The position numbers and the translations under genes were made by a program. Positions 1-64,000 of a stretch of 64,000 bases of DNA are shown one piece after another; positions within the stretch are counted from its first letter, which is position 1, and every line of letters begins with the position of its first letter. Origin of the DNA: an uncultured Thermoplasmata archaeon (GTDB lineage Archaea; Thermoplasmatota; Thermoplasmata; Lutacidiplasmatales; UBA184); contig CAWDQO010000006.1 of the NCBI GenBank assembly GCA_963804525.1, forward strand, positions 410,500 to 474,499, given 5' to 3'. Under the pieces are notes generated by a model, which saw only the letters and a list, made by a program, of their open reading frames with translations, ran no database searches and was not told where the DNA came from.

Positions 1-1104
1 TACTGCCCGAGCTGCGGGAACGTCAAGCAGGTCGTCCCAGGGATCGCGCCGGGGAGCGGCAACCCGTTCCGGGACCTCGTGGGGGGAATCCTCGAGCTCA
101 CCGTCAGCCCCGGCGGGAACCCGATGGAATCGGTCCGGACGACCCGGCTGCGGAACGGCGTGGAAGAGGTCGTCGCCTACGAGCGGGCCGGCGACAAGAT
201 CACGGTCCTCGACCAGCGGGCGCTCGAACGCCGGCGGACCCTCCAGAAGGAAAGCCCGCGGAAGGTCCTCGTCAAGCTCGACCGGAACCCGTTCGTGATG
301 GCGACCGGGGCGAGCGAGACCGAGCTCCTCGGCGACGTCCGGCACGACCCCTACGGCGGCCACCCCCAGCTCGGGACGCAGCCGTACGAGCGGACGGTCC
401 CGGGCGCGATCCACGAGGCGCACGAGGGGGTCCTGTTCATCGACGAGCTCCCGCACCTCGGCTCGATCCAGCGCCACATCCTGACCGCGATGCAGGAGAA
501 GCGGTTCCCGATCACCGGCCGCAACCCCCAGTCCGGCGGAGCCGCGGTCCGGGTCGACAACGTCCCGTGCGACTTCATCCTCGTCGCGGCGTCGAACATC
601 CAGGACATCCACGGGATCCTCTCCCCGCTCCGCTCCCGGATCGCGGGGGGCGGGTACGAGGTCCTCCTCGAGACGACGATGCCCGACACCGAGGCGAACC
701 GCCTGCGGCTCGCCCAATTCACCGCGCAGGAGATCGCCACCGACGGCCGGCTCCGACCGGCGACCCGGGACGCGATCGTCGAGCTGATCCGGGAGGCGCA
801 CCGGAGGGCCGAGGCGTTGGACGGGGTCCGGAACGCGCTCACGCTGCGCCTCCGCGAGCTCGGCGGACTCATCCGGACGGCGGGCGACCTCGCCACCGTG
901 GCGGGAAGCCAGTACCTCGAGGCGGCCCACGTTCGGGAGGCGCTCCAGCGGGCCCGCTCGATCGAGGAGCAGATCCGGTCCGCGTACGGCTCGCTCCAGG
1001 GCGGAATCCGCCAGGACGTGACCGAAGCCCAGCGGCAGAGCATGGGATACTACCACTGGAACGAGCACCCGGACCCCGGGGGATTCCCCGGCGGGTACGG
1101 CTGA
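1..1104 (+). CDS. LonB-type AAA+ ATPase, 5'-truncated by the window edge; ends without a Lon protease domain
   Basis: Frame 1 is open from nt 1 (YCPSCGNVKQ...) into ORF 79..1104. Motifs GVLFIDELPHL, VPCDFILVAASN and LRSRIAGGGYEV match the archaeal LonB/Mg-chelatase-like AAA+ core. The stop comes shortly after the lid helices. Confidence 0.6.
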   Translation, partial: YCPSCGNVKQVVPGIAPGSGNPFRDLVGGILELTVSPGGNPMESVRTTRLRNGVEEVVAYERAGDKITVLDQRALERRRTLQKESPRKVLVKLDRNPFVMATGASETELLGDVRHDPYGGHPQLGTQPYERTVPGAIHEAHEGVLFIDELPHLGSIQRHILTAMQEKRFPITGRNPQSGGAAVRVDNVPCDFILVAASNIQDIHGILSPLRSRIAGGGYEVLLETTMPDTEANRLRLAQFTAQEIATDGRLRPATRDAIVELIREAHRRAEALDGVRNALTLRLRELGGLIRTAGDLATVAGSQYLEAAHVREALQRARSIEEQIRSAYGSLQGGIRQDVTEAQRQSMGYYHWNEHPDPGGFPGGYG

Positions 1105-1183
1105 CCGGCCGCCGCCCGGGCAGGCCGGCGCTAGCGGCCGCGGTGGGAAGGGATAAGAACCGGACTCTGGTGGCCGCCCGAGC

Positions 1184-1256
1184 GGGCGCGTAGTCTAGTG
1201 GTTATGACGTCACCCTGACACGGTGAAGACCGCCAGTTCGAATCTGGCCGCGCCCA
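1184..1256 (+). tRNA. tRNA-Val(GAC): tRNA-Val (anticodon GAC), 73 nt, no encoded CCA
   Basis: Hand-folded cloverleaf. Acceptor GGGCGCG/CGCGCCC, anticodon arm TCACC-CTGACAC-GGTGA, T arm GCCAG-TTCGAAT-CTGGC, discriminator A. Confidence 0.9.
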
Positions 1257-1299
1257 CCTCACTTGCGGGGTAGTACCGTAGGCCCTCGAAATGACACCC
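1253..1299. repeat. Left end of the inserted element: 14-bp direct repeat (1253-1266, CCCACCTCACTTGC) followed by a 33-bp terminal inverted repeat (1267-1299)
   Basis: 1267-1299 GGGGTAGTACCGTAGGCCCTCGAAATGACACCC matches the reverse complement of 5832-5864 at 30/33 positions. The 14-mer recurs exactly at 5865-5878. Confidence 0.8.
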
Positions 1300-1353
1300 T
1301 CACCTGTCGGAATTCGGCCGACCCCACTGGGCGGGGGGGAGTGCCGATTCGCG

Positions 1354-1360
1354 TTTTTTT
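1354..1360 (+). terminator. Oligo-T tract (T7), a possible archaeal terminator downstream of tRNA-Val, lying inside the inserted element
   Basis: gcgTTTTTTTgc is the only long T run downstream of the tRNA. The assignment is inferential. Confidence 0.25.
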
Positions 1361-1595
1361 GCACCCCCCTATTTAAGGGGCCGCAACGAGGGGTCTGCTT
1401 CCACCCAGAGGAGCGTTCTCGAAGTCTAGGAATCCTTCGATTCGAGCACCAGACCGCCCGTTTCCTAGCCTTAGTAAATCCGATCGAGCTCCGCCTTCAT
1501 GAGAGTCTCTAGGTGAGATAGCGTCTCATCATCGGCAAGGGAGCTGGGCTGCGGCTCAAGCGGGAGGTGTATGGCACGGCTTCATGCGTTATCGC

Positions 1596-2935
1596 TTAAC
1601 CCCACCACTCTGCCCTGAATCTCTCTCGTCCGGCGTTCGGATCTAGCGCTCTTGCCATCAGCGTCCGTGCCAGCTCGAGCATGGGCTCGGGGTCGACGTG
1701 CTTTCGCTTCACCCGCTCCATCAGTAGTTCCAGGATCTTTCCCGACTGCTCTCGGAAGGCGATCCCCCACCGCATCGGCGGATACCGAACCCTCACCTCC
1801 TCGGGGAGCCGTGAGCGGATCTCGCTGTGCAGTCTCCGGCTGACCACCAACGTCAGTAGCGAGGCCCAGATCAGCGCTTCCGCCACCGAACGGTTGGTCG
1901 TGTTCACCCGGTCGAGCGCGTACTGGCTCTTCAACTCCTTGAACACCAGCTCGATCTCCCAGCGACACCCGTAGAGCTCCGCCACCTCCTCGGCGCTCAG
2001 TACCTCCGGGCCGAGGTTCGTGAGGTAGGTGTGGTACTTCCGGGTCTCCTCGTTCCACACCGCCACCAATCGGGCGGCGAGGGCGTCTCCTCGACGGTGG
2101 CCGCCGATACGCCCGCCGGGAGAAGGCGATCTCCACCTCGACATCCATCACCTCGCGATGCAACCGGGGTCGGACCTCCTTCCACGACTTCCCTCGAGAT
2201 CGATGGCTCTACCCCGGTGGACCCGAAGGGAGCGGACAATGATCGGGTCGACCGGGCTCTGCAGTCGGGTGAGGTAGAACCCTCCGTTCTCGGCGATGCG
2301 GGCGAAGGCTTGGTGCTTGTAGAAACCGAGGTCGAACAGGAGGATCGAACCCTTCACCCAAGGTCCGGGCTTCAGCGTGTCGCGCTCGCTGACGCTCTCC
2401 GGCATCAGCTCCACGCGCTTGGGTCCATTCGCCCGCACACTGACGAGGGTGGCGATCTTGGCGCCCGCCGTGGGCTGAGTCGACCTCGTGGCGGGGAAGT
2501 GGGTCATCAGCGAGGCGGAGAGCCGCACGATCGTGGAGTCCTGGATCAGCACATCCTCGAAGGCGGCGAGCTTCGGGCTGAGGCGGTTCCCGGGGGCGCT
2601 CTTCAGCTGAGAGAGGCCATGGGCCACACAGAGCTGGAGAACTCCACCAACTCCGGAGTGAATCGGTCGTAGAAGCTCGCGTAGCTGTGGATCGGCTTGG
2701 CGGCCCGCTGATTGTAGACATGGCGAAGCTGATCGAGGGAGCGCTGGAGGTAGACGCCGGCCTCAAGGGTGACGGCCCAGAAGAACGCTACCGGATCGAT
2801 CTTCCGATAGCGGCGAATGAACCCGCTCTCCTCAGCGAGGCGGGTGAGCACCTTGGAGGGGTAGAGCTCGAGGAGGGTGTCCTGGAGAAGGGTCGGCGGA
2901 AGGGCGCCTCGGCGGCCTCGAGCGATCGCGGGCAC
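1596..2935 (-). pseudogene. IS4-family DDE transposase, disrupted by at least 3 frame shifts
   Basis: ORFs 2603..2935, 2148..2627, part of 1582..2163 and 1596..2144 read as consecutive transposase pieces. They include IQDSTIV, LFDLGFY and the IS4 signature YGCRWEIELVFKELK (Y-2-R-3-E-6-K). Confidence 0.8.
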
Positions 2936-2990
2936 CCGGAGAGTTCAGGGCGCGAGGTATGAATCAACCGGCCTCTACCCGAAGGAGGCC

Positions 2991-3335
2991 ATGTCCCGGA
3001 AAGACCCCAGGCTCGAGCGGCTGATCGACTCCATCGCGGAGCAGGACTGTGACACCGAAGAGGATGTGGCCATGGGCCTCTGCTACGCCATCCAAGAGCA
3101 CGTTCGATTCCCCATCCCCGGAAGAGTGGTGGGGGAGGAGGTCTCGGTGCTAGATGTCGAAGAGAGCGATGGGCTCGAGGTCATGGCGATCTGCGAGAGG
3201 AACGGGCGCAAGTACCGAGTGACGGCTCCAGGACATCGTACTCAGCAAGAGGCCGGTCGGGGCGCAATGGATCGAGGCGTACCGTCAGTTCCGCGGGAGG
3301 GAAGGGAGCTCACCGACCGAGCTTATCCGATAACG
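2991..3335 (+). CDS. Small acidic conserved hypothetical protein with one frame shift near 3232
   Basis: ATG at 2991 follows GAAGGAGG. The sequence MSRKDPRLERLIDSIAEQDCDTEEDVAMGLCYAIQEHVRFPIPGRVVGEEV...RKYRV continues in the next frame as LQDIVLSKRPVGAQWIEAYRQFRGRE. It resembles a small protein family I recall from transposase or plasmid neighbourhoods; that is memory only, not verified. Confidence 0.45.
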
Positions 3336-3582
3336 CATGGAGGATTCTCGCACTGCCGCTATCGTGGGCGACTGAGCACGAGTTTGATAAGGGGAGTTTC
3401 GCGAGGTTGAAGAAGAGGCTGCGGAGCGGGGGTCCGACTCGAGGTTACTCCAAGGGGCTTCTGAAGAGAATCGAAGAGGCTCTCGACGACCTCTGACGAT
3501 TTCTTGAAATCGCCTCTTCGTAGGCACGTCCACCACTGAAAAGGGCCCTTTCTACCGCGCGGCATGCGGGCCACGACTCCAC

Positions 3583-4624
3583 TCAGACGGGATCTGGTCT
3601 CCGGTATAGACTTGCAAGAACCTGCTGTTTAGCTTCGAACCGCCGAATCAATTCGGCAGTTCCAAGACGGAGATAATGCGATCCGTCGGAGTCCTTGGAT
3701 GTCTCAAAGACCCCTACGTCAGTTGATGGTTCGTCGCGCACGGCTCTGACGAGCCTCGCCAGCAGATAGTCGGAATGCGAAGTGAACAAGATCTGATGGC
3801 CCCGTTCTCTCGCAACCTCGAGGAAGAAATCGAACGCGTCGGCCTGAGCGCCAGGATGGAGCGAAATCTCGGGCTCCTCAATGAGTAGGACGCCGTCCCG
3901 GAAGCTGTAGGCTTCGAGGACCAAGGGCGCAAAAGTTACGCCGCCAAATCCGCCATCAGCAAGCAGGGAGTCGTAGCCTGTAGTCTGGTCGATAAATGCG
4001 GCGGATACCTGTCCGTCCGCTCCCCCGACAAGTCGGTCGGAAAGCCTCCCAAGACCCACCTTCTGCATCCAGTAGTCCACACGGTCAACCTCGTTGGGGA
4101 CGCCCGTCAGCAAGCGCTCTCGATTCTTCTCGTGGTAGAACCAATGGATGAACGGGTGGATTGCTTCAGGGCTCACGGCAAGGTCGACGAAGGGATACTC
4201 CTTGACCGAAGACCAGCGTGCCATGGTTCGGCGCGCGGGCGGAAAGTACCCGTATCAGCTTGACATCGGCCGCTGGCTTCGTAGGTGTAGGGGCTCCGCC
4301 GACCTCATCGAGTCGGGGGAAATGCATCCCTCCGGCATCCCCAGCCTCAAACTCAAACCTGACATCGAGGGGTTGATCGGTCTGTCCCTTCCAAGCTATC
4401 TGTTGCCAACTGCCGAGAGAGAGTCCTCGCGAGTTAAATTCGGGCGGTGGGTCGATGCCTATCCTTGGGCTGAGGAGCCAGTTTCGAGTGGAAGCGACAG
4501 CTTGGAGCAATGCGGATTTCCCGCTCCCATTGGGTCCCCAGAAACCTGCGACCCTAGGCAGTGAGTCGATTGAAGCACTCTTGATCGACCGGAACCCGCT
4601 GACGGCAATCCGCGTTATTCTCAT
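3583..4624 (-). CDS. ABC/AAA_21-type ATPase (DUF3696-like) with one frame shift near 4200
   Basis: The N-terminal part (ORF 4166..4657, start MRITRIAVSGF at 4624) has Walker A GPNGSGKS. The C-terminal part (ORF 3583..4224) has LLIEEPEISLHPGAQ and FTSHSD. The ATG lies 4 nt after the DUF262 stop and is preceded by GGGTGA. Confidence 0.7.
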
Positions 4625-4628
4625 TGCT

Positions 4629-5840
4629 TCACCCTTGGAACAGCACTGACGAGGCAATCGACAATCGGGCCTTCACCACGTCTGCATTAGAAGTGCGTGC
4701 CCTGACGCTCCGAACATAATCCGGACTGAGGACCAAATCCGCAAACTTTTCCCGGGTGCGCTTGACCGAAGCGGTCGGGTTACGGGCAAAGGCGACCATG
4801 ACGGAGTCGCAGACCGCAGCGTTCAGCCCCGACCAGACATGGAATGGTCTCGGGCCTAATCCTTCGAGGATGCGTTGACAAGTCGTCGCAAAGAGTTCCG
4901 ATCTGACTTTCAGCTCCTTTCGATTCGCGAACCTGTTACGCTTCATGAAACGCGACATGAAATCCTTCATTGGCTGAGCATAGGTCTCGGCGCGTTCCAG
5001 CAAAGCCATGAATCGGAGGATGAGTTCGGCGTCACGGAGTCGCGAGTCTAGATGGGGTTTGCCGACGATAACGCGCCACTGGGGGAGGTTGTTCAAATCC
5101 ATCAACATATCGTTGAATGGACCCGAGTAAACGCAATTTCGCACCTCTTGATTCTTCAGCGACGTCCCCCCGGTGTTTAGTCTTTCGAAGATGTGGTAAA
5201 TGCTCGTGTCGTCATTTGGGTCCAGCTGGGCGATGAGTACAGAGTGGAGTGTCGAGTTTCGCAGTCGCCGTTGATCCTGTTCCGAAAGCTCGGTGAAAGA
5301 CTTCTCCGCCCAGCGGCTCTTGCTTCCCAGACCCTGGAGTTGGAAATTTCTTAGGTAGCCCGGCTCGCCTTCGGCCTTGAACGCCCCATCGAAGAAGTAC
5401 GAGATGCTTCGCAATCGCTGGTGCCCGTCGACAACCAGATGCTTCTGGGTGTCCTGCTCGGTGTAGAGGAACACCGGGGGGACCGGGAGCCCTGCTAGGA
5501 AGGACTCTATGAGTTTGCTTGCCTGCCCCGCGCTCCATACGTAGCCTCGCTGGAACTTGGGGATGAGAATCTCGCCTGATCGCCACTTGTCGTGCAGGAC
5601 CTGCAGAGAGAAGTCTACTCCTGATACTGCGATTTGATACTCGGGAGGGCTGCTGACGTAGTCTTCCTCCTCGCTCTCGATGGGCTCGACTTCGATGTCG
5701 ACCTCGGAGGCCGAAGTGCGAACGCCGTTAGGCTCAGCCACGTTCAGTCCCATCCCGTGGGCCGAATTAAGGCTCCCCGGGCCGAATCCTCCCCGGGAGG
5801 GTGCCGGATGGACGAGCTCGACCGAGCAAAGGGGTGTCAT
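4629..5840 (-). CDS. DUF262 (ParB/GmrSD-N-like) domain protein; start uncertain (5840 lies in the TIR, alternative ATG at 5753)
   Basis: IPKFQRGYVW and VVDGHQRL are the DUF262 signature motifs. The ORF is intact and forms an operon with the downstream ATPase. Confidence 0.75.
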   Translation of the reverse strand: MTPLCSVELVHPAPSRGGFGPGSLNSAHGMGLNVAEPNGVRTSASEVDIEVEPIESEEEDYVSSPPEYQIAVSGVDFSLQVLHDKWRSGEILIPKFQRGYVWSAGQASKLIESFLAGLPVPPVFLYTEQDTQKHLVVDGHQRLRSISYFFDGAFKAEGEPGYLRNFQLQGLGSKSRWAEKSFTELSEQDQRRLRNSTLHSVLIAQLDPNDDTSIYHIFERLNTGGTSLKNQEVRNCVYSGPFNDMLMDLNNLPQWRVIVGKPHLDSRLRDAELILRFMALLERAETYAQPMKDFMSRFMKRNRFANRKELKVRSELFATTCQRILEGLGPRPFHVWSGLNAAVCDSVMVAFARNPTASVKRTREKFADLVLSPDYVRSVRARTSNADVVKARLSIASSVLFQG

Positions 5841-5878
5841 TTCGCAGGCCTATGGTACTACCCCCCCACCTCACTTGC
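5832..5878. repeat. Right end of the element: 33-bp TIR (5832-5864) plus a 14-bp direct repeat (5865-5878)
   Basis: See the left-end feature. CCCACCTCACTTGC is identical to 1253-1266. Confidence 0.8.
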
Positions 5879-6079
5879 CGGGGAACCCCCGGGGCCTCGG
5901 CCCGATGCCAACCGCGATTCCGTTCCTGCGAGCGGACCCCCACGGTGAGACGCCGGTACTCCGTTGCCTCCCCGGTGAGCTCCGCTTGCCGCCGAGGTTT
6001 CGGGCATGCTGTCGCCGGGAACTCCGCAGGCCGTAGAAGGTGCTCCCGGTCCGGAACCGGGTCTCGCCCGCCACGACTC

Positions 6080-6540
6080 AGGGAGAGGGCCGCTGAGGGA
6101 ATCCCGTCGGTGGGGTTCTCCTCCCGCTTGGGAAAGGGTTGGCCGGGGCGGCCGTCCGATCCGCACGCGGAGTGGATGATCTCCGTCTGCCCCCCTCCGT
6201 CCGACCAGCTTGCGCCCACGACCCGGTCGTCGTACGTGCGAACGGTGGCTGGGGTCCCTGGCGGCGCAATCGCCAGGTACCCCCGGGTCGACGCGATCGT
6301 GACCACCACCGAGGAGGCCGTCGCGTGCGGCAAGGTGCCCGTGTACCCCCAGTCCGCGAAGGTCGTGGACGACTCGCCCGACACCGTTGACGCCCCTGTA
6401 CGGGTACTCGTGCCCCACGACCTGGGTCGTCGGAGACGATGCCGGGACGAGGGACGACCCCCCGGCGTGGGGGCCGGCTCGTCAGGCCACGGTCGGGCAG
6501 CGGCCGACCCGTCGGCGAGGGCTCGACCCGCCGCACGAGT
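6080..6540 (-). CDS. Hypothetical protein; frame and ends unresolved (probable frame shifts)
   Basis: The minus frame of ORF 5767..6384 (SGESSTTFADWGYTGTLPHATASSVVVTIASTRGYLAIAPPGTPATVRTYDDRVVGASWSDGGGQTEII) has strongly G/C-biased third codon positions. No family was recognised. Confidence 0.3.
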
Positions 6541-6550
6541 CCCCCGCGGC

Positions 6551-7624
6551 TCAGGTGAGGCGGCCCTCGAAGATTCGGTTGAAATGAGTCTCGGTCGCCC
6601 GCTCGAACCGGGCGAATCCCGCCTCGAGGGCGATCGTCCGAAGTACGGAATCGGGGGTCTGGGCGCCGAGCGACATGCCGCCCTCCTGGGCGACCGAGGC
6701 TGGGGTGCAGATTCCGACCGAGGCGCTGTAGAAGATCCGTCCGACGGGATTCAGGTTCTCCGCGAGGGTCTCGCGGGCCATCGGCTCGACGACCATCCAC
6801 GTCCCGTCGGGTTTGAGGGTCGAACGAACGTGGGCCGCCGCCCCCTTCGGGTCGCCCATGTCGTGCAGGCAATCGAAGAAGGCCACGAGGTCGTACCCGG
6901 TCCCCGGATACGATTGGGCCGCGGCGACCTCGAACTCGACGGAGCGGTCCACACCCGCTCGTTTCGCCTGGGCGCGGGCCTCTCGGACCGACGGCTCGTG
7001 GTAGTCGAACCCGACGAAATGGGAGTTGGGGAACGCCTTCGCCATCACGATCGTCGACGAACCGTGACCGCAGCCGACGTCCGCGACCTTCGCGCCCTTC
7101 TCGAGCTTGGCCACGACACCGCTCAGCTTGGGAAGCCAGTTCGAAACGAGGTTCGCGACGTACCCTGGCCGGAAGAACTTCTCGGTCCCGACGAACAGGT
7201 CCGGGCTGTGCTCGTGCCAGCCCACCCCCTTCCCCGTGCGGAACGCCTCGAGGATCCGGGGCTCGTCCTTGTACCCCGCGGCCGCGATGAAGAACGCGCC
7301 GGGAAGGTAGGCGGGGCTCGACTCGTCGGCGAGCGTGAACGCCTGTTCGGGGGTGAGGAAGAACGTCGACCCATCCGGCCGCAGGGACACGTACCCCGAC
7401 GCGGCCTGCGCCGCGAGCCATTCGCGAACGTACCGTTCGGACGTCCCGGTCGCTTTGGCCAGCTGCGCCGCCGTCATCCCGCCGGACTGGCCGAGGGCCC
7501 GGTACAGCCCCAGCTTCGCCCCGACGAGAATCGTCGGTCCGTGCAGGTTCGCCCCGAAGTCGTGCACGAACCGCATCAGGAATTCGTCGAGTTTTGCCGC
7601 ATCGACTGGAGCTTGTTCGACCAT
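6551..7624 (-). CDS. Class I SAM-dependent methyltransferase (small-molecule type, with an N-terminal winged-helix-like region)
   Basis: The internal start MVEQAPVDAAKL at 7624 follows GAGGAAAG. Motif I is VADVGCGHG, followed by DLVAFFDCLHDM. Confidence 0.75.
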   Translation of the reverse strand: MVEQAPVDAAKLDEFLMRFVHDFGANLHGPTILVGAKLGLYRALGQSGGMTAAQLAKATGTSERYVREWLAAQAASGYVSLRPDGSTFFLTPEQAFTLADESSPAYLPGAFFIAAAGYKDEPRILEAFRTGKGVGWHEHSPDLFVGTEKFFRPGYVANLVSNWLPKLSGVVAKLEKGAKVADVGCGHGSSTIVMAKAFPNSHFVGFDYHEPSVREARAQAKRAGVDRSVEFEVAAAQSYPGTGYDLVAFFDCLHDMGDPKGAAAHVRSTLKPDGTWMVVEPMARETLAENLNPVGRIFYSASVGICTPASVAQEGGMSLGAQTPDSVLRTIALEAGFARFERATETHFNRIFEGRLT

Positions 7625-7827
7625 CTTTCCTCGGGTCCGGGCCGGCGGACCGACGAGGAGGTCAGCGCCATCCGTGCTATGATGGTTCCTTTGGCCGGTC
7701 GCACGGAGGGGCCGCGAACTCTGCCGGGCCGACCCGTCGTCCGCCCGGTCGCCCGGAGGTGCCCCCGGGCCTCCGATGGGTTGACCTACCTCAACGGGTT
7801 GGCCGCGCCGCGAGCGCACCGAGGGGA

Positions 7828-8709
7828 ATGGGGGCAAAGCGGGCGGGACAGCGTGGGACGAGCCACCGGTCGGCTCCGTTCGAGATTCGCGAGCCGGACG
7901 TGGTCGTCCACGGCGACGCCCGGGCGGCCCTCCAGCGACTCGCTCCGGAGTCGGTCCAACTTGCGATCACCTCTCCCCCGTACAACGTCGGCATCGCGTA
8001 CGCGGGGTACACCGACGACCGGGTCCACCGGGACTACCTCGCGTGGCTCAAGTCCGTCTGGGCCGACCTCCTTCGGGTCCTGGTTCCGGGCGGCCGGTTC
8101 GCCCTCAACGTGGCCCCGACGTCGATCAAGGCGTTCCGTCCGATCCACCACGAGCTCACCGCCGACCTCCGCGACCTGGGCTACATCATGCGGACCGAGG
8201 TGATCTGGTACAAGCAGACGATGGGCCGCCGGACCGCCTGGGGGAGCTGGCGGAGCCCGTCGAACCCGCACATCATCCCGTCGTGGGAGTACGTTCTCGT
8301 GTTCTCGAAGGGACAGTGGAAGCTCCCGGGCCGACCGGAGGACGTCGACATCACCGGCCCCGAGTTCCAGGCGGCGTCCGACGGGTTCTGGGCGATCCCC
8401 CCGGAGCGGACGCGCCGGGGCCATCCGGCCCCGTTCCCCGAGCAGCTGATCGAGCGGCTGGTGAAGTTCTACAGCTTCCGGGGGAACACCGTCCTCGACA
8501 TGTTCGGGGGGACGGGGACGGTGGCGTCGGTCGCCCGGCGGAACGGGCGGCACTACATCTCCGTCGACGCCTCGTCCGAATACTGCCGCCTCGCGCGGGA
8601 GCGGATCGCGCTCGCGACCCCCGTGGCCGGGGCGCCGAGCATCCCGTCCCCGTCGGCGGTCGAGCTCGACTCCCCGGCCCCGTCTCGCACCGGGCCGGCG
8701 ACAGGGTGA
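7828..8709 (+). CDS. Beta-class N4-cytosine/N6-adenine DNA methyltransferase with no adjacent endonuclease
   Basis: Motif IV ITSPPYN precedes motif I VLDMFGGTGTV. HPAPFPEQL is present. ATG at 7828 follows GAGGGG. Confidence 0.8.
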   Translation: MGAKRAGQRGTSHRSAPFEIREPDVVVHGDARAALQRLAPESVQLAITSPPYNVGIAYAGYTDDRVHRDYLAWLKSVWADLLRVLVPGGRFALNVAPTSIKAFRPIHHELTADLRDLGYIMRTEVIWYKQTMGRRTAWGSWRSPSNPHIIPSWEYVLVFSKGQWKLPGRPEDVDITGPEFQAASDGFWAIPPERTRRGHPAPFPEQLIERLVKFYSFRGNTVLDMFGGTGTVASVARRNGRHYISVDASSEYCRLARERIALATPVAGAPSIPSPSAVELDSPAPSRTGPATG

Positions 8710-8755
8710 GCCCCGGGAGCGTAGCCCTGCGCGGGCCGGGCCCTCCTCCGCAGCG

Positions 8756-9517
8756 CTAGGACGGCGGCGGAGGCGGGAGCAGCCGCTCGGAGAGCCGTTG
8801 CACCGCGAACTCGAGGAGCGGCTCGAGATTCACCGTGTCCGCCCGGTTGTATCGCACGAGTCGTGCGAGGGAGTCGGTGTCGCCCCGTCGGAACGCCTCC
8901 CAGAGCCGGACCGCATCGAGGCCGTGGATCCCTTCGACGCCGGAGCGGTCGCCGACGCCGAGCGTCTGCTCGATCCGCTTCAGCCCGCCTCCGTACCCGA
9001 GCCGGTACAGGAGGAACCGGAGGTCGATGTGGACGGGGGGAACGGAGAGGCCCGGGAACCGGTGCGCCAGGAACGGCACGTCGAACAGCCGTCCGTTGAA
9101 CGTCGAGAGCAGCCGGAACTTCCGGAGGTACGCCGGGAGCTCCTCGAGGTCCTCGTCGGCGACGAACGTCCGGGTCCGGCCGGCGCCGTGGATGGAGACG
9201 ACCGTGACGATCCCCTCGTAGGGGCTGAGGCCGGTCGTCTCGATGTCGAGGAACGCGGTCTCCGCCCGGAACGCCGGATAGAGCCGCCAGTGCTCCGCGC
9301 TCGGCAGCCGGCTCGCGAAGTATTCGACGTGCCGCTCCGCGAGCGCCCGCTCGCTCGCGGCGAGTTCGACCCGCACGCGGTCCCCCCGGGCGGACGCGAG
9401 GGCCGACGCCTCGGGGAGTTCCCCGAACTCCGCCCAATCCCGGACTCCGCGCCGCCAGAGCTCGGCCTCCGTGATGGGGCCGACCCCCGGGAGATGGAGG
9501 AACGTCGAGCGGATCAC
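8756..9517 (-). CDS. RNase H-like / DEDD-fold exonuclease domain protein (YprB-like) with an N-terminal HhH-like motif
   Basis: LHLPGVGPITEAEL, then FLDIETTGL...FNGRLFDVPFL...YNRADT. Confidence 0.65.
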   Translation of the reverse strand: MIRSTFLHLPGVGPITEAELWRRGVRDWAEFGELPEASALASARGDRVRVELAASERALAERHVEYFASRLPSAEHWRLYPAFRAETAFLDIETTGLSPYEGIVTVVSIHGAGRTRTFVADEDLEELPAYLRKFRLLSTFNGRLFDVPFLAHRFPGLSVPPVHIDLRFLLYRLGYGGGLKRIEQTLGVGDRSGVEGIHGLDAVRLWEAFRRGDTDSLARLVRYNRADTVNLEPLLEFAVQRLSERLLPPPPPS

Positions 9518-9540
9518 GCGGGCTCCAACGGGCGGCTCCC

Positions 9541-12500
9541 CTAAGGTCTTCGGGACGGCCGACGGCGGGGGGCCCGGGCCCGGGGCTCAGGGCTCGTCCG
9601 TACCGCCGACGTCGTCGGTCGGGGGCGGTCCGTCCGTGGGAGCTTCCGACGCGGGCTCCTCGTCGGGCCGGGAGTCCGGGTACGTCCGGTCGGCCCGAGC
9701 GTCCCTACGCCGACCAGGAGGACGGCAGCGAAGACAGCAATGGCCACCGCCTCGAGCGGCGTCAGACCGAAGACGGTGCTTGCGGAGGTGGTCGGGGTCG
9801 CGAACTGGATCTCGACGATGGTCGGCCCCGACCCGTTCACGACGACCGAGCCGGTGCCCGGCGAGGGGGCCATGCCGTCCCCCCCGACGGCGAACGTGTA
9901 GGTCCCGTTCGGCACGGAGAACTCGACGAGCGAGGTCGTAGACGCGTTTGGGGTGGTCCCGAGCGAGACGTTCCAGGGGGCGCCCGCAGGAAGTCCGACC
10001 TCCCGGAAGATGACCGTGCTCAGGAACGGATGGAAATCGACTACGATGAGGACCGGCGCCCCCGAGACGTTCACGGCGCCGGACGAGTTGGCCACGTAGC
10101 CGCCGACCGGTGCGATCGCGTACGTGTACGAGCCGTTCGGTTCCTCGAGGGTCAGGGTACCCCCGGTCCCGGAATCGTTCGCGGTCCCGATGCTCACCCG
10201 CCACACCGCGGTCGCAGGAAGCCCCGCCGCGGTGAATCGGATCGTATAGGTCGGAGTCGTCGAGGAAACGACCGGTGTGAACACGATCCGGATTGGGGCC
10301 GCCACGCTCGCCGGGCCGTTCGCCACGACGAGACCATGGGAGGGGGTCGCGACGAAGCCGGTTGCGGCGGCCTCGAACGAGTACGTGGCGTTCGACACGA
10401 GGAATCCGATGGCGCCCGTCGGTACTCGTGTTCGTGTCGGTCGCGTTCCCCAGCGTCACGTTCCACGGCGTCGCGCTCGGGAGGCCGGACTCCGCGAAGT
10501 ACAGCCAGAACGAGGTGGCGACCGAGGTTCGGGACTCGAACGCCAAGAGGACGTCCTGCGGTCCGCCGGTCACGTTGAACGTGCCGTGGGACTCGACCGG
10601 GATGAACTGGAACGCTGACGTCGACACCGAGTACCGAGTACGTCCCGTTCGGGCGTTGGACGCTGAAGTTCGTTGCTGTCGTGGAGACCGGGCCTGAGCC
10701 GAACGTGACCGTCCAGTTCGTCCCCGCCGGAAGTCCCATCTCGTCGAATCGGACTTGGAACGTCGCGACGAACGCCACGCGGATCGCCACGACGGCGCCG
10801 GTGATGCTCACACGGCCAACCGACGGAGTGCCGGTGTAGCCTGGCACCGCGTCGAGGGAGAAGTCGTAGGTGCCGTTCGCCGCCAGGAACGAGAACGAGG
10901 CGTTCGTCGACGTGTTGGCGTAGGTGCCGAGCGTTGCGCCCCACGACGTCGACGTCGGGAGCCCCGTCTCGTTGAACCAGACGGCGTAGGTCGACGTGTT
11001 GAACGAGACGTTGACCGAGACCGGCAGCCCGACCACGGTCACGGTCCCGAACCAGGTCGTGACCGACCCGGCCACCGGCTCGACCGTGTAGTTGTACGTC
11101 CCGTTCGGCTCCCACAACTGGAGCGAGGCGTTCTCGGTCCCGTTCACCACCGGCCCGATCCCGACGGCCCAGAAGGTTCCCACAGGAAGTCCCGTCTGGT
11201 GGAACGTAACCGGGAACGCCGGCCCGAACGTGACGTTCACGAACACCGCGTGGCCCGCGACGGTGACCTGGGCGGACGGTACGAGCGGGCTGAACCCCGG
11301 GACGGTCGACAGGGTGTAGTTGTACGTCCCGTTCGCCTCGGGGAACCCAATCTGGGAGCCGTTCGTCGGGTAGGCCGTGGAATTCCAATCGACGGTCCAA
11401 TTCGTCCCGCCCGGAAGTCCCGTCTCCGCGAACGTGACCGGGTACGACGGGTTCGGGGTCCCGATCTTGCTCAGGTTGTTCGAGTTGAAGTTCATCACGA
11501 AGACCGCGTGGACGTTGGGGTCGTACGTGAGCCCGTACGGGTTGACCCCGACCGCGACCGTCGCCACGACGGTCGTCCCGTTGATCACGGTCGTGCAGTC
11601 GCTCGTCCAGCTCGGCACGTAGACGAGCCCGTCGGCCGGGTCGAAGGCGACCGAGCGCGGGTAGAGGCCGACGGAGATGTTCGCGACGAAACTGGTGCCG
11701 TTCAGTACGTAGACTGTGTTCGTCCCGGGGTCCGCGAGGTAGACGAACCCGTTCTGCGGGTCGTACGCGCCGTACCGAGGGCGCGCCCCCGCCCGAAACC
11801 GTCGCGACGACCGACGTTCCGTTGATGATCGTCACGTTGTTCGTCCCGGGGTTCGGCACGTACACCCAATCGTTGGCGGAGTCGTAGATCGCCGACACCG
11901 GGCTCCCGCCGACGTTCACCGAGCCGACGACCGATGTTCCGTTCCCGAGGGAGGAGCCGTTGACGATCGAGACGTTGTTCGTGCCGGCGTCCGGGACGTA
12001 GATCCAATCGGTGTGGGTGTCGAACGCGGCCACACCGGGGTACGGGCCGACCGGGACCGAGCCGACGGTGGTCGTGCCGTTGATCACGGTGAGGTTGTGG
12101 CTCGCCTGGTTGGAGATGTAGACCCACCCATTCGAGGGGTCGTAGAGGCCAGAGTATGGTGTGAACCCGGTCGGGATCCACTTGATGATCTTCAGCCCGT
12201 GGAAGACCGTGAGATTGTTCGAGGTCCCGAAGTTCAGGATGTAGACGTTTCCGTTCGAGGGGGCATAGACCCCGGAAAGGGGGTCGTCCCCGACGAGGGT
12301 GATGTTGAGCGTCGTATCGTTCCGGTCGTCGACGATGCTGACGGTGTTGCCGCCCAAGAGCGGCGCGCCGAAGTTCGTCACGTAAAGGTCGTCGTCGTCG
12401 CTGTCGAACGTCGCGCTCGACGGTTGGCTACGGACATTCGCAACGCCGAGGACCGTGGAGCCGACAACATACGAGGACCCCGCCCCCGCCGGACGGACCG

Positions 12501-12716
12501 AGCTAGAGACCCCAGCCGACACTGCCGGGACGCTCGCGGACGATGTGTGGGAGGTCGCCGGCGTCCCTGCCGAGGGAGGTGCCGGGGGGAGGCCGAACTC
12601 GCGAACGCGCCGGCGCACCCGGTGAGGACGATGGCAAGAACGACCGCGACGGAGGCGATCACGAGGCGGCCGGTCCGGGACTTCGGACGGCTCCCGAGGT
12701 CGAGCCGGTCGGTCAT
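9541..12716 (-). pseudogene. Large cell-surface protein (lipobox signal, YVTN-type beta-propeller repeats, at least 7 'GLPxGxxW' beta-sandwich repeats, C-terminal TM anchor) broken by at least 4 frame shifts
   Basis: The model chains these pieces:
- start MTDRLDLG...VLTGC at 12716;
- the ORF 10570..12618 N-terminal part (YVTNFG..., NNLTVINGTT...);
- ORF 10194..11618;
- the ORF 9587..10627 N-terminal part;
- ORF 9541..10398, which ends with the TM segment LEAVAIAVFAAVLLVGV.
Junctions lie near 12600, 11700-11760, 10630 and 10400. Confidence 0.65.
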
Positions 12717-13017
12717 GGCCTCGGATCCGCGGAGTCGACCGGGAGGGGCCCTAGAGGAGCGATCAGCTTCTTGACAGCGGCCCAGAACGGGGCGACGTCC
12801 TCCTTCGGCAGTCGCGCGCCGTAGAGCGGCGCGCGCAGCTCGGCCTCGAGGAACTCCGGGTCGTCGGCGTCCCAGATGAGCCGCACGACGTTCCCCCCAT
12901 CGCCTCCTCCTCGAACGCGAAGACCCGCTTCCGCGGGTCGGTCGCGACCGGGTTCTTCTCGAGGAGCTCGAGGGGAGGGTCCGGTGGCAGCGGGGGGCCG
13001 GCAAGGGTCATCGGCAT
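12713..13017 (-). CDS. Small hypothetical protein with one frame shift at a C7 run near 12893
   Basis: MPMTLAGPPLPPDPPLELLEKNPVATDPRKRVFAFEEEAMGG (ORF 12763..13092) continues as VVRLIWDADDPEFLEAELRAPLYGARLPKEDVAPFWAAVKKLI (ORF 12713..13294). Confidence 0.35.
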
Positions 13018-13224
13018 CGCGGGAGGCGGCAATCGGAGCCGGATCCAGGCGACGACGGGCCAGCGGCTGCTGGACGCCCCGAGCGACGGCACGACCCGTC
13101 ACACCCGCGCTGACCGTAAAGGATGCGGGCGGTCGCCCGAACGTTCGGCCGGTCGGCCCACGGTCGGGTCCCCTGGAAAAATGGGTACCACACGCGTTCT
13201 GTTTAACTGCCAAGTGCAACCAGT

Positions 13225-16170
<2,946 letters not shown>

Positions 16171-16318
16171 CTTGACAAGCGTCCAGAACGCGTGTGATTG
16201 GCGTCATCGGTCCGTCGTCCAGGGGACAACGGTACCCTCGCCCTTCCCCGGCGAGGCGTGTGCCTCGACGGGTGCATCGATTGCCCGCTTGGCGCGAGCG
16301 GACGGGTTGGACCTATGC

Positions 16319-16337
16319 CGATTATTTAACGGCTCCC
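16319..16337 (-). promoter_or_regulatory. Candidate TATA box / promoter for the 23S rRNA transcript
   Basis: The minus strand reads CCGTTAAATAATCGG, an isolated AT-rich element about 150 nt upstream of the 23S 5' end in otherwise G+C-rich spacer. Confidence 0.35.
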
Positions 16338-16604
16338 CGGCGCGCTCGGCGCCTCGGCGCGGAGGCTCGGGTCGGCGCTGGAGGGGCAGGGACGCGGAAG
16401 GTTCGGTTCGATCCCGCCGGGGGACGGCCGAACCGGCGGGAGACTCTGTACCATCATCATTTTGTACCCTGAGCCGGCTCGCAAGACGTGGTGACTGGGT
16501 ACGCCCGCCCCCTTCCGCGCCGTGGAATTCGCATTTCGGGGCTGGATTCGCCCCGGGAGCGCTAGCGCGCCCGCGGCCGGCCCTCCCCCGCTCGGAGCCT
16601 GCGC

Positions 16605-17903
16605 ATGACCCCCCCGATCCTCTCGCACCGCGGGCGACCGCATCTCGGCCGCCGGATCCTGCTCATCTCTCCCTACCCACCGTCTCGGACCGGCCCGGCC
16701 GAATACGCCGCCGTGTTCGCGGCCCAATGCGCCGCCCGCGGCTTCCAGATCCGTGTGTTGACGGAGAACGTCCCAGACGCTCCACCGACCCCGCCGGTCG
16801 GGCCCGGGGTCACCATCGACCCCGTATGGACTCCTAACGGGTCCGGGCTCGGCCATCTCTACCGCGCAGCGAAAGACGACCCGGCCGAAGTCGTCCACGT
16901 GAACTACTCGTTCACGATGTACGGCGGCGGCCTCGTCGGGCTGTTCGCGCTCGCGCAGTTCGCCCGCCTCTCCCGGCGGCATCCGCTCGTGGTCACGCTC
17001 TTCGACGTCCTCCCGAAGCGGGAGCTGACGGCCGAGACCCTCGCTCTGTACCACGTCCGCGCGACCCCACGGATCGCGCGGATGACGGTCGGGCTGGTGT
17101 TGAAGTTCCTCGCCCGGACCGCCGACCGGATCGTCGTCCAGGGTCAGTCGACGAAAACGATCCTCGAGCAGGACTACGGGGTTCCGTCCGAGAAGATCGT
17201 CATCACCGAGCTGCCGGGCTATCCGAGCACGTTGAAGACCCCGACCGCCCGTCCGAATCCGCTGGGCCCCGCGACACCCCGGACGATCCTCTACTACGGC
17301 TTCCTCGCCCCGTACAAGGGAATCGAGGTCCTGCTCGAGGCGTTCGCCCGCACGCGGGCGGAGAACCCATCGTGCACCGCGCGGCTCGTCGTGGCCGGGA
17401 CCGACCATCCACGGCTCCATTTCGACTACGCGGGCCAGCTGCGCGCGAAGGCCCGCCGACTCGGGCTCGGGCCGGAGGACGTGTCGTTCCCCGGCTACAT
17501 CGCCGAAGCCGATGCCAACGCACTCTTCGCCGCGAGCTCTCTCGTCGTCCTCCCCTACCTCCGGACCACCGGGGCGAGCGGGACCCTCGCCACGGCGATG
17601 GGGCTCGACCGACCGGTGGTCGTGACCGACCTTCCCCCGCTCATCGGACAGTTGAACGGGTACCCGAACAGCCGGGTCGCCCCTCCCGGGGACGTCACGG
17701 CCCTCGCGGAATCGATCGCCCAGGCCGCCGAGGGCCGGTTCGTCGCGCGCCCTCCGCCCCCCGTGACCCCGGGCGCGGTCCGGCGGTGGGAAGACCTCGT
17801 GGACCGGACCGCCGACATCTATTCCTCCGCCATCGCGGCCCACCGCCGGGGAGTCTCGCTGCTCGGCTCGAACCTTCGGGCCGAGGGCGAAGCGCCCACC
17901 TGA
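16605..17903 (+). CDS. GT4-family glycosyltransferase (glycosyl transferase group 1)
   Basis: RILLISPYPPSRTGPAEY at the N-terminus. The C-terminal part has GYIAEADANALFAASSLVVLPY...GASGTLATAMGLDRPVV. Confidence 0.75.
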   Translation: MTPPILSHRGRPHLGRRILLISPYPPSRTGPAEYAAVFAAQCAARGFQIRVLTENVPDAPPTPPVGPGVTIDPVWTPNGSGLGHLYRAAKDDPAEVVHVNYSFTMYGGGLVGLFALAQFARLSRRHPLVVTLFDVLPKRELTAETLALYHVRATPRIARMTVGLVLKFLARTADRIVVQGQSTKTILEQDYGVPSEKIVITELPGYPSTLKTPTARPNPLGPATPRTILYYGFLAPYKGIEVLLEAFARTRAENPSCTARLVVAGTDHPRLHFDYAGQLRAKARRLGLGPEDVSFPGYIAEADANALFAASSLVVLPYLRTTGASGTLATAMGLDRPVVVTDLPPLIGQLNGYPNSRVAPPGDVTALAESIAQAAEGRFVARPPPPVTPGAVRRWEDLVDRTADIYSSAIAAHRRGVSLLGSNLRAEGEAPT

Positions 17904-18090
17904 TGGCCGCCCGACCGACCTCGCCGCCCGCCGCGGCTCCCCCCCATCGGTTCCCTCCGGGGGCCTAGCTCGCGCGGTGGTCCTGGATGCGGTCGGAGCG
18001 ACCGGCCCGTGGCCGGTGGGAGCGTCGGGTTAAATCGGGGGGCTCGACTCGTCGACGGCCGGGGCCGTGCGCGGACCGGAGGGACGGTCC

Positions 18091-21000
18091 ATGATCCTCG
18101 GGCGTTGGGGGCCGGCAGGGCGGCGCGTTCTCGCGAACCCCCGCTGGCGGGGCGCGCTGATCGCGCTCCTGTTCCTCGTCGGCTCCCTCACGGTGTTCCA
18201 CGCGCTCCTCGCGCCAGTCGGCGGTCGGTTCTACGATGGGGATTTCGTCACCCCGACCACCCCCGCGGAACTTCGGTACTACCTCGCGGCGTTCGCGGGA
18301 CCCTGGGACCCCCAGTCGGTCACCGCCGGGTTCAACCCGTTCTACACGAACGACCTGATCCTGTTCTCCGCCGTCGCGGGGCTTGCCGTCGTCCTCGGGT
18401 CCGTCGGGACCGGGATGCTCGCCGTGTTCGTCCTCGTCGAGGCGGCCCTCGCCGCCTCGCTCTACCTCGCCGCCCGCCGGATGAGGACCGGACGCCCCTG
18501 GGCGCTCGTCGGCGCACTCGCGTTCGCCGCGAGCCCGGTCGTCTTCGACCGGACCGTCGCCGGCCACGAGCTCATCTTGGCGGCGGCGGTCTTCGTTCCC
18601 CCCTTCCTCGTCCTCCTCAGCGAGGCGTCGGCCCGGCACGTGAGCGCCCGCCACATCGCCGCCCTCGGGCTCCTCTGGGGGGCGGTCGGCCTCCTCGAGT
18701 ACCACATCTTCTACCTCCTCGGGTTCGTTTGGGGGGCCGCGGCCCTCGCCGTCCTCCTTCGGATCGCCCTCGGCTCCCACCCCGCCGACCGCCGACTCCG
18801 ATTGCGCGAGGGGGGTCGAAGGTTGGCCGGGCTCCTCGCGGCCGTCGCCATTGCCGTCGGGGTCAACCTGGTCTGGCTCGTCCCCGCCCTCGGCACCGGA
18901 GGCGGCGGGTCCGTCCTCTCGGAGAGCACGCTCACGACCCGGTGGGTCCTCGGCTACACCCAGGGAGCGATCCAACCGGCGACGGTGTTCGCCTCGAACG
19001 TCTACTGGGGCCAGATGTACACCGCCGCCTGGGGCAAGGTCGGCTCGCTCTCCCTCGGCCTCGTCGTGAGCGCCGCCCTCTCCGTCGTCTTCCTCGCCGT
19101 CCTCTTCTGGCACGCGCACCGCCGGACCGGAACGACCGATACCCTCGTCCTCGTCGCCCTCGTCGTCCTCCTCCTTTCGACGGGAACGGTCCTTCCCGGC
19201 TCGCTCTACCTCACCCTCGTCCGCGACGTGCCGTTCTTCTCCGTGAACGACGACCCGGCGAAGTTCGACGTCGTCCTCGCCCCCACCCTCGCGCTCCTCC
19301 TCGGCAACGCGCTCCAGGATTGGTGGCGGAGCGCCCGTGCCGTCGGTCCGATCCCGGTCGGAGCCCCCGCGTACCGGTGGCGCCGGGCGGGACGCCTCCT
19401 CCAGCACGCGTTCGTCCCCGCGGTCGTGGCGGTGATCGTGGTGAGCGCCCTCCCGTTCGCGTCCGGCAACTTCCACCACGGAGTGGCCCACGTCCCCGAC
19501 GCCCCGGGGGCGGTCGCGGCCGCGAACACCCTCGACGCGACGGTCCCGCCGCTCGGCCGCGTCGCCCTGTTCCCCCCGACCCGTTCGAGTACGTGGGCCA
19601 CGGGCAGACGCCGACGAACCCGCTCGTCGTCGACCCGCCGGGGAACGCGCTCTACCTCCCTGGGCCCCCGGGGCTCGAACCGCTCAACCTCGCGACCCAG
19701 CAGGCGGCGTGGGCGTACACCGCGCTCTATGCGAACTCGACCTCGCACGGCGGGAGCCTGTTCGGGTTGCTCGGAACGACGGAATGGGACGTCAACCTTG
19801 CCGCCCAACCCTCGACCCCCGGCGGCGTCTTCGCCTGGGACCTTCCCACGAACCTCACCACGGCCCTCCGGTACCAGGTCGACCTCGGCCCGACCACCGT
19901 CGACGGCCAGACGGAGCTCATCTCCACCGCCAACGCCACCCCCGGTCCGGTGACGCTCCGCTCCTCGGCGGTCCTTGCCCTGTCGGATCGGGAGCTCCTC
20001 CTCGATGCGGCGTACCTCCCGGGCGGGGACGCCTGGGTCGAAGGGACCCCGTTCGTCCTCGAGCCCGGTTCGCCGAGCGGGACCGCGCTCGGCCCGGGCG
20101 GCAGCGCGCCATTCGTCGAGACTCCGCAGGGGATCCTCGACGAGGTGTTCGAGCAGCTCCCGGCCGGCTCGGTCGTGCCGGTCGAGCCGGTCGCCTGGGC
20201 GGCGCTCGGGGCCGGGGGGATCCCGAACTACAACGGCTGGACGCCGTGGGAGCACCGGTTCGGCCTTGAGTCGGGCCGGCCGCTCGCCTCACTCCTCGGG
20301 TACGCCGAGACCGACGACCCAGCGGTCTCCTTGACCGTTCCCCTCGCGACCGCCGGGGGCCCCCGCTCCGAAGTCTGGGTCGACCTGTTCTACGGACCGG
20401 ACGAGGGGACTCTGAAGCTGAACCTCGGGGGCGCGTTCCCGGTCGTCCTCAACGCATACGCGCGCGAGCCGTTCGGGTTCCGGTGGACCCCGGTCGGCGC
20501 CCTCGGGAACGCGAGCCACGTGGTGCTCAACAACGGCGGCAACGGCGCGAGCATCGTCTCCGAGCTCGCCACCGTCGCCCCGGGCGCGTTCCCGGGCGCG
20601 GTGAACGCCACGGTCGCGTGGCTGCCGCGGAACGGGGCCGGCCCCGCCGACCCCCCGGTCCTCTGGGTCAAGGGGGACGAGGGGGCCGGGTACGGCACCT
20701 GGACGACCGTCGCGACCGGGTCGTCCGACTCGCAGGGGTGGGGGAGCGTCGTCGACCCCGATGGGGCGTATGCGACGACGTTCCTGCTGCCCCAGGCGAC
20801 CGACCTCGGGGTCCTCGCGCGGGCCTCCGGCACGGGGTCGATCTACGTCTCCGCCTGCTCCGCGGCGTCGCTGCCCGACGATTCGCTCGAGGTCTGCCCG
20901 GTCCACACGACCGTCTCCTTCGGGAACGCGTCTCCGACCTGGTCGGCGAGCGCCGGGAACCTGACGGTCGGTCCCGGGATCGTCAAGGTCACCGTCTACG

Positions 21001-21463
21001 GGGCGAGCCACTCGGTCCTCCTCGACCAGCTCCTCCTGACCCCGGCGCCGGCGTCGCTCCTCGCGCCGTGCGCGGCCGGTGTTCCGACCGAGTGGACCTG
21101 CCCGGGGGCGGCGACGGCGGGGCCGAGCTCGGTCTCCGGGAACCCCGGGGGGCCGAGCGTCACGGCGACGTTCCCCCCGACTTCGGAGTTCCCGGTCCTC
21201 GCCCAACTTGTCTCGTGCGACGCGACGTGGCGGGCGAGCGGGACCGGCGTCAGCGCCGTGCCGTTCCTGGTCGACGGCTGGGCGTGCGGCTACTCGGTCT
21301 CCCCGGGCTCCGGGACGTCACGCTCGCGGTTCCCGGCCTCGTCACCGCGACCGAGGCGGGGGCGGTCGGCTCGGCCCTCGTCGCGGTCCCGGTCCTCGTC
21401 CTCGCCCTCTTCGGCCTCCCGAAGGTCCGCGCGTTCGTCCGTCGGCCCCGCGTGCGGGCGTAA
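18091..21463 (+). CDS. Very large polytopic membrane protein with an extracellular C-terminal domain and a terminal TM anchor (possible GT-C-like glycosyltransferase); 2 frame shifts
   Basis: The model joins ORF 18067..19953 (many TM helices), then the frame of ORF 18009..21845 from about 19570 (a C7 run), then ORF 20483..21463 from about 21290 (AVGSALVAVPVLVLALFGL). It sits between two GT4 genes. The function is inferred only. Confidence 0.45.
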
Positions 21464-21528
21464 CCGACCGGGGCCCCGGGGGAGCTCCCCTCGTCGGACG
21501 CGGGGAAGCGTCCGTTCGGCGCCGCCGG

Positions 21529-22668
21529 TCAACCGGTCCCGGCCGAGCGGTCCGAGGGCGGGAGCGCGGTCCGGAGGGCATCGACGATCCGTCCCATCGC
21601 GGCGTCCCAGCCGAACTGGGAGGCGGCGGAACGTGCCCTCTCGGCGAGGGCCGCTCCGAGGGCCGGGTCGGTCGCCAACCGGCGCAGCGGCTCGACCATC
21701 GCGCCGGCCGACGCGGCGTCGTAGACGAGCGCGGCCCCGTCCCTGGCGAGGAGGCCGCCGACCGCCACGTCCGAACTCGCGACGACCGGGCACCCGTACT
21801 GGACCGCCTCCACGGCGACCGAGCCGAACCCCTCGGCGGACGTGACCGCGGGAAGGACGAGCGCGGTGGCGGAGGCAAAGCAGTCGGCGAGCTCCTCGTC
21901 GGTCACCCGCCCCCGGAACCGGACCGCCTCCCCGAGGCCGAGGTGCCGCGCGAGCGCTTCCCACTCCGGCCGCTGCTCGCCGTCCCCGACGACCTCGAGC
22001 CGGGCCAGGACCCCCTCCGCGCGGAGCGTGGCGATGGCGCGGAAGAGGAGGTCGATCCGCTTGTACGCGTGGGCGGAGTCGAGCGCGCCCACGAACAGGA
22101 ACTGGCCGGGGGGGCCTCGCACCACTCCGGGATGCGCCGGTGGCGGAGTGCCGTCGCCGATGTACGGGCCCGGCACCGCGACGACGACCCGGTCCGGACG
22201 GATTCCCCGGGCGACCAGGACCTCGCGGTACCGGTCGCTCGTCACGAGGACGGTGCGGGCGCGACGCAGAAGCCGGGTCTCGCCCCGCAGGTAGAGCCGC
22301 TTCCACCACCGGTCGCTCCCGACGTCGGCGTGGTACGTCGCGACCCAGACGCGACCGGTCGCGAGCGCGAACACCGCCCCGAGGTCGGCGGTCGGGGACG
22401 GGTGGTTCCCCCAGACGAGGTCCGGTTGGAACGCGCGGAGGGCCCGCCAGAGCGTTCCCGGCCAGACGAGGTTCTCGGAGGCGAGACGGGTCGACCGGAG
22501 GTACGAGATCTCGAACGGGGGCTTCGCTGGCGGGTCCGACCCGCTCCGGACGGCGAGGTTCCGGTCGGACGTGAACACGGAAACGCGCGCGAACGTGGCG
22601 ACGGCCCGGGCGCCGAACCAGTGGTACCGCTCGCTGCCGCCGACGCTCGGGAAGAACCCGTGGCTCAC
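21529..22668 (-). CDS. GT4-family glycosyltransferase
   Basis: MSHGFFPSVGGSERY... and EGFGSVAVEAVQYGCPVVAS are typical of group-1 glycosyltransferases. Confidence 0.75.
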   Translation of the reverse strand: MSHGFFPSVGGSERYHWFGARAVATFARVSVFTSDRNLAVRSGSDPPAKPPFEISYLRSTRLASENLVWPGTLWRALRAFQPDLVWGNHPSPTADLGAVFALATGRVWVATYHADVGSDRWWKRLYLRGETRLLRRARTVLVTSDRYREVLVARGIRPDRVVVAVPGPYIGDGTPPPAHPGVVRGPPGQFLFVGALDSAHAYKRIDLLFRAIATLRAEGVLARLEVVGDGEQRPEWEALARHLGLGEAVRFRGRVTDEELADCFASATALVLPAVTSAEGFGSVAVEAVQYGCPVVASSDVAVGGLLARDGAALVYDAASAGAMVEPLRRLATDPALGAALAERARSAASQFGWDAAMGRIVDALRTALPPSDRSAGTG

Positions 22669-22770
22669 GACCGCGATCCGCGGCGTCCCGACCCCCGTCC
22701 CCGCTCCCGTACGACCGCTCCCCCCGACGGTGGCCGCGCGAGTATTTCTCCCGCGCGCCGGGGCCCTGGC

Positions 22771-23553
22771 CTATTCGGCCGCGTGCGCCCGGATCGACGG
22801 GTCGTACCGCTGGGCCGCGTACGAGCACCGGCCGAGGCCGTTCGGCTCGCAGGTCGCGCAGTTCCGTTCGGCCGGGACGGGGGCCCGCACGCGGTCGGAC
22901 CGGATCTGGGTGAGCGCGGCCCGGAGCCAGTGCTCCTCGCTCGGGCCGTAGGCGACCTCGACCCACCCCTCGCGGGCGCCGGCCCCGCCGGTGTCGCCGT
23001 AGAGGATGATCCCGTGGCTCGGCCGGTGGCCGGTCGATGCATGGACGAGGCGGCACTCGGCGATCGCCTGAATCGTGTCGAACGTCCGCCCGTGGAACCC
23101 GTGGACGTCGTGGAAGAGGTGGGTCGCCTTGTACTCGACCGGCACGAGGTCGCCGTCGACCCGCCGGACCACGAAGTCCGGCCGCCCGGCGAACCCGAGC
23201 TCGTCGTCGACGAGCGTCCCGTTCCGGCCCGCGAGCTTCGGGTCCGGTTGGGTCTGCTCCGGGGAGAAGAGGACGGGAAGCCCGCGCTCGCCGGCGTCGA
23301 CGTACACGAGCCGGTCGAGCGGGCCGAAGTCGATCCGCCCCTCGAACACCTGGACCGAGTGGAGCGGCGGGGAGAACAGGGGGGAGGTCCGTTCCGGGTG
23401 GGTCCCCGGCGGTGTCTTCGGCGCGACCGGGGTCCCCGCGAGCTGGGACGCCCGCTCGGACCGGTGGAGCTCCATCTCGTGCGGGCAGCGGGAGTAGGTG
23501 ACGAGGTCGTGCGGGGTGAGGTGCTCCAGGGTCGGAAGGGCAACCGCGGCCAT
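22771..23553 (-). CDS. Cas4/RecB-like PD-(D/E)XK nuclease with a 4-Cys cluster signature, stand-alone
   Basis: YSRCPHE near the N-terminus, GRPDFVV...VPVEYK (D...ExK), QAIAEC, and C-terminal CATCEPNGLGRC. No cas genes or CRISPR array are nearby. Confidence 0.6.
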   Translation of the reverse strand: MAAVALPTLEHLTPHDLVTYSRCPHEMELHRSERASQLAGTPVAPKTPPGTHPERTSPLFSPPLHSVQVFEGRIDFGPLDRLVYVDAGERGLPVLFSPEQTQPDPKLAGRNGTLVDDELGFAGRPDFVVRRVDGDLVPVEYKATHLFHDVHGFHGRTFDTIQAIAECRLVHASTGHRPSHGIILYGDTGGAGAREGWVEVAYGPSEEHWLRAALTQIRSDRVRAPVPAERNCATCEPNGLGRCSYAAQRYDPSIRAHAAE

Positions 23554-23623
23554 CCGATGCGACGCCGACGGCTTCGGCTATGAAGGTGAGCCTGGACCGG
23601 CAGCCGGAGGGCGCGCCGCCCGC

Positions 23624-24526
23624 TCAGAACCGACCGAGCAGCTCCGCCCGGGCGGCCGGCGGGAGCGCCGAATCGGCGACGGCCCGCTCCAGGAACGGGC
23701 GGTCGACGCCGCGATGGCGGAGCCAATCGACACCGGCGTCGAGCCGGTCGGGCCGGCCGACCTCGGCCCACCGGACCACGCTCCGCTCCGCCCGGACGAC
23801 CGGAACGCTCCGACCGTGCCATTCGACCCGCTCCGGCGACTCCCGGTGACCCAGGATCGTCCACTCCCCGGCGCGCTCCCACGCGCCGGGCTCCGTGGGG
23901 ACGCCCCACTCCACCCGGAGTCCATTGCGGACCGTCCCGACGAAGGCGCGGGCGGCCAACATCGGGCGGCCGGCCCACTCGGTCGGCGCCGCCGGCTCGG
24001 TGACGTAGTCGCGGAGCGCCTCGGCGACCGCTCCGACCGACGCCGGGGTCGTCCCGAGGTCCGCGTCGTGCGGCGCGACGGGAGCGCCCCGCAGCCACAA
24101 CCCCGCCGACCCGCCGACGTACCACGGGAGCCCCTCGACGGCGTTCAGCCGGTCCACGAGCTCCTCGAACGCCGCGTCCAGGGGGACCGGCACCCCGGAG
24201 TACTCCTGGTCGAGCATCGCGTCCATCACGAACCGGGTCCGGTTGTACGCCGTCCGGACCCGGATCGATTCCTCGACCGGCAGCGTGAACTCCCGATGCC
24301 AGCACGTCCGCCCGCCGACGGGACACATCGTCGGGGACCGCCGCCACCCGAACGGCGCGGGGGTCCCCTTCGGCGGGCCGTTCGCGTCCTGGCCGCCGTC
24401 CTGCGCGTGGTAGACGAACCGGTTCGTCCCGGAGAACCGCTCGACCGTCAGCTGGTGGAGGAACCCCCCGCCGAGGTCCGGCCCGCTGACGAGCTCGAAC
24501 CCGGCGCCCCCCGGTGCCGACGCCAT
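23624..24526 (-). CDS. Putative nucleotidyltransferase-fold protein
   Basis: The internal start MASAPGG is at 24526. YVGGSAGLWLRGAPVAPHDADLG fits the minimal NTase G-S...D-x-D pattern. The rest is unrecognised. Confidence 0.4.
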   Translation of the reverse strand: MASAPGGAGFELVSGPDLGGGFLHQLTVERFSGTNRFVYHAQDGGQDANGPPKGTPAPFGWRRSPTMCPVGGRTCWHREFTLPVEESIRVRTAYNRTRFVMDAMLDQEYSGVPVPLDAAFEELVDRLNAVEGLPWYVGGSAGLWLRGAPVAPHDADLGTTPASVGAVAEALRDYVTEPAAPTEWAGRPMLAARAFVGTVRNGLRVEWGVPTEPGAWERAGEWTILGHRESPERVEWHGRSVPVVRAERSVVRWAEVGRPDRLDAGVDWLRHRGVDRPFLERAVADSALPPAARAELLGRF

Positions 24527-24543
24527 CGGGGGAGGTCCGGAGC

Positions 24544-25667
24544 CTACCCGCCCGACGGCGCGGGGGAGACGGTGACCGAGTGGATCGCCGGGAACCGGTA
24601 CGGGACCTCGGTCCAGTTCTTCGCCCCGTCCGGGGAGACGAACAACTGCCCGGTCGTCGTGCCGAGGTAGATCCCCGCCGGGTCGAGCCAGTCGGAGTCC
24701 ATCGCGTCCCGGTGGGTCCCGAGGTCGCCGGGGAACGGCTTCCCCCGGACCGTGGGCGTGAACTTCCGGGTCCGCTCCGACCATCGGAGGACCTGCAGCT
24801 GGCCACCAACGCCGAGCCGGGACACCGGCTCGAGCGGGGCGAAGAACGCCTCGCCCGGGAGGGCCTTCGCGGCCGTGACCACGAACCCGAAGTCGTGGTC
24901 GAGGACCCTCCCGACCCGCTTCCACGTGTCGGCGGAGTCGTGGCTGACGTGGATCCCGTCGTGGTCCTGCCGGTAGACGGTGGTCGGGTCGGCCGGGTCG
25001 AGGACGATCTTGTGGACGCACTGGCCGACCTCGGGGTTCTTCTCGGGCTGGAAGCTGACCTCGACGCCGACGTTCTTCGGCGTCCAGTGCTCGCCGGAGT
25101 CGTCGGACCGGAAGACGCCCGCGGCGGAGATGCCGGCGTACATCCGTTTCGGCCGCGTCGGGTCGAGGACGATCGAGTGGAGGCACATCCCGCCCGCGCC
25201 GGGGTTCCACCGCGGGCGGGTCCGGTGCTGGTTCAGCCCGTCCACCGCGGTCCAGCTCGCCGCCCGGTCGTCCGAGCGGAACAGCATCCCGGGGTCGACC
25301 CCGAGGAAGAGCGAACCCGGCTCGTTCTCCGGGCCCGGGTGAGGTGCCAGAGATTGACGATCGGGCCGGGCTTCGCGGCCCCCATCTCGTCGTGGTCCCG
25401 GTCCTTCCCGAGGGCCATCATCGGCGGGGCGACCTCGGTCCACCGGACGCCGGCGTCCTTCGACCGGAAGACCCGCGGGCCGAACCAGCCGGAATTCACG
25501 AGCGCGTACACGTACCGGGGTTCCCGCGGGTCGGCGACGACGTGGAAAACGTCGTTGCCGGCGTGGTACGGTCCGCGGACCGACCACTTCCGCCGGTGCT
25601 CGTCGCTCGCGAGCGCGTACGTCCCCTTCCGCGTGCCCACCCAGACCGCCACCTTCGGCTTCGCCAT
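24544..25667 (-). CDS. BNR/sortilin-type beta-propeller ('exo-alpha-sialidase-like') protein with one frame shift near 25345
   Basis: MAKPKVAVWVGTRKGTY...FRSKDAGVRW (ORF 25233..25667) continues as LFRSDDRAASW, VFRSDDSGEHW, VSHDSADTW and VSPDGAKNW (ORF 24544..25587). Confidence 0.65.
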
Positions 25668-25673
25668 GTTCGG

Positions 25674-25943
25674 TTACCCTCCCTGGATCGAATGCAGGAT
25701 GTCGACCGTGTCGTTCGGCGCGAGCGGGGTCGCGAGCGCCGTGCGGCCGTCGAGCGGCTCGCCGTTGACGAACACCTTGACGTAGCGGCGAAGCGCCCCG
25801 GTCTCGTCGCGGAGCCGCCAGCGGACCTTCGGATAGTGGTCCTCGAGCTCCTCCAGCATCGCCCGCACCGTCGGGGCGGTGGTCGTGAGCGCGCGCCGGG
25901 GAATGAACTCCTTCAGCATCGCGTCGAGACGGACGGCGACCAT
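25674..25943 (-). CDS. MoaD/ThiS-family ubiquitin-like small protein (SAMP-like), C-terminal GG
   Basis: 89 aa ending ...VDILHSIQGG. It also contains the typical VFVNGEP core. Confidence 0.7.
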   Translation of the reverse strand: MVAVRLDAMLKEFIPRRALTTTAPTVRAMLEELEDHYPKVRWRLRDETGALRRYVKVFVNGEPLDGRTALATPLAPNDTVDILHSIQGG

Positions 25944-25989
25944 CGGCGTCGTCGCGACGCCCGGGCGGGCGATAAAGGTCTCTTGACCG

Positions 25990-26851
25990 TTACGAAACGG
26001 GCCGGGGAGGAGCGACCGGGGCCGGAAGGACCCCCGTCTTCACCGCGACGAGGCCGTGGGACGACTGGGCGTAGAGGTAGTGACCGTTCGGGAGCGGGCG
26101 CCAGTCGTTCCGCGTGCTGTCGAACGGTTCGCTGCCGACGATGACCTGCTTCGCGTCGGCGAGGTAGGTCATCTGGTAGTACGGGGTGGTCCGGTCGAGG
26201 AGCCCGGTCCCGTGCTCCCCGAGCGACTGGCAGAACGCCCAGAGCTCGTTCGGCCCGCGGGAGAAGATGACGTTGAGCCCGGTGTACGGGCCGCCGTCCG
26301 GCGACCCCTTGTCCCGCCAGACGCGGACGAGGTCGGCGACGGTCCCGTCGAACGCCTCGACCGGGTCGGTCGCCGAGTCGAGGTGGCGGATGAGGAGCCA
26401 GAACAGGACCTCGCTGTCGTTGACCCCCTTGACCATCGACTCGGTACTCCCCGAGGAACGCCCGGGTCTCCCGGGGGAACGGGATCGAGCCGTTGTGGGC
26501 GAACATCGTGCTCCCGTGGAGGAACGGTTGGGAGTTCTCGAGGCCGATGAGCCGCTCCTTCGGCAGTCCCATCGGGTTGCTCGCCTTGCGGAGGTGGGCG
26601 ATGGCGAGCGGGCCGTGCGCGGCCCGGGCCACGGTCCGGAACCGGTCGACCTCCCCGGGGCTCGAGGCCGCGCCGATCCCCTTCTCGACGCGGAGGACCC
26701 GGCGCTCGGTGAACCAGCCGACTCCCCAGCCGTCGGGCTGGGCCTCCTCGTCGGTGACGTGCGCCTGGCGGAGGAGCGCCCGGTCGGTGTCGAGAAGCCA
26801 CGGCTCGGCCGGGGTGACGCCGTTCCCGAGGAGTCCGAACAGTCGACACAT
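25990..26851 (-). CDS. Class II (Ntn, YafJ-type) glutamine amidotransferase with one frame shift near 26440
   Basis: Starts MCRLFGLLG at 26851. HLRKASNPMG...NSQPF, then ORF 25990..26436 (GVNDSEVLFW...). Confidence 0.7.
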
Positions 26852-26971
26852 GGCCGTGTCGGACGAGCGGTCCCCGCCTAGATAAGCCTCCGCGGTCGGG
26901 AGTGGCGCGAGCGCCACCGACCCCGGCAATCCTTTTACGGCCCTCGCGCGCTCGTTCCTAGGGAGGAACGC

Positions 26972-27301
26972 ATGGTCGCAGTCGAGGTCACCCCCGCGGC
27001 GGAAGAGCAGGTCCGCAAGATCATGCAGCGCCAGGGGAAGGACGGGCAGGCGCTCCGGCTGTACGTCCAGGGCGGCGGGTGCTCCGGACTCACGTACGGG
27101 ATGACGTTCGACCATCAGGAGACCGGCGACGAGGTCGCCTTCCTCCACGAGGGGGTCACGGTCGTCGTCGACAAGGCGAGCGCTCCGCTCCTCGAGGGGC
27201 TGAAGGTCGACTACCTCCTCGGCCTCGACCAGTCCGGGTTCAAGATCTTCAACCCGAACGCCAAAGAGACGTGCTCCTGCGGGAAGTCGTTCTCGGCGTG
27301 A
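26972..27301 (+). CDS. HesB/IscA/SufA-family iron-sulfur cluster insertion protein
   Basis: LRLYVQGGGCSGLTYGM and C-terminal ETCSCGKSF. Confidence 0.85.
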   Translation: MVAVEVTPAAEEQVRKIMQRQGKDGQALRLYVQGGGCSGLTYGMTFDHQETGDEVAFLHEGVTVVVDKASAPLLEGLKVDYLLGLDQSGFKIFNPNAKETCSCGKSFSA

Positions 27302-27407
27302 GCCGGAATCGAACGGCGCGCGGGGTCTCCGTCGCGTCGGCGAAACAGGGAGCTCAAATAGCCCCCGCCCCCTCAAGACTTCGGGGTACGCGAGGAGGGC
27401 CCCAGGA

Positions 27408-27830
27408 ATGCAGCTGAAGTTAGAAGTCACGAAGGAAGCCCAAACCCAGGTTCGGGAACTCATCAAGGCGCAGAAGCCCGGCACGGCCGTGCGGGTCTTC
27501 GCCCAGTCGGGCGGGGGCGGCGGCTGTGGGTGCGGCTCGGGCGGCGGGGGATGCGGGTGCGGCAGCGGCGGAGGAGGATCCTCCGGGCCGTCGTACGGTC
27601 TCGCGTTCGACCGGCCCCGCTCGGGCGACGTCGTGGTCCCGGTCGACGGGTTCCAGGTCGTGGTCGACCCGACGAGCGCGTCCGCGCTCGAGGGGGCGAA
27701 GATCGACTTCGTCCAGGAGCTCGACACGAGCGGGTTCACGATCGTTCCGGCCAACGCCCCGCCCGCCTCCCACCCTTCCGAGGGTGGCGGCGGCTGTGGG
27801 TGCGGCGCCGGCGGTTGCGGCTCCTGCTGA
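27408..27830 (+). CDS. Divergent HesB/IscA-like protein with Gly/Cys-rich insertions
   Basis: It shows the IscA-like layout (VRVFAQSGGG...YGLAFD...GFTIV). The Cys sites are expanded to GGGGGCGCGSGGGGCGCGSGGGG and C-terminal GGGGCGCGAGGCGSC. Confidence 0.6.
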   Translation: MQLKLEVTKEAQTQVRELIKAQKPGTAVRVFAQSGGGGGCGCGSGGGGCGCGSGGGGSSGPSYGLAFDRPRSGDVVVPVDGFQVVVDPTSASALEGAKIDFVQELDTSGFTIVPANAPPASHPSEGGGGCGCGAGGCGSC

Positions 27831-27893
27831 GCCCTCCCAACCAACCTATTCCGACCCCTCGGGGTCGGCCGGCCGCCCCTCGGGCCAGGCCGT

Positions 27894-29267
27894 CTACTTC
27901 TCGACCTGCTTCAGCGCCTGGATGAGCTTCCCCACCGTCGCCTGGGCGTCGCCGTAGAGCATCCGCGCGTTGTCCTTGTAGAACAGGTCGTTCTCGATCC
28001 CGGCGAACCCCTTCCCCTGCCCGCGTTTCAGGACGATGACGTTCTTCGCCTGGTCGACGTCGAGGATCGGCATCCCCTGGAGCGGGCTCCCGGCCGGCGG
28101 GCGGCGGGGTTGACGACGTCGTTCGCGCCGATGACGAGGACCACGTCGGCGGTGGGGAACTCCGGGTTGACCTCGTCCCGGTCGAAGAGCCGGTCGGTAC
28201 GGGACCCCCGCCTCGGCGAGGAGGACGTTCATGTGGCCGGGCATCCGCCCGGCGACCGGGTGGATGGCGAACTTGACCGTCACGCCCCGGGCCTCGAGCT
28301 GGTCCATCAGCTCCTTGACCTTCCCCTGGGCCTGGGCGACCGCCATCCCGTACCCGGGGGCGATGATGACCTTCTGCGCGTACGCCATCATCACGGCGAC
28401 GTCGTCGGCCTCGATCGGCTTCATCGACCCCGCGAGGGTGGTCCCGGTCTCCTCGATGGCCCCGAACGCCGAGAAGAGCACGTTCGAGATCGAGCGGTTC
28501 ATCGCCCGCGCCATCACGAGGGTGAGGAGCGAGCCGGCGGCCCCGACGAGCGTCCCCGCGACGACCATCGCGTAGTTGCCGAGCGCGAACCCGTCCATCG
28601 CGACCGCGATCCCCGTGAGGGCGTTGTAGAGCGAGATGACGACCGGCATGTCCGCCCCGCCGATCGGGAGCGTCATGAGGAGCCCGAACCCGAGCGCGAG
28701 GAGGAAGAACGGCAAGAGGAACGTCCCGGAGTATCCGACGACGAGCGCGCCGGCGACGACGGCCGCGCCGAGCACGACGAGGTTCGTCGGCTGCTGGAGC
28801 GGGTAGGTGATCGGGCGCTGGCGCATCCAGCCCTGGAGCTTCAGGAACGCGATGACGCTCCCCGCGAACGAGACGGCCCCGATCAGGCCCCCGGCGACGG
28901 AGAGGCCGCCGGTCGACGGATACCGCGGGCCGGTGAGGAGCTCGACCACGGCGATCCCCGCCGCCGCGCCGCCTCCCATCCCGTTGTAGATCGCGACCAT
29001 CTGCGGCATGTCGGTCATCGCGACCTTCTTCGCCGCGACGAAGCCGAGCGCCCCGCCGATGGCGATCCCGGCGGCGATCCACAGGAGGTTCGACAGCCCC
29101 GGCGTGAAGAACGTCACGATCGTCGCGATCAGCATCGCGACGCCCGCCGCCACGATGCCGCTCCGCGCCGTCGCGGGCGAGCTCATCCTCTGGAGGCCGA
29201 GGACGAAGAAGACGACCGTGAGGAGGTAGACCCCCTCGATCGCGTCGGTGACCGAGAACGAGATCAC
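27894..29267 (-). CDS. pntB: NAD(P) transhydrogenase subunit beta; contains a compensating pair of frame shifts (about 28090-28195)
   Basis: PntB TM domain plus dIII (IIAPGYGMAVAQAQ, FAIHPVAGRMPGHMNVLLAEA). 33 codons read aberrantly in the ORF. The alternate frame gives the canonical YDRLFDRDEVNPEFPTADVVLVIGANDVVNPAA. Confidence 0.85.
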   Translation of the reverse strand: MISFSVTDAIEGVYLLTVVFFVLGLQRMSSPATARSGIVAAGVAMLIATIVTFFTPGLSNLLWIAAGIAIGGALGFVAAKKVAMTDMPQMVAIYNGMGGGAAAGIAVVELLTGPRYPSTGGLSVAGGLIGAVSFAGSVIAFLKLQGWMRQRPITYPLQQPTNLVVLGAAVVAGALVVGYSGTFLLPFFLLALGFGLLMTLPIGGADMPVVISLYNALTGIAVAMDGFALGNYAMVVAGTLVGAAGSLLTLVMARAMNRSISNVLFSAFGAIEETGTTLAGSMKPIEADDVAVMMAYAQKVIIAPGYGMAVAQAQGKVKELMDQLEARGVTVKFAIHPVAGRMPGHMNVLLAEAGVPYRPALRPGRGQPGVPHRRRGPRHRRERRRQPRRPPAGSPLQGMPILDVDQAKNVIVLKRGQGKGFAGIENDLFYKDNARMLYGDAQATVGKLIQALKQVEK

Positions 29268-29566
29268 GGCGGCCCCTGCTTCGCCTTCGAGCGGTCGAAG
29301 ATCTCGAGGATCCGCTCCGTGACGACGTACCCGCCGGTGACGTTCATCGCGCCCATGACCACGGCCACGAACCCGAGGACCTGCTCGGGGAACGTCGTGG
29401 CCGTCCCGAGGGCGAACATCGCGCCGACGAGGACGATCCCGTGGATGAAGTTCGAGCCGCTCATCAGCGGGGTGTGGAGGAGGACCGGCACCCGCCGGAT
29501 CACCTCGTATCCGGTGAACGCGGCGAGGACGGCGACGTAGAGGACGGCCCAGTCGGAGCTGATCAT
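29264..29566 (-). CDS. pntAB: NAD(P) transhydrogenase subunit alpha part 2 (membrane)
   Basis: A 100-aa, 3-TM protein with HTPLMSGSNFIHGIV, overlapping both neighbours by 4 nt. Confidence 0.85.
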   Translation of the reverse strand: MISSDWAVLYVAVLAAFTGYEVIRRVPVLLHTPLMSGSNFIHGIVLVGAMFALGTATTFPEQVLGFVAVVMGAMNVTGGYVVTERILEIFDRSKAKQGPP

Positions 29567-30699
29567 GCGGCCGCTCCGAGCGCGGCCCGGGTCGGCTCGT
29601 GCCGGACCTCGCCGGCCTCGACGAGGGCGCTCGCCTTCAGGATCTCGTCGTCGAATGTCGGAACCCGCTCGCCCTTCGCGTCGATGAGGAGGGTGAGGAA
29701 CGAGGCGAGGTTCTTCGCGTACATCTGGCTCGCGTGGAACGCGAGCTCGCTCGCGATGTTCAGGGGCCCCACGACCTCCACCCCGTGGTCGATGACCGAC
29801 TCGCCGGCCCGGGTCAGTTCGCAGTTGCCACCGGTCTCCGCCGCGAGGTCGACGATGACCGAGCCGGGGCGCATCCGGGCGACCATCTCCTTCGTGACGA
29901 GCCGCGGCGCCTTCTTCCCCGGGATGGCGGCGGTGGTGATCACGATGTCCGCGTCGGCGACCGCCTTCGCGACCATCTCCCCCTCCTGCGCCTTCTCCTC
30001 CGGGGTCAGCTCGCGCGCGTACCCGCCCTGCCCCTCGGCGTTGATCTGGAGCTCGAGGAACTTCGCCCCGAGGCTGCGCACCTGCTCCCCGGCGGCCCGT
30101 CGGACGTCGTACCCCTCCACGACCGCGCCCATCCGGCGCGAGGTCGCGATCGCCATCAGACCGGCCACCCCGGCCCCGAGGATCAGCACCTTCGCCGGCC
30201 GGATTGTCCCAGCGGCCGTCGTCAGCATCGGGAGGAACTTCGCCGACCGCTGCGCCCCGATGAGGGCGGCCCGGTATCCCGCGACCGTTGCCTGGGAGCT
30301 GAGGGCATCCATGCTCTGCGCGCGCGTGATCCGGGGGATCAGCTCGACCGCGAACCCCGTGAGCTTCCCGTCCCGGAGCCCGGCCGCCGCGTCGAGGTTG
30401 CGGCCCGGATTGAGGAACCCGACCACGATCGTCCCGGGGGCGAGGTGCCTCAGTTCGACCGCCGGCGGCGGCTGCACCGTGACGACGATTCCCGCCCCGT
30501 TCAGGGTCTCCGCGCGGTCCCCCACGACGGCGCCCGCGGCGGCGTACGCCTCGTCGAGGTAGTTCGCAGCGGCGCCGGCCGACCGCTCGACCCGGACGGT
30601 CACCCCGCCCTTCGTCAGCTTCTGGACGACCTCAGGAACGAGGGCGACCCGCCGTTCGCCCGGAGCGAGCTCCTTCGGAACGGCCACGACCACGCCCAT
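29563..30699 (-). CDS. pntAA: NAD(P) transhydrogenase subunit alpha part 1 (alanine-dehydrogenase-like dI)
   Basis: ERRVALVPE, ITRAQSMDALSSQATVAGY, VLILGAGVAGLMAI. Confidence 0.85.
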   Translation of the reverse strand: MGVVVAVPKELAPGERRVALVPEVVQKLTKGGVTVRVERSAGAAANYLDEAYAAAGAVVGDRAETLNGAGIVVTVQPPPAVELRHLAPGTIVVGFLNPGRNLDAAAGLRDGKLTGFAVELIPRITRAQSMDALSSQATVAGYRAALIGAQRSAKFLPMLTTAAGTIRPAKVLILGAGVAGLMAIATSRRMGAVVEGYDVRRAAGEQVRSLGAKFLELQINAEGQGGYARELTPEEKAQEGEMVAKAVADADIVITTAAIPGKKAPRLVTKEMVARMRPGSVIVDLAAETGGNCELTRAGESVIDHGVEVVGPLNIASELAFHASQMYAKNLASFLTLLIDAKGERVPTFDDEILKASALVEAGEVRHEPTRAALGAAA

Positions 30700-30812
30700 C
30701 GCGAACCGTCGGCCCCGAACGGGGCAAGATTATAGGATTGACCACCGCCGGGGCGGGCGTCCGAGGGGCTCGGCGGGAACGTCAGATACCCCCGCGGATT
30801 CCCGGGGGGCAG

Positions 30813-31751
30813 ATGGACGTCGCGTGGGTCCTGTGGCCGGTCGCGGCGGGCATGGCGGCAATCATCGCGTGGCTGGTCCGCTGGAGCGGGTCGGCCCGGA
30901 CCGTCGTGGGAGCGGCCTTCGTGCTGTTCCTCCTCGCGATGATGGTCGCGATGTTCCTCGGCGCGCTCGTGCTCGTCGCCTGGCCGGCGTCGAACTCGCT
31001 GGTCCTCGGCCTGTGGGTCGCGGGCGCGACGATGTCGGTGAGCGTGTTCCCGGTGACGGCGCTCGCGCTCCGGGAGGCCCGGGACCAGCTGGCGGCCGGA
31101 GAGTCGTACTCCCCGCGACGGCTCCGGTCCGCCCTCCCCCTGGCGCTCGCCGTCACCGCCCTCGTGCTGGTCGCCGAGCTTCTCATGGGACGGAGCTTCG
31201 CCACCGCCGCCGGGTCGGTCGGGCTCCCGGCCGTCCGAACGTTCCCGAACGGCATCTCCTGGTTCACCTCGACCGTCACCTCCCCCTGGTTCCTGTTCCC
31301 GATGGCTCTCGAGATGGGCCTCGCGGCGTTCTGGGTCGGACGCAGACTCCCCCGCCCGATGCTCGCGCTGCTCCTCTCCCAAGCCGCCGTGATGCTCCTC
31401 TCGCCGCCGGCCCTCGCCGCGCCGGCGTGGGTCGTCGGGAGCGCGGCCGGGTCGAGCGCCGTCATGGCGGCGATCGTGGGGTACCTTCTCGTCCTCGAGT
31501 ACCACGGCCGGTCGCTCCCCCGACCCATTGCCTCCTACGCGGTCCGGGTGATCGGGACATTTGCGCTCATGGGCGCGGGCCTGTTCGTCTGGGTTGTGGA
31601 CGGCTCGGGCGTCGTTTTCGCGGCGGCCGTCGTGGCGCAAACGGCGGTCTTCTTCGGTGCCGTGGTGGTCCCCGAGGCCTACGGCCGGGGCGCGGCCGAG
31701 GCGGCTCCCGAGCCACCCACGCCGGCGGCCCGTTCGGGTACCTCGACCTGA
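30813..31751 (+). CDS. Polytopic membrane protein of unknown function (paralogous to the N-terminal part of the next gene)
   Basis: ATG at 30813. VTSPWFLFPMALEMGLAAFWVGRRLPRPMLALLLSQAAVMLLSPPALAAPAWV aligns with VVSPWFVFPMGLEMGIATALLWPRLSRPLRVILPIQAAVMLLAPTALASPTWL of ORF 31880..33991. Confidence 0.55.
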   Translation: MDVAWVLWPVAAGMAAIIAWLVRWSGSARTVVGAAFVLFLLAMMVAMFLGALVLVAWPASNSLVLGLWVAGATMSVSVFPVTALALREARDQLAAGESYSPRRLRSALPLALAVTALVLVAELLMGRSFATAAGSVGLPAVRTFPNGISWFTSTVTSPWFLFPMALEMGLAAFWVGRRLPRPMLALLLSQAAVMLLSPPALAAPAWVVGSAAGSSAVMAAIVGYLLVLEYHGRSLPRPIASYAVRVIGTFALMGAGLFVWVVDGSGVVFAAAVVAQTAVFFGAVVVPEAYGRGAAEAAPEPPTPAARSGTST

Positions 31752-31879
31752 CCGGACCGTCGGACCGAGGCGGCGGGACCGCACCGCGGGAGCTACGACG
31801 GCTGTAGTAAGCACCGGGGAGTCATGAAGCCCGAACGCTCGATCCCAACGGACCCGGCTCGGGTCCGGGGGAGGTCGGA

Positions 31880-33991
31880 GTGAGTCCCACGGACATCCTG
31901 CTCGGGCTCGTCGCCCTCGGGATGGCGGTCCCCACCGCCTACCTGGTCCGGCTCTCGGTGGAGGCACGGACCCGGGCCCAGTCGTGGGTGACCCTGTTCC
32001 TGCTCGCGATGATGGGCGAGATGTGGGTCGGGGCCGCGATCTACGCCCGTTCCCCCTCGGACGCGGCGGCGGTCGCCGCCCTCGCCGCGATGGGCGCGCT
32101 GATGGCCGCCACGGTGGCCGTCCTCTTCGTCGCGCTCGTCCGTGCCCGAACCCGCGCCGGTGGCGCCCCCGACGGACCGGACGCCTCGTTGGCGCGCCCT
32201 TCGATGGCGTACCGGGCGCTCGCTGTCGGAGTCGTCCTCCTGAGCGAGGGGCTGATGGCCTACTCGTTCCAACTCGCGACGGCGACCCCGTTCCTCGCCA
32301 CCGGGATCGGTGGCGCGGCCGGGATCGTCGCCTCGGTCGTCGTCTCCCCGTGGTTCGTGTTCCCGATGGGACTCGAGATGGGGATCGCGACCGCGCTCCT
32401 CTGGCCGCGTCTCTCCCGGCCGCTCCGCGTCATCCTACCCATCCAAGCGGCGGTCATGCTCCTGGCCCCGACGGCGCTCGCCTCACCGACGTGGCTCACC
32501 GTCTCGATCCTCCTCGGCAGCGCCGGAATGATCGCGGTGATCGTCTACGCGATGGAGCACATCTACCGGCACCGCGAGATCCCTACGGCGCTCGGAAGCT
32601 ACCTCCTGCAGCTCCTCGCGGCGTACGCCCTGATGATGGCGGGGCTCCTCCTCTGGCTCGTCTACGGGACGCCCGTCTGGCTTGCCGCCTCCATCGTCGT
32701 CGAGATGTTCGTCTACTTCGGGGCGGCGCTCGCTCCGGACCGGTTCGACTCGGACGAGCGGTTCTCCTGGCAGTTGCGTCCGGAGTGGGCGTTCGGCCTG
32801 CTGACCCTCGTCCTCGTGGGCGAGCTGTTCATGGGCGCGGTGCTCGACCTGCAGATCGAGCCGGCCCAATTCGCAGGCGCGTTCTTCGCCCTCCCTCTCA
32901 CCGGTCCGCCGGTCGTCGCCCTCGGGAACGCCCTCTCCGACGGGTTCTGGTTCTTCGCCGACGTCGCCGGCTCGACATGGTTCCTCGCCATGATGGGCAT
33001 CGAGATGGGGGTCCTCGTCCTGTTCAAGTTCCGGGAGACCCGGAGCGTGGAGACCCGCATCCGCCTCGGGCTCATGCTCGCCTCCTACGCGGCGTTCGCG
33101 ACCTTCTTCCCGAGCGTCTACTACGCGACGGTCTTCCCGAGCGCCCCCGCGGGGACCGCGGTCCCGGTCCTCGGGTGGAGCATGGGGGTCGGATCGGCAC
33201 CCATCGGGCCGTCGGTGTTTCTCGTCCTCTTCCTGACGTACGCGATCACCGGCTCGCTCGTGATCCTGTTCGGCCGCCGGGTGATCTGCTCGGTATTCTG
33301 CACGGCCCCCATGATGTACCAGGGAACGGCCGTCGACGCGATGAAATCGTTCAACCGCTCGAGCCCCGTCGGCCGGAAGTACCTGGGCAGCCGATTCTCC
33401 ACCGCCTACAGCGTGACCACCGGCGTCACGATGGGCTCGCTCGTCGTGGCCTCGTTCGTCTCGTACTTCGACGGACTCGGCCTTCTGAACTGGACGATCG
33501 GAGGGACCGACCCGACGGTGTTCCTCTTCGCGCTCTATTTCGGAGTACTCTGGTACGTCATGTTCGTCACGATCCCCTACACGGGGAACTACAATTGCGT
33601 CACGATGGGATGGTGCTACACCGGCACCGTCGCCCAGCTGTTCCAGAAGGTCAGCTTCTACAAGCTCAAGGTCCGGTCCAAGGACGTCTGCAAGGCGTGC
33701 ACCACGCTCGACTGCGCCAAGCATTGCCCGGTCGGCCTCGTGGACATGCCTGGCCATTTCCGGACGAAGGGGGAGTTCCGCAGCACCAAGTGCTGCGGCG
33801 TCGGGGATTGCGTGGAGGCGTGCCCGTACGGCAACCTCTACGTCCACGACGTCCGCCACTGGATCCGCCGGCGGGTGGGTCTCCCGGAGTCCCCCCGCGG
33901 AACGCCGCTCCCGATGGTACGACGGTCCTCCGCATCACCGGGCTCGGGCCGCTCTGGCGCCACGAGCCCCCCGGCGGCGCAGTCCCGGTAA
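31880..33991 (+). CDS. Polytopic membrane protein fused to a NapH/CcoG-like 4Fe-4S dicluster domain
   Basis: GTG start follows GGAGG. The membrane module is repeated (a second copy has WFLAMMGIEMGVLV). The C-terminal part has CSVFCTAPMMYQG, CKACTTLDCAKHCP and CCGVGDCVEACP. Confidence 0.6.
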   Translation: MSPTDILLGLVALGMAVPTAYLVRLSVEARTRAQSWVTLFLLAMMGEMWVGAAIYARSPSDAAAVAALAAMGALMAATVAVLFVALVRARTRAGGAPDGPDASLARPSMAYRALAVGVVLLSEGLMAYSFQLATATPFLATGIGGAAGIVASVVVSPWFVFPMGLEMGIATALLWPRLSRPLRVILPIQAAVMLLAPTALASPTWLTVSILLGSAGMIAVIVYAMEHIYRHREIPTALGSYLLQLLAAYALMMAGLLLWLVYGTPVWLAASIVVEMFVYFGAALAPDRFDSDERFSWQLRPEWAFGLLTLVLVGELFMGAVLDLQIEPAQFAGAFFALPLTGPPVVALGNALSDGFWFFADVAGSTWFLAMMGIEMGVLVLFKFRETRSVETRIRLGLMLASYAAFATFFPSVYYATVFPSAPAGTAVPVLGWSMGVGSAPIGPSVFLVLFLTYAITGSLVILFGRRVICSVFCTAPMMYQGTAVDAMKSFNRSSPVGRKYLGSRFSTAYSVTTGVTMGSLVVASFVSYFDGLGLLNWTIGGTDPTVFLFALYFGVLWYVMFVTIPYTGNYNCVTMGWCYTGTVAQLFQKVSFYKLKVRSKDVCKACTTLDCAKHCPVGLVDMPGHFRTKGEFRSTKCCGVGDCVEACPYGNLYVHDVRHWIRRRVGLPESPRGTPLPMVRRSSASPGSGRSGATSPPAAQSR

Positions 33992-34022
33992 CGACGGGAG
34001 GGGTTCGGGTTCCCCCGGGCGG

Positions 34023-36314
34023 TCAGCCACGGGGGGCCGACGATACCCCTCCGGGGTGGTCGGAAGGTTGGGACGGCCCGCCCCGGGGATCGCTCGGGAA
34101 TTCGCGCAGAGCCGACGGTGCGACCGGCGAGGAAGCCGGGTCTCGGCGAGCGTCCACGGCCGAGACCGTGGGGCGCGACGCTCCCGGAGCGCGGAGCGCC
34201 GGGTCCGGCGGTTCGGCCGCCGTCCGGGAGGTGTAATCGAAGATCGGCGCCGCGGAAAAGGCGAGCGCGTAGTACGCGAGCCAGACCAGCAGGACCGCTC
34301 CGGGGACCGTCAGGTCCACGCCGGGGACCGACCGCCACCGGTAGAGGCTGAACCCGATGATGCCGAAGAGCGCCACCGCGACCGACGTCTCGAACGCGGA
34401 GCCGCGGAGCGCGCCGGCGAACGCCGCCGCCCGGGACGAACCGAGCGTCCGGGCCTTCGGGGTGCGGACGAAGCCGGGCCGGGAGCCGAACGCCGCGCCG
34501 AGCGCGGCCCACAGGTCGTTCAGCTTGATCGCGTACCAGAACCCCAGGACCCCGAGGACGTCGGCGTAGCTCACCTTGGTCGTCGAGCGGAGGGCGACGC
34601 GGATCTTCAGGAGCCCATCGAGGAGGAGCAGGAGCGGGGCCGCCGAGACGAGCGCGAGCGCCGACAGCGTTCGGATCGAGAGGTACACCCCCGTCCACGA
34701 GGCGACGACGACGCTGGCGAGGGCGAACGTCACCGCCATCAGGAACAGCCCGTCGATCCAGAACACCCGGCTGAGCGTGAAGTCGAGCCGCTGCCGCTGG
34801 CTCATGTGGGTGGGATTCAGTTTCTCCGAGTTCATCCGGAGCATCTGCCAGCCGCCGTTCGCCCATCGGCGATGCTGCGAGCGGGTCGCCGCCATCGTCG
34901 TCGGAGCCAGCCCCCAACCGAGGGTCCGGTCGATGTAGACCCCCTGCCATCCGCGGGCGATGAGGCGGATCGAGAGCTCGGCGTCCTCCGTGACGCACGT
35001 CTCCGACCAGCCCCCCGCGCCCTCGATCGCGCCGCGGGTGACGACGCCCATCGTGCCGCAGAAGATCAGCGACCGCGCCCGGGCGCGGACCGGCTGGACG
35101 ACCCGGTAAAAGTAGGCGTCCGCGAGGGCGTACCAGCGGGCGAACGACCCGCGGGTCGCGTTCCGATATGCCTGCGGGGTCTGGACGAACCCCACCGCGC
35201 CCGACCCGAACGGGCCGACCGCGATGCGGAGGAACTGCGGGTCGACGACGTAGTCGGAGTCGACGATGGCGATGAGCTCCACCTCCCTGGGGAGCGCCTT
35301 CAGTCCGTCGTTCAGCGCGCCCCCCTTGAACCCTCGCCGGTGGGTCCGATGGCGGAAGTCGATCCCGTTCGCAAGGCAGAACGCCCGCAACGCCTCCACG
35401 CCGGCGGTCTCGGTGGAGTCGTCGAGGAGCTGGACCAGGAGCCGCTCCTTCGGATAGTCGAGGGCGAGAATGGAGCGGAGGCAGCGCTCGACGACGTCCG
35501 GCGGCTCGTTGAACGAGGCGACCTGGACCGCGACGACTGGCCACGGTTTGTTGGCGGCGGGGGCCGGCGGCGGGTCGAGACGACTCCCCGCGATGTACTC
35601 AATCGTGTAGAATTGGTAGGTCAGGAACAGGAGAAACCCCGAGGTTTCCACGACGAGGAGGACGACCCCGAGCGCCCGCGCGACCACGCTCGTCGCGGAA
35701 GCGACGATCAGGACCGAGTACCCGAACAGCCCCACCGCGACCATCAGGAGACCGAGCCACGTCGCGAGCCCCGAGAGCACCCACCGGGACGAGCTGCTCA
35801 TCCAGCCCACGAACGCCCCGAGTACGACCACGACGAGCAGCGCGAACGGGTTGACGTGGTACGCGGCCCAGAGGTGGCCTACCTCGCGGACGGCCCCGCC
35901 GAGCGCGGCCACGAACGGGGCAACGGGAGAGGACGAGGCCCCGGAGAGCCCCCACGTTCCCGGGGGGACGATCAGGGGAAGGCGGGAGCGGAGGCCGAAG
36001 ATCGACGAAAGGGTGACGCGGTCGAGGACGACGGTGCCGAACACCATCGCGACGACGCCCAAGGCCATTCCGAGGACGACCCGACCGAACGCCGTCACGC
36101 CGGGGCTCTGGAACCACCGCGTGCGAAACTCGGTCTTCCGCGGCAGGGCCACCCACCCGACCACGACGAGGAGCACCCCTCCGATCGTCAGGATCGTGGC
36201 CGCGGCGAGCGAGAACGCGGGCCAGGAGCCGCTCCAGGAGGACGTCGCCCCCCCGTTCGCGAGCGCGAGATACTGGAGCAAGAGCGGCCACAGGTGACCC
36301 GCCGTCCACCCCAT
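34023..36314 (-). CDS. GT2-family processive glycosyltransferase (cellulose/chitin-synthase-like) with N- and C-terminal TM domains
   Basis: VQVASFNEPPD, LLDDST, IVDSDYV, TEDAELS and QHRRWANG (the QxxRW motif). Confidence 0.8.
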   Translation of the reverse strand: MGWTAGHLWPLLLQYLALANGGATSSWSGSWPAFSLAAATILTIGGVLLVVVGWVALPRKTEFRTRWFQSPGVTAFGRVVLGMALGVVAMVFGTVVLDRVTLSSIFGLRSRLPLIVPPGTWGLSGASSSPVAPFVAALGGAVREVGHLWAAYHVNPFALLVVVVLGAFVGWMSSSSRWVLSGLATWLGLLMVAVGLFGYSVLIVASATSVVARALGVVLLVVETSGFLLFLTYQFYTIEYIAGSRLDPPPAPAANKPWPVVAVQVASFNEPPDVVERCLRSILALDYPKERLLVQLLDDSTETAGVEALRAFCLANGIDFRHRTHRRGFKGGALNDGLKALPREVELIAIVDSDYVVDPQFLRIAVGPFGSGAVGFVQTPQAYRNATRGSFARWYALADAYFYRVVQPVRARARSLIFCGTMGVVTRGAIEGAGGWSETCVTEDAELSIRLIARGWQGVYIDRTLGWGLAPTTMAATRSQHRRWANGGWQMLRMNSEKLNPTHMSQRQRLDFTLSRVFWIDGLFLMAVTFALASVVVASWTGVYLSIRTLSALALVSAAPLLLLLDGLLKIRVALRSTTKVSYADVLGVLGFWYAIKLNDLWAALGAAFGSRPGFVRTPKARTLGSSRAAAFAGALRGSAFETSVAVALFGIIGFSLYRWRSVPGVDLTVPGAVLLVWLAYYALAFSAAPIFDYTSRTAAEPPDPALRAPGASRPTVSAVDARRDPASSPVAPSALREFPSDPRGGPSQPSDHPGGVSSAPRG

Positions 36315-36785
36315 TGTCTGTACTCCTCGGCTCGTCCCGCTCCCGGGTCGACGGCGCCGGACTCCCTCGCCGCGCCCGCCGGTGCCGTCGATTCAAACGT
36401 CGCCGGGGCGCGGATAAGTCCGCGTCCGACGTCGTAACCTTTCTAGCAGGCTCGACCGGCACGGGCGGGGCGACCCCCGGGCGCCACCCACGGGCGCCGA
36501 CGCCCCTCCCAGGCCGATGTTGGGTCTCCAGACGGCGCTGGACCGAACGGCCCTGGTGACGGACGCTTCCCCCGTCGAGGAGACTGGGAGGAAATCGGCG
36601 TCGGACCACCGGGAGAGTGGGTCTCCGGGGCCCCGGCTCACAAAGCACCGCCGAACATCGCCTCCGGTCGTCCGAGGGTGCGCTCCCCGACACCACTACC
36701 ACCCGGTTTCGACCATTTCGGACGTTTTCGAGCCGGTCGAGCGCGGAGCAAACGGCTTATCTGCCGCTCGTTGACCCATAGGCAC

Positions 36786-37073
36786 ATGGGCGACATCGCG
36801 AGCATCCGCGCCAACCAGAATGCGACCTTCATCGCGTCGATCACGGCAATCTCGACTCCCCGCGAGGTCACGACCTCGCGCGGGACCTCCTCGGTCGCCG
36901 ACGCCACCCTCCAGGACGCGACGGGAACCACGACCCTGACGCTGTGGGGCGACGACATCTCGAAGTACAAGGTCGGGTCGAAGATCCAGATCACCGACGG
37001 GTGGGTCAAGGAGTTCAAGGGCAAGCTCCAGGTCTCGCTCGGGCGCTCGGGCACGATCACCGTCGTCCCGTAA
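36786..37073 (+). CDS. Single OB-fold nucleic-acid-binding protein (SSB/RPA-like)
   Basis: The internal ATG is at 36786. TSRGTSSVADATLQDATGTTTLTLWGDDISKYKVGSKIQITDGWVKEFKGKLQVSLGRSG is the typical short archaeal OB-fold pattern. Confidence 0.6.
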   Translation: MGDIASIRANQNATFIASITAISTPREVTTSRGTSSVADATLQDATGTTTLTLWGDDISKYKVGSKIQITDGWVKEFKGKLQVSLGRSGTITVVP

Positions 37074-37181
37074 TCCGCAGCGAGCTGAACCGGGACCCCG
37101 CCCGGCCGTCGCCCGCCGGGGGGGTCCCCTCCCGCGCCTTCGGGCGCGGGGGCCGCGTCCGGGACTTTTCCCTTGGCCGCG

Positions 37182-38013
37182 TTATCCCAGTCGGCGCACG
37201 GCGGCCTCAACGGCCGCGTCGAACGCGTCCGGTCGAGAGAGATTCAACAGGTGGTCCGCCCCGGGAACAAGCTCCACGGTCGCGCCGGCGATCCCCCGCG
37301 CCAGGAAGTTCGCGACGTGCGGCATCACGGGGTTGTCCCGGTCGCCGACTAGGATCCGGGTCGGAACACGGATCTCCCCCAGCCGGGCCGCGGCGGGCGC
37401 TCCGACGGGCGTTTCGTGCCGACCCGAGCGTTCCCCGAACACCTCCTCGGCGTTCTCCCGGACCATGGTCTCGAAGAGCTCGAGCGAGGCTCCGGTGAGC
37501 GCCGACGCCCACAACTGCCGGAGATGTTCGGTCGCCTCTCCGAGCCTGCCCGGCGGACCACGCGTCGACCGCCGCCTTCGAGAGCGTCTCGTCGCGCTCG
37601 AACGTCGCTTTCCCGCCGGGAACGTGGTCGTAGTCCATTCCGGAATATCCGGGGGCGATCAGCAACAATCCTCCTACGTGCTCGGGGTGGGCGAGGGTCA
37701 GGTCCAGCGCGATCTTCCCCCCCATGCTCGGCCCGACGACCAGCGGCTGCGTCAGATGGAGGTGGTCCAGGAGGGCTACCAGGTCATCGACGGGAGCGTA
37801 CGCCGAGGTCGCGGGCGCGGACCCGCCGTACCCTCGCAGGTCGTAGCGGACCACTTGACGGTCGTGCGCCAGGAGCGAAAACTCGCGATTCCACATCCGT
37901 CGGTCGGCGATCCCCTCGTGGAGGAGGACGATGGGCCGCCCGCGTCCGGCCTCCTCGTAGGCGATCTTCCCGCCGGGCACATCCAAGGTGTTCGGAACGA
38001 CCGAAGCGGTCAT
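37182..38013 (-). CDS. Alpha/beta-fold hydrolase with one frame shift near 37540
   Basis: The N-terminal part starts MTASVVPN at 38013 and has PIVLLHEG and the nucleophile elbow GPSMGG. The C-terminal part is ORF 37182..37514 (VGDRDNP...PGADHLLNL). Confidence 0.7.
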
Positions 38014-38235
38014 CGACGTCCGAGTGGCCCCTCGCCCCATAAACGAGGGGGGGAGATGGTGAAACGACCCGCCGCAACGCCCGATCGACCCGGGCCACCT
38101 CGGAGGAACCCCGGGTCCTGGTTCGGGTGTGCCTCGAACTCGGAGCGTCCGAACGGTCCGGAACAGGATCGAATCGGCCCCCGCTCCCGAAGCGGATTCG
38201 CCGACCTCATGTAGGGGTGGCCGAATCGACCCACC

Positions 38236-39450
38236 ATGCCCGACCCCTCTCCCCAGCAAGCCGCCGCCCTCGCGAAGAACGTCCTCACGAAGACCCTCCA
38301 CGTCCGGAAGGGGGAGAACGTCGTCATCGAGACCTGGTCCGAGTCGCTCCCGTGGGCGAAGCCGTTCGTGGCCGAGGCACGGAGACTCGGGGCGAATCCG
38401 GTCCTGCTCTACGAAGACGAAGCGTCGTTCTGGGAGGCACTGAAGGCGGGGCACGGCGGGCACACCGGCCGGGTCGGGAGCCACGAGTGGGCCGCGCTCG
38501 CCAACACGTCGGCCTACGTGTTCTTCTTCGGACCCTCCGAGTGGCCGAGGGCCGACGACCTCCCGGCCAAGAACCGGGCCGGCGTCGCGGCGTACAACGG
38601 AGAGTGGTACCGTCGCGCCGCGAAAGCCAAGATCCGGGGCGCCCGGATGTACCTCGGCCGGACCAGCCAACTCTCGGCCGACCGGTGGAAGCTCGACCTC
38701 GAGGCGTGGCGCGACGAACTGGTCCGGGCGAGCCTGGTGTCGCCCGCCGCCATGAACCGGATGGGGAAGCGGATCGGGGTCCGGATGCAGAAGGGAAAGG
38801 AGGTCACGGTCACCCACTCCAACGGGACGGACCTCTCGTTCCGTCTCGCTCGGACGCCGCTCCAACTGGACGATGGGCTCGTCGACGCCGCCGACCTGAA
38901 GACCGGGCAGAACATGGCGGCCATCCCGGGCGGCGTGGTCGGCATCTGCGTCGACCCGGCCTCGGCCAACGGCGTCGTCACCGGAAACCACACGACCTAC
39001 CCCGACAGCGGCCCGGTCACCGGTTCGCACTGGGAATTCTCGGCCGGGCACCTGACCGACCAGTCGTACGAATCGGGCGGGGCGCCGGTCCTCGCGGCGT
39101 ACGCGAAGGCCCCCAAGAACGGCCGGGACCGCCTCGGGTACTTCTCGATCGGGTTGAACCCGGAGATCACCAACCTGCCGCAAATGGAGGACCAGGAGGT
39201 GGGCGCGCTCCTGCTCCAGCTCGGGAACAATCAGTTCCGGGGCGGCAAGGTCGCGTCGCCGTTCAGCGCCTGGATGGTGCTGAAGGGAGCGACGGTCGCG
39301 ATCGACGGCACGCCGGTGGTCGAGGACGGCCGGGTCGTCTCAGACCTCGCGACCCGGCCCCCGGTCCTCGGCTCCGCCCGTCGGCCCACCGGCACGCCGG
39401 TCCGGCCCGGGGAGAGGCGGGTCGCCTCAGAGCTCGAGCGGACCCGGTAG
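38236..39450 (+). CDS. M29-family (aminopeptidase T/AmpS-like) peptidase
   Basis: The N-terminal pattern LHVRKGENVVIETWSE...ARRLGANPVLL and the overall size and layout match the family. The call rests on family resemblance only. Confidence 0.5.
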   Translation: MPDPSPQQAAALAKNVLTKTLHVRKGENVVIETWSESLPWAKPFVAEARRLGANPVLLYEDEASFWEALKAGHGGHTGRVGSHEWAALANTSAYVFFFGPSEWPRADDLPAKNRAGVAAYNGEWYRRAAKAKIRGARMYLGRTSQLSADRWKLDLEAWRDELVRASLVSPAAMNRMGKRIGVRMQKGKEVTVTHSNGTDLSFRLARTPLQLDDGLVDAADLKTGQNMAAIPGGVVGICVDPASANGVVTGNHTTYPDSGPVTGSHWEFSAGHLTDQSYESGGAPVLAAYAKAPKNGRDRLGYFSIGLNPEITNLPQMEDQEVGALLLQLGNNQFRGGKVASPFSAWMVLKGATVAIDGTPVVEDGRVVSDLATRPPVLGSARRPTGTPVRPGERRVASELERTR

Positions 39451-40659
39451 CGGGGTCCGGGACACCGGGGGTCCCGAGGGCACCGTGTCGTCGGACCCCC
39501 CAAACAGCTCTCGTGCGCTCGGGACGCTCCGGAACCCGGGGAACGCCCGGACGGCGGCGGACGAAACGAGCGCCAGTACCACGACGACCGAGATGAACAG
39601 CGAGTACCATCCGCTGGTGATGAGTCCCAGTCCGAGCACGAGGGTCAGGATCACCGTGGCGCTCGTCAGGCGCGTGTTCATGAGAACGGTCACCGGGCCC
39701 GCCCTCGCTTTTCCAAACACCGAGCGGACGACCGGGAAGAGCGAGAGCATCTTGAGCGCCGAAGCGGCCACGATCAGGGTCAGCAGGAGGGGCCAGTGGG
39801 TCAGGACGAACTGCAGATTGACCTTCAGCCCGACGGCGACGAAGTAGAGCGGGATGAACAGGGCGAACGCGATGGGCCGTACGTTCGAGAGGTACCGTTT
39901 CCAGGCGGACTGGGGGATCAACTGGGAGAACGTCAGCCCCATCAGGAACACGAACAGGATCCCGGGAACGCCCACGAGCGCGGAGAGAAGCGCCAGGACG
40001 GCCAGGGAGAGGAGGAGGGACCGGGCGCCGATGTTCGTGAACTGCGTCTCCCCCTTGCCCTCGAGCGCTTTGGAGAGGCGCGGGAGCAGGAGCGCGGCGG
40101 CGGCCAGCGCCCCGAGGACGCCGATCGTGAACAGGATCCCCGGGGTCGAGAGGACCGTGGCGGTCGTGACCGTCGCGTCCTCGGCCAAGTTGACGCAGAG
40201 CGTCGAGGCGAGCACGAGGCGCCCGAACGGGAGGTCCGCGAGGTCGAACTGCTGGAGGGTGGTGTAGGTGATCGAGATCGAGGTGTCGGCCAAGACGGTC
40301 GCGCCGACGATGCTGATGAAGAGCGGAGCGTGGACGACGTAGTAGAGGACGACGAACAGACCTACGAACGGTCCGAGGAACCCGGCGAGCCCGACCGTCA
40401 GCGCCTTTCGAAGGTTGGCCCGGAGGAATCCGAATCCCGTCTCGAACCCGGCCAAGAAGACGATGAAGAGGCCGCCGAGCGTGATGATCGAATCGGTGCC
40501 CGCCGGCAACTGGAAACCGAGCAGGGCGATCAGGAGGATGCCCGCGATGATCTCGAGGGCCGTGATGGGGAGCGAGGTCCACCGGGCGATGAACGCTGTG
40601 ACGACGACCGCGGAGAACACGAGGACCAGGTCGAGGTCCAGCGGGTTCAGGGCGACCAT
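39427..40659 (-). CDS. Cation:proton antiporter (CPA2/Kef-type Na+/H+ exchanger)
   Basis: An 11-12 TM protein with LPITALEIIAGILL and FLAGFETG motifs. Confidence 0.75.
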   Translation of the reverse strand: MVALNPLDLDLVLVFSAVVVTAFIARWTSLPITALEIIAGILLIALLGFQLPAGTDSIITLGGLFIVFLAGFETGFGFLRANLRKALTVGLAGFLGPFVGLFVVLYYVVHAPLFISIVGATVLADTSISITYTTLQQFDLADLPFGRLVLASTLCVNLAEDATVTTATVLSTPGILFTIGVLGALAAAALLLPRLSKALEGKGETQFTNIGARSLLLSLAVLALLSALVGVPGILFVFLMGLTFSQLIPQSAWKRYLSNVRPIAFALFIPLYFVAVGLKVNLQFVLTHWPLLLTLIVAASALKMLSLFPVVRSVFGKARAGPVTVLMNTRLTSATVILTLVLGLGLITSGWYSLFISVVVVLALVSSAAVRAFPGFRSVPSARELFGGSDDTVPSGPPVSRTPLPGPLEL

Positions 40660-40796
40660 CCGGCTCCATGAGCCGACGCTCCCGATTTGACCTTACCGGA
40701 GGTCTCTCAGAGTAGGATCCCCGATGCTCCAACGGAGGACCGCGGCTCCTACCGCGCCCCCGCCCCCCCGGGGGAAGTTCTCCGGACAGGAGCGAT

Positions 40797-40870
40797 TGGG
40801 CCCGGACGGATTCGAACCGTCGATCGACCGGTTATGAGCCGGACGCTCTAGTCCGCTAAGCTACGGGCCC
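40797..40870 (-). tRNA. tRNA-Met(CAT): tRNA with CAU anticodon (elongator Met, or Ile2 if modified), 74 nt
   Basis: Acceptor GGGCCCG/CGGGCCC, anticodon loop CTCATAA, T arm GACGG-TTCGAAT-CCGTC. G1-C72 argues against an initiator. Confidence 0.85.
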
Positions 40871-40900
40871 GCGGGAGCGGCTCGGAAAAGGCGAGGGAGG

Positions 40901-41005
40901 CGCCGCCGAGCGGAGTTTCGGGGCGCTCCGGATCGACCGGGCGTCCGTTCGAACCGCTGACCTTTCGGTTAACAGCCGATCGCTCTACCGCTGAGCTACG
41001 GCGGC
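40901..41005 (-). tRNA. tRNA-Asn(GTT): tRNA-Asn (GUU) interrupted by a 33-nt non-canonical intron in the T-loop (mature length 72 nt)
   Basis: Acceptor GCCGCCG/CGGCGGC, D arm GCTC-AGCGGTA-GAGC, anticodon loop CTGTTAA. The T stem AGCGG...CCGCT is separated by 40 nt instead of 7. Removing 40915-40947 gives the T-loop TTCGAAT. Confidence 0.75.
40915..40947 (-). other. Predicted tRNA intron with a bulge-helix-bulge motif (position about 59/60)
   Basis: Exon TTCG pairs with intron CGAA (4-bp central helix). It is flanked by the 3-nt bulges AAC and ACT. The outer helices are the T stem and an intron hairpin (CGCCCGG-TCGAT-CCGGAGCG). Confidence 0.65.
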
Positions 41006-41031
41006 ACCGGCGGCGCCGACGTGGGGCGGCT

Positions 41032-41428
41032 CTAATAGCCTTTCCGGGCGGCGGAGCGGCCCTTGTACTCCGTCGCCCGCTCCTGGAGGTGTTGGATGGT
41101 CGCGGCCATCCGGTTCAGCGACGAATCGAGGGCCGCGAAGTACTCCTTCGCGCGGTCGGTGACGACGGCGCCATCGGCGGACGGCTGGATGACCCCCTCG
41201 CGTTCGAGCAGGTGGAGCGAGTACCCGGACCTTGTGGATCGGCAGGTGCATCGCCTCGCTCAGCCGGATGATCCCCATCGGGGGATTCCCGGCGAGCCGC
41301 TCGACGATGTCGACGTTCCGTGCAAGGAGGTCGAGCTCGCCCGCGATCCGGTCGATGAGGTGCGGCTGGTCCCCGACCCCGGGGGGTTCGGGTTCGGGCG
41401 GTGGGGCTGGGGCCTTGGGGAACGGCAT
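41032..41428 (-). CDS. Winged-helix DNA-binding protein (putative transcriptional regulator) with one frame shift near 41225
   Basis: ORF 40985..41428 N-terminal part (...GIIRLSEAMHLPIHKVR) continues in the next frame as YSLHLLEREGVIQPSADGAVVTDRAKEYFAALDSSLNRMAATIQHLQERATEYKG, stop at 41032. Confidence 0.5.
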
Positions 41429-41502
41429 GTCACACCGTCTCCGGCACCGACCCCCGTTACTTCAACGTTGTCGGCCCGGGGGCGTCCATTCGAACACAAC
41501 GA

Positions 41503-42066
41503 ATGGGACGACGGCGGACCGGAGAGAGGAGCCTCCCGCGACTAAATACCACAAGGCCGTCGGACCTCCCGAGGGTCGCCGTGCGGGCCAATGTCGTCGT
41601 CTTCGGGGTCGCCCTCGTCCTCGTCGGCTTCGTGGTCTGGTACTTCCCCCTCACGACCGGGTCCACGTCGGCCCCGGTGCCGCGCGGGGACGCCTACGAT
41701 TACGGGCTTCCCGGAGCGCTTCTCATCGGCCCGATCCCGTACACCGCGAGCTGGACCGCGAGCGGCCCGGCGAACATCACCATCTACAGCTGCGGGACCG
41801 ACCCCGGCTGTCCGGACGGCCCGGACGCCCCGGTCGTCGCCTACTCCGACGAGGCGTCCGGATCGCTCAGTTGGACCAGCTCGGGCGGTCACTTCTTCCT
41901 CCTCGTTCCGGGTGCGCCGGTGAACGTGACCGTCACCTACATGGAGCCGATCGGCGGGGGCCTCGTCGGGATCGGGGTCCTCGGGTTCGGCGTCATCATC
42001 ACCGTGGCGGGACTCGCCATGCGCCGGCGGAGCCCGCCGTCGGCCCTCCCTGCCCCGCAGGATTGA
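41503..42066 (+). CDS. Hypothetical membrane-anchored protein (N- and C-terminal TM segments); start uncertain (ATG 41503 or GTG 41581)
   Basis: VVVFGVALVLVGFVVWYF ... extracellular segment ... LVGIGVLGFGVIITVAGLAM. Confidence 0.45.
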   Translation: MGRRRTGERSLPRLNTTRPSDLPRVAVRANVVVFGVALVLVGFVVWYFPLTTGSTSAPVPRGDAYDYGLPGALLIGPIPYTASWTASGPANITIYSCGTDPGCPDGPDAPVVAYSDEASGSLSWTSSGGHFFLLVPGAPVNVTVTYMEPIGGGLVGIGVLGFGVIITVAGLAMRRRSPPSALPAPQD

Positions 42067-42156
42067 CGCCGACCGCCGGATCCGGGGCGAGTCGGCGCGG
42101 GAAGTCTCGGGGCCGTGCGGTAGAGTCAAACACGGACCGGCGTCACGGTTTCCCCG

Positions 42157-43803
42157 ATGGGGACCGGTACCCGCTCGCTGGACGAACTCTGCGCGGAGCT
42201 CGGCGTTGCCCCCGATGAGGTCCGGACGGTCGGACGTGGGGTCGGGAAGCTCTCCGTCGCGATGATCCGGCGACGGGCCGCCTCCGCGCGGCGCGGTCGG
42301 ATCGTGCTGGTCACCGGGATGACCCCGACGTCCCACGGGGAGGGCAAGACGGTCACAACGATCGGGACGGCGATGGCCCTCCGACGGGCCGGGCACACGG
42401 TCGTTGCCGTCCTGCGACAGCCGTCGCTCGGCCCCGTGTTCGGCGTCAAGGGCGGGGCCACGGGCGGCGGGGCCGCGACGGTCGTCCCGGCCGAGCAGAT
42501 CAACCTCGGGTTCACGGGAGACCTCCACGCCGCGGCGGCGGCCCACAACCTCCTTGCGGCCCTCGTCAACAACCACCTCTACCACGGGAACGAGCTCCAG
42601 CTCGACCCGGAACGGGTCCGCTGGCCCTGGACGATGGACATCGAGGACCGGGTCCTCCGCCACGTCTCGGCGGAGAGCGGAGGGGTTCGCCGGACCGTCT
42701 CGCGGGAGGGGAAGTTCGTCATCACCGCCGCCTCCGAGGTGACCGCCGTCCTCGGCCTCTCGCGGGACTACGCGGACCTCAAGGACCGACTCGGCCGGAT
42801 CCTCGTCGGCGTCGACACGAGCGGCCACCCCGTCCGGGCGCGGGACCTCCACGCGGAGGGGGCGATGGCGGCGCTCCTGCGCGACGCGCTCGAGCCGAAC
42901 CTCGTCCAGTGCGCCGACGGGACTCCCGCCGTGATCCACGGAGGCCCGTTCGGGAACATCGCCCACGGGACCGCGAGCCGTCTCGCGATCGAGTTCGCCC
43001 TCTCCGCGGCGGAGTACTGCGTCGTCGAGGCCGGGTTCGCGACCGACCTCGGAGCGGAGAAGTTCGTCGACATCGTCGCCCGGCAGGCGAACCTCGCCGT
43101 GGACGCGGGATTGCTCGTCACGACCGTTCGGGGGCTCCGGCACCAGGGGGGCGTCGAGGAGGCCCGGCTCGCCGTCCCCGACCCGGCCGCCGTGACCCGC
43201 GGACTGGACAACCTCCGCGCCCACCTCGCGAACCTTCGCTCCCTGGGCGTGCCCGCGGTCGTCGTGCTCAACCGGTTTCCCGACGACGCCCCGGAGGAGG
43301 TCGCGCTCGTGGAGGCGACGGCCGCCGCCGAAAAGGCGGGGTTCGCCGCCTCGACGGTGTTCGCCGACGGGGCCGCGGGGGGTGCCGATGTGGCGGCCCG
43401 GGTGGTCGCGGTGGCCGCGTCCGGGGGTCGGAGCACCCCGCTCTATCCCGACGACAGCACGGTTCCGGACGCGCTCGACGTTCTCGTCCGCCGGCTCTAC
43501 GGGGGCGACGGGGCCGACTGGACCGACGAGGCGCGCCGTCAGCTCGACGACCTCACGAAGGCCGGCGAGGGGAGGGTCCCGATCTGTGTCGCGAAGACCG
43601 CGCTCTCGCTCTCCGACGATTCGCGCCGGCTCGGCCGCCCGACCGGCTACCGGGTCTCGGTGCGAAGGGTCGAGCGTTCGGCCGGGGCCGGGTTCACCGT
43701 GGTCTTCCTCGGGGAGATCGAGACGATGCCCGGCCTCCCGAAACGGCCGCTCGCCGAGCGGATCGACCTCCTCGCCGACGGCCGGATCACGGGCATGGGA
43801 TGA
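42157..43803 (+). CDS. fhs: Formate--tetrahydrofolate ligase
   Basis: TPTSHGEGKTVTTIG, LRQPSLGPVFGVKGGATGGG, GGPFGNIAHG, PICVAKT. Confidence 0.9.
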   Translation: MGTGTRSLDELCAELGVAPDEVRTVGRGVGKLSVAMIRRRAASARRGRIVLVTGMTPTSHGEGKTVTTIGTAMALRRAGHTVVAVLRQPSLGPVFGVKGGATGGGAATVVPAEQINLGFTGDLHAAAAAHNLLAALVNNHLYHGNELQLDPERVRWPWTMDIEDRVLRHVSAESGGVRRTVSREGKFVITAASEVTAVLGLSRDYADLKDRLGRILVGVDTSGHPVRARDLHAEGAMAALLRDALEPNLVQCADGTPAVIHGGPFGNIAHGTASRLAIEFALSAAEYCVVEAGFATDLGAEKFVDIVARQANLAVDAGLLVTTVRGLRHQGGVEEARLAVPDPAAVTRGLDNLRAHLANLRSLGVPAVVVLNRFPDDAPEEVALVEATAAAEKAGFAASTVFADGAAGGADVAARVVAVAASGGRSTPLYPDDSTVPDALDVLVRRLYGGDGADWTDEARRQLDDLTKAGEGRVPICVAKTALSLSDDSRRLGRPTGYRVSVRRVERSAGAGFTVVFLGEIETMPGLPKRPLAERIDLLADGRITGMG

Positions 43804-43873
43804 CCGGGAGGCCGGTGGGGCAGGCCCGAACGGCGCCGCGTCCGCGTCCCCCGGCGCTCTAAGTACACCGGCA

Positions 43874-45969
43874 ATGTGGGGGCGAGCGATGGCCCTCCCA
43901 CCCCGACGCCCCGTGGGCGCAGCCTGGGTGATCGCGCTCGTCGCCGTACTCGTCCTGACCGGCGCCTCCGCAGCGCCCGGTGGTCGGCTCCCGGCCGCGT
44001 CGGCCACGCTGTCCCCGATGTCCGCCGCCGACCGGATGGGACCCGCTCCGCCGGCGCCGCTCGTGGTTCCCTCGTCGGCCCACCCGTCGACGGCCACCCC
44101 GCTCTGGACGAACATCTCCTCCGGGTCGACGGACGCACCTCCCCCCGGGTCAGTGCGGGGATGGTCTACGATTCCTCCGACGGGTACGTTCTGCTGTTCG
44201 GCGGCGAACGCACGACCACCCCGCCGTACGTCTACTACAACGACACGTGGTCGTTCGTCGGCGGCGAGTGGACCAACCAGACCACCGGGCACGCCCCCTC
44301 GGCGCGGTTCGGATTCTTCCTTGCGGACGACCCCGCCGACCACGTGGTCGTCCTCTTCGGCGGCGAGCAGGGCACCCACGGCGTCCTCGAGAACGACACG
44401 TGGACCTACCACGCCGGAACCTGGACGAACGTCACCAGCGGAACGACGCCTCCGCGAGCGTTCTGGGGGTCGATGTCGTACGACTCGGCGACGGGAACCG
44501 TGCTCCTGTTCGGGGGGAACGAGGGCGGGGGCCCGACGACCGAGTACACGAACGACACGTGGTCGTTCCACGCGGGCGTCTGGACCGAGTTGTCCCCCGC
44601 GAGCACCCCGCCCGGGCGGGACGACCAGAACCAGGTCGACGACACGGCCACCGGTGACGTCGTGCTGTTCGGCGGATTGAACGCTACGGAGGACCTCAAC
44701 GATACGTGGACCTACTCCAACGGGACGTGGTCGCTGCTCGTCACCGCGACCGGCCCGGACGCCCGCGACGGACCGGGGATGGCCTACGACGCCGCCGAGA
44801 ACGCGGTGGTGATGTACGGGGGCTATCCGGCCAACGATTACTACTACGCAACGTGGGTCCTCGAGGCCGGGGTCTGGACCCAGTACGACGTCAGCCCCAC
44901 CCCCGCCGCCGGGACGATCTGGGGGCAGATGACCTACGACGCCGCGGACGGGTACGTCGTGCTCCTCCAGGGCAACGGGCAGTACAATTCGACGTGGGAG
45001 CTCAACTTCACCTCGAACACGACGGGTCCGCTTTCGCTCCAGGCGACCGCGATGCCCACGAGCGGAACGGCGCCGCTCCTCGTGACCTTCACCGCAACCC
45101 CCTCGGGAGGGACGCCGCCGTACGCGTACTCCTGGGTGTTGGGCGATGGCAACACGAGCGCGTCCCCGAACCCGACGCACACCTACGAGACCGCCTCCAT
45201 GTACACGGCCACGATCTACGTCACGGACTCGGCGTCGGGGAATGTGAGCAAGAGCTGGACGATCGTGGTGTCGGGTGCTTCCCCACCTCCTCCTCTCTCC
45301 CTCCAAGCGTCGGCCACCCCGACGACGGGGACGGCCCCGCTCGCGGTGGCGTTCACCGCGACCCCGTCCGGGGGGACGACGCCGTACGCCTACTCCTGGG
45401 TGTTCGGTGACGGCGGCCGGAGCACCTCCGCCAACCCGAGTCACACCTACGAGGCGGCGGCCTCGTACACCGCCACGATCTACGTCACGGACTCCGCATC
45501 GGGGAACGTGAGCAAGAGCTGGACGATCGTGGCCTCGTCGGCGCCGCTCGCGGCGACGATCGCGGCCGACCCGACCTCGACGACGGTCAACCACACGGTG
45601 GCCTTCTTCACGAACGTCACCGGCGGAACCGGCCCGTACACCTTCCTCTGGGAGTTCGCGGACCACACCTCGTCGTCGACGCAGGACCCGACGCACAGCT
45701 ACGGCGCCGCCGGTACGTTCGACGTCACCCTGACCGTCAACGACTCCGCCGGTGGGTCCGTGACCAAGAGCGTGACCGTCACGGTCGCGACTTCGCCGAA
45801 CTCCCCGCCCGCCTCGTCGTCCGGCCCGGCGAATGCGACCGCCATCGCCGCCGGCGTGGTTCTGATCATCGTGATCGTGTTCGTGGTGTTCTTCTGGTGG
45901 CGCCGGAAGAAGAAGACGCCCCCTCCGGGCTCCCCGGACCCCGCGGCGAGCCCCGGTCCTGCCCCCTGA
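43874..45969 (+). CDS. Secreted Kelch-repeat beta-propeller plus 3 PKD domains plus a C-terminal TM anchor; one frame shift at a C run near 44150
   Basis: The signal-like start MWGRAMALPP...ALVAVLVLTGASA is in the frame of ORF 43382..44680. ORF 43876..45969 then follows, with repeated YNDTWSF / NDTWTY Kelch motifs and PKD motifs (PYAYSWVLGDG, GPYTFLWEFAD). The anchor is IAAGVVLIIVIVFVVFFWW. Confidence 0.7.
45025..45545 (+). repeat. Intragenic tandem duplication (2 x about 270 bp) encoding two near-identical PKD domains
   Basis: 45195-45270 and 45465-45540 are nearly identical (ATCTACGTCACGGACTC...AGCAAGAGCTGGACGATCGTGG). Protein blocks TATIYVTDSASGNVSKSWTIV are repeated. Confidence 0.8.
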
Positions 45970-46169
45970 CGTCGCCGACGGTCCCGACCGTACGCCGTGC
46001 GACTCCTCGGGACACCCGGGACGCGACGCACGAAGCCGGGTCCCTCCCGGCCCGCTCCCAGTGGACGGACCCATCCGTGGAGGGAGGTCCGAGTCGCCTC
46101 CCGAGGCCCGAGACCCGCCCCGTGGGAGCGGACCGTAGCGTCTATCAAGGGGTCCCCGGTCCGACGGAC

Positions 46170-46709
46170 ATGTCGAACCCCCCCGGGGATTCCTCCCGAC
46201 CGTCCGGACCGGACGTGATCGCGATCGTCCTCGGCCTCGTGCTGCTCGTCGACCTCGTGGTGTCGGTCGTGATGCTGCAGACCGACAAGAACCTCCAGAC
46301 CGATTTCGGGGGCCACCCCGCCTACTATGCCCACTGGTACGGCGTGCTCGCGATGGCGGTCATCGACCTCGTGACTGCCCTGGCCGTCCTGGCCTGGGCG
46401 ATGCCCGGGGCCCGGGCCCGGATGCCGGGAATCCTCCAGCGGAACGGCCTCACCCTCGTTCTGGTGTGGCCGGTCCTCGCCATCCTCGCCATGGTCGGGG
46501 TGGTCGAGTCCTACTCGATGGTCGGGTTCTCCTCGGCGAATCAGTTCTCGACCTACCTGTTCGGAACCACGGCGTACCCGGGAGCGCTCTCTTACATCCC
46601 GTGGCTCTACGACGTCCTCCTCGCGATGTACGTCGTGACGGCGGTCGTCGCCGCCGCGGCGGTCTGGCATGCCCGGGCGGCCGGCAAGGCCGCGACCGCG
46701 GCTGCCTAG
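46170..46709 (+). CDS. Hypothetical multi-pass membrane protein
   Basis: The internal ATG is at 46170 (MSNPPGD...). There are 4-5 hydrophobic helices (VIAIVLGLVLLVDLVV, VLAMAVIDLVTALAVLAWA, ...). Confidence 0.5.
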   Translation: MSNPPGDSSRPSGPDVIAIVLGLVLLVDLVVSVVMLQTDKNLQTDFGGHPAYYAHWYGVLAMAVIDLVTALAVLAWAMPGARARMPGILQRNGLTLVLVWPVLAILAMVGVVESYSMVGFSSANQFSTYLFGTTAYPGALSYIPWLYDVLLAMYVVTAVVAAAAVWHARAAGKAATAAA

Positions 46710-46754
46710 CGCTGGTCGATCCGGACGGCCGCACCCTCGGCGACCGCCGCCCCG

Positions 46755-46779
46755 GGGACGGGCCCGCCGGGATTCGAAC
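46755..46779. repeat. 25-bp perfect copy of the tRNA-Arg 3' end (att-like remnant)
   Basis: GGGACGGGCCCGCCGGGATTCGAAC is identical to 48922-48946. It is followed by a 7-bp stem hairpin TTGCGCA-AGGA-TGCGCAA (46780-46797). Confidence 0.85.
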
Positions 46780-46822
46780 TTGCGCAAGGATGCGCAATCG
46801 TCCCCGGGTGCTGCCCAACTCC

Positions 46823-46850
46823 TCATTTAGCCAAAATAGTAAATAATAGG
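46823..46850 (+). promoter_or_regulatory. AT-rich candidate promoter (TATA-like) for the arsR-like operon
   Basis: TCATTTAGCCAAAATAGTAAATAATAGG lies just upstream of GGAGGAGGAGGA-ATG (46870). Confidence 0.35.
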
Positions 46851-46869
46851 CGATCGTAGGAGGAGGAGG

Positions 46870-47241
46870 ATGGCGCCCACCTCCACCGTGGACTACGACG
46901 CCATCTTCGGCGCCCTCGCCCACCCGATCCGCCGGGACATCCTCTCGCGTCTCGCGGTCCGGGACGCGGGGGTGGAGGATCTCGCCGCGCCCTACGATGT
47001 GAGCCTCCCCACGATCTCGCGTCACCTCAAGTGTCTGGAGCGCGCCGGACTCGTCGCGGTGACGCGAGACTGGCGGTACCGAACTCGTCATCTCAACGTC
47101 CGGCCGTTGGCCGATGCGTTCCGCTGGCTCGCCGAGTACCGGGCGCTGTGGGACGACAGTTTCGACCGGTTGGAGCAGATCCTCGGCCCCCCGGAGGCTT
47201 CGGGCCCGTCGACGGCCCAACGAACCCGAGGGTCCCGGTGA
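46870..47241 (+). CDS. ArsR/SmtB-family transcriptional regulator
   Basis: FGALAHPIRRDILSRL...EDLAAPYDVSLPTISRHLKCLERAGLV. Confidence 0.8.
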   Translation: MAPTSTVDYDAIFGALAHPIRRDILSRLAVRDAGVEDLAAPYDVSLPTISRHLKCLERAGLVAVTRDWRYRTRHLNVRPLADAFRWLAEYRALWDDSFDRLEQILGPPEASGPSTAQRTRGSR

Positions 47242-47669
47242 TCGACTCCGAGTCCGGCGCGGCCGCTCCCTCGCCCGACCCGACCCAGATTGCGACCCCT
47301 ACGGGGACCGTGATCATCGCCGTCCGCGTCTTTGGGGCATCGCGCGAGCGCGCCTACGCGGCGTTTGTGACCCCAGAAGTCGTCGCCCGTTGGTGGGGGC
47401 CCGAGGGGTGGCGCACGGTCGTCGACGCGATGGACGTCCGGGTGAGTGGCCGATACCGAATCCGTTTGCTTGGCCCGGGCGGAGAGGTGCACCTCCGGAC
47501 CGGGACGTATCGAGAGGTCGTCTCTGGCTCGCTGCTCGTGCGAACGCTCGAGTTCGGCGAGTTCGACGGCCTCACGGTCGTTGAATCGATCCGATTCGAG
47601 TCGACCCCGGAAGGGACCCGCGTCACGCTGCGAACCGACTTCCCGTCGCCGGTGGACCCCACCGGTTGA
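47238..47669 (+). CDS. SRPBCC/AHSA1-like domain protein
   Basis: The GTG start overlaps the arsR stop (GTGA). RERAYAAFVTPEVVARWWGPEGW...GRYRIRL...REVV is typical of Aha1-like SRPBCC partners of ArsR regulators. Confidence 0.7.
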   Translation: MIDSESGAAAPSPDPTQIATPTGTVIIAVRVFGASRERAYAAFVTPEVVARWWGPEGWRTVVDAMDVRVSGRYRIRLLGPGGEVHLRTGTYREVVSGSLLVRTLEFGEFDGLTVVESIRFESTPEGTRVTLRTDFPSPVDPTG

Positions 47670-47859
47670 CCGCGGCCGGAATTCAGAACGGGGTCCGCTC
47701 CCTTTTCCGCAGGTTGAATGCACTCCTCTCGGAGACCGCGGACGGTAGGTGATGGTCTCTGGTCGAATCTCCCCATAGGAGGACCGCACCATCCTCGACG
47801 CACCGATCGATTCGGCTCGGGCGTCGTTCGCGCGTTGACCTTGGGCCCCACGGACGACC

Positions 47860-48523
47860 ATGATCAGGTACGGCGCGTCGATGTCATTGGACGGTTTTGT
47901 CGCAGGTCCCGACCAGGGTCCCAAGCACCCGTTGGGCGTTCGGGGCGAACTCCTCCACGTCTGGATGCGCGAGTTGGCGGTCTGGCGGGAGCAGGCTGGC
48001 CTCCCAGGAGGGGTCACCAACGCGAGCACGAAGGTCCTCCTCGAGGAGGACGTGGAGGTCGGCGCCCTCATCATGGGACGCAACATGTTCGGCGGCGGTC
48101 CGGGACCGTGGCGCACTCCGGCGTGGAACGGATGGTGGGGAGAAGACCCGCCGTTCCACCTCCCGGTTTTCGTGCTCACCCATCACCGGCGCGAACCGTT
48201 GGTCTGCAAGGGAGGAACCACATTTCACTTCGTGACGGGGGGAATCGCCGCCGCGAGGAGGCTGGCAGAGGCGGCGGCCAAGGGAAAGGACGTTTGCATC
48301 TCCGGAGGCGCCGGGGCCGCGAAGCAGTACATCGGAGCGGGGTTGGTCGACGAGATCCAGATCCACCTCGTTCCCGTCTTCCTCGGGGAGGGTGTCCGGT
48401 TGTTTGACAGCGCGCTGCTGTCCAAGGTCTCGCTCCGACAAGTCCGGGCGGTGGAAGCCCCCGGAGTGGCCCACCTCACGTATCGAGGACCGGCGGCCTC
48501 CCCAGCGGAAAGCCAAGAGGTAG
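47860..48523 (+). CDS. Dihydrofolate reductase-family (RibD C-terminal domain) protein; 3' end uncertain
   Basis: MIRYGASMSLDGFVAG..., ALIMGRNMF, VFVLTH, ISGGAGAAKQYIGAGLVDEIQIHLVPVFLGEG, HLTYR. The tracked ORF has no stop until 49023 and runs through tRNA-Arg. A +1 frame stop lies at 48521. Confidence 0.6.
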
Positions 48524-48925
48524 TTCCCCTCCTCCTCGGGCATCGCGCACGACCCGGGTTGGGCCCCGAAGGGCGGTGCCATCGGCAGGGGATGTCCGAG
48601 CGGGCGGGGTGGCAATCGGGGCGCGACATCTCCGCGAACTGCGCGCGGGCGGGAAGCGGGAAGGCGGCCTCTGCGAGACTGGGAACCCGCCCCGGTCGGC
48701 CGGGAGCCTGGGGCCCGACTGCCAGGTTTGGCCGGGTTTTCCGCACGGAGAGCGGTCTATCGAGAGAGCGCGTCGCGCAATGCTCCGATATCATGAGCTG
48801 GATCGTGCTCCACCGCGGCGAACACCTCACACATTTCCGGACGCCGAACTGGCGGGAGCGGAAGCGCACGGCGACCGCTAGACCTCGGCGGGGCCGGTGG
48901 TCTGGGTTCTGGAAGGGAAGTGGGA

Positions 48926-48999
48926 CGGGCCCGCCGGGATTCGAACCCGGGTTCGAGGCTCCGGAGGCCTCTGTGATGTCCAAGCTATACTACGGGCCC
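48926..48999 (-). tRNA. tRNA-Arg(CCG): tRNA-Arg (CCG), 74 nt
   Basis: Acceptor GGGCCCG/CGGGCCC, anticodon arm GAGGC-CTCCGGA-GCCTC, T arm CCGGG-TTCGAAT-CCCGG. The D stem as assembled is weak. Confidence 0.8.
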
Positions 49000-49099
49000 T
49001 TACGCGACGTCCAAAAGGGTTAAGATTCGGGCGATTCTGGCCTCCGTCATGGCCCCCAAGCCAACGACCTCAGCGCGCAGAACTACCCTCCTCCGGAAC

Positions 49100-50369
49100 C
49101 CCCGACGTACGCTCGTGGTATAACGACCACGCCAAAGTCGGGACAGCGGTCACTCAGCTCGACCAACTCGAGCTCTTCCTGCGCCGGACGCACCTCGAAC
49201 TCGAAGAGTTGGTCGCGCTCGCCAAGAAGCCTCCGGCGAAGCGGCTGAAGGAGGTTGTGAACTCCTACGTCCGAACCGAGCAGGCGGCCGGGCGCAGGGC
49301 ACGCTACGTCCTGAACGTCTGGTGGGGAGTCCGCTCGTTCCTCGCCTCCCAGGGGGCCGCTCCGGAATGGAACCCGACGGTCGAGAAGACCGAGGCGGAC
49401 GAGGACGACGCTGCGCGAACCGTCCCGAGCCACGAGCAGCTACGCCAGGTCGCGAGCGCGGTCAAGTCCGGCCGTGACCGGGCGGTCGTCTACCTCCTCG
49501 CATCGTCCGGCATCAGGATCGGCGTCCTCGCGACGCAGCACCCAGCCGGCCGACGGCCTCCGATTGAAGCACCTCCCCGAGCTTCGAGCTACGGCAAGGA
49601 GCCCAATTTCGGGAAGGTTCCCTTCGCGATCCGCGTCCCCGCCCATCTATCGAAGGGGAAGAACGCGTACTACACCTTCGGCTCGCACGAGGCGGCGGAT
49701 GCCGTCCTCGCCTATCTGAAGGAGCGGCAGGCAAGACGGAGAGACCCTGACTCCGGAGTCCCCCCTCGTCTTGCCAGATACTCGGGGTCGGCTCTCGGAG
49801 CGGAGGGCGAAGGACGGGGCCTCGTTCATGGTCCGGAAGGCCCTCGCTGAGCGCGTCAAGATGGCCATGAGCCGGGTAAGCCCCGCCGGCGGCCCGATGG
49901 CAGGCCCACACCCTTCGAGCGTGGTTCAGCACCAGATGGAGAGCTGCGAATCGAAGGGGCTCGTCAGCCGCACCGTCGTGAATTCTTCATGGGCCACTCG
50001 CTCGGGGTAGACGGGCAGTACAACGTCGAGCGTCCGCTTTCCCCCGAAAAGGTCGACGAACTGCGGGCTTCATACTCGAAGTGCGAGCCGTTCCTCTCGA
50101 CAACCCCGATGACGGAGCCGAACGACGGGGCGACCCGTGTCCTCCGCGCGCTGCTGATCTCGCGCGGCCACCCGAAGGAAGAAGCGGAGAAGCTCGACAT
50201 CGGCGCGATGACCGACGAGGAACTTGGGGTGCTGTTCAAGAAACTCGGGGCTTCTCCGAAGCGATCAGAGAGGGCTTTCGCCGTCGAGGAAGTCCCGAGG
50301 TTGCTCGACGACGGCTGGGAGTTCGTGGCGCCGCTGAACGGCTCGATGGCGGTGCTCCGGAGCCCTTGA
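49100..50369 (+). pseudogene. Tyrosine recombinase / integrase, disrupted by at least 5 frame shifts; start approximate
   Basis: Pieces are spread over ORFs 48897..49850, 49474..49719, 49771..50010 and 49989..50369. They include DRAVVYLLASSGIRIGVL (box I Arg), HTLRAWFST in a third frame, then FFMGHSLGVDGQY (box II His...Tyr). It lies directly beside tRNA-Arg. Confidence 0.65.
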
Positions 50370-50994
50370 GGCCGGCCTGAATCGCGAGCGCGAACTCCAT
50401 CGAGGGCGGGCGGCGGAATTCGACGTGCGCTTTCCGAAGGTCGGGAAGCTCCGCTGAGAACGGCGCATTCGCCTCGGTCGCCGGCCACCTGAGGCGCTCC
50501 AACAGCTCGTTCTCCAGGTGCTCCGTGCTCTCCGACGCGAGCGCGAGCTTGGTAAGGAAAGAGATGCCGCCCGAGAGCATCTTGCCAAATTCTTTCCGGG
50601 ATTCACGCTCCTCCGCCTCGGTCCGCTTGCGGGGTGGGAAAAGCCGATCGCGCTCCGCCTGGGTCAACTGGATGTACTGGTCCGCGGGAACGCTGATCCG
50701 GCCGTCGATATACCTGAGGTAGTACCGAATCTCGGGGCCCCGAGGAGGTTGGAAGGTCCGGACTCCGAGGTAGATTTTAGCGAGCAGAGATTTCTTGCCG
50801 AAGCGCCAAGTTTCCCTGACCGTCGAGTGCGCTTTCGGTAGATTAAGGTCGGCGGCGATCGAGGCTTGGATCTGCGAGGCGGAGTACCACCCTCCGGGCG
50901 AGTCGGCCATCAACTTTCGGAACGCACGAATCACTTCGTCCTCCCGGCTTGAGGCGGCATCGGTCCCCAGTTTCCTGGGCATGGCGCCTGCCAT
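50236..50994 (-). CDS. Hypothetical protein of the island (possible DNA-binding N-terminus); 3' end overlaps the integrase and may be shorter
   Basis: Intact 252-aa ORF (MAGAMPRKLGTDAASSREDEVIRAFRKLMADSPGGWYSASQI...). No family was recognised. Confidence 0.4.
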   Translation of the reverse strand: MAGAMPRKLGTDAASSREDEVIRAFRKLMADSPGGWYSASQIQASIAADLNLPKAHSTVRETWRFGKKSLLAKIYLGVRTFQPPRGPEIRYYLRYIDGRISVPADQYIQLTQAERDRLFPPRKRTEAEERESRKEFGKMLSGGISFLTKLALASESTEHLENELLERLRWPATEANAPFSAELPDLRKAHVEFRRPPSMEFALAIQAGLKGSGAPPSSRSAAPRTPSRRRATSGLPRRRKPSLIASEKPRVS

Positions 50995-51050
50995 ACATGT
51001 CGGACGCCATATGAAGATGGCTAAGAAGCGTCGGGGGTATTCGTGCGGAG

Positions 51051-51215
51051 ATGCCGCCCGTCAGTCTCGAGGGGCCGAAGGATGAGGCCCGTCGGTCGCT
51101 ACCCGCTGGGCACCCCGGGCGCGAGGCGCTCCTCGCTCAACCGGACGCTCTCCCGGTGGACGAGTTCGACGCCCTCATCCCGGCGCTTATCCGGATTCTC
51201 AGGAGTCGACCGTGA
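51051..51215 (+). CDS. Small (54-aa) ORF translationally coupled to the primase gene
   Basis: ATG at 51051. ...LLAQPDALPVDEFDALIPALIRILRSRP. The stop TGA overlaps the primase GTG (GTGA). It falls below the ORF-track length cut-off. Confidence 0.25.
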   Translation: MPPVSLEGPKDEARRSLPAGHPGREALLAQPDALPVDEFDALIPALIRILRSRP

Positions 51216-53047
51216 CCGGCTTCGGAGTCGCACTGTGGGCGTCGCCCTGGTGTTTCGGCACCGAACTTCCTGAGATCTTCCGGCCGACGGAAATGACGAG
51301 CAGCACTCCGGCGCCAATCTTTGGGGCGGAACTCGCCGACAAGTTCGGGCTCGTGGCTGAGGAGTTGCTGTACGGACCACACGCTTCGGGGGTCGCCCTC
51401 TCGCGTAAGCTGAGCGACGGTCGAATCGCGTCGGAGAAGGGACGCCTCCTCGACGCGGGGCAACGACTTCGAGCCGACGGCCTCACGAGCGAGCAGGCGT
51501 ACGTCGCCGTTCGCGACCGAGAACTTCCCAACCCGGCCTCCACCCTCCTGTTGCTCCCGGCCGAGTTCCCGTCGGTACTTTGGGTGCCGACCCCCCAGGG
51601 CCCAGGGAGCGCGCGCCCGGCAGGATTCGTCGAACACCTTCTCGCGAAGTCCGTCTTCGCGGCCCCGACGGACACGTTCTCCGGGGCCGGATACGAGCTC
51701 CTTCGCTACGTGGATGGCGTCTACGTCGACGGGGCGAAGGCGTTCGTGCACGCCGAGACCGAGCGGGCCCACAAGAGCATCGGACGGACAGCGAGGGCGG
51801 GGTTCGCCGAGGAACTCGCAAAGGCAGTTGCCCGACGGTCGATGGTGGCCCGCGACCGACTAAATCCTCCGGGCCAGCTGAACCTCACGAATGGGGTGCT
51901 GAACGTCGATCGCGGGCTACTGACGCCCCATACCCCGGTGCTCCGTTTCACGCACAAGCTCCCGACGGCGTTCGACCCGTCAGCGGAGTGTCCTCGATTC
52001 ATCGAATTCCTAAGCGAGGTCCTTCCGGGAGACCTTCATCGCCGCGAAATCCAGAAACTCTTCGGCTACTGCTTCGTTCCCGGGAACCCGTACCAAGTCG
52101 GGCACCTCTTCGTAGGAGACGGCAACAACGGCAAGTCGACCGTGATCGGCGTCCTCACGGACCTCCTCGGCCCGGAGAACGTCGCGGCCGAGACCCTCCA
52201 AGCCCTCAACGAGAACAAGTTCTCGTCGGCGAAACTCTACGGGAAACTCCTCAACGCGTTCGCCGATCTCCCGAGCAATCCGCTCAAGCAGACCTCGACG
52301 TTCAAGACCCTCACCGGTGGCGACCAAGTCCGCGCGGAGCTCAAGTTCGGCGCGATTTTCTACTTCTACAACTCGGCGAAGTTGGTCTTCAGCGCGAATG
52401 ACCTCCCCGAGGTCAGCGAGCGAACGAAGGCGTTCTGGCGCCGTTGGCAACTCGTCCCATTCGAGCAGGACCTCACGGGGAGAGAGAACCGTCACCTCCG
52501 GGAGGATCTCCGCCTCGAGTCTTCGGGGATCTTGAACTGGTCCCTGGAGGGAGTCCGCTTGCTCCGGGCGGATGGTGGATTCGACCCACGCCTCGGCGGC
52601 GAGAGCGTGACCGCCGAATGGCGGCGGCGGAGCGACACGCTTGCCTGGTTCGTTGCCGAGTGTGTCGAACGGGACCCGGACGGCTACGTCCCGAAGGAGG
52701 ACTTCTACGAGGCCTACGTCGAATTCTCCGCCGCCAACCGCGCTTCAGCGAAGTCTCCGGAGGTCGTCGGAAAGGAGCTGGCTCGCCACCTACCTCAAGT
52801 CCGGACTCAGAAGCGTCGGCTGGAACCTGGTGGGCCGGAAGTGCGGGGATGGCGCGGAATCCGGCTTAAGTCGGAACACCCCGCCTCGCCTGCCTCACCC
52901 GCCTCAGCAGCACGACCTGAGGCAGGTGAGGCGAGTGAGGCAGGGTCCTCCCGACTAAGACTCAATGCCGACCCTGAGGACCTTCTGGCCGGAGTCGAAA
53001 CGCGCGGCGACCGAGCGCGTCGGGGTCTGGGGTCCGGCGGAACGTGA
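51212..53047 (+). CDS. Phage/plasmid primase-helicase (P4/D5 family, SF3 NTPase domain)
   Basis: GTG follows AGGAG. The sequence NLTNGVLNV...PRFIEFLSEVLPGD...LQKLFGYCF...FVGDGNNGKSTV...KLVFSANDLP...FWRRWQLVPF is the P4-family primase C-terminal / D5-like pattern. Confidence 0.8.
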   Translation: MTGFGVALWASPWCFGTELPEIFRPTEMTSSTPAPIFGAELADKFGLVAEELLYGPHASGVALSRKLSDGRIASEKGRLLDAGQRLRADGLTSEQAYVAVRDRELPNPASTLLLLPAEFPSVLWVPTPQGPGSARPAGFVEHLLAKSVFAAPTDTFSGAGYELLRYVDGVYVDGAKAFVHAETERAHKSIGRTARAGFAEELAKAVARRSMVARDRLNPPGQLNLTNGVLNVDRGLLTPHTPVLRFTHKLPTAFDPSAECPRFIEFLSEVLPGDLHRREIQKLFGYCFVPGNPYQVGHLFVGDGNNGKSTVIGVLTDLLGPENVAAETLQALNENKFSSAKLYGKLLNAFADLPSNPLKQTSTFKTLTGGDQVRAELKFGAIFYFYNSAKLVFSANDLPEVSERTKAFWRRWQLVPFEQDLTGRENRHLREDLRLESSGILNWSLEGVRLLRADGGFDPRLGGESVTAEWRRRSDTLAWFVAECVERDPDGYVPKEDFYEAYVEFSAANRASAKSPEVVGKELARHLPQVRTQKRRLEPGGPEVRGWRGIRLKSEHPASPASPASAARPEAGEASEAGSSRLRLNADPEDLLAGVETRGDRARRGLGSGGT

Positions 53048-53229
53048 CCGGTGCAACGGCCCAGCCGCCTTCGCCGGTGGCACCGGCGCTTCCGTTTGGC
53101 CGGCCCCAATGCCGTGCACCGCCTCCCCGAGCCCAGGTCGCCGAACGTTGCGCTCCACTTCCATCCGGGGCGTGGTCGGTACCTCTGCGACCAGTCGTAC
53201 GTCCATGGACGCCGCCGGCATTTCATCCG

Positions 53230-54044
53230 GGAGTCGTACGGCTCCGAGCGACGGCGCTGTTCGCTCCCGAGCTCCGGTCCGGCCTTGCGGAGGACGTTCT
53301 CCCCCGGCTCGATGGGGAATCGTTCGACCTGATCTATCTCGACCCCCCATACGGGACCACCTCCGCGGAGTGGGATCGAGTTCCAGACTGGAACTGGCTC
53401 GGCGACGAGACGGCGCGCCTACTTCGCCCGTCGGGCCAGGTCGTATTCCACGGCTCGGGCGCGATGGCCCTGGAGGCCGCGGCCACGTTCCTGGGGCACC
53501 TCGAGCATCGGTTCCAGATTGTTTGGGTGAAGGGCCGGACGGGCGGCCCCTTGCGGAGCTCCCCCTGGATCTCCGATTACGAGCCACTCCGGGCACACGA
53601 GATGATTCACGTCTTCAAGCGGAGGGGCGCGAGGACTGGCGACCTGACGTTCAACCTCGGGGCGATGCACCGCCGGGGCAAGCCCTGGCGCGGGATCAAG
53701 TGGCACGGCCCGACCCACCATGAGTCGTACGGGGAGGGGGCTCAGAGTACTCCTCGGACGGCTGGCGGTATCCGGTGGACGTGGTCTTCTCGTCCCCCTC
53801 GACCGAGGGAGACCTTTTCGCCGCCAAGCCCGAGGACCTCGTCACCCTCCTGCTCGCGACCCTCACCAAAGCCGGAGACCGCGTCCTGGACCCCTACGCG
53901 GGCTCCGGGACCACCCTGCGCGTTTGCCACAAGCTCGGGCGGCGGGCGCTCGGGATCGAGGCTTCGCCGCGGTCGTGGGCCATCCTGAGGCGGAACGTGG
54001 CCGGATTGAGGGGCTCCGCAAAGGGTCCGGGAGGCACTCGATGA
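53230..54044 (+). CDS. Island-encoded beta-class N6-adenine/N4-cytosine DNA methyltransferase with one frame shift near 53765; start approximate
   Basis: [11 protein letters not shown] (motif IV) is in ORF 53044..53988. AAKPEDLV...VLDPYAGSGTTLRV (motif I) is in ORF 53775..54044. Confidence 0.7.
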
Positions 54045-54246
54045 ACCCCTCCGTAGTTTCCGGAACTACGAAATCTGCCCTCATCACTGGATCCAGGCCC
54101 GGACACATTGGAACTCCTCCGGACGGCCAGGAACCGCGGAACCGTCACGTCACACAGGACGGAAACTTCCGGAGAGGGCGACCGACGAGGATTCCGCGTG
54201 ATTCCGGGAGGGCTCCAGAGTGATGACGGACGCCGAAGAGGCTCGG

Positions 54247-54582
54247 CTACTCGCTTCGCCCGGCGGTCGTGAGCCGCTGCGAACGAATGAGCCGGCGATA
54301 CTTGACCGTCAGGAGCACGGAGCCCGCGAATCCAACGATGAGCGGCCCGATTCCAACGGTAACGTAGAACAATCCGGTCTGGCCCTCGGGCTGGGCGATT
54401 CCCGGCGACAAGCAGGCGGTGTGGCCGTTGCACGGCCCGGCGGCCGCCACCATCGCGTCCGAGGCGGCGATGAGGCCGAAGCCGTATCCGGTGACGAGGA
54501 TGCCGACCCACGCGAGGGTGAACGCAACCGCCAGCCCGATGAGAAGCCGTTTTTCCGGGCGGACAGAGGGCGCTCCATGTGC
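54247..54582 (-). CDS. Small membrane protein; probable frame shift at a T5/A5 run near 54550
   Basis: ORF 54247..54453 (GLFYVTVGIGPLIVGFAGSVLLTV) extends upstream in the same frame as LLIGLAVAFTLAWVGILVTGYGFGLIAAS. It reaches the ATG at 54582 only after a 1-nt correction. Third codon positions are strongly G/C-biased. Confidence 0.3.
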   Translation of the reverse strand, partial: AHGAPSVRPEKRLLIGLAVAFTLAWVGILVTGYGFGLIAASDAMVAAAGPCNGHTACLSPGIAQPEGQTGLFYVTVGIGPLIVGFAGSVLLTVKYRRLIRSQRLTTAGRSE

Positions 54583-54754
54583 TTCGACAACCCCACGGAG
54601 GCATAGGGGAACCGGCAGAAGGGACTTCCGCGGGGCGAGGGACTGGGTGACGGGCGAGCGAGCGGCGATCTACCTTCGGGCCTCGACCGGGGACCATGCC
54701 CTCCCTGCCTGTGGCCGGATTGGCCGCTTCCCGGCCACCTCGAGTGCCGAGATT

Positions 54755-55066
54755 TCAGAACAGGAAGCCCGTCGCCAATGCAACCCCGATGGCAGTGACT
54801 ATTCCTCCAACGACAAGGACAACGAGGGCCACCTCGACCCCGGCGGGTCCTTGGGGTCCTCGGGGAGAAATGACGGTGGGCAGCACCTGACCCTGCCGAA
54901 ACCTCGAACGGACGATCATCACGGTGCCGATGACGACCGTCGTGATGCCGATGATCAAGACTGCCCGAATCAACTCCTCCAATGCACACCACAGGCCGGG
55001 ACGCGCCGGTTGCCGACCTTCGGGAATAGAGCCTGAACGGAGTATGACGCTTTCCAACCTGGGCAA
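54755..55066 (-). CDS. Small 2-TM membrane protein; start uncertain
   Basis: AVLIIGITTVVIGTVMIV and VALVVLVVGGIVTAIGVALATGFLF. Confidence 0.3.
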   Translation of the reverse strand: MPRLESVILRSGSIPEGRQPARPGLWCALEELIRAVLIIGITTVVIGTVMIVRSRFRQGQVLPTVISPRGPQGPAGVEVALVVLVVGGIVTAIGVALATGFLF

Positions 55067-55733
55067 GCCGTGCGTCGCCCTCTACTTGCGCGTCTCCACT
55101 GAGGACCAGGACCTCGCCGGCCAGGACCGGGATCTGCGAGCGGAGGCAGCCCGCCGCGGCTGGGAGGTTGCCGAGGTCTACTCCGAGAAGGTCTCGGGGA
55201 CGGGGCGGGTCGAACGGGAAGAATACGACCGGCTGCTCCGGGACGCCACGCGGCCCAATCGGGGCTGGAGCATCCTCCTGGTCTGGGCCCTGGACCGCTG
55301 GAGCCGCGAGGAGCGGTTCGACCGCGCGGTGGGGTCAATCCTCGACTTGGAAAAGGCTGCGGTGAGTTTCCAAAGCCTGAAGGAACCATACCTGTCAACA
55401 CCCTCGACAGACGACGCCCACGCAGCGTTCGCCCGGAACCTGCTGCTGGGGGTCACGACCTCGGTCGCCGCCTTCGAGTCCCGGAGGAAGTCCGAACGGG
55501 TTCGGGTCGCCATGCGGGAGATTCGGGAGGGGCGGCGACCCACTCGCTCCGGGCGGCCCCCTGGACGCCCCCGGCGGGTTACACCGGAGAAAACTGGGCG
55601 GATCCTCGAGCTCCGCCGCCAGGGCCTCAAGTGGCGCGAGGTGGCGGGTCACGTAGGTCTCCCCGCGGGGACGTGCGCCTCGGTTTGGTCGAAGACCCAG
55701 CGGGCGTTGCCAAAGGTGGATTCCGGCGTTTGA
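55044..55733 (+). CDS. Serine recombinase (resolvase/invertase family) with a C-terminal HTH
   Basis: The internal ATG is at 55044. VALYLRVSTEDQDLAGQ (catalytic Ser motif), LLVWALDRWSR, and the C-terminal LELRRQGLKWREVAGHVGL. Confidence 0.8.
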   Translation: MTLSNLGKPCVALYLRVSTEDQDLAGQDRDLRAEAARRGWEVAEVYSEKVSGTGRVEREEYDRLLRDATRPNRGWSILLVWALDRWSREERFDRAVGSILDLEKAAVSFQSLKEPYLSTPSTDDAHAAFARNLLLGVTTSVAAFESRRKSERVRVAMREIREGRRPTRSGRPPGRPRRVTPEKTGRILELRRQGLKWREVAGHVGLPAGTCASVWSKTQRALPKVDSGV

Positions 55734-55803
55734 CCGGAGCCCTTCGCTCCCTGTCAGAGTAGGAAGGCCCCCCATAGGACGGCGGACGGGTAGGGCTCCC
55801 CCC

Positions 55804-56018
55804 GGATGTTACGGCTGGGGTGTCCCCGTTAGTCGATTTGCGCACGTTTTGGGCGATTCCTTGCACGGACCGGTCCGCGGAGTAGTCCCGGACGGACCCC
55901 CTTACCAGTCTCGGGGAGTGTAAAGGCCCCCTGAGGAAGGAGGACGGATCGGCCACAGTCCAGATGTTACGGCTGGGTAGTCCCCGTCAGAGAGTCCGTA
56001 CGCGAGTTGGGCGATTCT
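55804..56018. repeat. Two copies of a 57-bp module (55804-55860, 55962-56018), 158 bp apart, just downstream of the serine recombinase gene
   Basis: The conserved ends are GATGTTACGGCTGGG..GTCCCCGT and TTGGGCGATTC. About 40/57 positions are identical overall. Confidence 0.7.
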
Positions 56019-56413
56019 GATCACCCTGGACCGCGGAGCAGACCGGACCGGACTGTCGGATGGGGTCCGGAAGGAGTCCTCTCCCTACGGACGGGGGGCC
56101 GACCCGCGGTTTACGGCCGATTGCGTGACGCATGTTTCTGACGGCATGGCGCGCTCGGAAGTTCTACCGGTAAGATCGGACTGGTCTGCCCCACTTCGAA
56201 ATTTCCGATGCGTCCGTGTCGATTAGCCCCATTTGGCCGGAAATGGGGCGAGACCCGTGAAGGCTCTTGCCGATTACGAGCTCGGAGCTCCGGGGGCGGG
56301 GGTACAAACGCCCCGGACGCGGTTCGGTGACGGTTAGGGCGCGGTTCGACCGCGGTTAGGCTTGGGATCCTTGTGGGGAAATGATACACCAAGGGTAGGA
56401 TTGCGCCGACGGC

Positions 56414-56668
56414 ATGCACCTCCGAGCTTGGCGCCTGTTCCCAATGCTGCTCGGGTTCTTCGCTGGCGGGCTGATCCTGTCCGGTGTCGTGTTTGGGACC
56501 GGGCGGCTCGGAGACGGAGTCGGGGGAGCGAGCCAGAGCGTCTTGTCCGGGGTCGTTTTCGCGACGATGGGGGTAGCCGTGCTCGGCGTTGCGATTTGGC
56601 GGGCGTGGTGGAACCACCAAGTCCCGCGCGGGTCAGACCTCGAGGCCCAGCTCGACGGGCCACCTTGA
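56414..56668 (+). CDS. Small 2-3 TM membrane protein
   Basis: MHLRAWRLFPMLLGFFAGGLILSGVVFG...VVFATMGVAVLGVAIW, with good third-position G/C bias. Confidence 0.4.
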   Translation: MHLRAWRLFPMLLGFFAGGLILSGVVFGTGRLGDGVGGASQSVLSGVVFATMGVAVLGVAIWRAWWNHQVPRGSDLEAQLDGPP

Positions 56669-56718
56669 CGACCTCTTCGGGCCCCAGGACTCGATCCGAA
56701 CCCGATCTCGCTCTCGAC

Positions 56719-56949
56719 GTGCCGCTTTCAAGGAGGCTCCTGCGCTGGGACAGCCCCCTCTACCCTTGCTCGAGCTTGGCCCTCGCGTGGCTCCTCCTGG
56801 TCCAGTACATCTTCGGAGCCGACCGACTCTACGAGTATCTCGGGGCGTTTTGGGGTGGCGTTGGAATCGCGGCCTCGGTTGTCTACGGGCTGGGCTTCCG
56901 GTGGCGGTTCCAAGCGGCCAGTCGGGCGAGAGGTGGCCTGCGTCGGTAG
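56719..56949 (+). CDS. Small membrane protein (GTG start, uncertain)
   Basis: SSLALAWLLLVQYIF...GAFWGGVGIAASVVYGLGF, in the tail of ORF 56362..56949. Confidence 0.25.
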   Translation: MPLSRRLLRWDSPLYPCSSLALAWLLLVQYIFGADRLYEYLGAFWGGVGIAASVVYGLGFRWRFQAASRARGGLRR

Positions 56950-57087
56950 CGCGTCGTAGGCGGTCGGGTCTAGGTCCCACCTTTGAGAACTCCGACCTTT
57001 CGCAAGGGTCGGGCCGTCGGGCGTGTCAGGCTCGCTTGACAAGGGACCGGTTTCAAGAGCGCACGACTTCTGGCGGTTCGCCGGCCA

Positions 57088-57801
57088 ATGGTCGGCAGGA
57101 CCTTTCGAGTGGCAGCGAACTGCGTCTGGTGTCACCAGGGGGGCATGAAGGTCGGAAGTTTCTGCGAGCTCTGCGAGGCCCCGGATTGGGACTCGGAGCC
57201 CGACCTCAGAAGGTATATCGCGGAAACCGAGGAGTATCTCATCCTGGAGGAGCGGCACGTAGTGGGAGACGTGATCGTCCTTGAGCTCAGGCAACCCCCA
57301 CCTTTCGGGCAGACCGCAACACTCCGCTTGCCCTACAGGACGAGGAGCGACTACGTCCACATGAAGGGCACATCGTCTCTTGAGACCGGGAGAGGATGGT
57401 TGATCAAGTTCAGTCCCCCACCATCCGGAATGACGGCGTGGCGGGTCGCGAACTTTCGGCCAGGTCCCGAGCAATTCGAAATCCCCCTGGGCCGGACGAT
57501 TTGGGGGATTCCTATGCGGGCCCAATTCAACCCGCACCCGTCGTGGGAGCTGAAGTCAGGAATCGAGCGGTGCCAGAGGCACGCATGGGCTTTCCGGGCA
57601 GGGCGGGAGGCCTATGATATCAACGCATTCGCCGAGCGGATGCCCTGCACCTGCGGCCCGGGGTGCGACCTCTGCGAGATTGGGTTAAAGTTCGCCGAAG
57701 ACCGCCATAGACGGGGCAGCGACGGCACCAACTTCTGGACCGACCTGATGGCGACGGCGGCGCGGTGGGACGACATGATGCGCGAGCGCGCCCGGGCTTA
57801 G
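57088..57801 (+). CDS. Hypothetical protein with an N-terminal CxxC...CxxC zinc-ribbon and a C-terminal Cys cluster
   Basis: Intact 237-aa ORF with CVWCHQGGMKVGSFCELC and CTCGPGCDLC. No family was recognised. Confidence 0.5.
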   Translation: MVGRTFRVAANCVWCHQGGMKVGSFCELCEAPDWDSEPDLRRYIAETEEYLILEERHVVGDVIVLELRQPPPFGQTATLRLPYRTRSDYVHMKGTSSLETGRGWLIKFSPPPSGMTAWRVANFRPGPEQFEIPLGRTIWGIPMRAQFNPHPSWELKSGIERCQRHAWAFRAGREAYDINAFAERMPCTCGPGCDLCEIGLKFAEDRHRRGSDGTNFWTDLMATAARWDDMMRERARA

Positions 57802-57887
57802 GGCGCGGTTCGGAACCAACCCACTGTCGAACATCCTCTGACGGCGTGCGATGGTGAGCGCCTCTCCCACGTCTCATCAAATTGGCT

Positions 57888-59448
57888 CTAGGAGCTTGTC
57901 TCCCTACACCGATCGCATCGACGTGAGCGCTCACTCACTGTGAGCCGGCCTTCCGCCCGCCTCCGCGGAAGTCGCCTCAGCCGAGCCGCGCCCGATGGAT
58001 CTTTCGCAGATTGTGCGCGAGGCACCCGAGGAACCACTCGCCCCGGACCTTCCGATGTCCTCGGAGGAGGAACTGGCGGAACCGCTGCGCCTCTTTCATC
58101 TGTCCGAACACCGACTCCACGATCGCCTTCCGTCTCCGATAGTGGGTTCGCCCTCGCCGACCCCGGATCCCTCTCCGCCTCGCCGCGGCGAACGTCTCCC
58201 CGTTCGGCGGACGACCCCGCCGACACCGCTCGCGCTCCTCCCTCTTCCCGCGCCCCGGAGGACAGGACACCTCGACCCCTCGTCCCTCCACCGCTCGGAT
58301 CCCAGCCTCGCTGAAGTACCCTGAATCGGCGAGCAGCTTCTCGGGGCGCCGGCCCAGCTGTGCCACGATCGAATCGAGCATCGGCACGAGGTGACGTTGG
58401 TCGGGGGCCGCTGTCATCACCTCGGCCCCGACGATAATCTGGTGCGCCTCGTCCACCGCCGCCTGACAGTTGTAGCCCTGGAGGAACGCTCCCTTGTTTC
58501 CTCCGTCCGGGATGATGCGCGACTCCGGGTCCGTGAAGTTCCGCTGAGCCTTGGCATCCACCGAGGGAGGGGGAGACCCTCCGCCTTCCTTCGGCGGCTC
58601 GGTTCCGCCGGACCTCTCCGATTCGGTACCGGTGTCCACGATGACTCTGCCTCGAGCCTCTTCCTTGAGGGCGAGCTTCGCCGCTCGAATCTTCGCCAGC
58701 CGGTCGCGATGGAACTTCAGCTCCTCCGGAAGATCCTTCGGGCGCTTCCCGTGGCCATACTCGGCGTCCTCTTCGAGGTCGACCTTCCGAGCCTCGGCGA
58801 AGAGCTGGCGCACCTTGCTCTGGAGCTCCCGCTCCCGCACGAGCATCCGCCCGTAGCTCATCGCTTTATGTTTGGAGGCGTGGGCTCGGACCTTCGTCCC
58901 GTCGATTGCCACGCGTCCCATCTTGACGAGCCCGAGCCGCTCGGCGACCTTCAGCCCCTGGATGAACAGCCCCTCGAGGACGTCGAGGTTCCGCTCCCGG
59001 AACCTCGCGATGGTGTTGTGGTCCGGGTGCTGGTTCGCGGCGAGGTAGCGGAAGGCGACGTCCTCGAAGGTGGCGCGCTCGATCTTGCGGGAGGAGCGCA
59101 CACCGATGGCGTAGCCATAGACGAGGAGCTTGGTGAGCATCCTGGGGTGGAGCGCCGGGTGGCCGCCCTCGGCGTTGCGGTATCGCTCGAGGAGCGGGGT
59201 GAGATCGAGCGACTCCTCGACGACCTCGGAGATGAAGCGGGCGAGATGATCCTCCGGAAGCCAGTCCTCCAGATTGGGCGGGAGAAGGAGGCTCTGCTTC
59301 GGGTCGTAGCGGGTGAAGACCGGCGCATGCTCGTCCTCGGGAGGCATGCGACCGGGGAACGGCTCCCCGGATTTATGTACGCCGGTCCATCAGCGGGAAT
59401 CCCACCAATTTAATCGAGGCACCAGGCCGTAGTGAGACAAGCTCCTAG
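57888..59448. mobile_element. IS1182-family insertion sequence (1561 bp) with 20-bp terminal inverted repeats
   Basis: The left IR CTAGGAGCTTGTCTCCCTAC (57888-57907) matches the reverse complement of 59429-59448 at 19/20 positions. It encloses the transposase ORF. No clear target duplication was seen. Confidence 0.8.
57977..59347 (-). CDS. IS1182-family (IS5-superfamily) DDE transposase, intact
   Basis: MPPEDEHAPVFTRYDPKQSLLLPPNLEDWLPEDHLARFI (the DUF772-type N-terminus), VAIDGTKV, LLADSGYFS, ESVFGQMK. Confidence 0.85.
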   Translation of the reverse strand: MPPEDEHAPVFTRYDPKQSLLLPPNLEDWLPEDHLARFISEVVEESLDLTPLLERYRNAEGGHPALHPRMLTKLLVYGYAIGVRSSRKIERATFEDVAFRYLAANQHPDHNTIARFRERNLDVLEGLFIQGLKVAERLGLVKMGRVAIDGTKVRAHASKHKAMSYGRMLVRERELQSKVRQLFAEARKVDLEEDAEYGHGKRPKDLPEELKFHRDRLAKIRAAKLALKEEARGRVIVDTGTESERSGGTEPPKEGGGSPPPSVDAKAQRNFTDPESRIIPDGGNKGAFLQGYNCQAAVDEAHQIIVGAEVMTAAPDQRHLVPMLDSIVAQLGRRPEKLLADSGYFSEAGIRAVEGRGVEVSCPPGRGKREERERCRRGRPPNGETFAAARRRGIRGRRGRTHYRRRKAIVESVFGQMKEAQRFRQFLLRGHRKVRGEWFLGCLAHNLRKIHRARLG

Positions 59449-59506
59449 GACAGGACGTTCCTCCCCCCGAAGGGAGCCTTAAGGCGCGCCGGGAATCAGG
59501 TCCATC

Positions 59507-61021
59507 ATGCCTGAAGCCGTTGGCGCCGGCTGGACGGCCCACCTGAATTCGACTTACCGCGGGTTGTCTGCGGACAGAAAAGGGATCGAAGTCAGACCCC
59601 TAACCGTGATTTTGGGACCCAACAACGGGGGCAAATCGCAATTCCTCCGTTCGATGGTGCTTCTCGCAGCCTGCAAGAGACTGCTTTCGCCCGATGAGCG
59701 CGGATACCCCCTCCCTCTGCGGGGCTCGCTTGCCCAAAACCTAGCAGACATGGGGTTTCAGGACCTCGCCGAAGAACTGCCTGATCTGATTGGCCCCGAC
59801 CGGCCGATTCAGCTCGTGTGGCGGGCGCCATTTCAGGATGGGCGGACTTTCGGTCAAGCCCTGGCGGATGCTTCTGAGGAGATGCGCCGGCCCATGCACC
59901 GAGAGCGCTCCCGCGACATTCAAGACGGGCTGCCCCCGGTGGAATACCGCCTGGTTCTCTCATACGATTCGTCGACGAAAGAGATCCTCGTCCGCTCGTG
60001 CGTTGTTAGGGGGCTCTGGGAGGGACTGGAACTGCGGATCCAGTCGAAAGAGGTCAAGGGCGTTGAGTCCCGGCAACCGAAAGCAGACTGGGAGTTCGAC
60101 TTGCGGGCGCCCCCCTTCCCGGATTTTGTTACAAAGTTTCGGTACCGGGGACGGACCTACGACCACAGAGCAATCGTCGAGAATGCCTTGCGAAGGAGTG
60201 AGGGCAGGATTCACCAGGTGCTGTCGCAGCGATGGAGCCGGAACTGGGGTCTCAGGATACTAGTTCGGCTCGCCTTTTCGCGTCTTCCCTCAGTTATTTA
60301 CCTTGGCCCGATCAGAGTAAGGGACGACCGAACTTACTCGGTGGCGTCAAGTCAGGATACAGACGTCGTTGGTCGACTCGGGGAATTCACTTGGGTCCTC
60401 TTGCGTGAGCTCGAGCGCGGCAATCCGGCTCGGCGGCAGTGGTTGGAGGAACGAATCGAGCAGGTCACCGGACTAAGCAATGTGCGCGGTGATCGAGATA
60501 GTCCAACCGTCCCTCGAGTCATGGCGCGAATTGGTAAGGGCAGATCGTTCGCACTCCACAACTTTGGACTCGGAACCTCTCAGGCACTACCCATACTGGT
60601 CCAACTGGCCGCAACGTTACCCCTTCACCCCCAACGGGCGGTACCGCGGCGAGTGCGGAATCCTAGGTTCGTGGTCGTCGAAGAGCCTGAGACTCACCTT
60701 CACCCAGCCGCGCAGAAATCCCTCGCCCAGGCGATGGCCTCGTACGTCGCGGCTGGAGGGCGAGTTGTAGTTGAGACTCACTCGGAGGTATTCGTCCGCG
60801 CGATTGAAACCGCCATTTCCAAACAGTCCTTAGCACCCCATCTCGCAGGAGTCAACTGGGTTCAGCTCTCCGGTGATCGGAAGAGTAAGTACTGGGGCGT
60901 CAGATTCCACGACTTTGATGAGACGGGAGCGCTGGCGGGCGGGATTCCCGCGACCTTCGATGAAATCGTCCCCTCGCTGATTGAAGAACGCCTCATCTCA
61001 AGTCGACGAACTCGCAAATGA
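59507..61021 (+). CDS. ABC/AAA_21-type ATPase with a DUF3696-like C-terminus
   Basis: Walker A GPNNGGKS, then FVVVEEPETHLHPAAQ and VVVETHSEVF. It is paralogous in motif layout to the ATPase at 3583..4624. Confidence 0.75.
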   Translation: MPEAVGAGWTAHLNSTYRGLSADRKGIEVRPLTVILGPNNGGKSQFLRSMVLLAACKRLLSPDERGYPLPLRGSLAQNLADMGFQDLAEELPDLIGPDRPIQLVWRAPFQDGRTFGQALADASEEMRRPMHRERSRDIQDGLPPVEYRLVLSYDSSTKEILVRSCVVRGLWEGLELRIQSKEVKGVESRQPKADWEFDLRAPPFPDFVTKFRYRGRTYDHRAIVENALRRSEGRIHQVLSQRWSRNWGLRILVRLAFSRLPSVIYLGPIRVRDDRTYSVASSQDTDVVGRLGEFTWVLLRELERGNPARRQWLEERIEQVTGLSNVRGDRDSPTVPRVMARIGKGRSFALHNFGLGTSQALPILVQLAATLPLHPQRAVPRRVRNPRFVVVEEPETHLHPAAQKSLAQAMASYVAAGGRVVVETHSEVFVRAIETAISKQSLAPHLAGVNWVQLSGDRKSKYWGVRFHDFDETGALAGGIPATFDEIVPSLIEERLISSRRTRK

Positions 61022-61509
61022 TTCATGTCGTAGACACCGGGGTACTTGTGGGCCTTCCCGGCGATGCGATGGATATTCTCGCGAAGGTTCGCCAGAGTGA
61101 GGACGACAAGCTTGCCTCCGATCACCCTGACGGCCCCTGTTTTGGGGAGATTCAGCGACATTGCGAGTCGCCCCTCGTGCAAGGATGTCCCGTCCCGTGG
61201 CGTGGCCCTCCGAGCAATCCAATTAGCAAAGACGTTCGACGAGTGTTGATGCCCATGCTAGGCCGCGCCGAGAAGGTTGCGTTGGTGGCCTCGCACGACG
61301 GCGAGCCTGCGGGCGCGCTTGCCGACGAGCTGTTGGTCGCGGTTCGAGAGCTGGACTTGGATGCTTGGTGGGAGAAGGATCGGAAGTGGGTCTCGCTGGC
61401 GCAACGCGTTGGAGTCGCAAGAATCACATCGACCGACCGCGGTTTTCGGCGAGTAAAGAAGATATTGAAGAAACACGAGATTGCCGTTGTTTACATCGCT
61501 CCGACTTAG
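61018..61509 (+). CDS. PIN-like domain protein (weak assignment)
   Basis: The ATG overlaps the ATPase stop (ATGA). The N-terminal MIHVVDTGVLV and C-terminal ARITSTDRGFRRV resemble the first and last acidic motifs of PIN nucleases. The central part is unrecognised. Confidence 0.4.
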   Translation: MIHVVDTGVLVGLPGDAMDILAKVRQSEDDKLASDHPDGPCFGEIQRHCESPLVQGCPVPWRGPPSNPISKDVRRVLMPMLGRAEKVALVASHDGEPAGALADELLVAVRELDLDAWWEKDRKWVSLAQRVGVARITSTDRGFRRVKKILKKHEIAVVYIAPT

Positions 61510-61534
61510 CCCCCACCCCCGAGTTCCCAGAGAT

Positions 61535-61837
61535 ATGCCTGAGACATACGCCCGCTGGCTGATTGAACCCTTAGGGCTCCCTTGGGGGCTAAGCTCGCCG
61601 TTCGGGGCACATTGCGTCGACTTCCGAGCCAAGATTACGCCGGATCGGAACCCGCCGGGGGGTGCACCCGCACACGTCGCGTCTGGAGAGCTGCCGAATT
61701 CGGCCTGTCCGAGGGCCGGACGATGGATTCTCACGGTGATCGAGGGCGACGCGGCACCTCTCACCTTTCAGCGCGTCCCAAACACGGAAGGCTTTAGCCT
61801 CGGATTGAACGTTGCGGTCGCGAGGCGACGACCGTGA
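61535..61837 (+). CDS. Hypothetical 100-aa protein coupled to the downstream methyltransferase
   Basis: ATG at 61535 lies inside ORF 61481..61837. The stop overlaps the MTase GTG (GTGA at 61834-61837). Confidence 0.35.
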
Positions 61838-63618
61838 GCAACCTTCCGAACATGCTCTACTTCGGCGACAACCTCGAACTCCTCCGTAACCGTGATCACT
61901 TCCCGGACTCCTCGGTGGACTTGATCTATCTCGACCCGCCCTTCAATTCGAACCAGGACTACAACGTCTTGTTTGCCGAGAAGAACGGAACTCAATCGGC
62001 GGCTCAAATCCAGGCCTTTTCCGACACGTGGCACTGGGACGTGGCCGCGTCCGCGGCCCTGAGCGATGCCGTGAGCAACGGGGGCCCCCGGGTGGCCTCG
62101 GCGATGAAGGCATTCCAGACACTCGTCGGCGGGAGCGACATGCTCGCCTACCTCTCGATGATGGCTCCCCGGCTCGTGGAGTTGAGACGAGTTCTCAAGC
62201 CGACTGGCTCGATCTATCTCCACTGCGACACAACGGCAAGCCACTACCTGAAAATCCTTATGGACGCCACTTTCGGTGCCCGAAACTTCCGGACCGAGAT
62301 CGCGTGGAAGCGCCAAAGCGCCCACAACGACGCCAGGCAGGGTCGAAAGCAACACGGACGTATCCACGACGTCATCCTGTTCTACACCGCGAGCGAGGAG
62401 TGGACGTGGAATTCGGTGTACGTCCCTTATGACGAGAAACAGCTCGAGACGAACTACCGTTGGGCCGAACTCCCGAACGGAAAGCTCGTTCATCTGAAGA
62501 AGGGTGAGGAAGCTCCGTCGGGCGCGCGACTCTGTTCTATGGGCGATCTGACCGGGCCCGGGGGGGTCGCGAGGGGAAGCCCGGAGTATGACCTATTGGG
62601 AGTCACGCGAGCCTGGCGCTTCTCCAAGGACAAGATGGACGAACTCGTCAGGCAAGGTCGGGTCGTTCAGACTGCACCGGGAAACGTACCCATGCAGAAG
62701 CGCTACCTCGACGAAATGCCCGGGGTAGTGGTCCAGGACATCTGGACGGACCTAAAACCGATTGCCGCTCAAGCGGCCGAGCGCCTCGGATACCCCACCC
62801 AGAAACCTGCGGCGTTACTCGAACGAATCATCCAGGGAAGCAGCAACCCCGGCGATACCGTCCTCGATCCGTTCTGTGGATGCGGAACGACCGTCGCGGC
62901 GGCTCAGAAGCTCGGCCGCCGATGGATCGGAATTGACGTCACGTACCTCGCGATTGGCCTCGTGGAGCGCAGGATGAAGGATACCTTCGGACCTGAAGTG
63001 GCGGGAAACTGGAAGGTCGTCGGCGAGCCTCGGACTGTCGCCGACGCTGGGGAACTTGCCCGACGAGACCGTTATCAGTTCCAGTGGTGGGCCCTCGACC
63101 GGGTCGACGCCCGCCCAAAGGAGAGCACTCGAAAGAAGGGGGCGGATCAGGGCGTGGACGGAATCATCAATTTCCAGGAGTCGCCAGGAGGGGCGGTCCG
63201 CACCGTCTTACTTCAGGTCAAATCCGGCCAGGTCCATCGCGACGATGTCGCGACGCTCAAGGGTGACATGGAGCGAGAGGACGCCGAAATCGGCGTCCTG
63301 CTCTCTCTCGAAGAACCTACCGAGCCGATGAGGAAGGAGGCGGCCGGCGCGGGTGTGTTCCAAGCCGAAGACCCCATCGGGGCTGGACGACCGACGTACC
63401 CACGAGTCCAGCTGCTGACCGTCAAGGAAATCCTCGAGGGAGGGAAGAGTGTGGAATACCCCAAGCAGGGCAACGTCACCTTCAAGAGGGCCCCGGTCGC
63501 CCCCCCGAAAGCCAGGGGCCGAATCAAGAAGCTGAGCTTACCTGGTTTCGCAGGGCAAGGGGTCCTGCGGGCCGAGGGGGACGACTCCGGCCACGATTCG
63601 GTGGAGCCCGAACAGTAG
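61834..63618 (+). CDS. Beta-class N6/N4 DNA methyltransferase fused to a C-terminal Mrr-like restriction-endonuclease domain
   Basis: The MTase part has [12 protein letters not shown] (motif IV), YPTQKP and [11 protein letters not shown] (motif I). The PD-(D/E)xK Mrr_cat-like part is the C-terminal [11 protein letters not shown]...VLLQVKSG. Confidence 0.75.
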
Positions 63619-63857
63619 GCGAGGCCCATTCTGGTTCCTCAGCCGGGGTGCCCCGGGCCGCGAACTAGGATTCGCCCCGTGCTTAGACCGAATCCGCTCG
63701 GGGGTGACTAATCCACGCTCAGGCTACCCGTCTTCCGACCTCCGCCAAATATTCGCCGCACCCGATGTGGGGCGTCCAGGAAGCACGCTGCTGCCTTCGC
63801 GGTTGGCATGTCGGCTTGCGGGCCTAGGATGTAATACCGGGGCCCCGTGTTGCGATC

Positions 63858-64000
63858 GTGTCTTGCGACCTGGAAGAGGAGGACATCGACGTCCTCTACT
63901 GGTTCTTCCAGAAGCACCTGCTTAGCCCAAAGGCAAGCCTGCATCAGGACGCGGTCTACGCCCGCCTGTCCGGAAAGATTCGCGACCCGGAAGCGGTCAT
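63858..64000 (+). CDS. 5' part of an unidentified ORF running off the window
   Basis: The frame is open from the stop at 63831, with a possible GTG at 63858. VSCDLEEEDIDVLYWFFQKHLLSPKASLHQDAVYARLSGKIRDPEAV shows coding-like codon bias. Confidence 0.25.
   Translation, partial: MSCDLEEEDIDVLYWFFQKHLLSPKASLHQDAVYARLSGKIRDPEAV

Follow-up and report, generated by a model that had tools for sequence, protein, structure and literature searches.

Beside a tRNA-Val(GAC) gene of an uncultured Thermoplasmata archaeon, in the stretch of 64,000 nucleotides of contig CAWDQO010000006.1 that was analysed here (the window), there is a 4.6-kb repeat-bounded unit that is very probably a casposon that lost its own machinery, or in other words, a non-autonomous, Cas1-less derivative within an apparently undescribed lineage of soil-archaeal casposons. 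We base this reading on the end motif of the unit, which elsewhere in the genus is found at elements encoding Cas1 and a predicted family-B DNA polymerase (PolB), on the tail of such a polymerase gene kept inside it, and on its 14-bp target-site duplication at a tRNA gene. The preliminary description had taken the unit for an IS4/ISH8-type transposon, non-composite and carrying cargo; an insertion bounded by terminal inverted repeats and carrying cargo is indeed present, but the IS4/ISH8 assignment does not hold, given that the ends belong to the casposon lineage.

The features of the unit are collected in Table 1. Read directly, the left arm is GGGGTAGTACCGTAGGCCCTCGAAATGACACCC and the right arm, reverse-complemented, is GGGGTAGTACCATAGGCCTGCGAAATGACACCC; the two match at 30 of 33 positions, just as first described, and form the longest inverted pair that a repeat search found within 1000-6200, while the number of 30/33 inverted pairs expected by chance in a 5.2-kb stretch is 1.2e-7, and the best inverted pair among 100 shuffles reached 25/33. 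The 14-mer that brackets the arms was likewise borne out: its copies are identical (14/14, with a probability of 7.6e-9 for such a direct flank by chance), touch both arms and can be extended on neither side, and its opening CCCA (1253-1256) consists of the final acceptor-stem bases plus the discriminator of the tRNA-Val, with the left arm beginning 10 nt past the last tRNA base. The repeats and the duplication are real, far beyond chance. The G+C content is 0.53-0.65 inside the element vs. 0.69-0.74 outside.

Table 1. Features of the casposon-derived unit and its target, in window coordinates.
Feature	Coordinates	Strand	Basis or remark
tRNA-Val(GAC), integration target	1184..1256	+	Rfam RF00005, 71.7 bits; ARAGORN 1184-1258
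14-bp target-site duplication, left copy, CCCACCTCACTTGC	1253..1266	+	single copy in X2 empty-site contig
Left terminal inverted repeat, casposon-type	1267..1299	+	type A motif GGGGTAGTACCnTAGGnnnnCGAAATGACACCC; direct reading and repeat search
Left subterminal segment, without detected gene	1300..1582		Pfam and blastn negative
Nested IS4-family insertion sequence, 1757 bp	1583..3339	-	own inverted ends 1583-1599 / 3323-3339
Predicted family-B DNA polymerase gene remnant, last ~52 codons and stop	3340..3496	+	blastn, tblastn
NsnB-like ABC/AAA ATPase	3583..4657	-	split in the window between two frames, 4166-4657 and 3583-4224
NsnA-like ParB/DUF262 protein, Menshen sensor type	4629..5840	-	403-aa open frame; Pfam, PADLOC
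Right terminal inverted repeat, casposon-type	5832..5864	-	direct reading and repeat search
14-bp target-site duplication, right copy, CCCACCTCACTTGC	5865..5878	+	abuts right arm

The empty site was found in soil run X2, and it reads as had been predicted, with the tRNA-Val followed by one copy of the 14-mer, which confirms that the unit was inserted in the manner of a transposon and that its target site was truly duplicated. A 690-nt contig of that run joins 1252 to 5865, skipping 4612 nt, with 14 letters fitting both sides, 71 letters on the short side and 0 differences across 5865-6300. The same run also contains interior contigs of the element (4250-4680, 5066-5445 and 5460-5755), and contigs of run X1 span every junction in the window assembly; both runs belong to one study, of which X1 may be the source sample of that assembly. 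Some soil strains thus carry the element and others do not.

The relationship of the unit to casposons comes from its ends. The element has a single copy in its own genome. Among the 149 other genomes of the genus, 7 contain the 33-nt end motif, one occurrence in each, and in G066 and G018 it borders Cas1-encoding elements; the outer arms are 88-94% identical to ends in loci L021/L037 and L016/L039, at a distance of 5-9 kb from Cas1 genes. The 398-aa Cas1 proteins of G066 and G018 (Pfam 1.6e-44 and 5.2e-48) have as their best PDB match, over the full length, the casposase 6OPM (E 6.2e-67), vs. 5.9e-22 for the best CRISPR Cas1. Both genomes also encode large proteins of 894 and 1125 aa, within the 886-1125 aa of the full polymerase gene of the relatives. 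Their consensus motifs DTETT, NLPFD, YxLND, DFTSQxPS, KIxxNxLxYG and YCDTDS are those of the exonuclease and polymerase of family B, and their nearest Atlas clusters in a language-model neighbour search carry DNA_pol_B or DNA_pol_B_2 (score 0.99); NCBIfam gives a faint match, and nothing was returned by Pfam at E 1e-3 or by two PDB sequence searches. The assignment as a putative family-B polymerase rests on these motifs, neighbours and the faint match.

The geometry of insertion is also shared within this lineage. Of the 9 type-A ends, 8 have CCCA, or TGGG at the far end, at a distance of precisely 14 nt outward from the repeat, and the ninth is off by one; the same distance holds for 4/4 type-A matches from metagenomes and for 8 of the 10 ends of type B. 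Nearly always the motif begins 10 nt past a tRNA-Val-type 3' end, all three isoacceptors being used, and CCCA plus 10 nt make up the 14-bp duplication; these variable 10 nt differ between sites, and the spacing is fixed. Intact members encode Cas1, the candidate family-B polymerase, small accessory genes and a variable defence cargo beside an end. The defence systems carried across the lineage are type III R-M, a SIR2-domain protein, a type I R-subunit together with AbiV, an Eco57I-like enzyme, and NsnAB. None of the related Cas1-bearing elements could be shown to be complete, with a type-A end on either side and the duplication; those of G066 and G018 are cut off by the ends of their contigs, and neither another end nor a further copy of the flank was found there. 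Cas1-less, repeat-bounded derivatives occur in G123 (761 bp, with a perfect 14-bp duplication at tRNA-Val(CAC)) and in G065 (7.5 kb, with polymerase remnants, at tRNA-Val(TAC)). Solo ends of both types exist within the genus (G007), and for the ends at G000:C5:192895 and 701248 no partner end was found.

Compared with these relatives, the window unit has homologous terminal inverted repeats, the 14-bp duplication with its empty site, and the fixed tRNA 3'-end geometry, but it lacks Cas1, for which Pfam gave no match across 1253-5878, and it keeps only the tail of the polymerase gene. This remnant starts at the first base after the nested insertion sequence (IS), shows 78-81% blastn identity to L037/L039, and matches the C-termini of the 894-aa and 1125-aa proteins by tblastn (E 2e-14 and 4e-14). 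On the left side, the ORF 1291-1512 had no Pfam match, and the subterminal segment showed no similarity to other elements by blastn against 18 related loci.

The nested IS resembles IS4-family ISs with CAT ends in its own termini (CATGCG...CGCATG), and is presumably a member of the ISH8-like group of ISfinder, which makes 10-bp duplications. Full-length copies with 77% identity are found at three places in genome G013, of which the one examined is intact, is flanked by a 10-bp duplication (GAACGAGCTT) and encodes a 449-aa transposase (NF033592, E 3e-68). In the window, the transposase is broken by lesions into DDE_Tnp_1 pieces (minus strand, 2603-2935, 2148-2627 and 1596-2144, by Pfam), and no 10-bp duplication surrounds the IS, whose flanks are GGCACGGCTT and GAGGATTCTC. 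The decayed IS4-type transposase noticed at the outset is the only one inside the unit, but it belongs to a separate 1757-bp IS. This IS is an independent element, and here it is a passenger rather than the mover of the 4.6-kb unit. It is also the probable agent of a deletion inside the element, since the missing duplication suggests that an IS-linked deletion probably took Cas1 and most of the polymerase.

Most likely, then, a casposon of this soil-Thermoplasmata lineage would have been integrated by its own Cas1-type casposase beside the tRNA-Val(GAC) gene. By analogy with the casposons of Methanosarcina mazei, the casposase would read the tRNA 3' end and attack the two strands 14 bp apart, and gap repair would then double CCCA and the next 10 nt. 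The IS4-family IS would have entered the element later, and deletion or recombination at the IS would have removed all that lay between the left subterminal segment and the last ~52 polymerase codons, Cas1 included, an order of events (insertion, IS, deletion in place) that we infer. The unit still has its two 33-nt ends and its perfect duplication, and between them the tail of the polymerase gene, the IS in decay and, on the right, the NsnA and NsnB cargo. It is no longer mobile alone and could move only if a casposase recognising its end type were supplied in trans.

Alternatively, the unit without Cas1, made up of the ends, the IS, the polymerase tail and NsnAB, may have been integrated at tRNA-Val(GAC) in its present reduced form by a casposase acting in trans, which we consider improbable; it would then be the counterpart in nature of laboratory mini-casposons. 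The perfect 14/14 duplication and the identity of the flanks between empty and filled alleles across the ~500 nt seen speak for it. Identical flanks leave little time for such decay in place, and they fit an already-reduced element moving and an exchange of alleles between strains equally well. Other small repeat-bounded derivatives exist, including the 761-bp one with its perfect duplication, and artificial mini-casposons were moved in trans in M. mazei, according to the available part of PMC10359463; however, the 761-bp element shows no amplification of its interior along with its ends, the window unit has only one copy in its genome and none at another site among the 149 other genomes of the genus, and no Cas1 was found in its own genome, which is 80.8% complete. 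The missing IS duplication, for its part, proves only that a rearrangement happened, not where.

It is very improbable that the unit is instead a non-composite cargo transposon of IS4/ISH8 type, with the outer 33-bp repeats as the former substrate of the now decayed transposase. The sole transposase inside is of the IS4 family, and IS4-family elements make fairly long duplications, but this transposase lies within its own IS, whose ends (CATGCGTTATCG...) are unrelated to the outer ones (GGGGTAGTACC...), the same IS occurs alone in G013 with a duplication of 10 bp in the copy examined rather than 14 bp, and the outer repeat is found at Cas1/PolB elements without this IS. The IS4 transposase is contradicted as the mover of the 4.6-kb unit by its different end sequences and duplication length, and the 14 bp that first seemed unusually long turned out to be a clue pointing to casposons. 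The locus illustrates that a unit bounded by repeats may contain a transposase other than the enzyme that mobilised it. Scarcely credible, and already judged the poorer fit in the preliminary description, is a tRNA-linked island placed by a tyrosine or serine recombinase later lost, with the 14-mer as its att core and the inverted repeats as incidental. The position beside a tRNA gene, the direct repeat touching the tRNA end and the lower G+C speak for such an island; against it are the absence of any integrase or integrase fragment in the element (Pfam), an overlap of only 4 nt with the tRNA, the abutment of the 14-mer on 33-nt inverted repeats common to Cas1 elements, and 10 nt that vary by site at a fixed spacing, which indicates a duplication made at each insertion and not a carried att site.

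The casposon derivative carries, as had been claimed, a DUF262 protein and an ATPase as defence-like cargo. The NsnA-like ORF matches GmrSD_N in Pfam (2.9e-27) and, in PADLOC, NsnA (1.3e-61, profile 23-378/385) and PD-T4-2_A (2.6e-50); its first ATG lies within the right repeat, and the true start is probably further in. The NsnB-like pieces match AAA_15/AAA_21 in Pfam, and NsnB (3.3e-15 and 9.5e-6) and HEC-03B (1.4e-16) in PADLOC, and an X1 contig with one C fewer at 4249-4251 has a single NsnB frame of 357 aa. By these matches, the two genes form a Menshen-like NsnA/NsnB pair that lacks NsnC. As in the antiphage system Menshen (NsnABC; PMC12065111), a ParB/DUF262 protein of the NsnA type, the DNA sensor, comes first and an ABC ATPase of the NsnB type second, but there is no third gene, which almost always follows in Menshen (PMC12065111): NsnC was not found in the 86 nt that separate the NsnB stop (3583) from the stop of the convergent polymerase remnant, and the small ORFs downstream of the NsnB stop had no family match in Pfam. 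The absence of this usual third gene means that the module may be incomplete, or the pair may be closer to PD-T4-2, to judge from the A-subunit match. Both genes are probably expressed to this day and would serve as a defence module.

Among known casposons, the closest likeness is to family 2 of M. mazei (MetMaz-C1 and the tRNA-Leu elements), for which the available part of PMC4779613 describes duplications of 14 bp in which the first four positions are invariant, insertion at tRNA 3' ends, contigs that tend to break at the elements, and solo-TIR remnants. The lineage described here shares with that family the Cas1-type integrase of its intact relatives (with 6OPM as the best solved match), a PolB, terminal inverted repeats, the tendency of contigs to break at the elements, the insertion at a tRNA gene 3' end and the 14-bp duplication, which starts with CGCA there and CCCA here; it differs in its soil Thermoplasmata host, its tRNA-Val target, its end sequences and a polymerase too divergent for Pfam, besides the window copy being without Cas1 or polymerase. 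The solo-TIRs of M. mazei are also casposon decay products left at the target site, but the window element keeps both ends and an intact duplication with 4.5 kb between, and is thus still formally a transposable unit and not a single scar. Laboratory mini-casposons (TSD-TIR-marker-TIR-TSD), in the accessible text of PMC10359463, have the same layout with foreign cargo and no casposase inside, and their excision leaves one clean target copy, like our empty-site contig; they were engineered, whereas the window layout arose naturally and its mobilisation in trans is putative. In the literature searched, we found no description of a tRNA-Val-targeting casposon lineage of soil Thermoplasmata with this fixed CCCA+10 geometry.

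Casposons, self-synthesizing transposons mobilised by Cas1-type enzymes, are rare and have been studied mainly as presumed ancestors of the CRISPR adaptation module. The members of this lineage, carrying different defence systems beside an end, behave as small defence islands, and the Cas1-less derivatives, which keep the two ends and the duplication, vary in presence within natural populations, which makes the natural use of casposon ends in trans directly testable. It is a doubtful idea that soil Thermoplasmata may harbour natural non-autonomous, Cas1-less casposons of 0.76 to 7.5 kb, with casposon ends and 14-bp duplications retained at tRNA-Val genes, which would be moved in trans by the casposases of full-length elements resident in the same hosts and would shuttle defence modules from strain to strain. 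If so, the filled/empty polymorphism within one soil sample would reflect recent movement of the reduced element itself, and these elements would be to casposons what MITEs and non-autonomous transposons with cargo are to other transposons, besides being a natural analogue of the step of casposon ends without casposase that has been invoked for the origin of CRISPR repeats.

The two ends of the 4.6-kb unit beside the tRNA-Val(GAC) gene (1253-5878) were read directly from the sequence, and the arms 1267-1299 and 5832-5864 match as inverted repeats at 30 of 33 positions, with the 14-mer CCCACCTCACTTGC adjoining both of them (1253-1266 and 5865-5878), just as the preliminary description had it. 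Given the 3' end of the tRNA, which Rfam places at 1256 and ARAGORN at 1258, the 14-mer opens with the last four bases of the tRNA, as had also been claimed, and the repeat arm begins 10 nt past it. The repeats and the duplication are not explained by chance; a 5.2-kb stretch is expected to contain 1.2e-7 inverted pairs at 30/33, the best inverted pair in the shuffled stretch (n=100) reached 25/33, and a 14/14 flank has a probability of 7.6e-9. The G+C content is 0.53-0.65 inside the unit versus about 0.70-0.74 outside.

The IS4-type transposase inside this unit, which had been taken for its enzyme, is a nested passenger and not the mover of the 4.6-kb unit, because its pieces sit in a discrete 1757-bp IS with its own ends (1583-3339). 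A repeat search found a second inverted pair at 1580-1599 and 3323-3342, and three separate loci of genome G013 match the stretch 1579/1582-3339/3341 at 77% along its entire ~1.76 kb. Aligned with the window, one of these G013 copies ends in CATGCG...CGCATG, is flanked by the 10-bp duplication GAACGAGCTT, and encodes an intact 449-aa transposase passing the NCBIfam IS4 model NF033592 (E 3.1e-68, 230 bits, cut-off 115). In the window copy, the reading frame is broken by a frameshift near codon 100 and by a stretch that is locally out of frame and contains a stop, and the flanks of this copy, GGCACGGCTT and GAGGATTCTC, form no duplication. The other IS copies carry an extra base at 2190, and contig 2125-2409 of the public soil run X1 agrees with the window, so at least this transposase lesion is real. 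Upstream of the transposase, a small plus-strand ORF at 2989-3339 (within ORF 2877-3410) has no family match; at 3221, the contigs of all four public runs have one base fewer than the window, and the frame of this small ORF is therefore probably misread there. Three less close relatives of the transposase region also occur elsewhere in the window's own genome, G000 (C2:253088-254122, C6:682231-683233, and C1:2498-3532; 67% over about 1 kb).

Genes of the window element and contents of related elements in other genomes
Source	Feature	Position	Strand	Remark
Window	DUF262/GmrSD_N ORF, 403 aa	4629-5840	-	
Window	AAA_15/AAA_21 ATPase, two frames	4166-4657 and 3583-4224	-	
Window	DDE_Tnp_1 transposase pieces	2603-2935, 2148-2627, 1596-2144	-	inside window element
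G066	type III restriction-modification pair, then 398-aa Cas1			inward from end motif
G018	SIR2_2 protein, 1125-aa protein, then 398-aa Cas1			inward from end motif
G123	complete Cas1-less unit, 761 bp			type-B ends, perfect duplication CCCATCTCCGGGGC, at tRNA-Val(CAC)
G065	complete Cas1-less unit, 7.5 kb			at tRNA-Val(TAC)

Casposons are defined by Cas1, a family-B DNA polymerase (PolB), and inverted ends at the 3' end of a tRNA gene. The window element is tied to them by its segment 3340-3425/3431, which matches the 3' ends of the polymerase genes of loci L037 (genome G066) and L039 (genome G018) at 78-81%, and whose translation corresponds to the final ~52-68 residues of these polymerases, stop included (E 2e-14 and 4e-14, respectively); this similarity starts at 3340, the first base past the IS. 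From this polymerase tail the element runs through the cargo to the right end, and the same order is found in G018 (polymerase, SIR2 protein, end).

The Cas1 of G066 has 6OPM as its best solved relative over the whole length (E 6.2e-67, versus 5.9e-22 for the best other Cas1 chain), an entry named in the search table only as “CRISPR-associated endonuclease Cas1” and which we take to be the M. mazei casposase. Full-length close homologues with 53-75% identity are present in G018, G060, G163, and G164; a Cas1 match at E 1e-10 or better was obtained in 24 of 150 genomes, many of these being CRISPR-type Cas1 at 28-35%. In four loci, the proteins of 757-1125 aa beside Cas1 align with each other, and their consensus contains DTETT, NLPFD, YxLND, DFTSQxPS, KIxxNxLxYG, and YCDTDS, presumably the Exo I-III and A, B, and C motifs of family-B polymerases. 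In their nearest Atlas clusters (score 0.99), 14-41% of the members have DNA_pol_B or DNA_pol_B_2, and NCBIfam gave only a faint DNA polymerase II match on the polymerase candidate; searches for PolB by sequence returned nothing in Pfam (E 1e-3), by phmmer against the PDB, or in a PDB profile search built on five homologues. The defence-type genes differ among these Cas1/PolB elements (L021/L037 of G066, L016/L039 of G018, L038, L040, and L041), and comprise a type III Res protein with an endonuclease domain plus an N6_N4 methylase, a SIR2_2 protein of 1028 aa, a type I R subunit plus HEPN_AbiV, an Eco57I/MmeI-like enzyme, PD-(D/E)XK/Cas4-like and NYN proteins, and a weak PARP-like match. No second end of the Cas1-bearing elements was detected in G066, G018, G007, G150, or G115 with a relaxed pattern or as a second copy of the 14-nt flank, and the contigs break off 12.9 and 13.7 kb into the elements. 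A casposon of G018 at the orthologous site was considered and rejected, its tRNA-Val(GAC) being unoccupied.

The window's genome, at 80.8% completeness, gave no Cas1 match at all. In the simplest history, a full casposon would have inserted at tRNA-Val(GAC), an IS would then have entered it, and deletion or recombination at the IS would have taken away most of the polymerase together with Cas1, the small genes, and the cargo on the left, which would explain why this IS copy lacks a duplication. The proposal of a cargo transposon stands insofar as this is a real cargo-carrying insertion of transposon type, but the unit belongs to the casposon superfamily and its IS4 transposase is a nested passenger.

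Further copies of the end, which the preliminary description had suggested looking for, were sought with the type-A pattern GGGGTAGTACCnTAGGnnnnCGAAATGACACCC (the 33-mer with five positions free and up to 2 mismatches), and 7 of 149 other genomes of the genus hold one copy each (reversed control, 0), while in the 2.19-Mb, 6-contig genome G000 the 33-mer is present only at its two window sites. The tallies for the genus and for the relatives include the unpublished genomes G019, G148, and G149, from which none of the elements described here comes. The 11-mer GGGGTAGTACC alone is not diagnostic, as it matched in 72 of 150 genomes with its reversed control also present in many. In G066 and G147, the type-A motif lies exactly 10 nt after a tRNA-Val(CAC) sequence; in G007, G055, and G150, it follows a fragment that resembles a tRNA 3' end and has CCCA as its last bases; in G018 and G115, the flank on the outside closes with ...TGGG, CCCA viewed from the far side. 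Counting the window's two, CCCA stands exactly 14 nt outside the repeat in 8 of 9 type-A ends, that of G150 being off by one, and a metagenome scan yielded four further ends, all with this CCCA geometry (one after tRNA-Val(CAC), one after tRNA-Val(TAC), and two where the sequence is the same as at the G007 locus). The 10 nt that separate the repeat from CCCA vary from site to site, and so have the look of a duplication made anew with each insertion. In the metagenome contig L102 and in G007 (L015 9958-10071), a tRNA-Val gene is followed by units each made of a partial tRNA 3' end, 10 nt, and a casposon end, and in L102 a 22-nt tRNA-end copy begins within 7 nt after a solo type-A end, with 10 nt and another end behind it; these units form tandem, array-like scars at the target.

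A related end motif, type B (GGGGTAGTACCAATTcGCCgAAAnTTGCACTAcCCC), also lies 10 nt past tRNA-Val genes, after tRNA-Val(CAC) in G000 (C5:192895), G007, and G002, after tRNA-Val(TAC) in G060, and, judged by eye, after a tRNA-Val(TAC)-type 3' end in locus L040; in G060 and L040, a casposase-type Cas1 is found 4-9 kb inward. CCCA stands at -14 in 8 of 10 type-B ends, the others being one CCCT (G000:C5:701248) and one decayed far end. The CCCT end lies 10 nt past a tRNA-like 3' end with discriminator T and no ARAGORN tRNA prediction. Neither C5:192895 nor C5:701248 has a partner end within 60 kb, and both are solo type-B ends in the window's own genome.

The cargo that had been called defence-like proved to match NsnA and NsnB types in PADLOC, the DUF262 protein as NsnA over nearly the full profile (1.3e-61; next PD-T4-2_A, 2.6e-50) and the ATPase pieces as NsnB and HEC-03B. 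In an X1 contig there is one base fewer at 4249 (CCC -> CC), with which the ATPase becomes one 357-aa frame, and the split in the window is therefore probably an assembly error. In the available text of PMC12065111, Menshen is NsnABC, in which a ParB/DUF262 protein is the sensor, an ABC ATPase the transducer, and a nuclease the effector, and the third gene nearly always comes after NsnB. The window pair has NsnA and NsnB as in Menshen, but NsnC, one defining feature, is missing, since the NsnB stop and the convergent polymerase stop lie just 86 nt apart. Few genomes of the genus hold relatives of NsnA (5 of the 149 others, best 53% identity), which fits an imported cargo.

The runs holding the window's stretch are labelled soil metagenomes. 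X1, which may be the window's own sample, has contigs that run from the left duplication through the adjoining repeat and over the IS end (1237-1703), from the IS across its other end into the polymerase tail (3179-3615), and from the cargo across the right repeat and duplication into the flank (3596-5894 and 5865-6300), with 0-1 letters differing from the window, and thus the structure is no artefact of the window's assembly. The empty site predicted in the preliminary description was found in X2, another sample of the same study, where a 690-nt contig joins 1252 to 5865 and skips 4612 nt; 14 letters fit both sides, 71 lie on the left, and there are 0 differences over 5865-6300. As the cargo region is also represented among the X2 contigs, the filled allele coexists with the empty one, and the window element is polymorphic in soil populations. 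Since a casposon that excises in M. mazei leaves one clean copy of the target behind (available text of PMC10359463), the empty allele may be ancestral or a product of excision. It is known only from X2; in the 149 other genomes of the genus, the 836 nt right of the element have no syntenic counterpart, and in 40 relatives the left and right flanks stand apart. X5 and X6 have no contig over most of 3434-5786, which is not evidence of absence. In X5, one short contig holds the right repeat and flank (5831-5890) with different letters before 5831, a loose end, and another joins 1256 to 5865 on opposite strands, leading from the tRNA end (1199-1256) to the repeat reversed; these single short contigs might represent another variant at the same site.

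Around this site, an 18-nt inverted repeat (89%) occupies 1075-1092 and 5877-5894 (CCCGGGGGATTCCCCGGC and GCCGGGGAACCCCCGGGG), with one arm upstream of the tRNA and the other directly past the right duplication, and in the empty site it would flank the gene for tRNA-Val, where it may form a processing or terminator stem. The region to the right (5879-7400, and ORF 7594-8709 on the plus strand, adenine-specific DNA methyltransferase-like by NF008572, 1.7e-23) has no syntenic counterpart in the genus, and the tRNA-Val flank may belong to a wider variable region.

In the available text of PMC4779613, M. mazei family 2 casposons have 14-bp duplications with four invariant first positions, insert into the 3'-distal part of tRNA-Leu, leave solo-TIR remnants, also occur as tandem insertions, and coincide with breaks between contigs; all five traits are paralleled in the Thermoplasmata lineage. 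The casposon literature searched yielded no description of a Thermoplasmata tRNA-Val lineage, nor of natural Cas1-less derivatives with both ends. Two further units of the latter kind are those of G123 and G065. The G065 unit contains two polymerase remnants, an AAA+TPR protein, and HTH proteins, and its far duplication matches at 9 of 14 positions in a manual flank alignment. Amplification of the 761-bp G123 element was rejected, both 83% matches of its interior (in G123 and G124) being without ends. The window element is a non-autonomous, defence-carrying casposon derivative in a Thermoplasmata casposon lineage that apparently has not been described before, and, given the G123 and G065 units, it is one of several reduced casposons in the genus.

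Follow-up and report, generated by a model that had tools for sequence, protein, structure and literature searches.

Whether four closely packed open reading frames (ORFs) on one strand make up a single defense system is the question that this locus raises. An earlier note on the window (the whole 64-kb stretch of DNA analyzed) had read them as one cassette: a DUF3696-type ABC ATPase, a PIN-like protein, a 100-aa ORF (ORF3 below), and a DNA methyltransferase fused to an Mrr-like endonuclease, possibly a restriction-modification (R-M) module with an ATPase/nuclease arm. The layout was found as described, with an ATGA overlap at 61018-61021, a 25-nt gap at 61510-61534, and a GTGA overlap at 61834-61837; the G+C content of the cassette was indeed lower (0.59 to 0.62, versus 0.65 to 0.75 further left). 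Table 1 lists the features. The unity of the set did not hold up. The explanation that we favor, and regard as fairly probable, is that a tRNA-Arg-linked integrated element, in an archaeon that probably belongs to the Thermoplasmata, carries two units of cargo here that are independent of each other, the first an ATPase-nuclease pair like those of HEC-03, Septu, PARIS, and Menshen, the second a solitary methylase.

Table 1. Features of the region, in window coordinates
Feature	Position	Strand	Basis or remark
tRNA-Arg(CCG)	48926-48999		
IS1182-family insertion sequence	57888-59448	-	Transposase matches NF033551 (353 bits, cutoff 270); terminal inverted repeats
IS1182 terminal inverted repeats, 20 nt	57888-57907 and 59429-59448		95% complementary
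Left arm of 20-nt inverted repeat, CCCCGAAGGGAGCCTTAAGG	59465-59484		22 nt upstream of the ATPase start codon
ABC ATPase, 504 aa, NsnB/PtuA-like (OLD-ABC)	59507-61021	+	Pfam, PADLOC, motifs, AF2/Foldseek
PIN-like partner, 163 aa	61018-61509	+	AF2, alignment, Foldseek; start overlaps the ATPase stop (ATGA)
ORF3, 100 codons, doubtful	61535 (or 61481)-61837	+	In the 324-nt spacer between the two units
Right arm of 20-nt inverted repeat	61569-61588		60 nt downstream of the partner stop, inside ORF3
Beta-class N6A/N4C DNA methyltransferase with C-terminal Mrr-type PD-(D/E)xK domain, 594 aa	61834-63618	+	Pfam

To judge from its composition and its lack of relatives, ORF3 is probably not a gene but most likely spacer DNA, and we no longer count it as a member of the cassette. 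Its G+C content was flat over the codon positions (0.65/0.59/0.67, versus about 0.66/0.45/0.70 in real genes), and ORFs of 100 to 240 codons are common in noncoding frames of the surrounding G+C-rich DNA. Among about 90 related loci there was no homologue except in the near-identical contig L005, where ORF3 was not called as a gene; its exact sequence was missing from the protein collection, and it matched no protein family. The region also had no Rfam match, and its RNA folding was no better than that of shuffled sequences. A related methylase locus shared with it no more than the 18 nt that directly precede the GTG. Because chance alone would account for ORF3, the tight packing of the four ORFs stands as to positions and overlaps, but tight coupling is limited to the ATPase and its 163-aa partner.

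That gene pair, and not the set of four ORFs, is the conserved unit. Six more independent loci, or seven with the window, carry it with the same coupling and amid unrelated neighbors: L001 to L004, L006/L007, and one 40-kb contig. At each of these an ATPase homologue (36 to 59% identity) is directly followed by a partner homologue of 160 to 172 aa (34 to 52% identity), and in L001 and L002 the ATGA overlap is identical. The genes around the pair differ by locus, being ETF genes, a polyprenyl synthase/tRNA synthetase, or a pAgo island; in L001 the pair has a short pAgo and that protein's partner (1e-123) on one side and a methyl-directed restriction endonuclease (REase) (3e-52) on the other. 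More distant ATPase relatives (P0006, P0014, and P0016) have a downstream partner of 176 to 181 aa, and no DUF262 gene was found beside them. The ATPase-PIN family is very rare: 1.84 billion proteins included 11 representatives of it, and 185,579 species genomes yielded none.

The methylase::Mrr fusion is a solitary, independent gene. As had been proposed, methyltransferase and Mrr-like endonuclease are joined in one protein, which matched the Pfam families N6_N4_Mtase (3.6e-43), NA-iREase1 (7.7e-9), and Mrr_cat (6.6e-7). Its DPPF, FxGxG, GxDxGxDG, and QVKSG motifs were at least 95% conserved among 81 sequences; methyltransferase and nuclease motifs stand in one chain, as in a single-chain R-M enzyme (Type IIG/IIC-like), and the fused nuclease domain was present in no characterized or solved homologue. 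The fusion is common, with 423 full-length relatives among species-representative genomes. The window protein is an ordinary member, with nothing notable about it, of an annotated "site-specific DNA-methyltransferase" family; it shares 44 to 59% identity, along its entire length, with hundreds of others in archaea, Chloroflexota, Acidobacteriota, and rhizobial plasmids. The homologues on bacterial plasmids, likewise solitary, carry the plain annotation DNA methyltransferase. Across 80 loci of fusion relatives we found no conserved neighbor, and the ATPase, the partner, or ORF3 was within 6 kb in 0 of the 80.

These results bear directly on the possibility that all four ORFs form one operon-level system, with the fusion acting in R-M and the ATPase-PIN pair (with or without ORF3) as its dependent sensing or abortive arm. 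We consider such a system quite improbable. The pair and the methylase do lie on the same strand, 324 nt apart and with no clear terminator between them, so co-transcription is possible. In addition, in the Thermoplasmata element L011 a different, HEC-03-like ATPase+PIN module (3.6e-6 and 1.8e-44 to the PADLOC HEC-03 profiles), unrelated to the window pair, abuts an orthologous methylase::Mrr gene, and a tie to the methylase, in function or in regulation, is therefore possible. HEC systems were first found embedded in methylase-containing Hma loci, and R-M systems or methylases neighbor 27.9% of Menshen operons. However, the L011 module is oriented divergently, a module of this kind occurred in 0 of the 79 other methylase::Mrr loci, and the methylase was absent beside the six other pairs wherever flanking sequence was available. 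ORF3, moreover, is unconserved and noncoding in appearance, and an inverted repeat (see below) sets the pair apart from the methylase. The earlier note had tied its proposal to conservation of the four-gene order in other genomes, and the four genes are not co-conserved elsewhere.

The first gene of the pair encodes an ABC/AAA_21 ATPase, as the earlier note had it, with Pfam matches to AAA_21 (8e-18) and AAA_15 (2e-15). In PADLOC its best defense profile was NsnB (6e-32); PDC-M55A (2e-27) and HEC-03B (1e-12) also matched. It has a Walker A motif (GPNNGGKS, residues 37 to 44), a signature-like motif (GLGTSQ, residues 354 to 359), a Walker B motif (VVVEEPETHLHP, residues 388 to 400), and an ETHS motif (residues 423 to 426), and these ABC motifs were invariant in an alignment of 23 sequences. 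The solved structures closest to its AF2 model (pTM 0.84) were PtuA of Septu/retron complexes (Foldseek E value, 9e-8). Pfam revealed no Toprim domain fused to the ATPase. The DUF3696 label was not confirmed by Pfam, which gave no DUF3696 match; the alignment did show a divergent, equivalent C-terminal tail (G474..P481..F484).

The 163-aa partner is predicted to be the nuclease effector of the pair. It matched nothing in Pfam, PADLOC, or NCBIfam. Its AF2 model (pLDDT 90.7) has an order of strands and helices (b1-a-a-b2-a-(a)-b3-a-a-b4-a-b5) that fits a PIN domain. Four residues, D6, E44, D121, and D140, were invariant or at least 90% conserved among 12 sequences (alignment A3). They fall where acidic residues canonically stand in PIN domains (behind b1, within a3, at the head of the helix that leads into b4, and behind b4) and, given their places in the sequence, would be expected to cluster. 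Also typical of PIN domains are the D-19-D spacing and the pattern D..W.SLAQ ... S/T-x-D-x-x-F. The top Foldseek matches were of PIN type (ExoIX, VapC, the Rrp44 PIN domain, and NYN) and nonsignificant (best E values, 0.05 to 0.08; TM scores, 0.4 to 0.56). The predicted topology and the four acidic residues make it probable that the partner is an active PIN nuclease, and the earlier description of a PIN-like protein translationally coupled to the ATPase is supported.

Could the partner nevertheless be an inactive adaptor, like the inPIN of Menshen NsnC, with the effector elsewhere, for example, in the adjoining Mrr-type domain? In all 35 PIN-like families of NsnC the catalytic residues are missing, and a role as binding modules has been proposed for them (PMC12065111), and the fold matches of the partner to active PINs are weak. 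Against this, its four acidic positions are conserved, unlike those of inPINs, it is a single domain without a C-terminal effector domain, and at the six other loci the pair stands alone, with no extra nuclease domain or gene. An adaptor role is hardly likely.

An ATPase with a PIN protein had been called a combination without a name, but this architecture is already known, from HEC-03 (Hma-embedded candidate 03; Payne et al. 2024) and from the NsnB-NsnC core of Menshen (Millman 2022; Li et al. 2025); the sequence family found here is rare and unannotated. HEC-03 consists of an ABC ATPase and a VapC-like PIN protein; it protects against phages, requires both genes, and is toxic when induced (10.1101/2024.01.29.577857). 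Like HEC-03, the window pair consists of two adjacent co-oriented genes, for an ABC ATPase and a stand-alone PIN protein of about 160 aa, and HEC-03, too, is found beside methylase-containing systems. For the PIN member the likeness is one of topology and motifs only. The two systems differ in that the window ATPase matches the HEC-03 profile partially (1e-12, over residues 348 to 441) and has an unrelated N-terminal half (Insert-1) that is about 50 aa longer, that the partner family does not match the PADLOC HEC-03 PIN profile even at E=10, and that the host is an archaeon. The HEC-03-like pair of L011 clearly belongs to another family than the window pair, and hhalign between the two partners gave a probability of only 2%.

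For Menshen, the prediction is that NsnB holds the PIN-like domain of NsnC clamped with its tails (PMC12065111). Besides having NsnB as its best defense profile, the window ATPase resembles NsnB in its signature of the GxG type, in a conserved arginine (R270/R275) that we assume stands in for the Q motif, as reported for NsnB, and perhaps in its divergent, DUF3696-like "P..F" tail. NsnC, like the window partner, lies downstream of the ATPase and starts with a PIN-like domain. However, NsnC joins an inactive PIN-like N-domain to a C-terminal nuclease or toxin, whereas the window partner is single-domain and keeps the acidic tetrad that the inPINs lost. Menshen also has, directly upstream of the ATPase gene, an NsnA with ParB-DUF262 and ParBDB domains; no DUF262 protein was found in the window, L001 to L004, L006, L088, or L089.

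Septu (PtuAB), PARIS (AriAB), and Gabija (GajAB) likewise pair an OLD-ABC-type ATPase with a small nuclease, and the closest solved structure to the window ATPase is PtuA. The partner, however, is neither an HNH protein (PtuB) nor a DUF4435/Toprim protein (AriB), and the window pair has neither the ATPase-fused Toprim of GajA nor the GajB (UvrD) helicase. In size, strand/helix order, and D-E-D-D positions the partner also resembles VapC-type PIN toxins, VapC being among its top fold matches. The match is nonsignificant by sequence and by Foldseek, the locus is without a VapB-type antitoxin, and the partner has a 23-residue loop insertion (residues 48 to 70) and an invariant H93.

The mobile-element setting next to IS1182 was confirmed. 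This IS1182 copy is a recent insertion; it is missing from contig L005, which is otherwise about 99% identical. It ends 17 nt from the left arm of the 20-nt inverted repeat and 58 nt upstream of the ATPase start, where it may have severed the promoter, so the ATPase-PIN module may be silent here. Upstream of the ATPase the window holds, with IS1182, an unknown 237-aa ORF. A tRNA-Arg-anchored island, as had been proposed, is plausible: beside tRNA-Arg(CCG) lie a weak XerA-like integrase ORF, a P4-type primase, and a resolvase, and in L005 15 nt of the 5' end of the tRNA are repeated directly before archaeal core genes.

With integrase, primase, resolvase, and an insertion sequence around it, the pair could be a toxin-antitoxin (TA)-like addiction module, a VapC-like toxin held by the ATPase that mainly stabilizes the element and does not block viruses. 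AAA_21 is the AbiEii/type IV TA ATPase family, induced HEC-03 is toxic, and the bacterial homologues of the neighboring methylase lie among plasmid TA and partition genes. But some homologous pairs lie between housekeeping genes without mobile-element markers, another is in the pAgo/REase defense island, and HEC-03, the closest characterized architecture, protects against phages. We judge addiction as the main role to be unlikely, if somewhat less so than the other alternatives considered here.

The 20-nt inverted repeat, which was absent from the earlier note, exactly encloses the ATPase-PIN pair. Its arms match at 18 of 20 positions, a value reached in 0 of 2,000 shuffles of both flanks, and they are the only copies in the window. 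There is a bolder reading, which we rate as a long shot: the 2.1-kb ATPase-PIN unit, enclosed by its own inverted repeats, would be a discrete exchangeable defense cassette, transposable or recombinase-invertible, that docks beside the solitary methylase::Mrr gene in integrated elements of Thermoplasmata and is functionally linked to it. A self/non-self state would be set by DNA methylation or by the Mrr-type reader, the ATPase would read that state and unleash the PIN RNase, and the active-PIN pair would be the ancestral core of Menshen.

In the favored explanation, of two separate units, unit 1 (59465-61588) comprises the NsnB/PtuA-like ATPase coupled to the PIN-like protein of about 165 aa with its D-E-D-D tetrad, and it would work like HEC-03, Septu, PARIS, and the NsnB-NsnC core of Menshen. 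We infer a complex in which an ATPase oligomer would keep the nuclease inactive, probably via the C-terminal DUF3696-like tails. An infection cue would alter ATP binding or hydrolysis, and the PIN nuclease, released or activated, would cut RNA, most likely tRNA or mRNA; virus production would stop and host growth would suffer. Unit 2 (61834-63618), the widespread solitary methyltransferase-Mrr fusion, would methylate the DNA of the element or the host and may also act in restriction or addiction as a single-chain enzyme.

The region is a caution for readings made from sequence alone, since tight same-strand packing in an island here did not mean one system; co-conservation analysis split the region into two units and discarded a spurious ORF. 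The characterized fraction of archaeal immunity is small, and this family is missed by current tools, in that the most to be expected of a PADLOC-type search is a flag for an orphan "NsnB." The pair takes ATPase-nuclease logic of the HEC-03/Menshen type into a Thermoplasmata mobile element. With the catalytic tetrad retained in its PIN partner, the pair may be an evolutionary bridge between two-gene ATPase-PIN systems and three-gene Menshen, whose PIN domain is inactive. If the joint cassette reading were true, the pair would be an archaeal counterpart of "embedded" defense systems, and Menshen would have arisen by gaining NsnA and a new effector while its PIN domain lost activity.

All four same-strand ORFs lie at 59507-63618, with the junctions that the earlier note had described: an ATGA overlap at 61018-61021, a 25-nt gap, and a GTGA overlap at 61834-61837. 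The lower G+C content was also confirmed (0.59-0.62 across 59.5-63 kb versus 0.65-0.75 further left), as was the adjoining IS1182 copy, whose transposase lies to the left. The features of this finding are real in parts and ordinary in kind, and we reject the proposal that the four genes are a fixed system.

Positions in the window of the four ORFs and of the features around them
Feature	Position	Remarks
tRNA-Arg(CCG)	48926-48999	
IS1182-family insertion sequence	57888-59448	transposase NF033551, 353 bits
IS1182 20-nt terminal inverted repeats	57888-57907 and 59429-59448	
Inverted repeat, left arm CCCCGAAGGGAGCCTTAAGG	59465-59484	22 nt before ATPase start codon
ORF1, ABC ATPase	59507-61021	+ strand, 504 aa
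ORF2, partner protein	61018-61509	+ strand, 163 aa
ORF3	61535-61837	+ strand, 100 codons
Inverted repeat, right arm (complement)	61569-61588	60 nt past partner stop codon, within ORF3
ORF4, methylase::Mrr fusion	61834-63618	+ strand, 594 aa

ORF1 and ORF2 are the conserved unit. Searching with the ORF1 protein gave four ATPase relatives of 36-59% identity, and in the contigs of all four an ORF of 160-172 aa directly follows the ATPase gene; the products of these ORFs are 34-52% identical to ORF2. A profile search added one further instance of the pair, found on two short contigs (L006 and L007) and a 40-kb contig that have neighbors in common. The ATGA overlap is identical in two of the homologous loci, L001 and L002. 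More distant ATPase relatives (∼450 aa) keep the two-gene layout, with partners of 176-181 aa and no DUF262 gene at their loci. The surroundings of the pair are wholly different from locus to locus, for example, ETF genes in L003 and a polyprenyl synthase plus a class-I tRNA synthetase on the 40-kb contig. At L001 (324-11490), an ATPase-PIN homologue of 43% identity lies in a clear defense island, amid a short pAgo (PADLOC pAgo_I, 1e-123) with an SLFN/AlbA_2-type partner protein, a methyl-directed REase (3e-52), and a RelA/SpoT-like PDC-S33 protein. Neither the methylase::Mrr gene nor any ORF3-like sequence is present at the loci carrying homologues of the pair, as far as their flanks extend.

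Pfam bore out the fusion proposed for ORF4, finding an N6_N4 methyltransferase domain and a C-terminal Mrr_cat/NA-iREase1 domain. Species-representative genomes held 423 relatives matched across both domains (47-59% identity), in Thermoplasmata, Chloroflexota, Acidobacteriota, Poribacteria, and others. Because the Mrr-type motifs GxDxGxDG and QVKSG are, like the methyltransferase motifs DPPF and FxGxG, at least 95% conserved among ORF4 homologues, the sequences indicate that the nuclease-like domain is under selection. At the 80 loci retrieved, there was no homologue of ORF1, ORF2, or ORF3 within 6 kb of the methylase::Mrr gene, and clustering of all neighboring ORFs gave no conserved neighbor. 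Homologues on bacterial plasmids are solitary as well, and their annotation is just DNA methyltransferase. The methylase::Mrr gene and the ATPase-PIN pair are independent units. That all four ORFs make up one integrated system, as their close junctions had implied, is therefore very unlikely: the four-gene order is not kept, and ORF1 and ORF2 alone recur together.

The methylase gene has, in one other case, a similar companion. In L011 (Thermoplasmata MAG DASYYY010000021.1, 3869-7767), the methylase::Mrr orthologue has a genuine HEC-03-like pair immediately upstream, in divergent orientation. The ATPase of this pair has DUF3696 and matches NsnB (3e-57) and HEC-03B (2e-44), and its 165-aa partner matches HEC-03A (3.6e-6) and PIN_3 (0.02); the L011 element and the window also have a resolvase in common (67% identity). 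The L011 pair is an independent ATPase-PIN module, the second to be found at this position. That related elements carry two different modules of this type beside one gene suggests a hotspot for cargo or some loose functional affinity. Menshen (NsnA-NsnB-NsnC) operons have a like tendency, 27.9% of them adjoining restriction-modification (R-M) systems or methylases.

ORF3 has little to recommend it as a gene. Its G+C content is flat over codon positions, it is not called as a gene in L005 (a near-identical relative of the window), and it has no homologue outside L005 in the loci compared; the protein collection has no sequence identical to it. The 324-nt spacer between the partner and methylase genes has no Rfam match and folds as RNA no better than shuffled sequences. 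All that it has in common with L011 is the last 18 nt ahead of the methylase GTG, the ribosome-binding region. Since spurious ORFs of 100 to 240 codons are common in noncoding frames of the window, the GTGA overlap of ORF3 and ORF4 is most likely coincidental. A regulator or antitoxin was considered for ORF3 and ruled out, there being no conservation and no coding signal.

When the ORFs were searched against Pfam, NCBIfam, and PADLOC, ORF1 and ORF4 were matched but ORF2 and ORF3 were not. ORF1 contains AAA_21 and AAA_15 (Pfam), and its best PADLOC profiles were NsnB (6e-32) and PDC-M55A (2e-27), followed by AriA, with HEC-03B lower (1e-12). In an alignment of 23 ATPase sequences, the Walker A (GPNNGGKS), the GxGxSQ signature, the Walker B (EEPETHLHP), and the ETHS H-loop are invariant. 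So are one arginine, which we assume to substitute for the Q motif, and a C-terminal "G...P..F" element that aligns with WPxxF in relatives bearing DUF3696. For the AF2 model (pTM 0.84), the top structural match is PtuA, from Septu and retron complexes (Foldseek E 9e-8, probability 1.0), and SMC/Rad50 heads and GajA rank next. Only two viral matches to the ATPase were found, both weak and partial.

The partner protein is far more elusive. A single-sequence search with its 163 aa gave no homologue, and its relatives were reached only via the neighboring ATPase genes. Of 1.84 billion cluster representatives, 11 belong to the family. Scans with the partner alignment found zero relatives in the 185,579 species genomes covered, in JGI metagenome contigs, or in IMG/VR, and there were none in plasmids. 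Profile searches against PDB sequences, Pfam, and PADLOC gave no usable match, and hhalign of the family against the HEC-03-like partner of L011 gave a probability of 2%. At L005 10001-12400, frameshifting indels in the ENA contig, which are probably long-read errors, split the ATPase, partner, and methylase into truncated calls of 328, 86, and 299 aa, and this explains why protein databases show almost nothing of the partner family.

The AF2 model of the partner (pLDDT 90.7, pTM 0.87) has the element order b1-a1-a2-b2-a3-[loop]-a4-b3-a5-a6-b4-a7-b5, which is that of a PIN domain. Four acidic residues are each invariant or at least 90% conserved in the partner alignment, and their positions coincide with the PIN D-E-D-D tetrad: D6 closes b1, E44 belongs to a3, D121 opens the "DRKWVSLAQ" helix, and D140 follows b4 within "S/T-x-D-x-x-F". 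Foldseek placed ExoIX, VapC (probability 0.75), and the Rrp44 PIN domain near the top, along with a second VapC (TM 0.49/0.56) and viral NYN and PhoH proteins. Although none of these matches was significant, we call the ORF2 protein PIN-like on topology and motifs, not statistics, and as a predicted nuclease it is probably catalytic. Inactive PIN-like domains are part of Menshen, in which NsnB partners NsnC and two NsnB DUF3696 tails are predicted to clamp the inactive PIN-like domain at the N terminus of NsnC (PMC12065111). With its tetrad conserved, ORF2 has only a slim chance of being such an inactive adaptor.

A 20-nt inverted repeat brackets exactly the ATPase-PIN pair. Its arms agree at 18/20 positions, a match reached by 0/2,000 shuffles of the two flanks, and the window has no copies other than these two. 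The left arm lies 17 nt from the end of the IS1182 copy and puts TTAA ∼28 nt ahead of the ATPase ATG, where the TATA box of an archaeal leaderless mRNA is expected. Around the homologous modules, all inverted pairs are weak or short (the longest-ranking is a 14-nt pair at the L089 module), so the repeat is not demonstrable as a family trait. Nor is it a repeated mobile-element end, because a metagenome scan with its sequence gave 22 single, unrelated matches with no ATPase-PIN genes nearby. The arms may be the ends of an inserted cassette, recombination sites for the serine recombinase of the element, or paired promoter/operator elements.

The tRNA-Arg gene is followed by an integrase ORF with weak similarity to XerA, a P4-type primase, another methylase-like ORF, and a serine recombinase. 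The P4-family primase/helicase (D5_N, DUF5906, primase_Cterm 3e-60) and then the weak N6_N4 methylase-like ORF (53044-53988) occupy 51212-53988, and a homologue of the latter (59% identity) lies near the methylase::Mrr gene of L012. The 288-kb ENA contig L005 is 99.4% identical to window 59456-64000 and 99.3% identical to 57030-57889. The IS is missing from this otherwise ∼99% identical relative (window 57888-59448 versus L005 9941-9951); hence, it was inserted recently. With its end 58 nt upstream of the ATPase start codon, the IS may have cut the module off from its native promoter. A 15-nt repeat of the 5′ end of the tRNA-Arg (window 48985-48999) occurs at L005 16559-16573, just ahead of the archaeal core genes S27e, Spt4, and Rpb7. 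This candidate right-hand att site fits an integrated element of ∼17 kb, which would end ∼2 kb beyond the window. The host of the L005 element is archaeal, since those genes follow the island; Thermoplasmata MAGs supplied the best relatives of the methylase and resolvase.

Three other observations concern this region. From the resolvase to a 237-aa ORF, window 55695-57030 and L005 6313-9080 are wholly different (1.3 kb versus 2.8 kb), and this segment is a second variable slot of the element. At 46755-46779, 2.1 kb left of the tRNA-Arg, 25 nt of its 3′ part (48922-48946) recur exactly as a direct repeat; this copy looks like an att site of another element, small or decayed, integrated on the other side of the tRNA. 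Just left of the tRNA-Arg region, a 1,510-aa ORF (41542-46074, − strand) has no Pfam domain.

The earlier note had recognized no named system in the four-gene combination; the architecture of the pair, however, is known. ABC ATPase plus PIN is the architecture of HEC-03, which was discovered embedded in Hma loci and protects E. coli, requiring both genes and being toxic when induced (10.1101/2024.01.29.577857). The HEC-03 ATPase profile fits the window ATPase only in part, and its PIN profile has no match to the window partner. The pair also shares its architecture with Menshen, whose NsnB is described as peculiar in its GxG signature, arginine, and DUF3696 tail (PMC12065111); membership is ruled out by the absence of NsnA and of an effector domain in the partner. 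Septu, PARIS, and Gabija are ruled out by the wrong type of partner. Because the architecture is common to HEC-03 and Menshen, yet the sequence-level tests for both failed, we class the pair, by sequence, as a divergent member of this known architecture outside both systems. With the L001 homologue in a defense island, an addiction module is an improbable reading of the pair. We moderately favor a mechanism by analogy with HEC-03, Septu, and PARIS, in which the ATPase would restrain the PIN nuclease until infection releases it, whereupon the nuclease would arrest the cell or degrade viral RNA, and the methylase::Mrr gene would be separate cargo.
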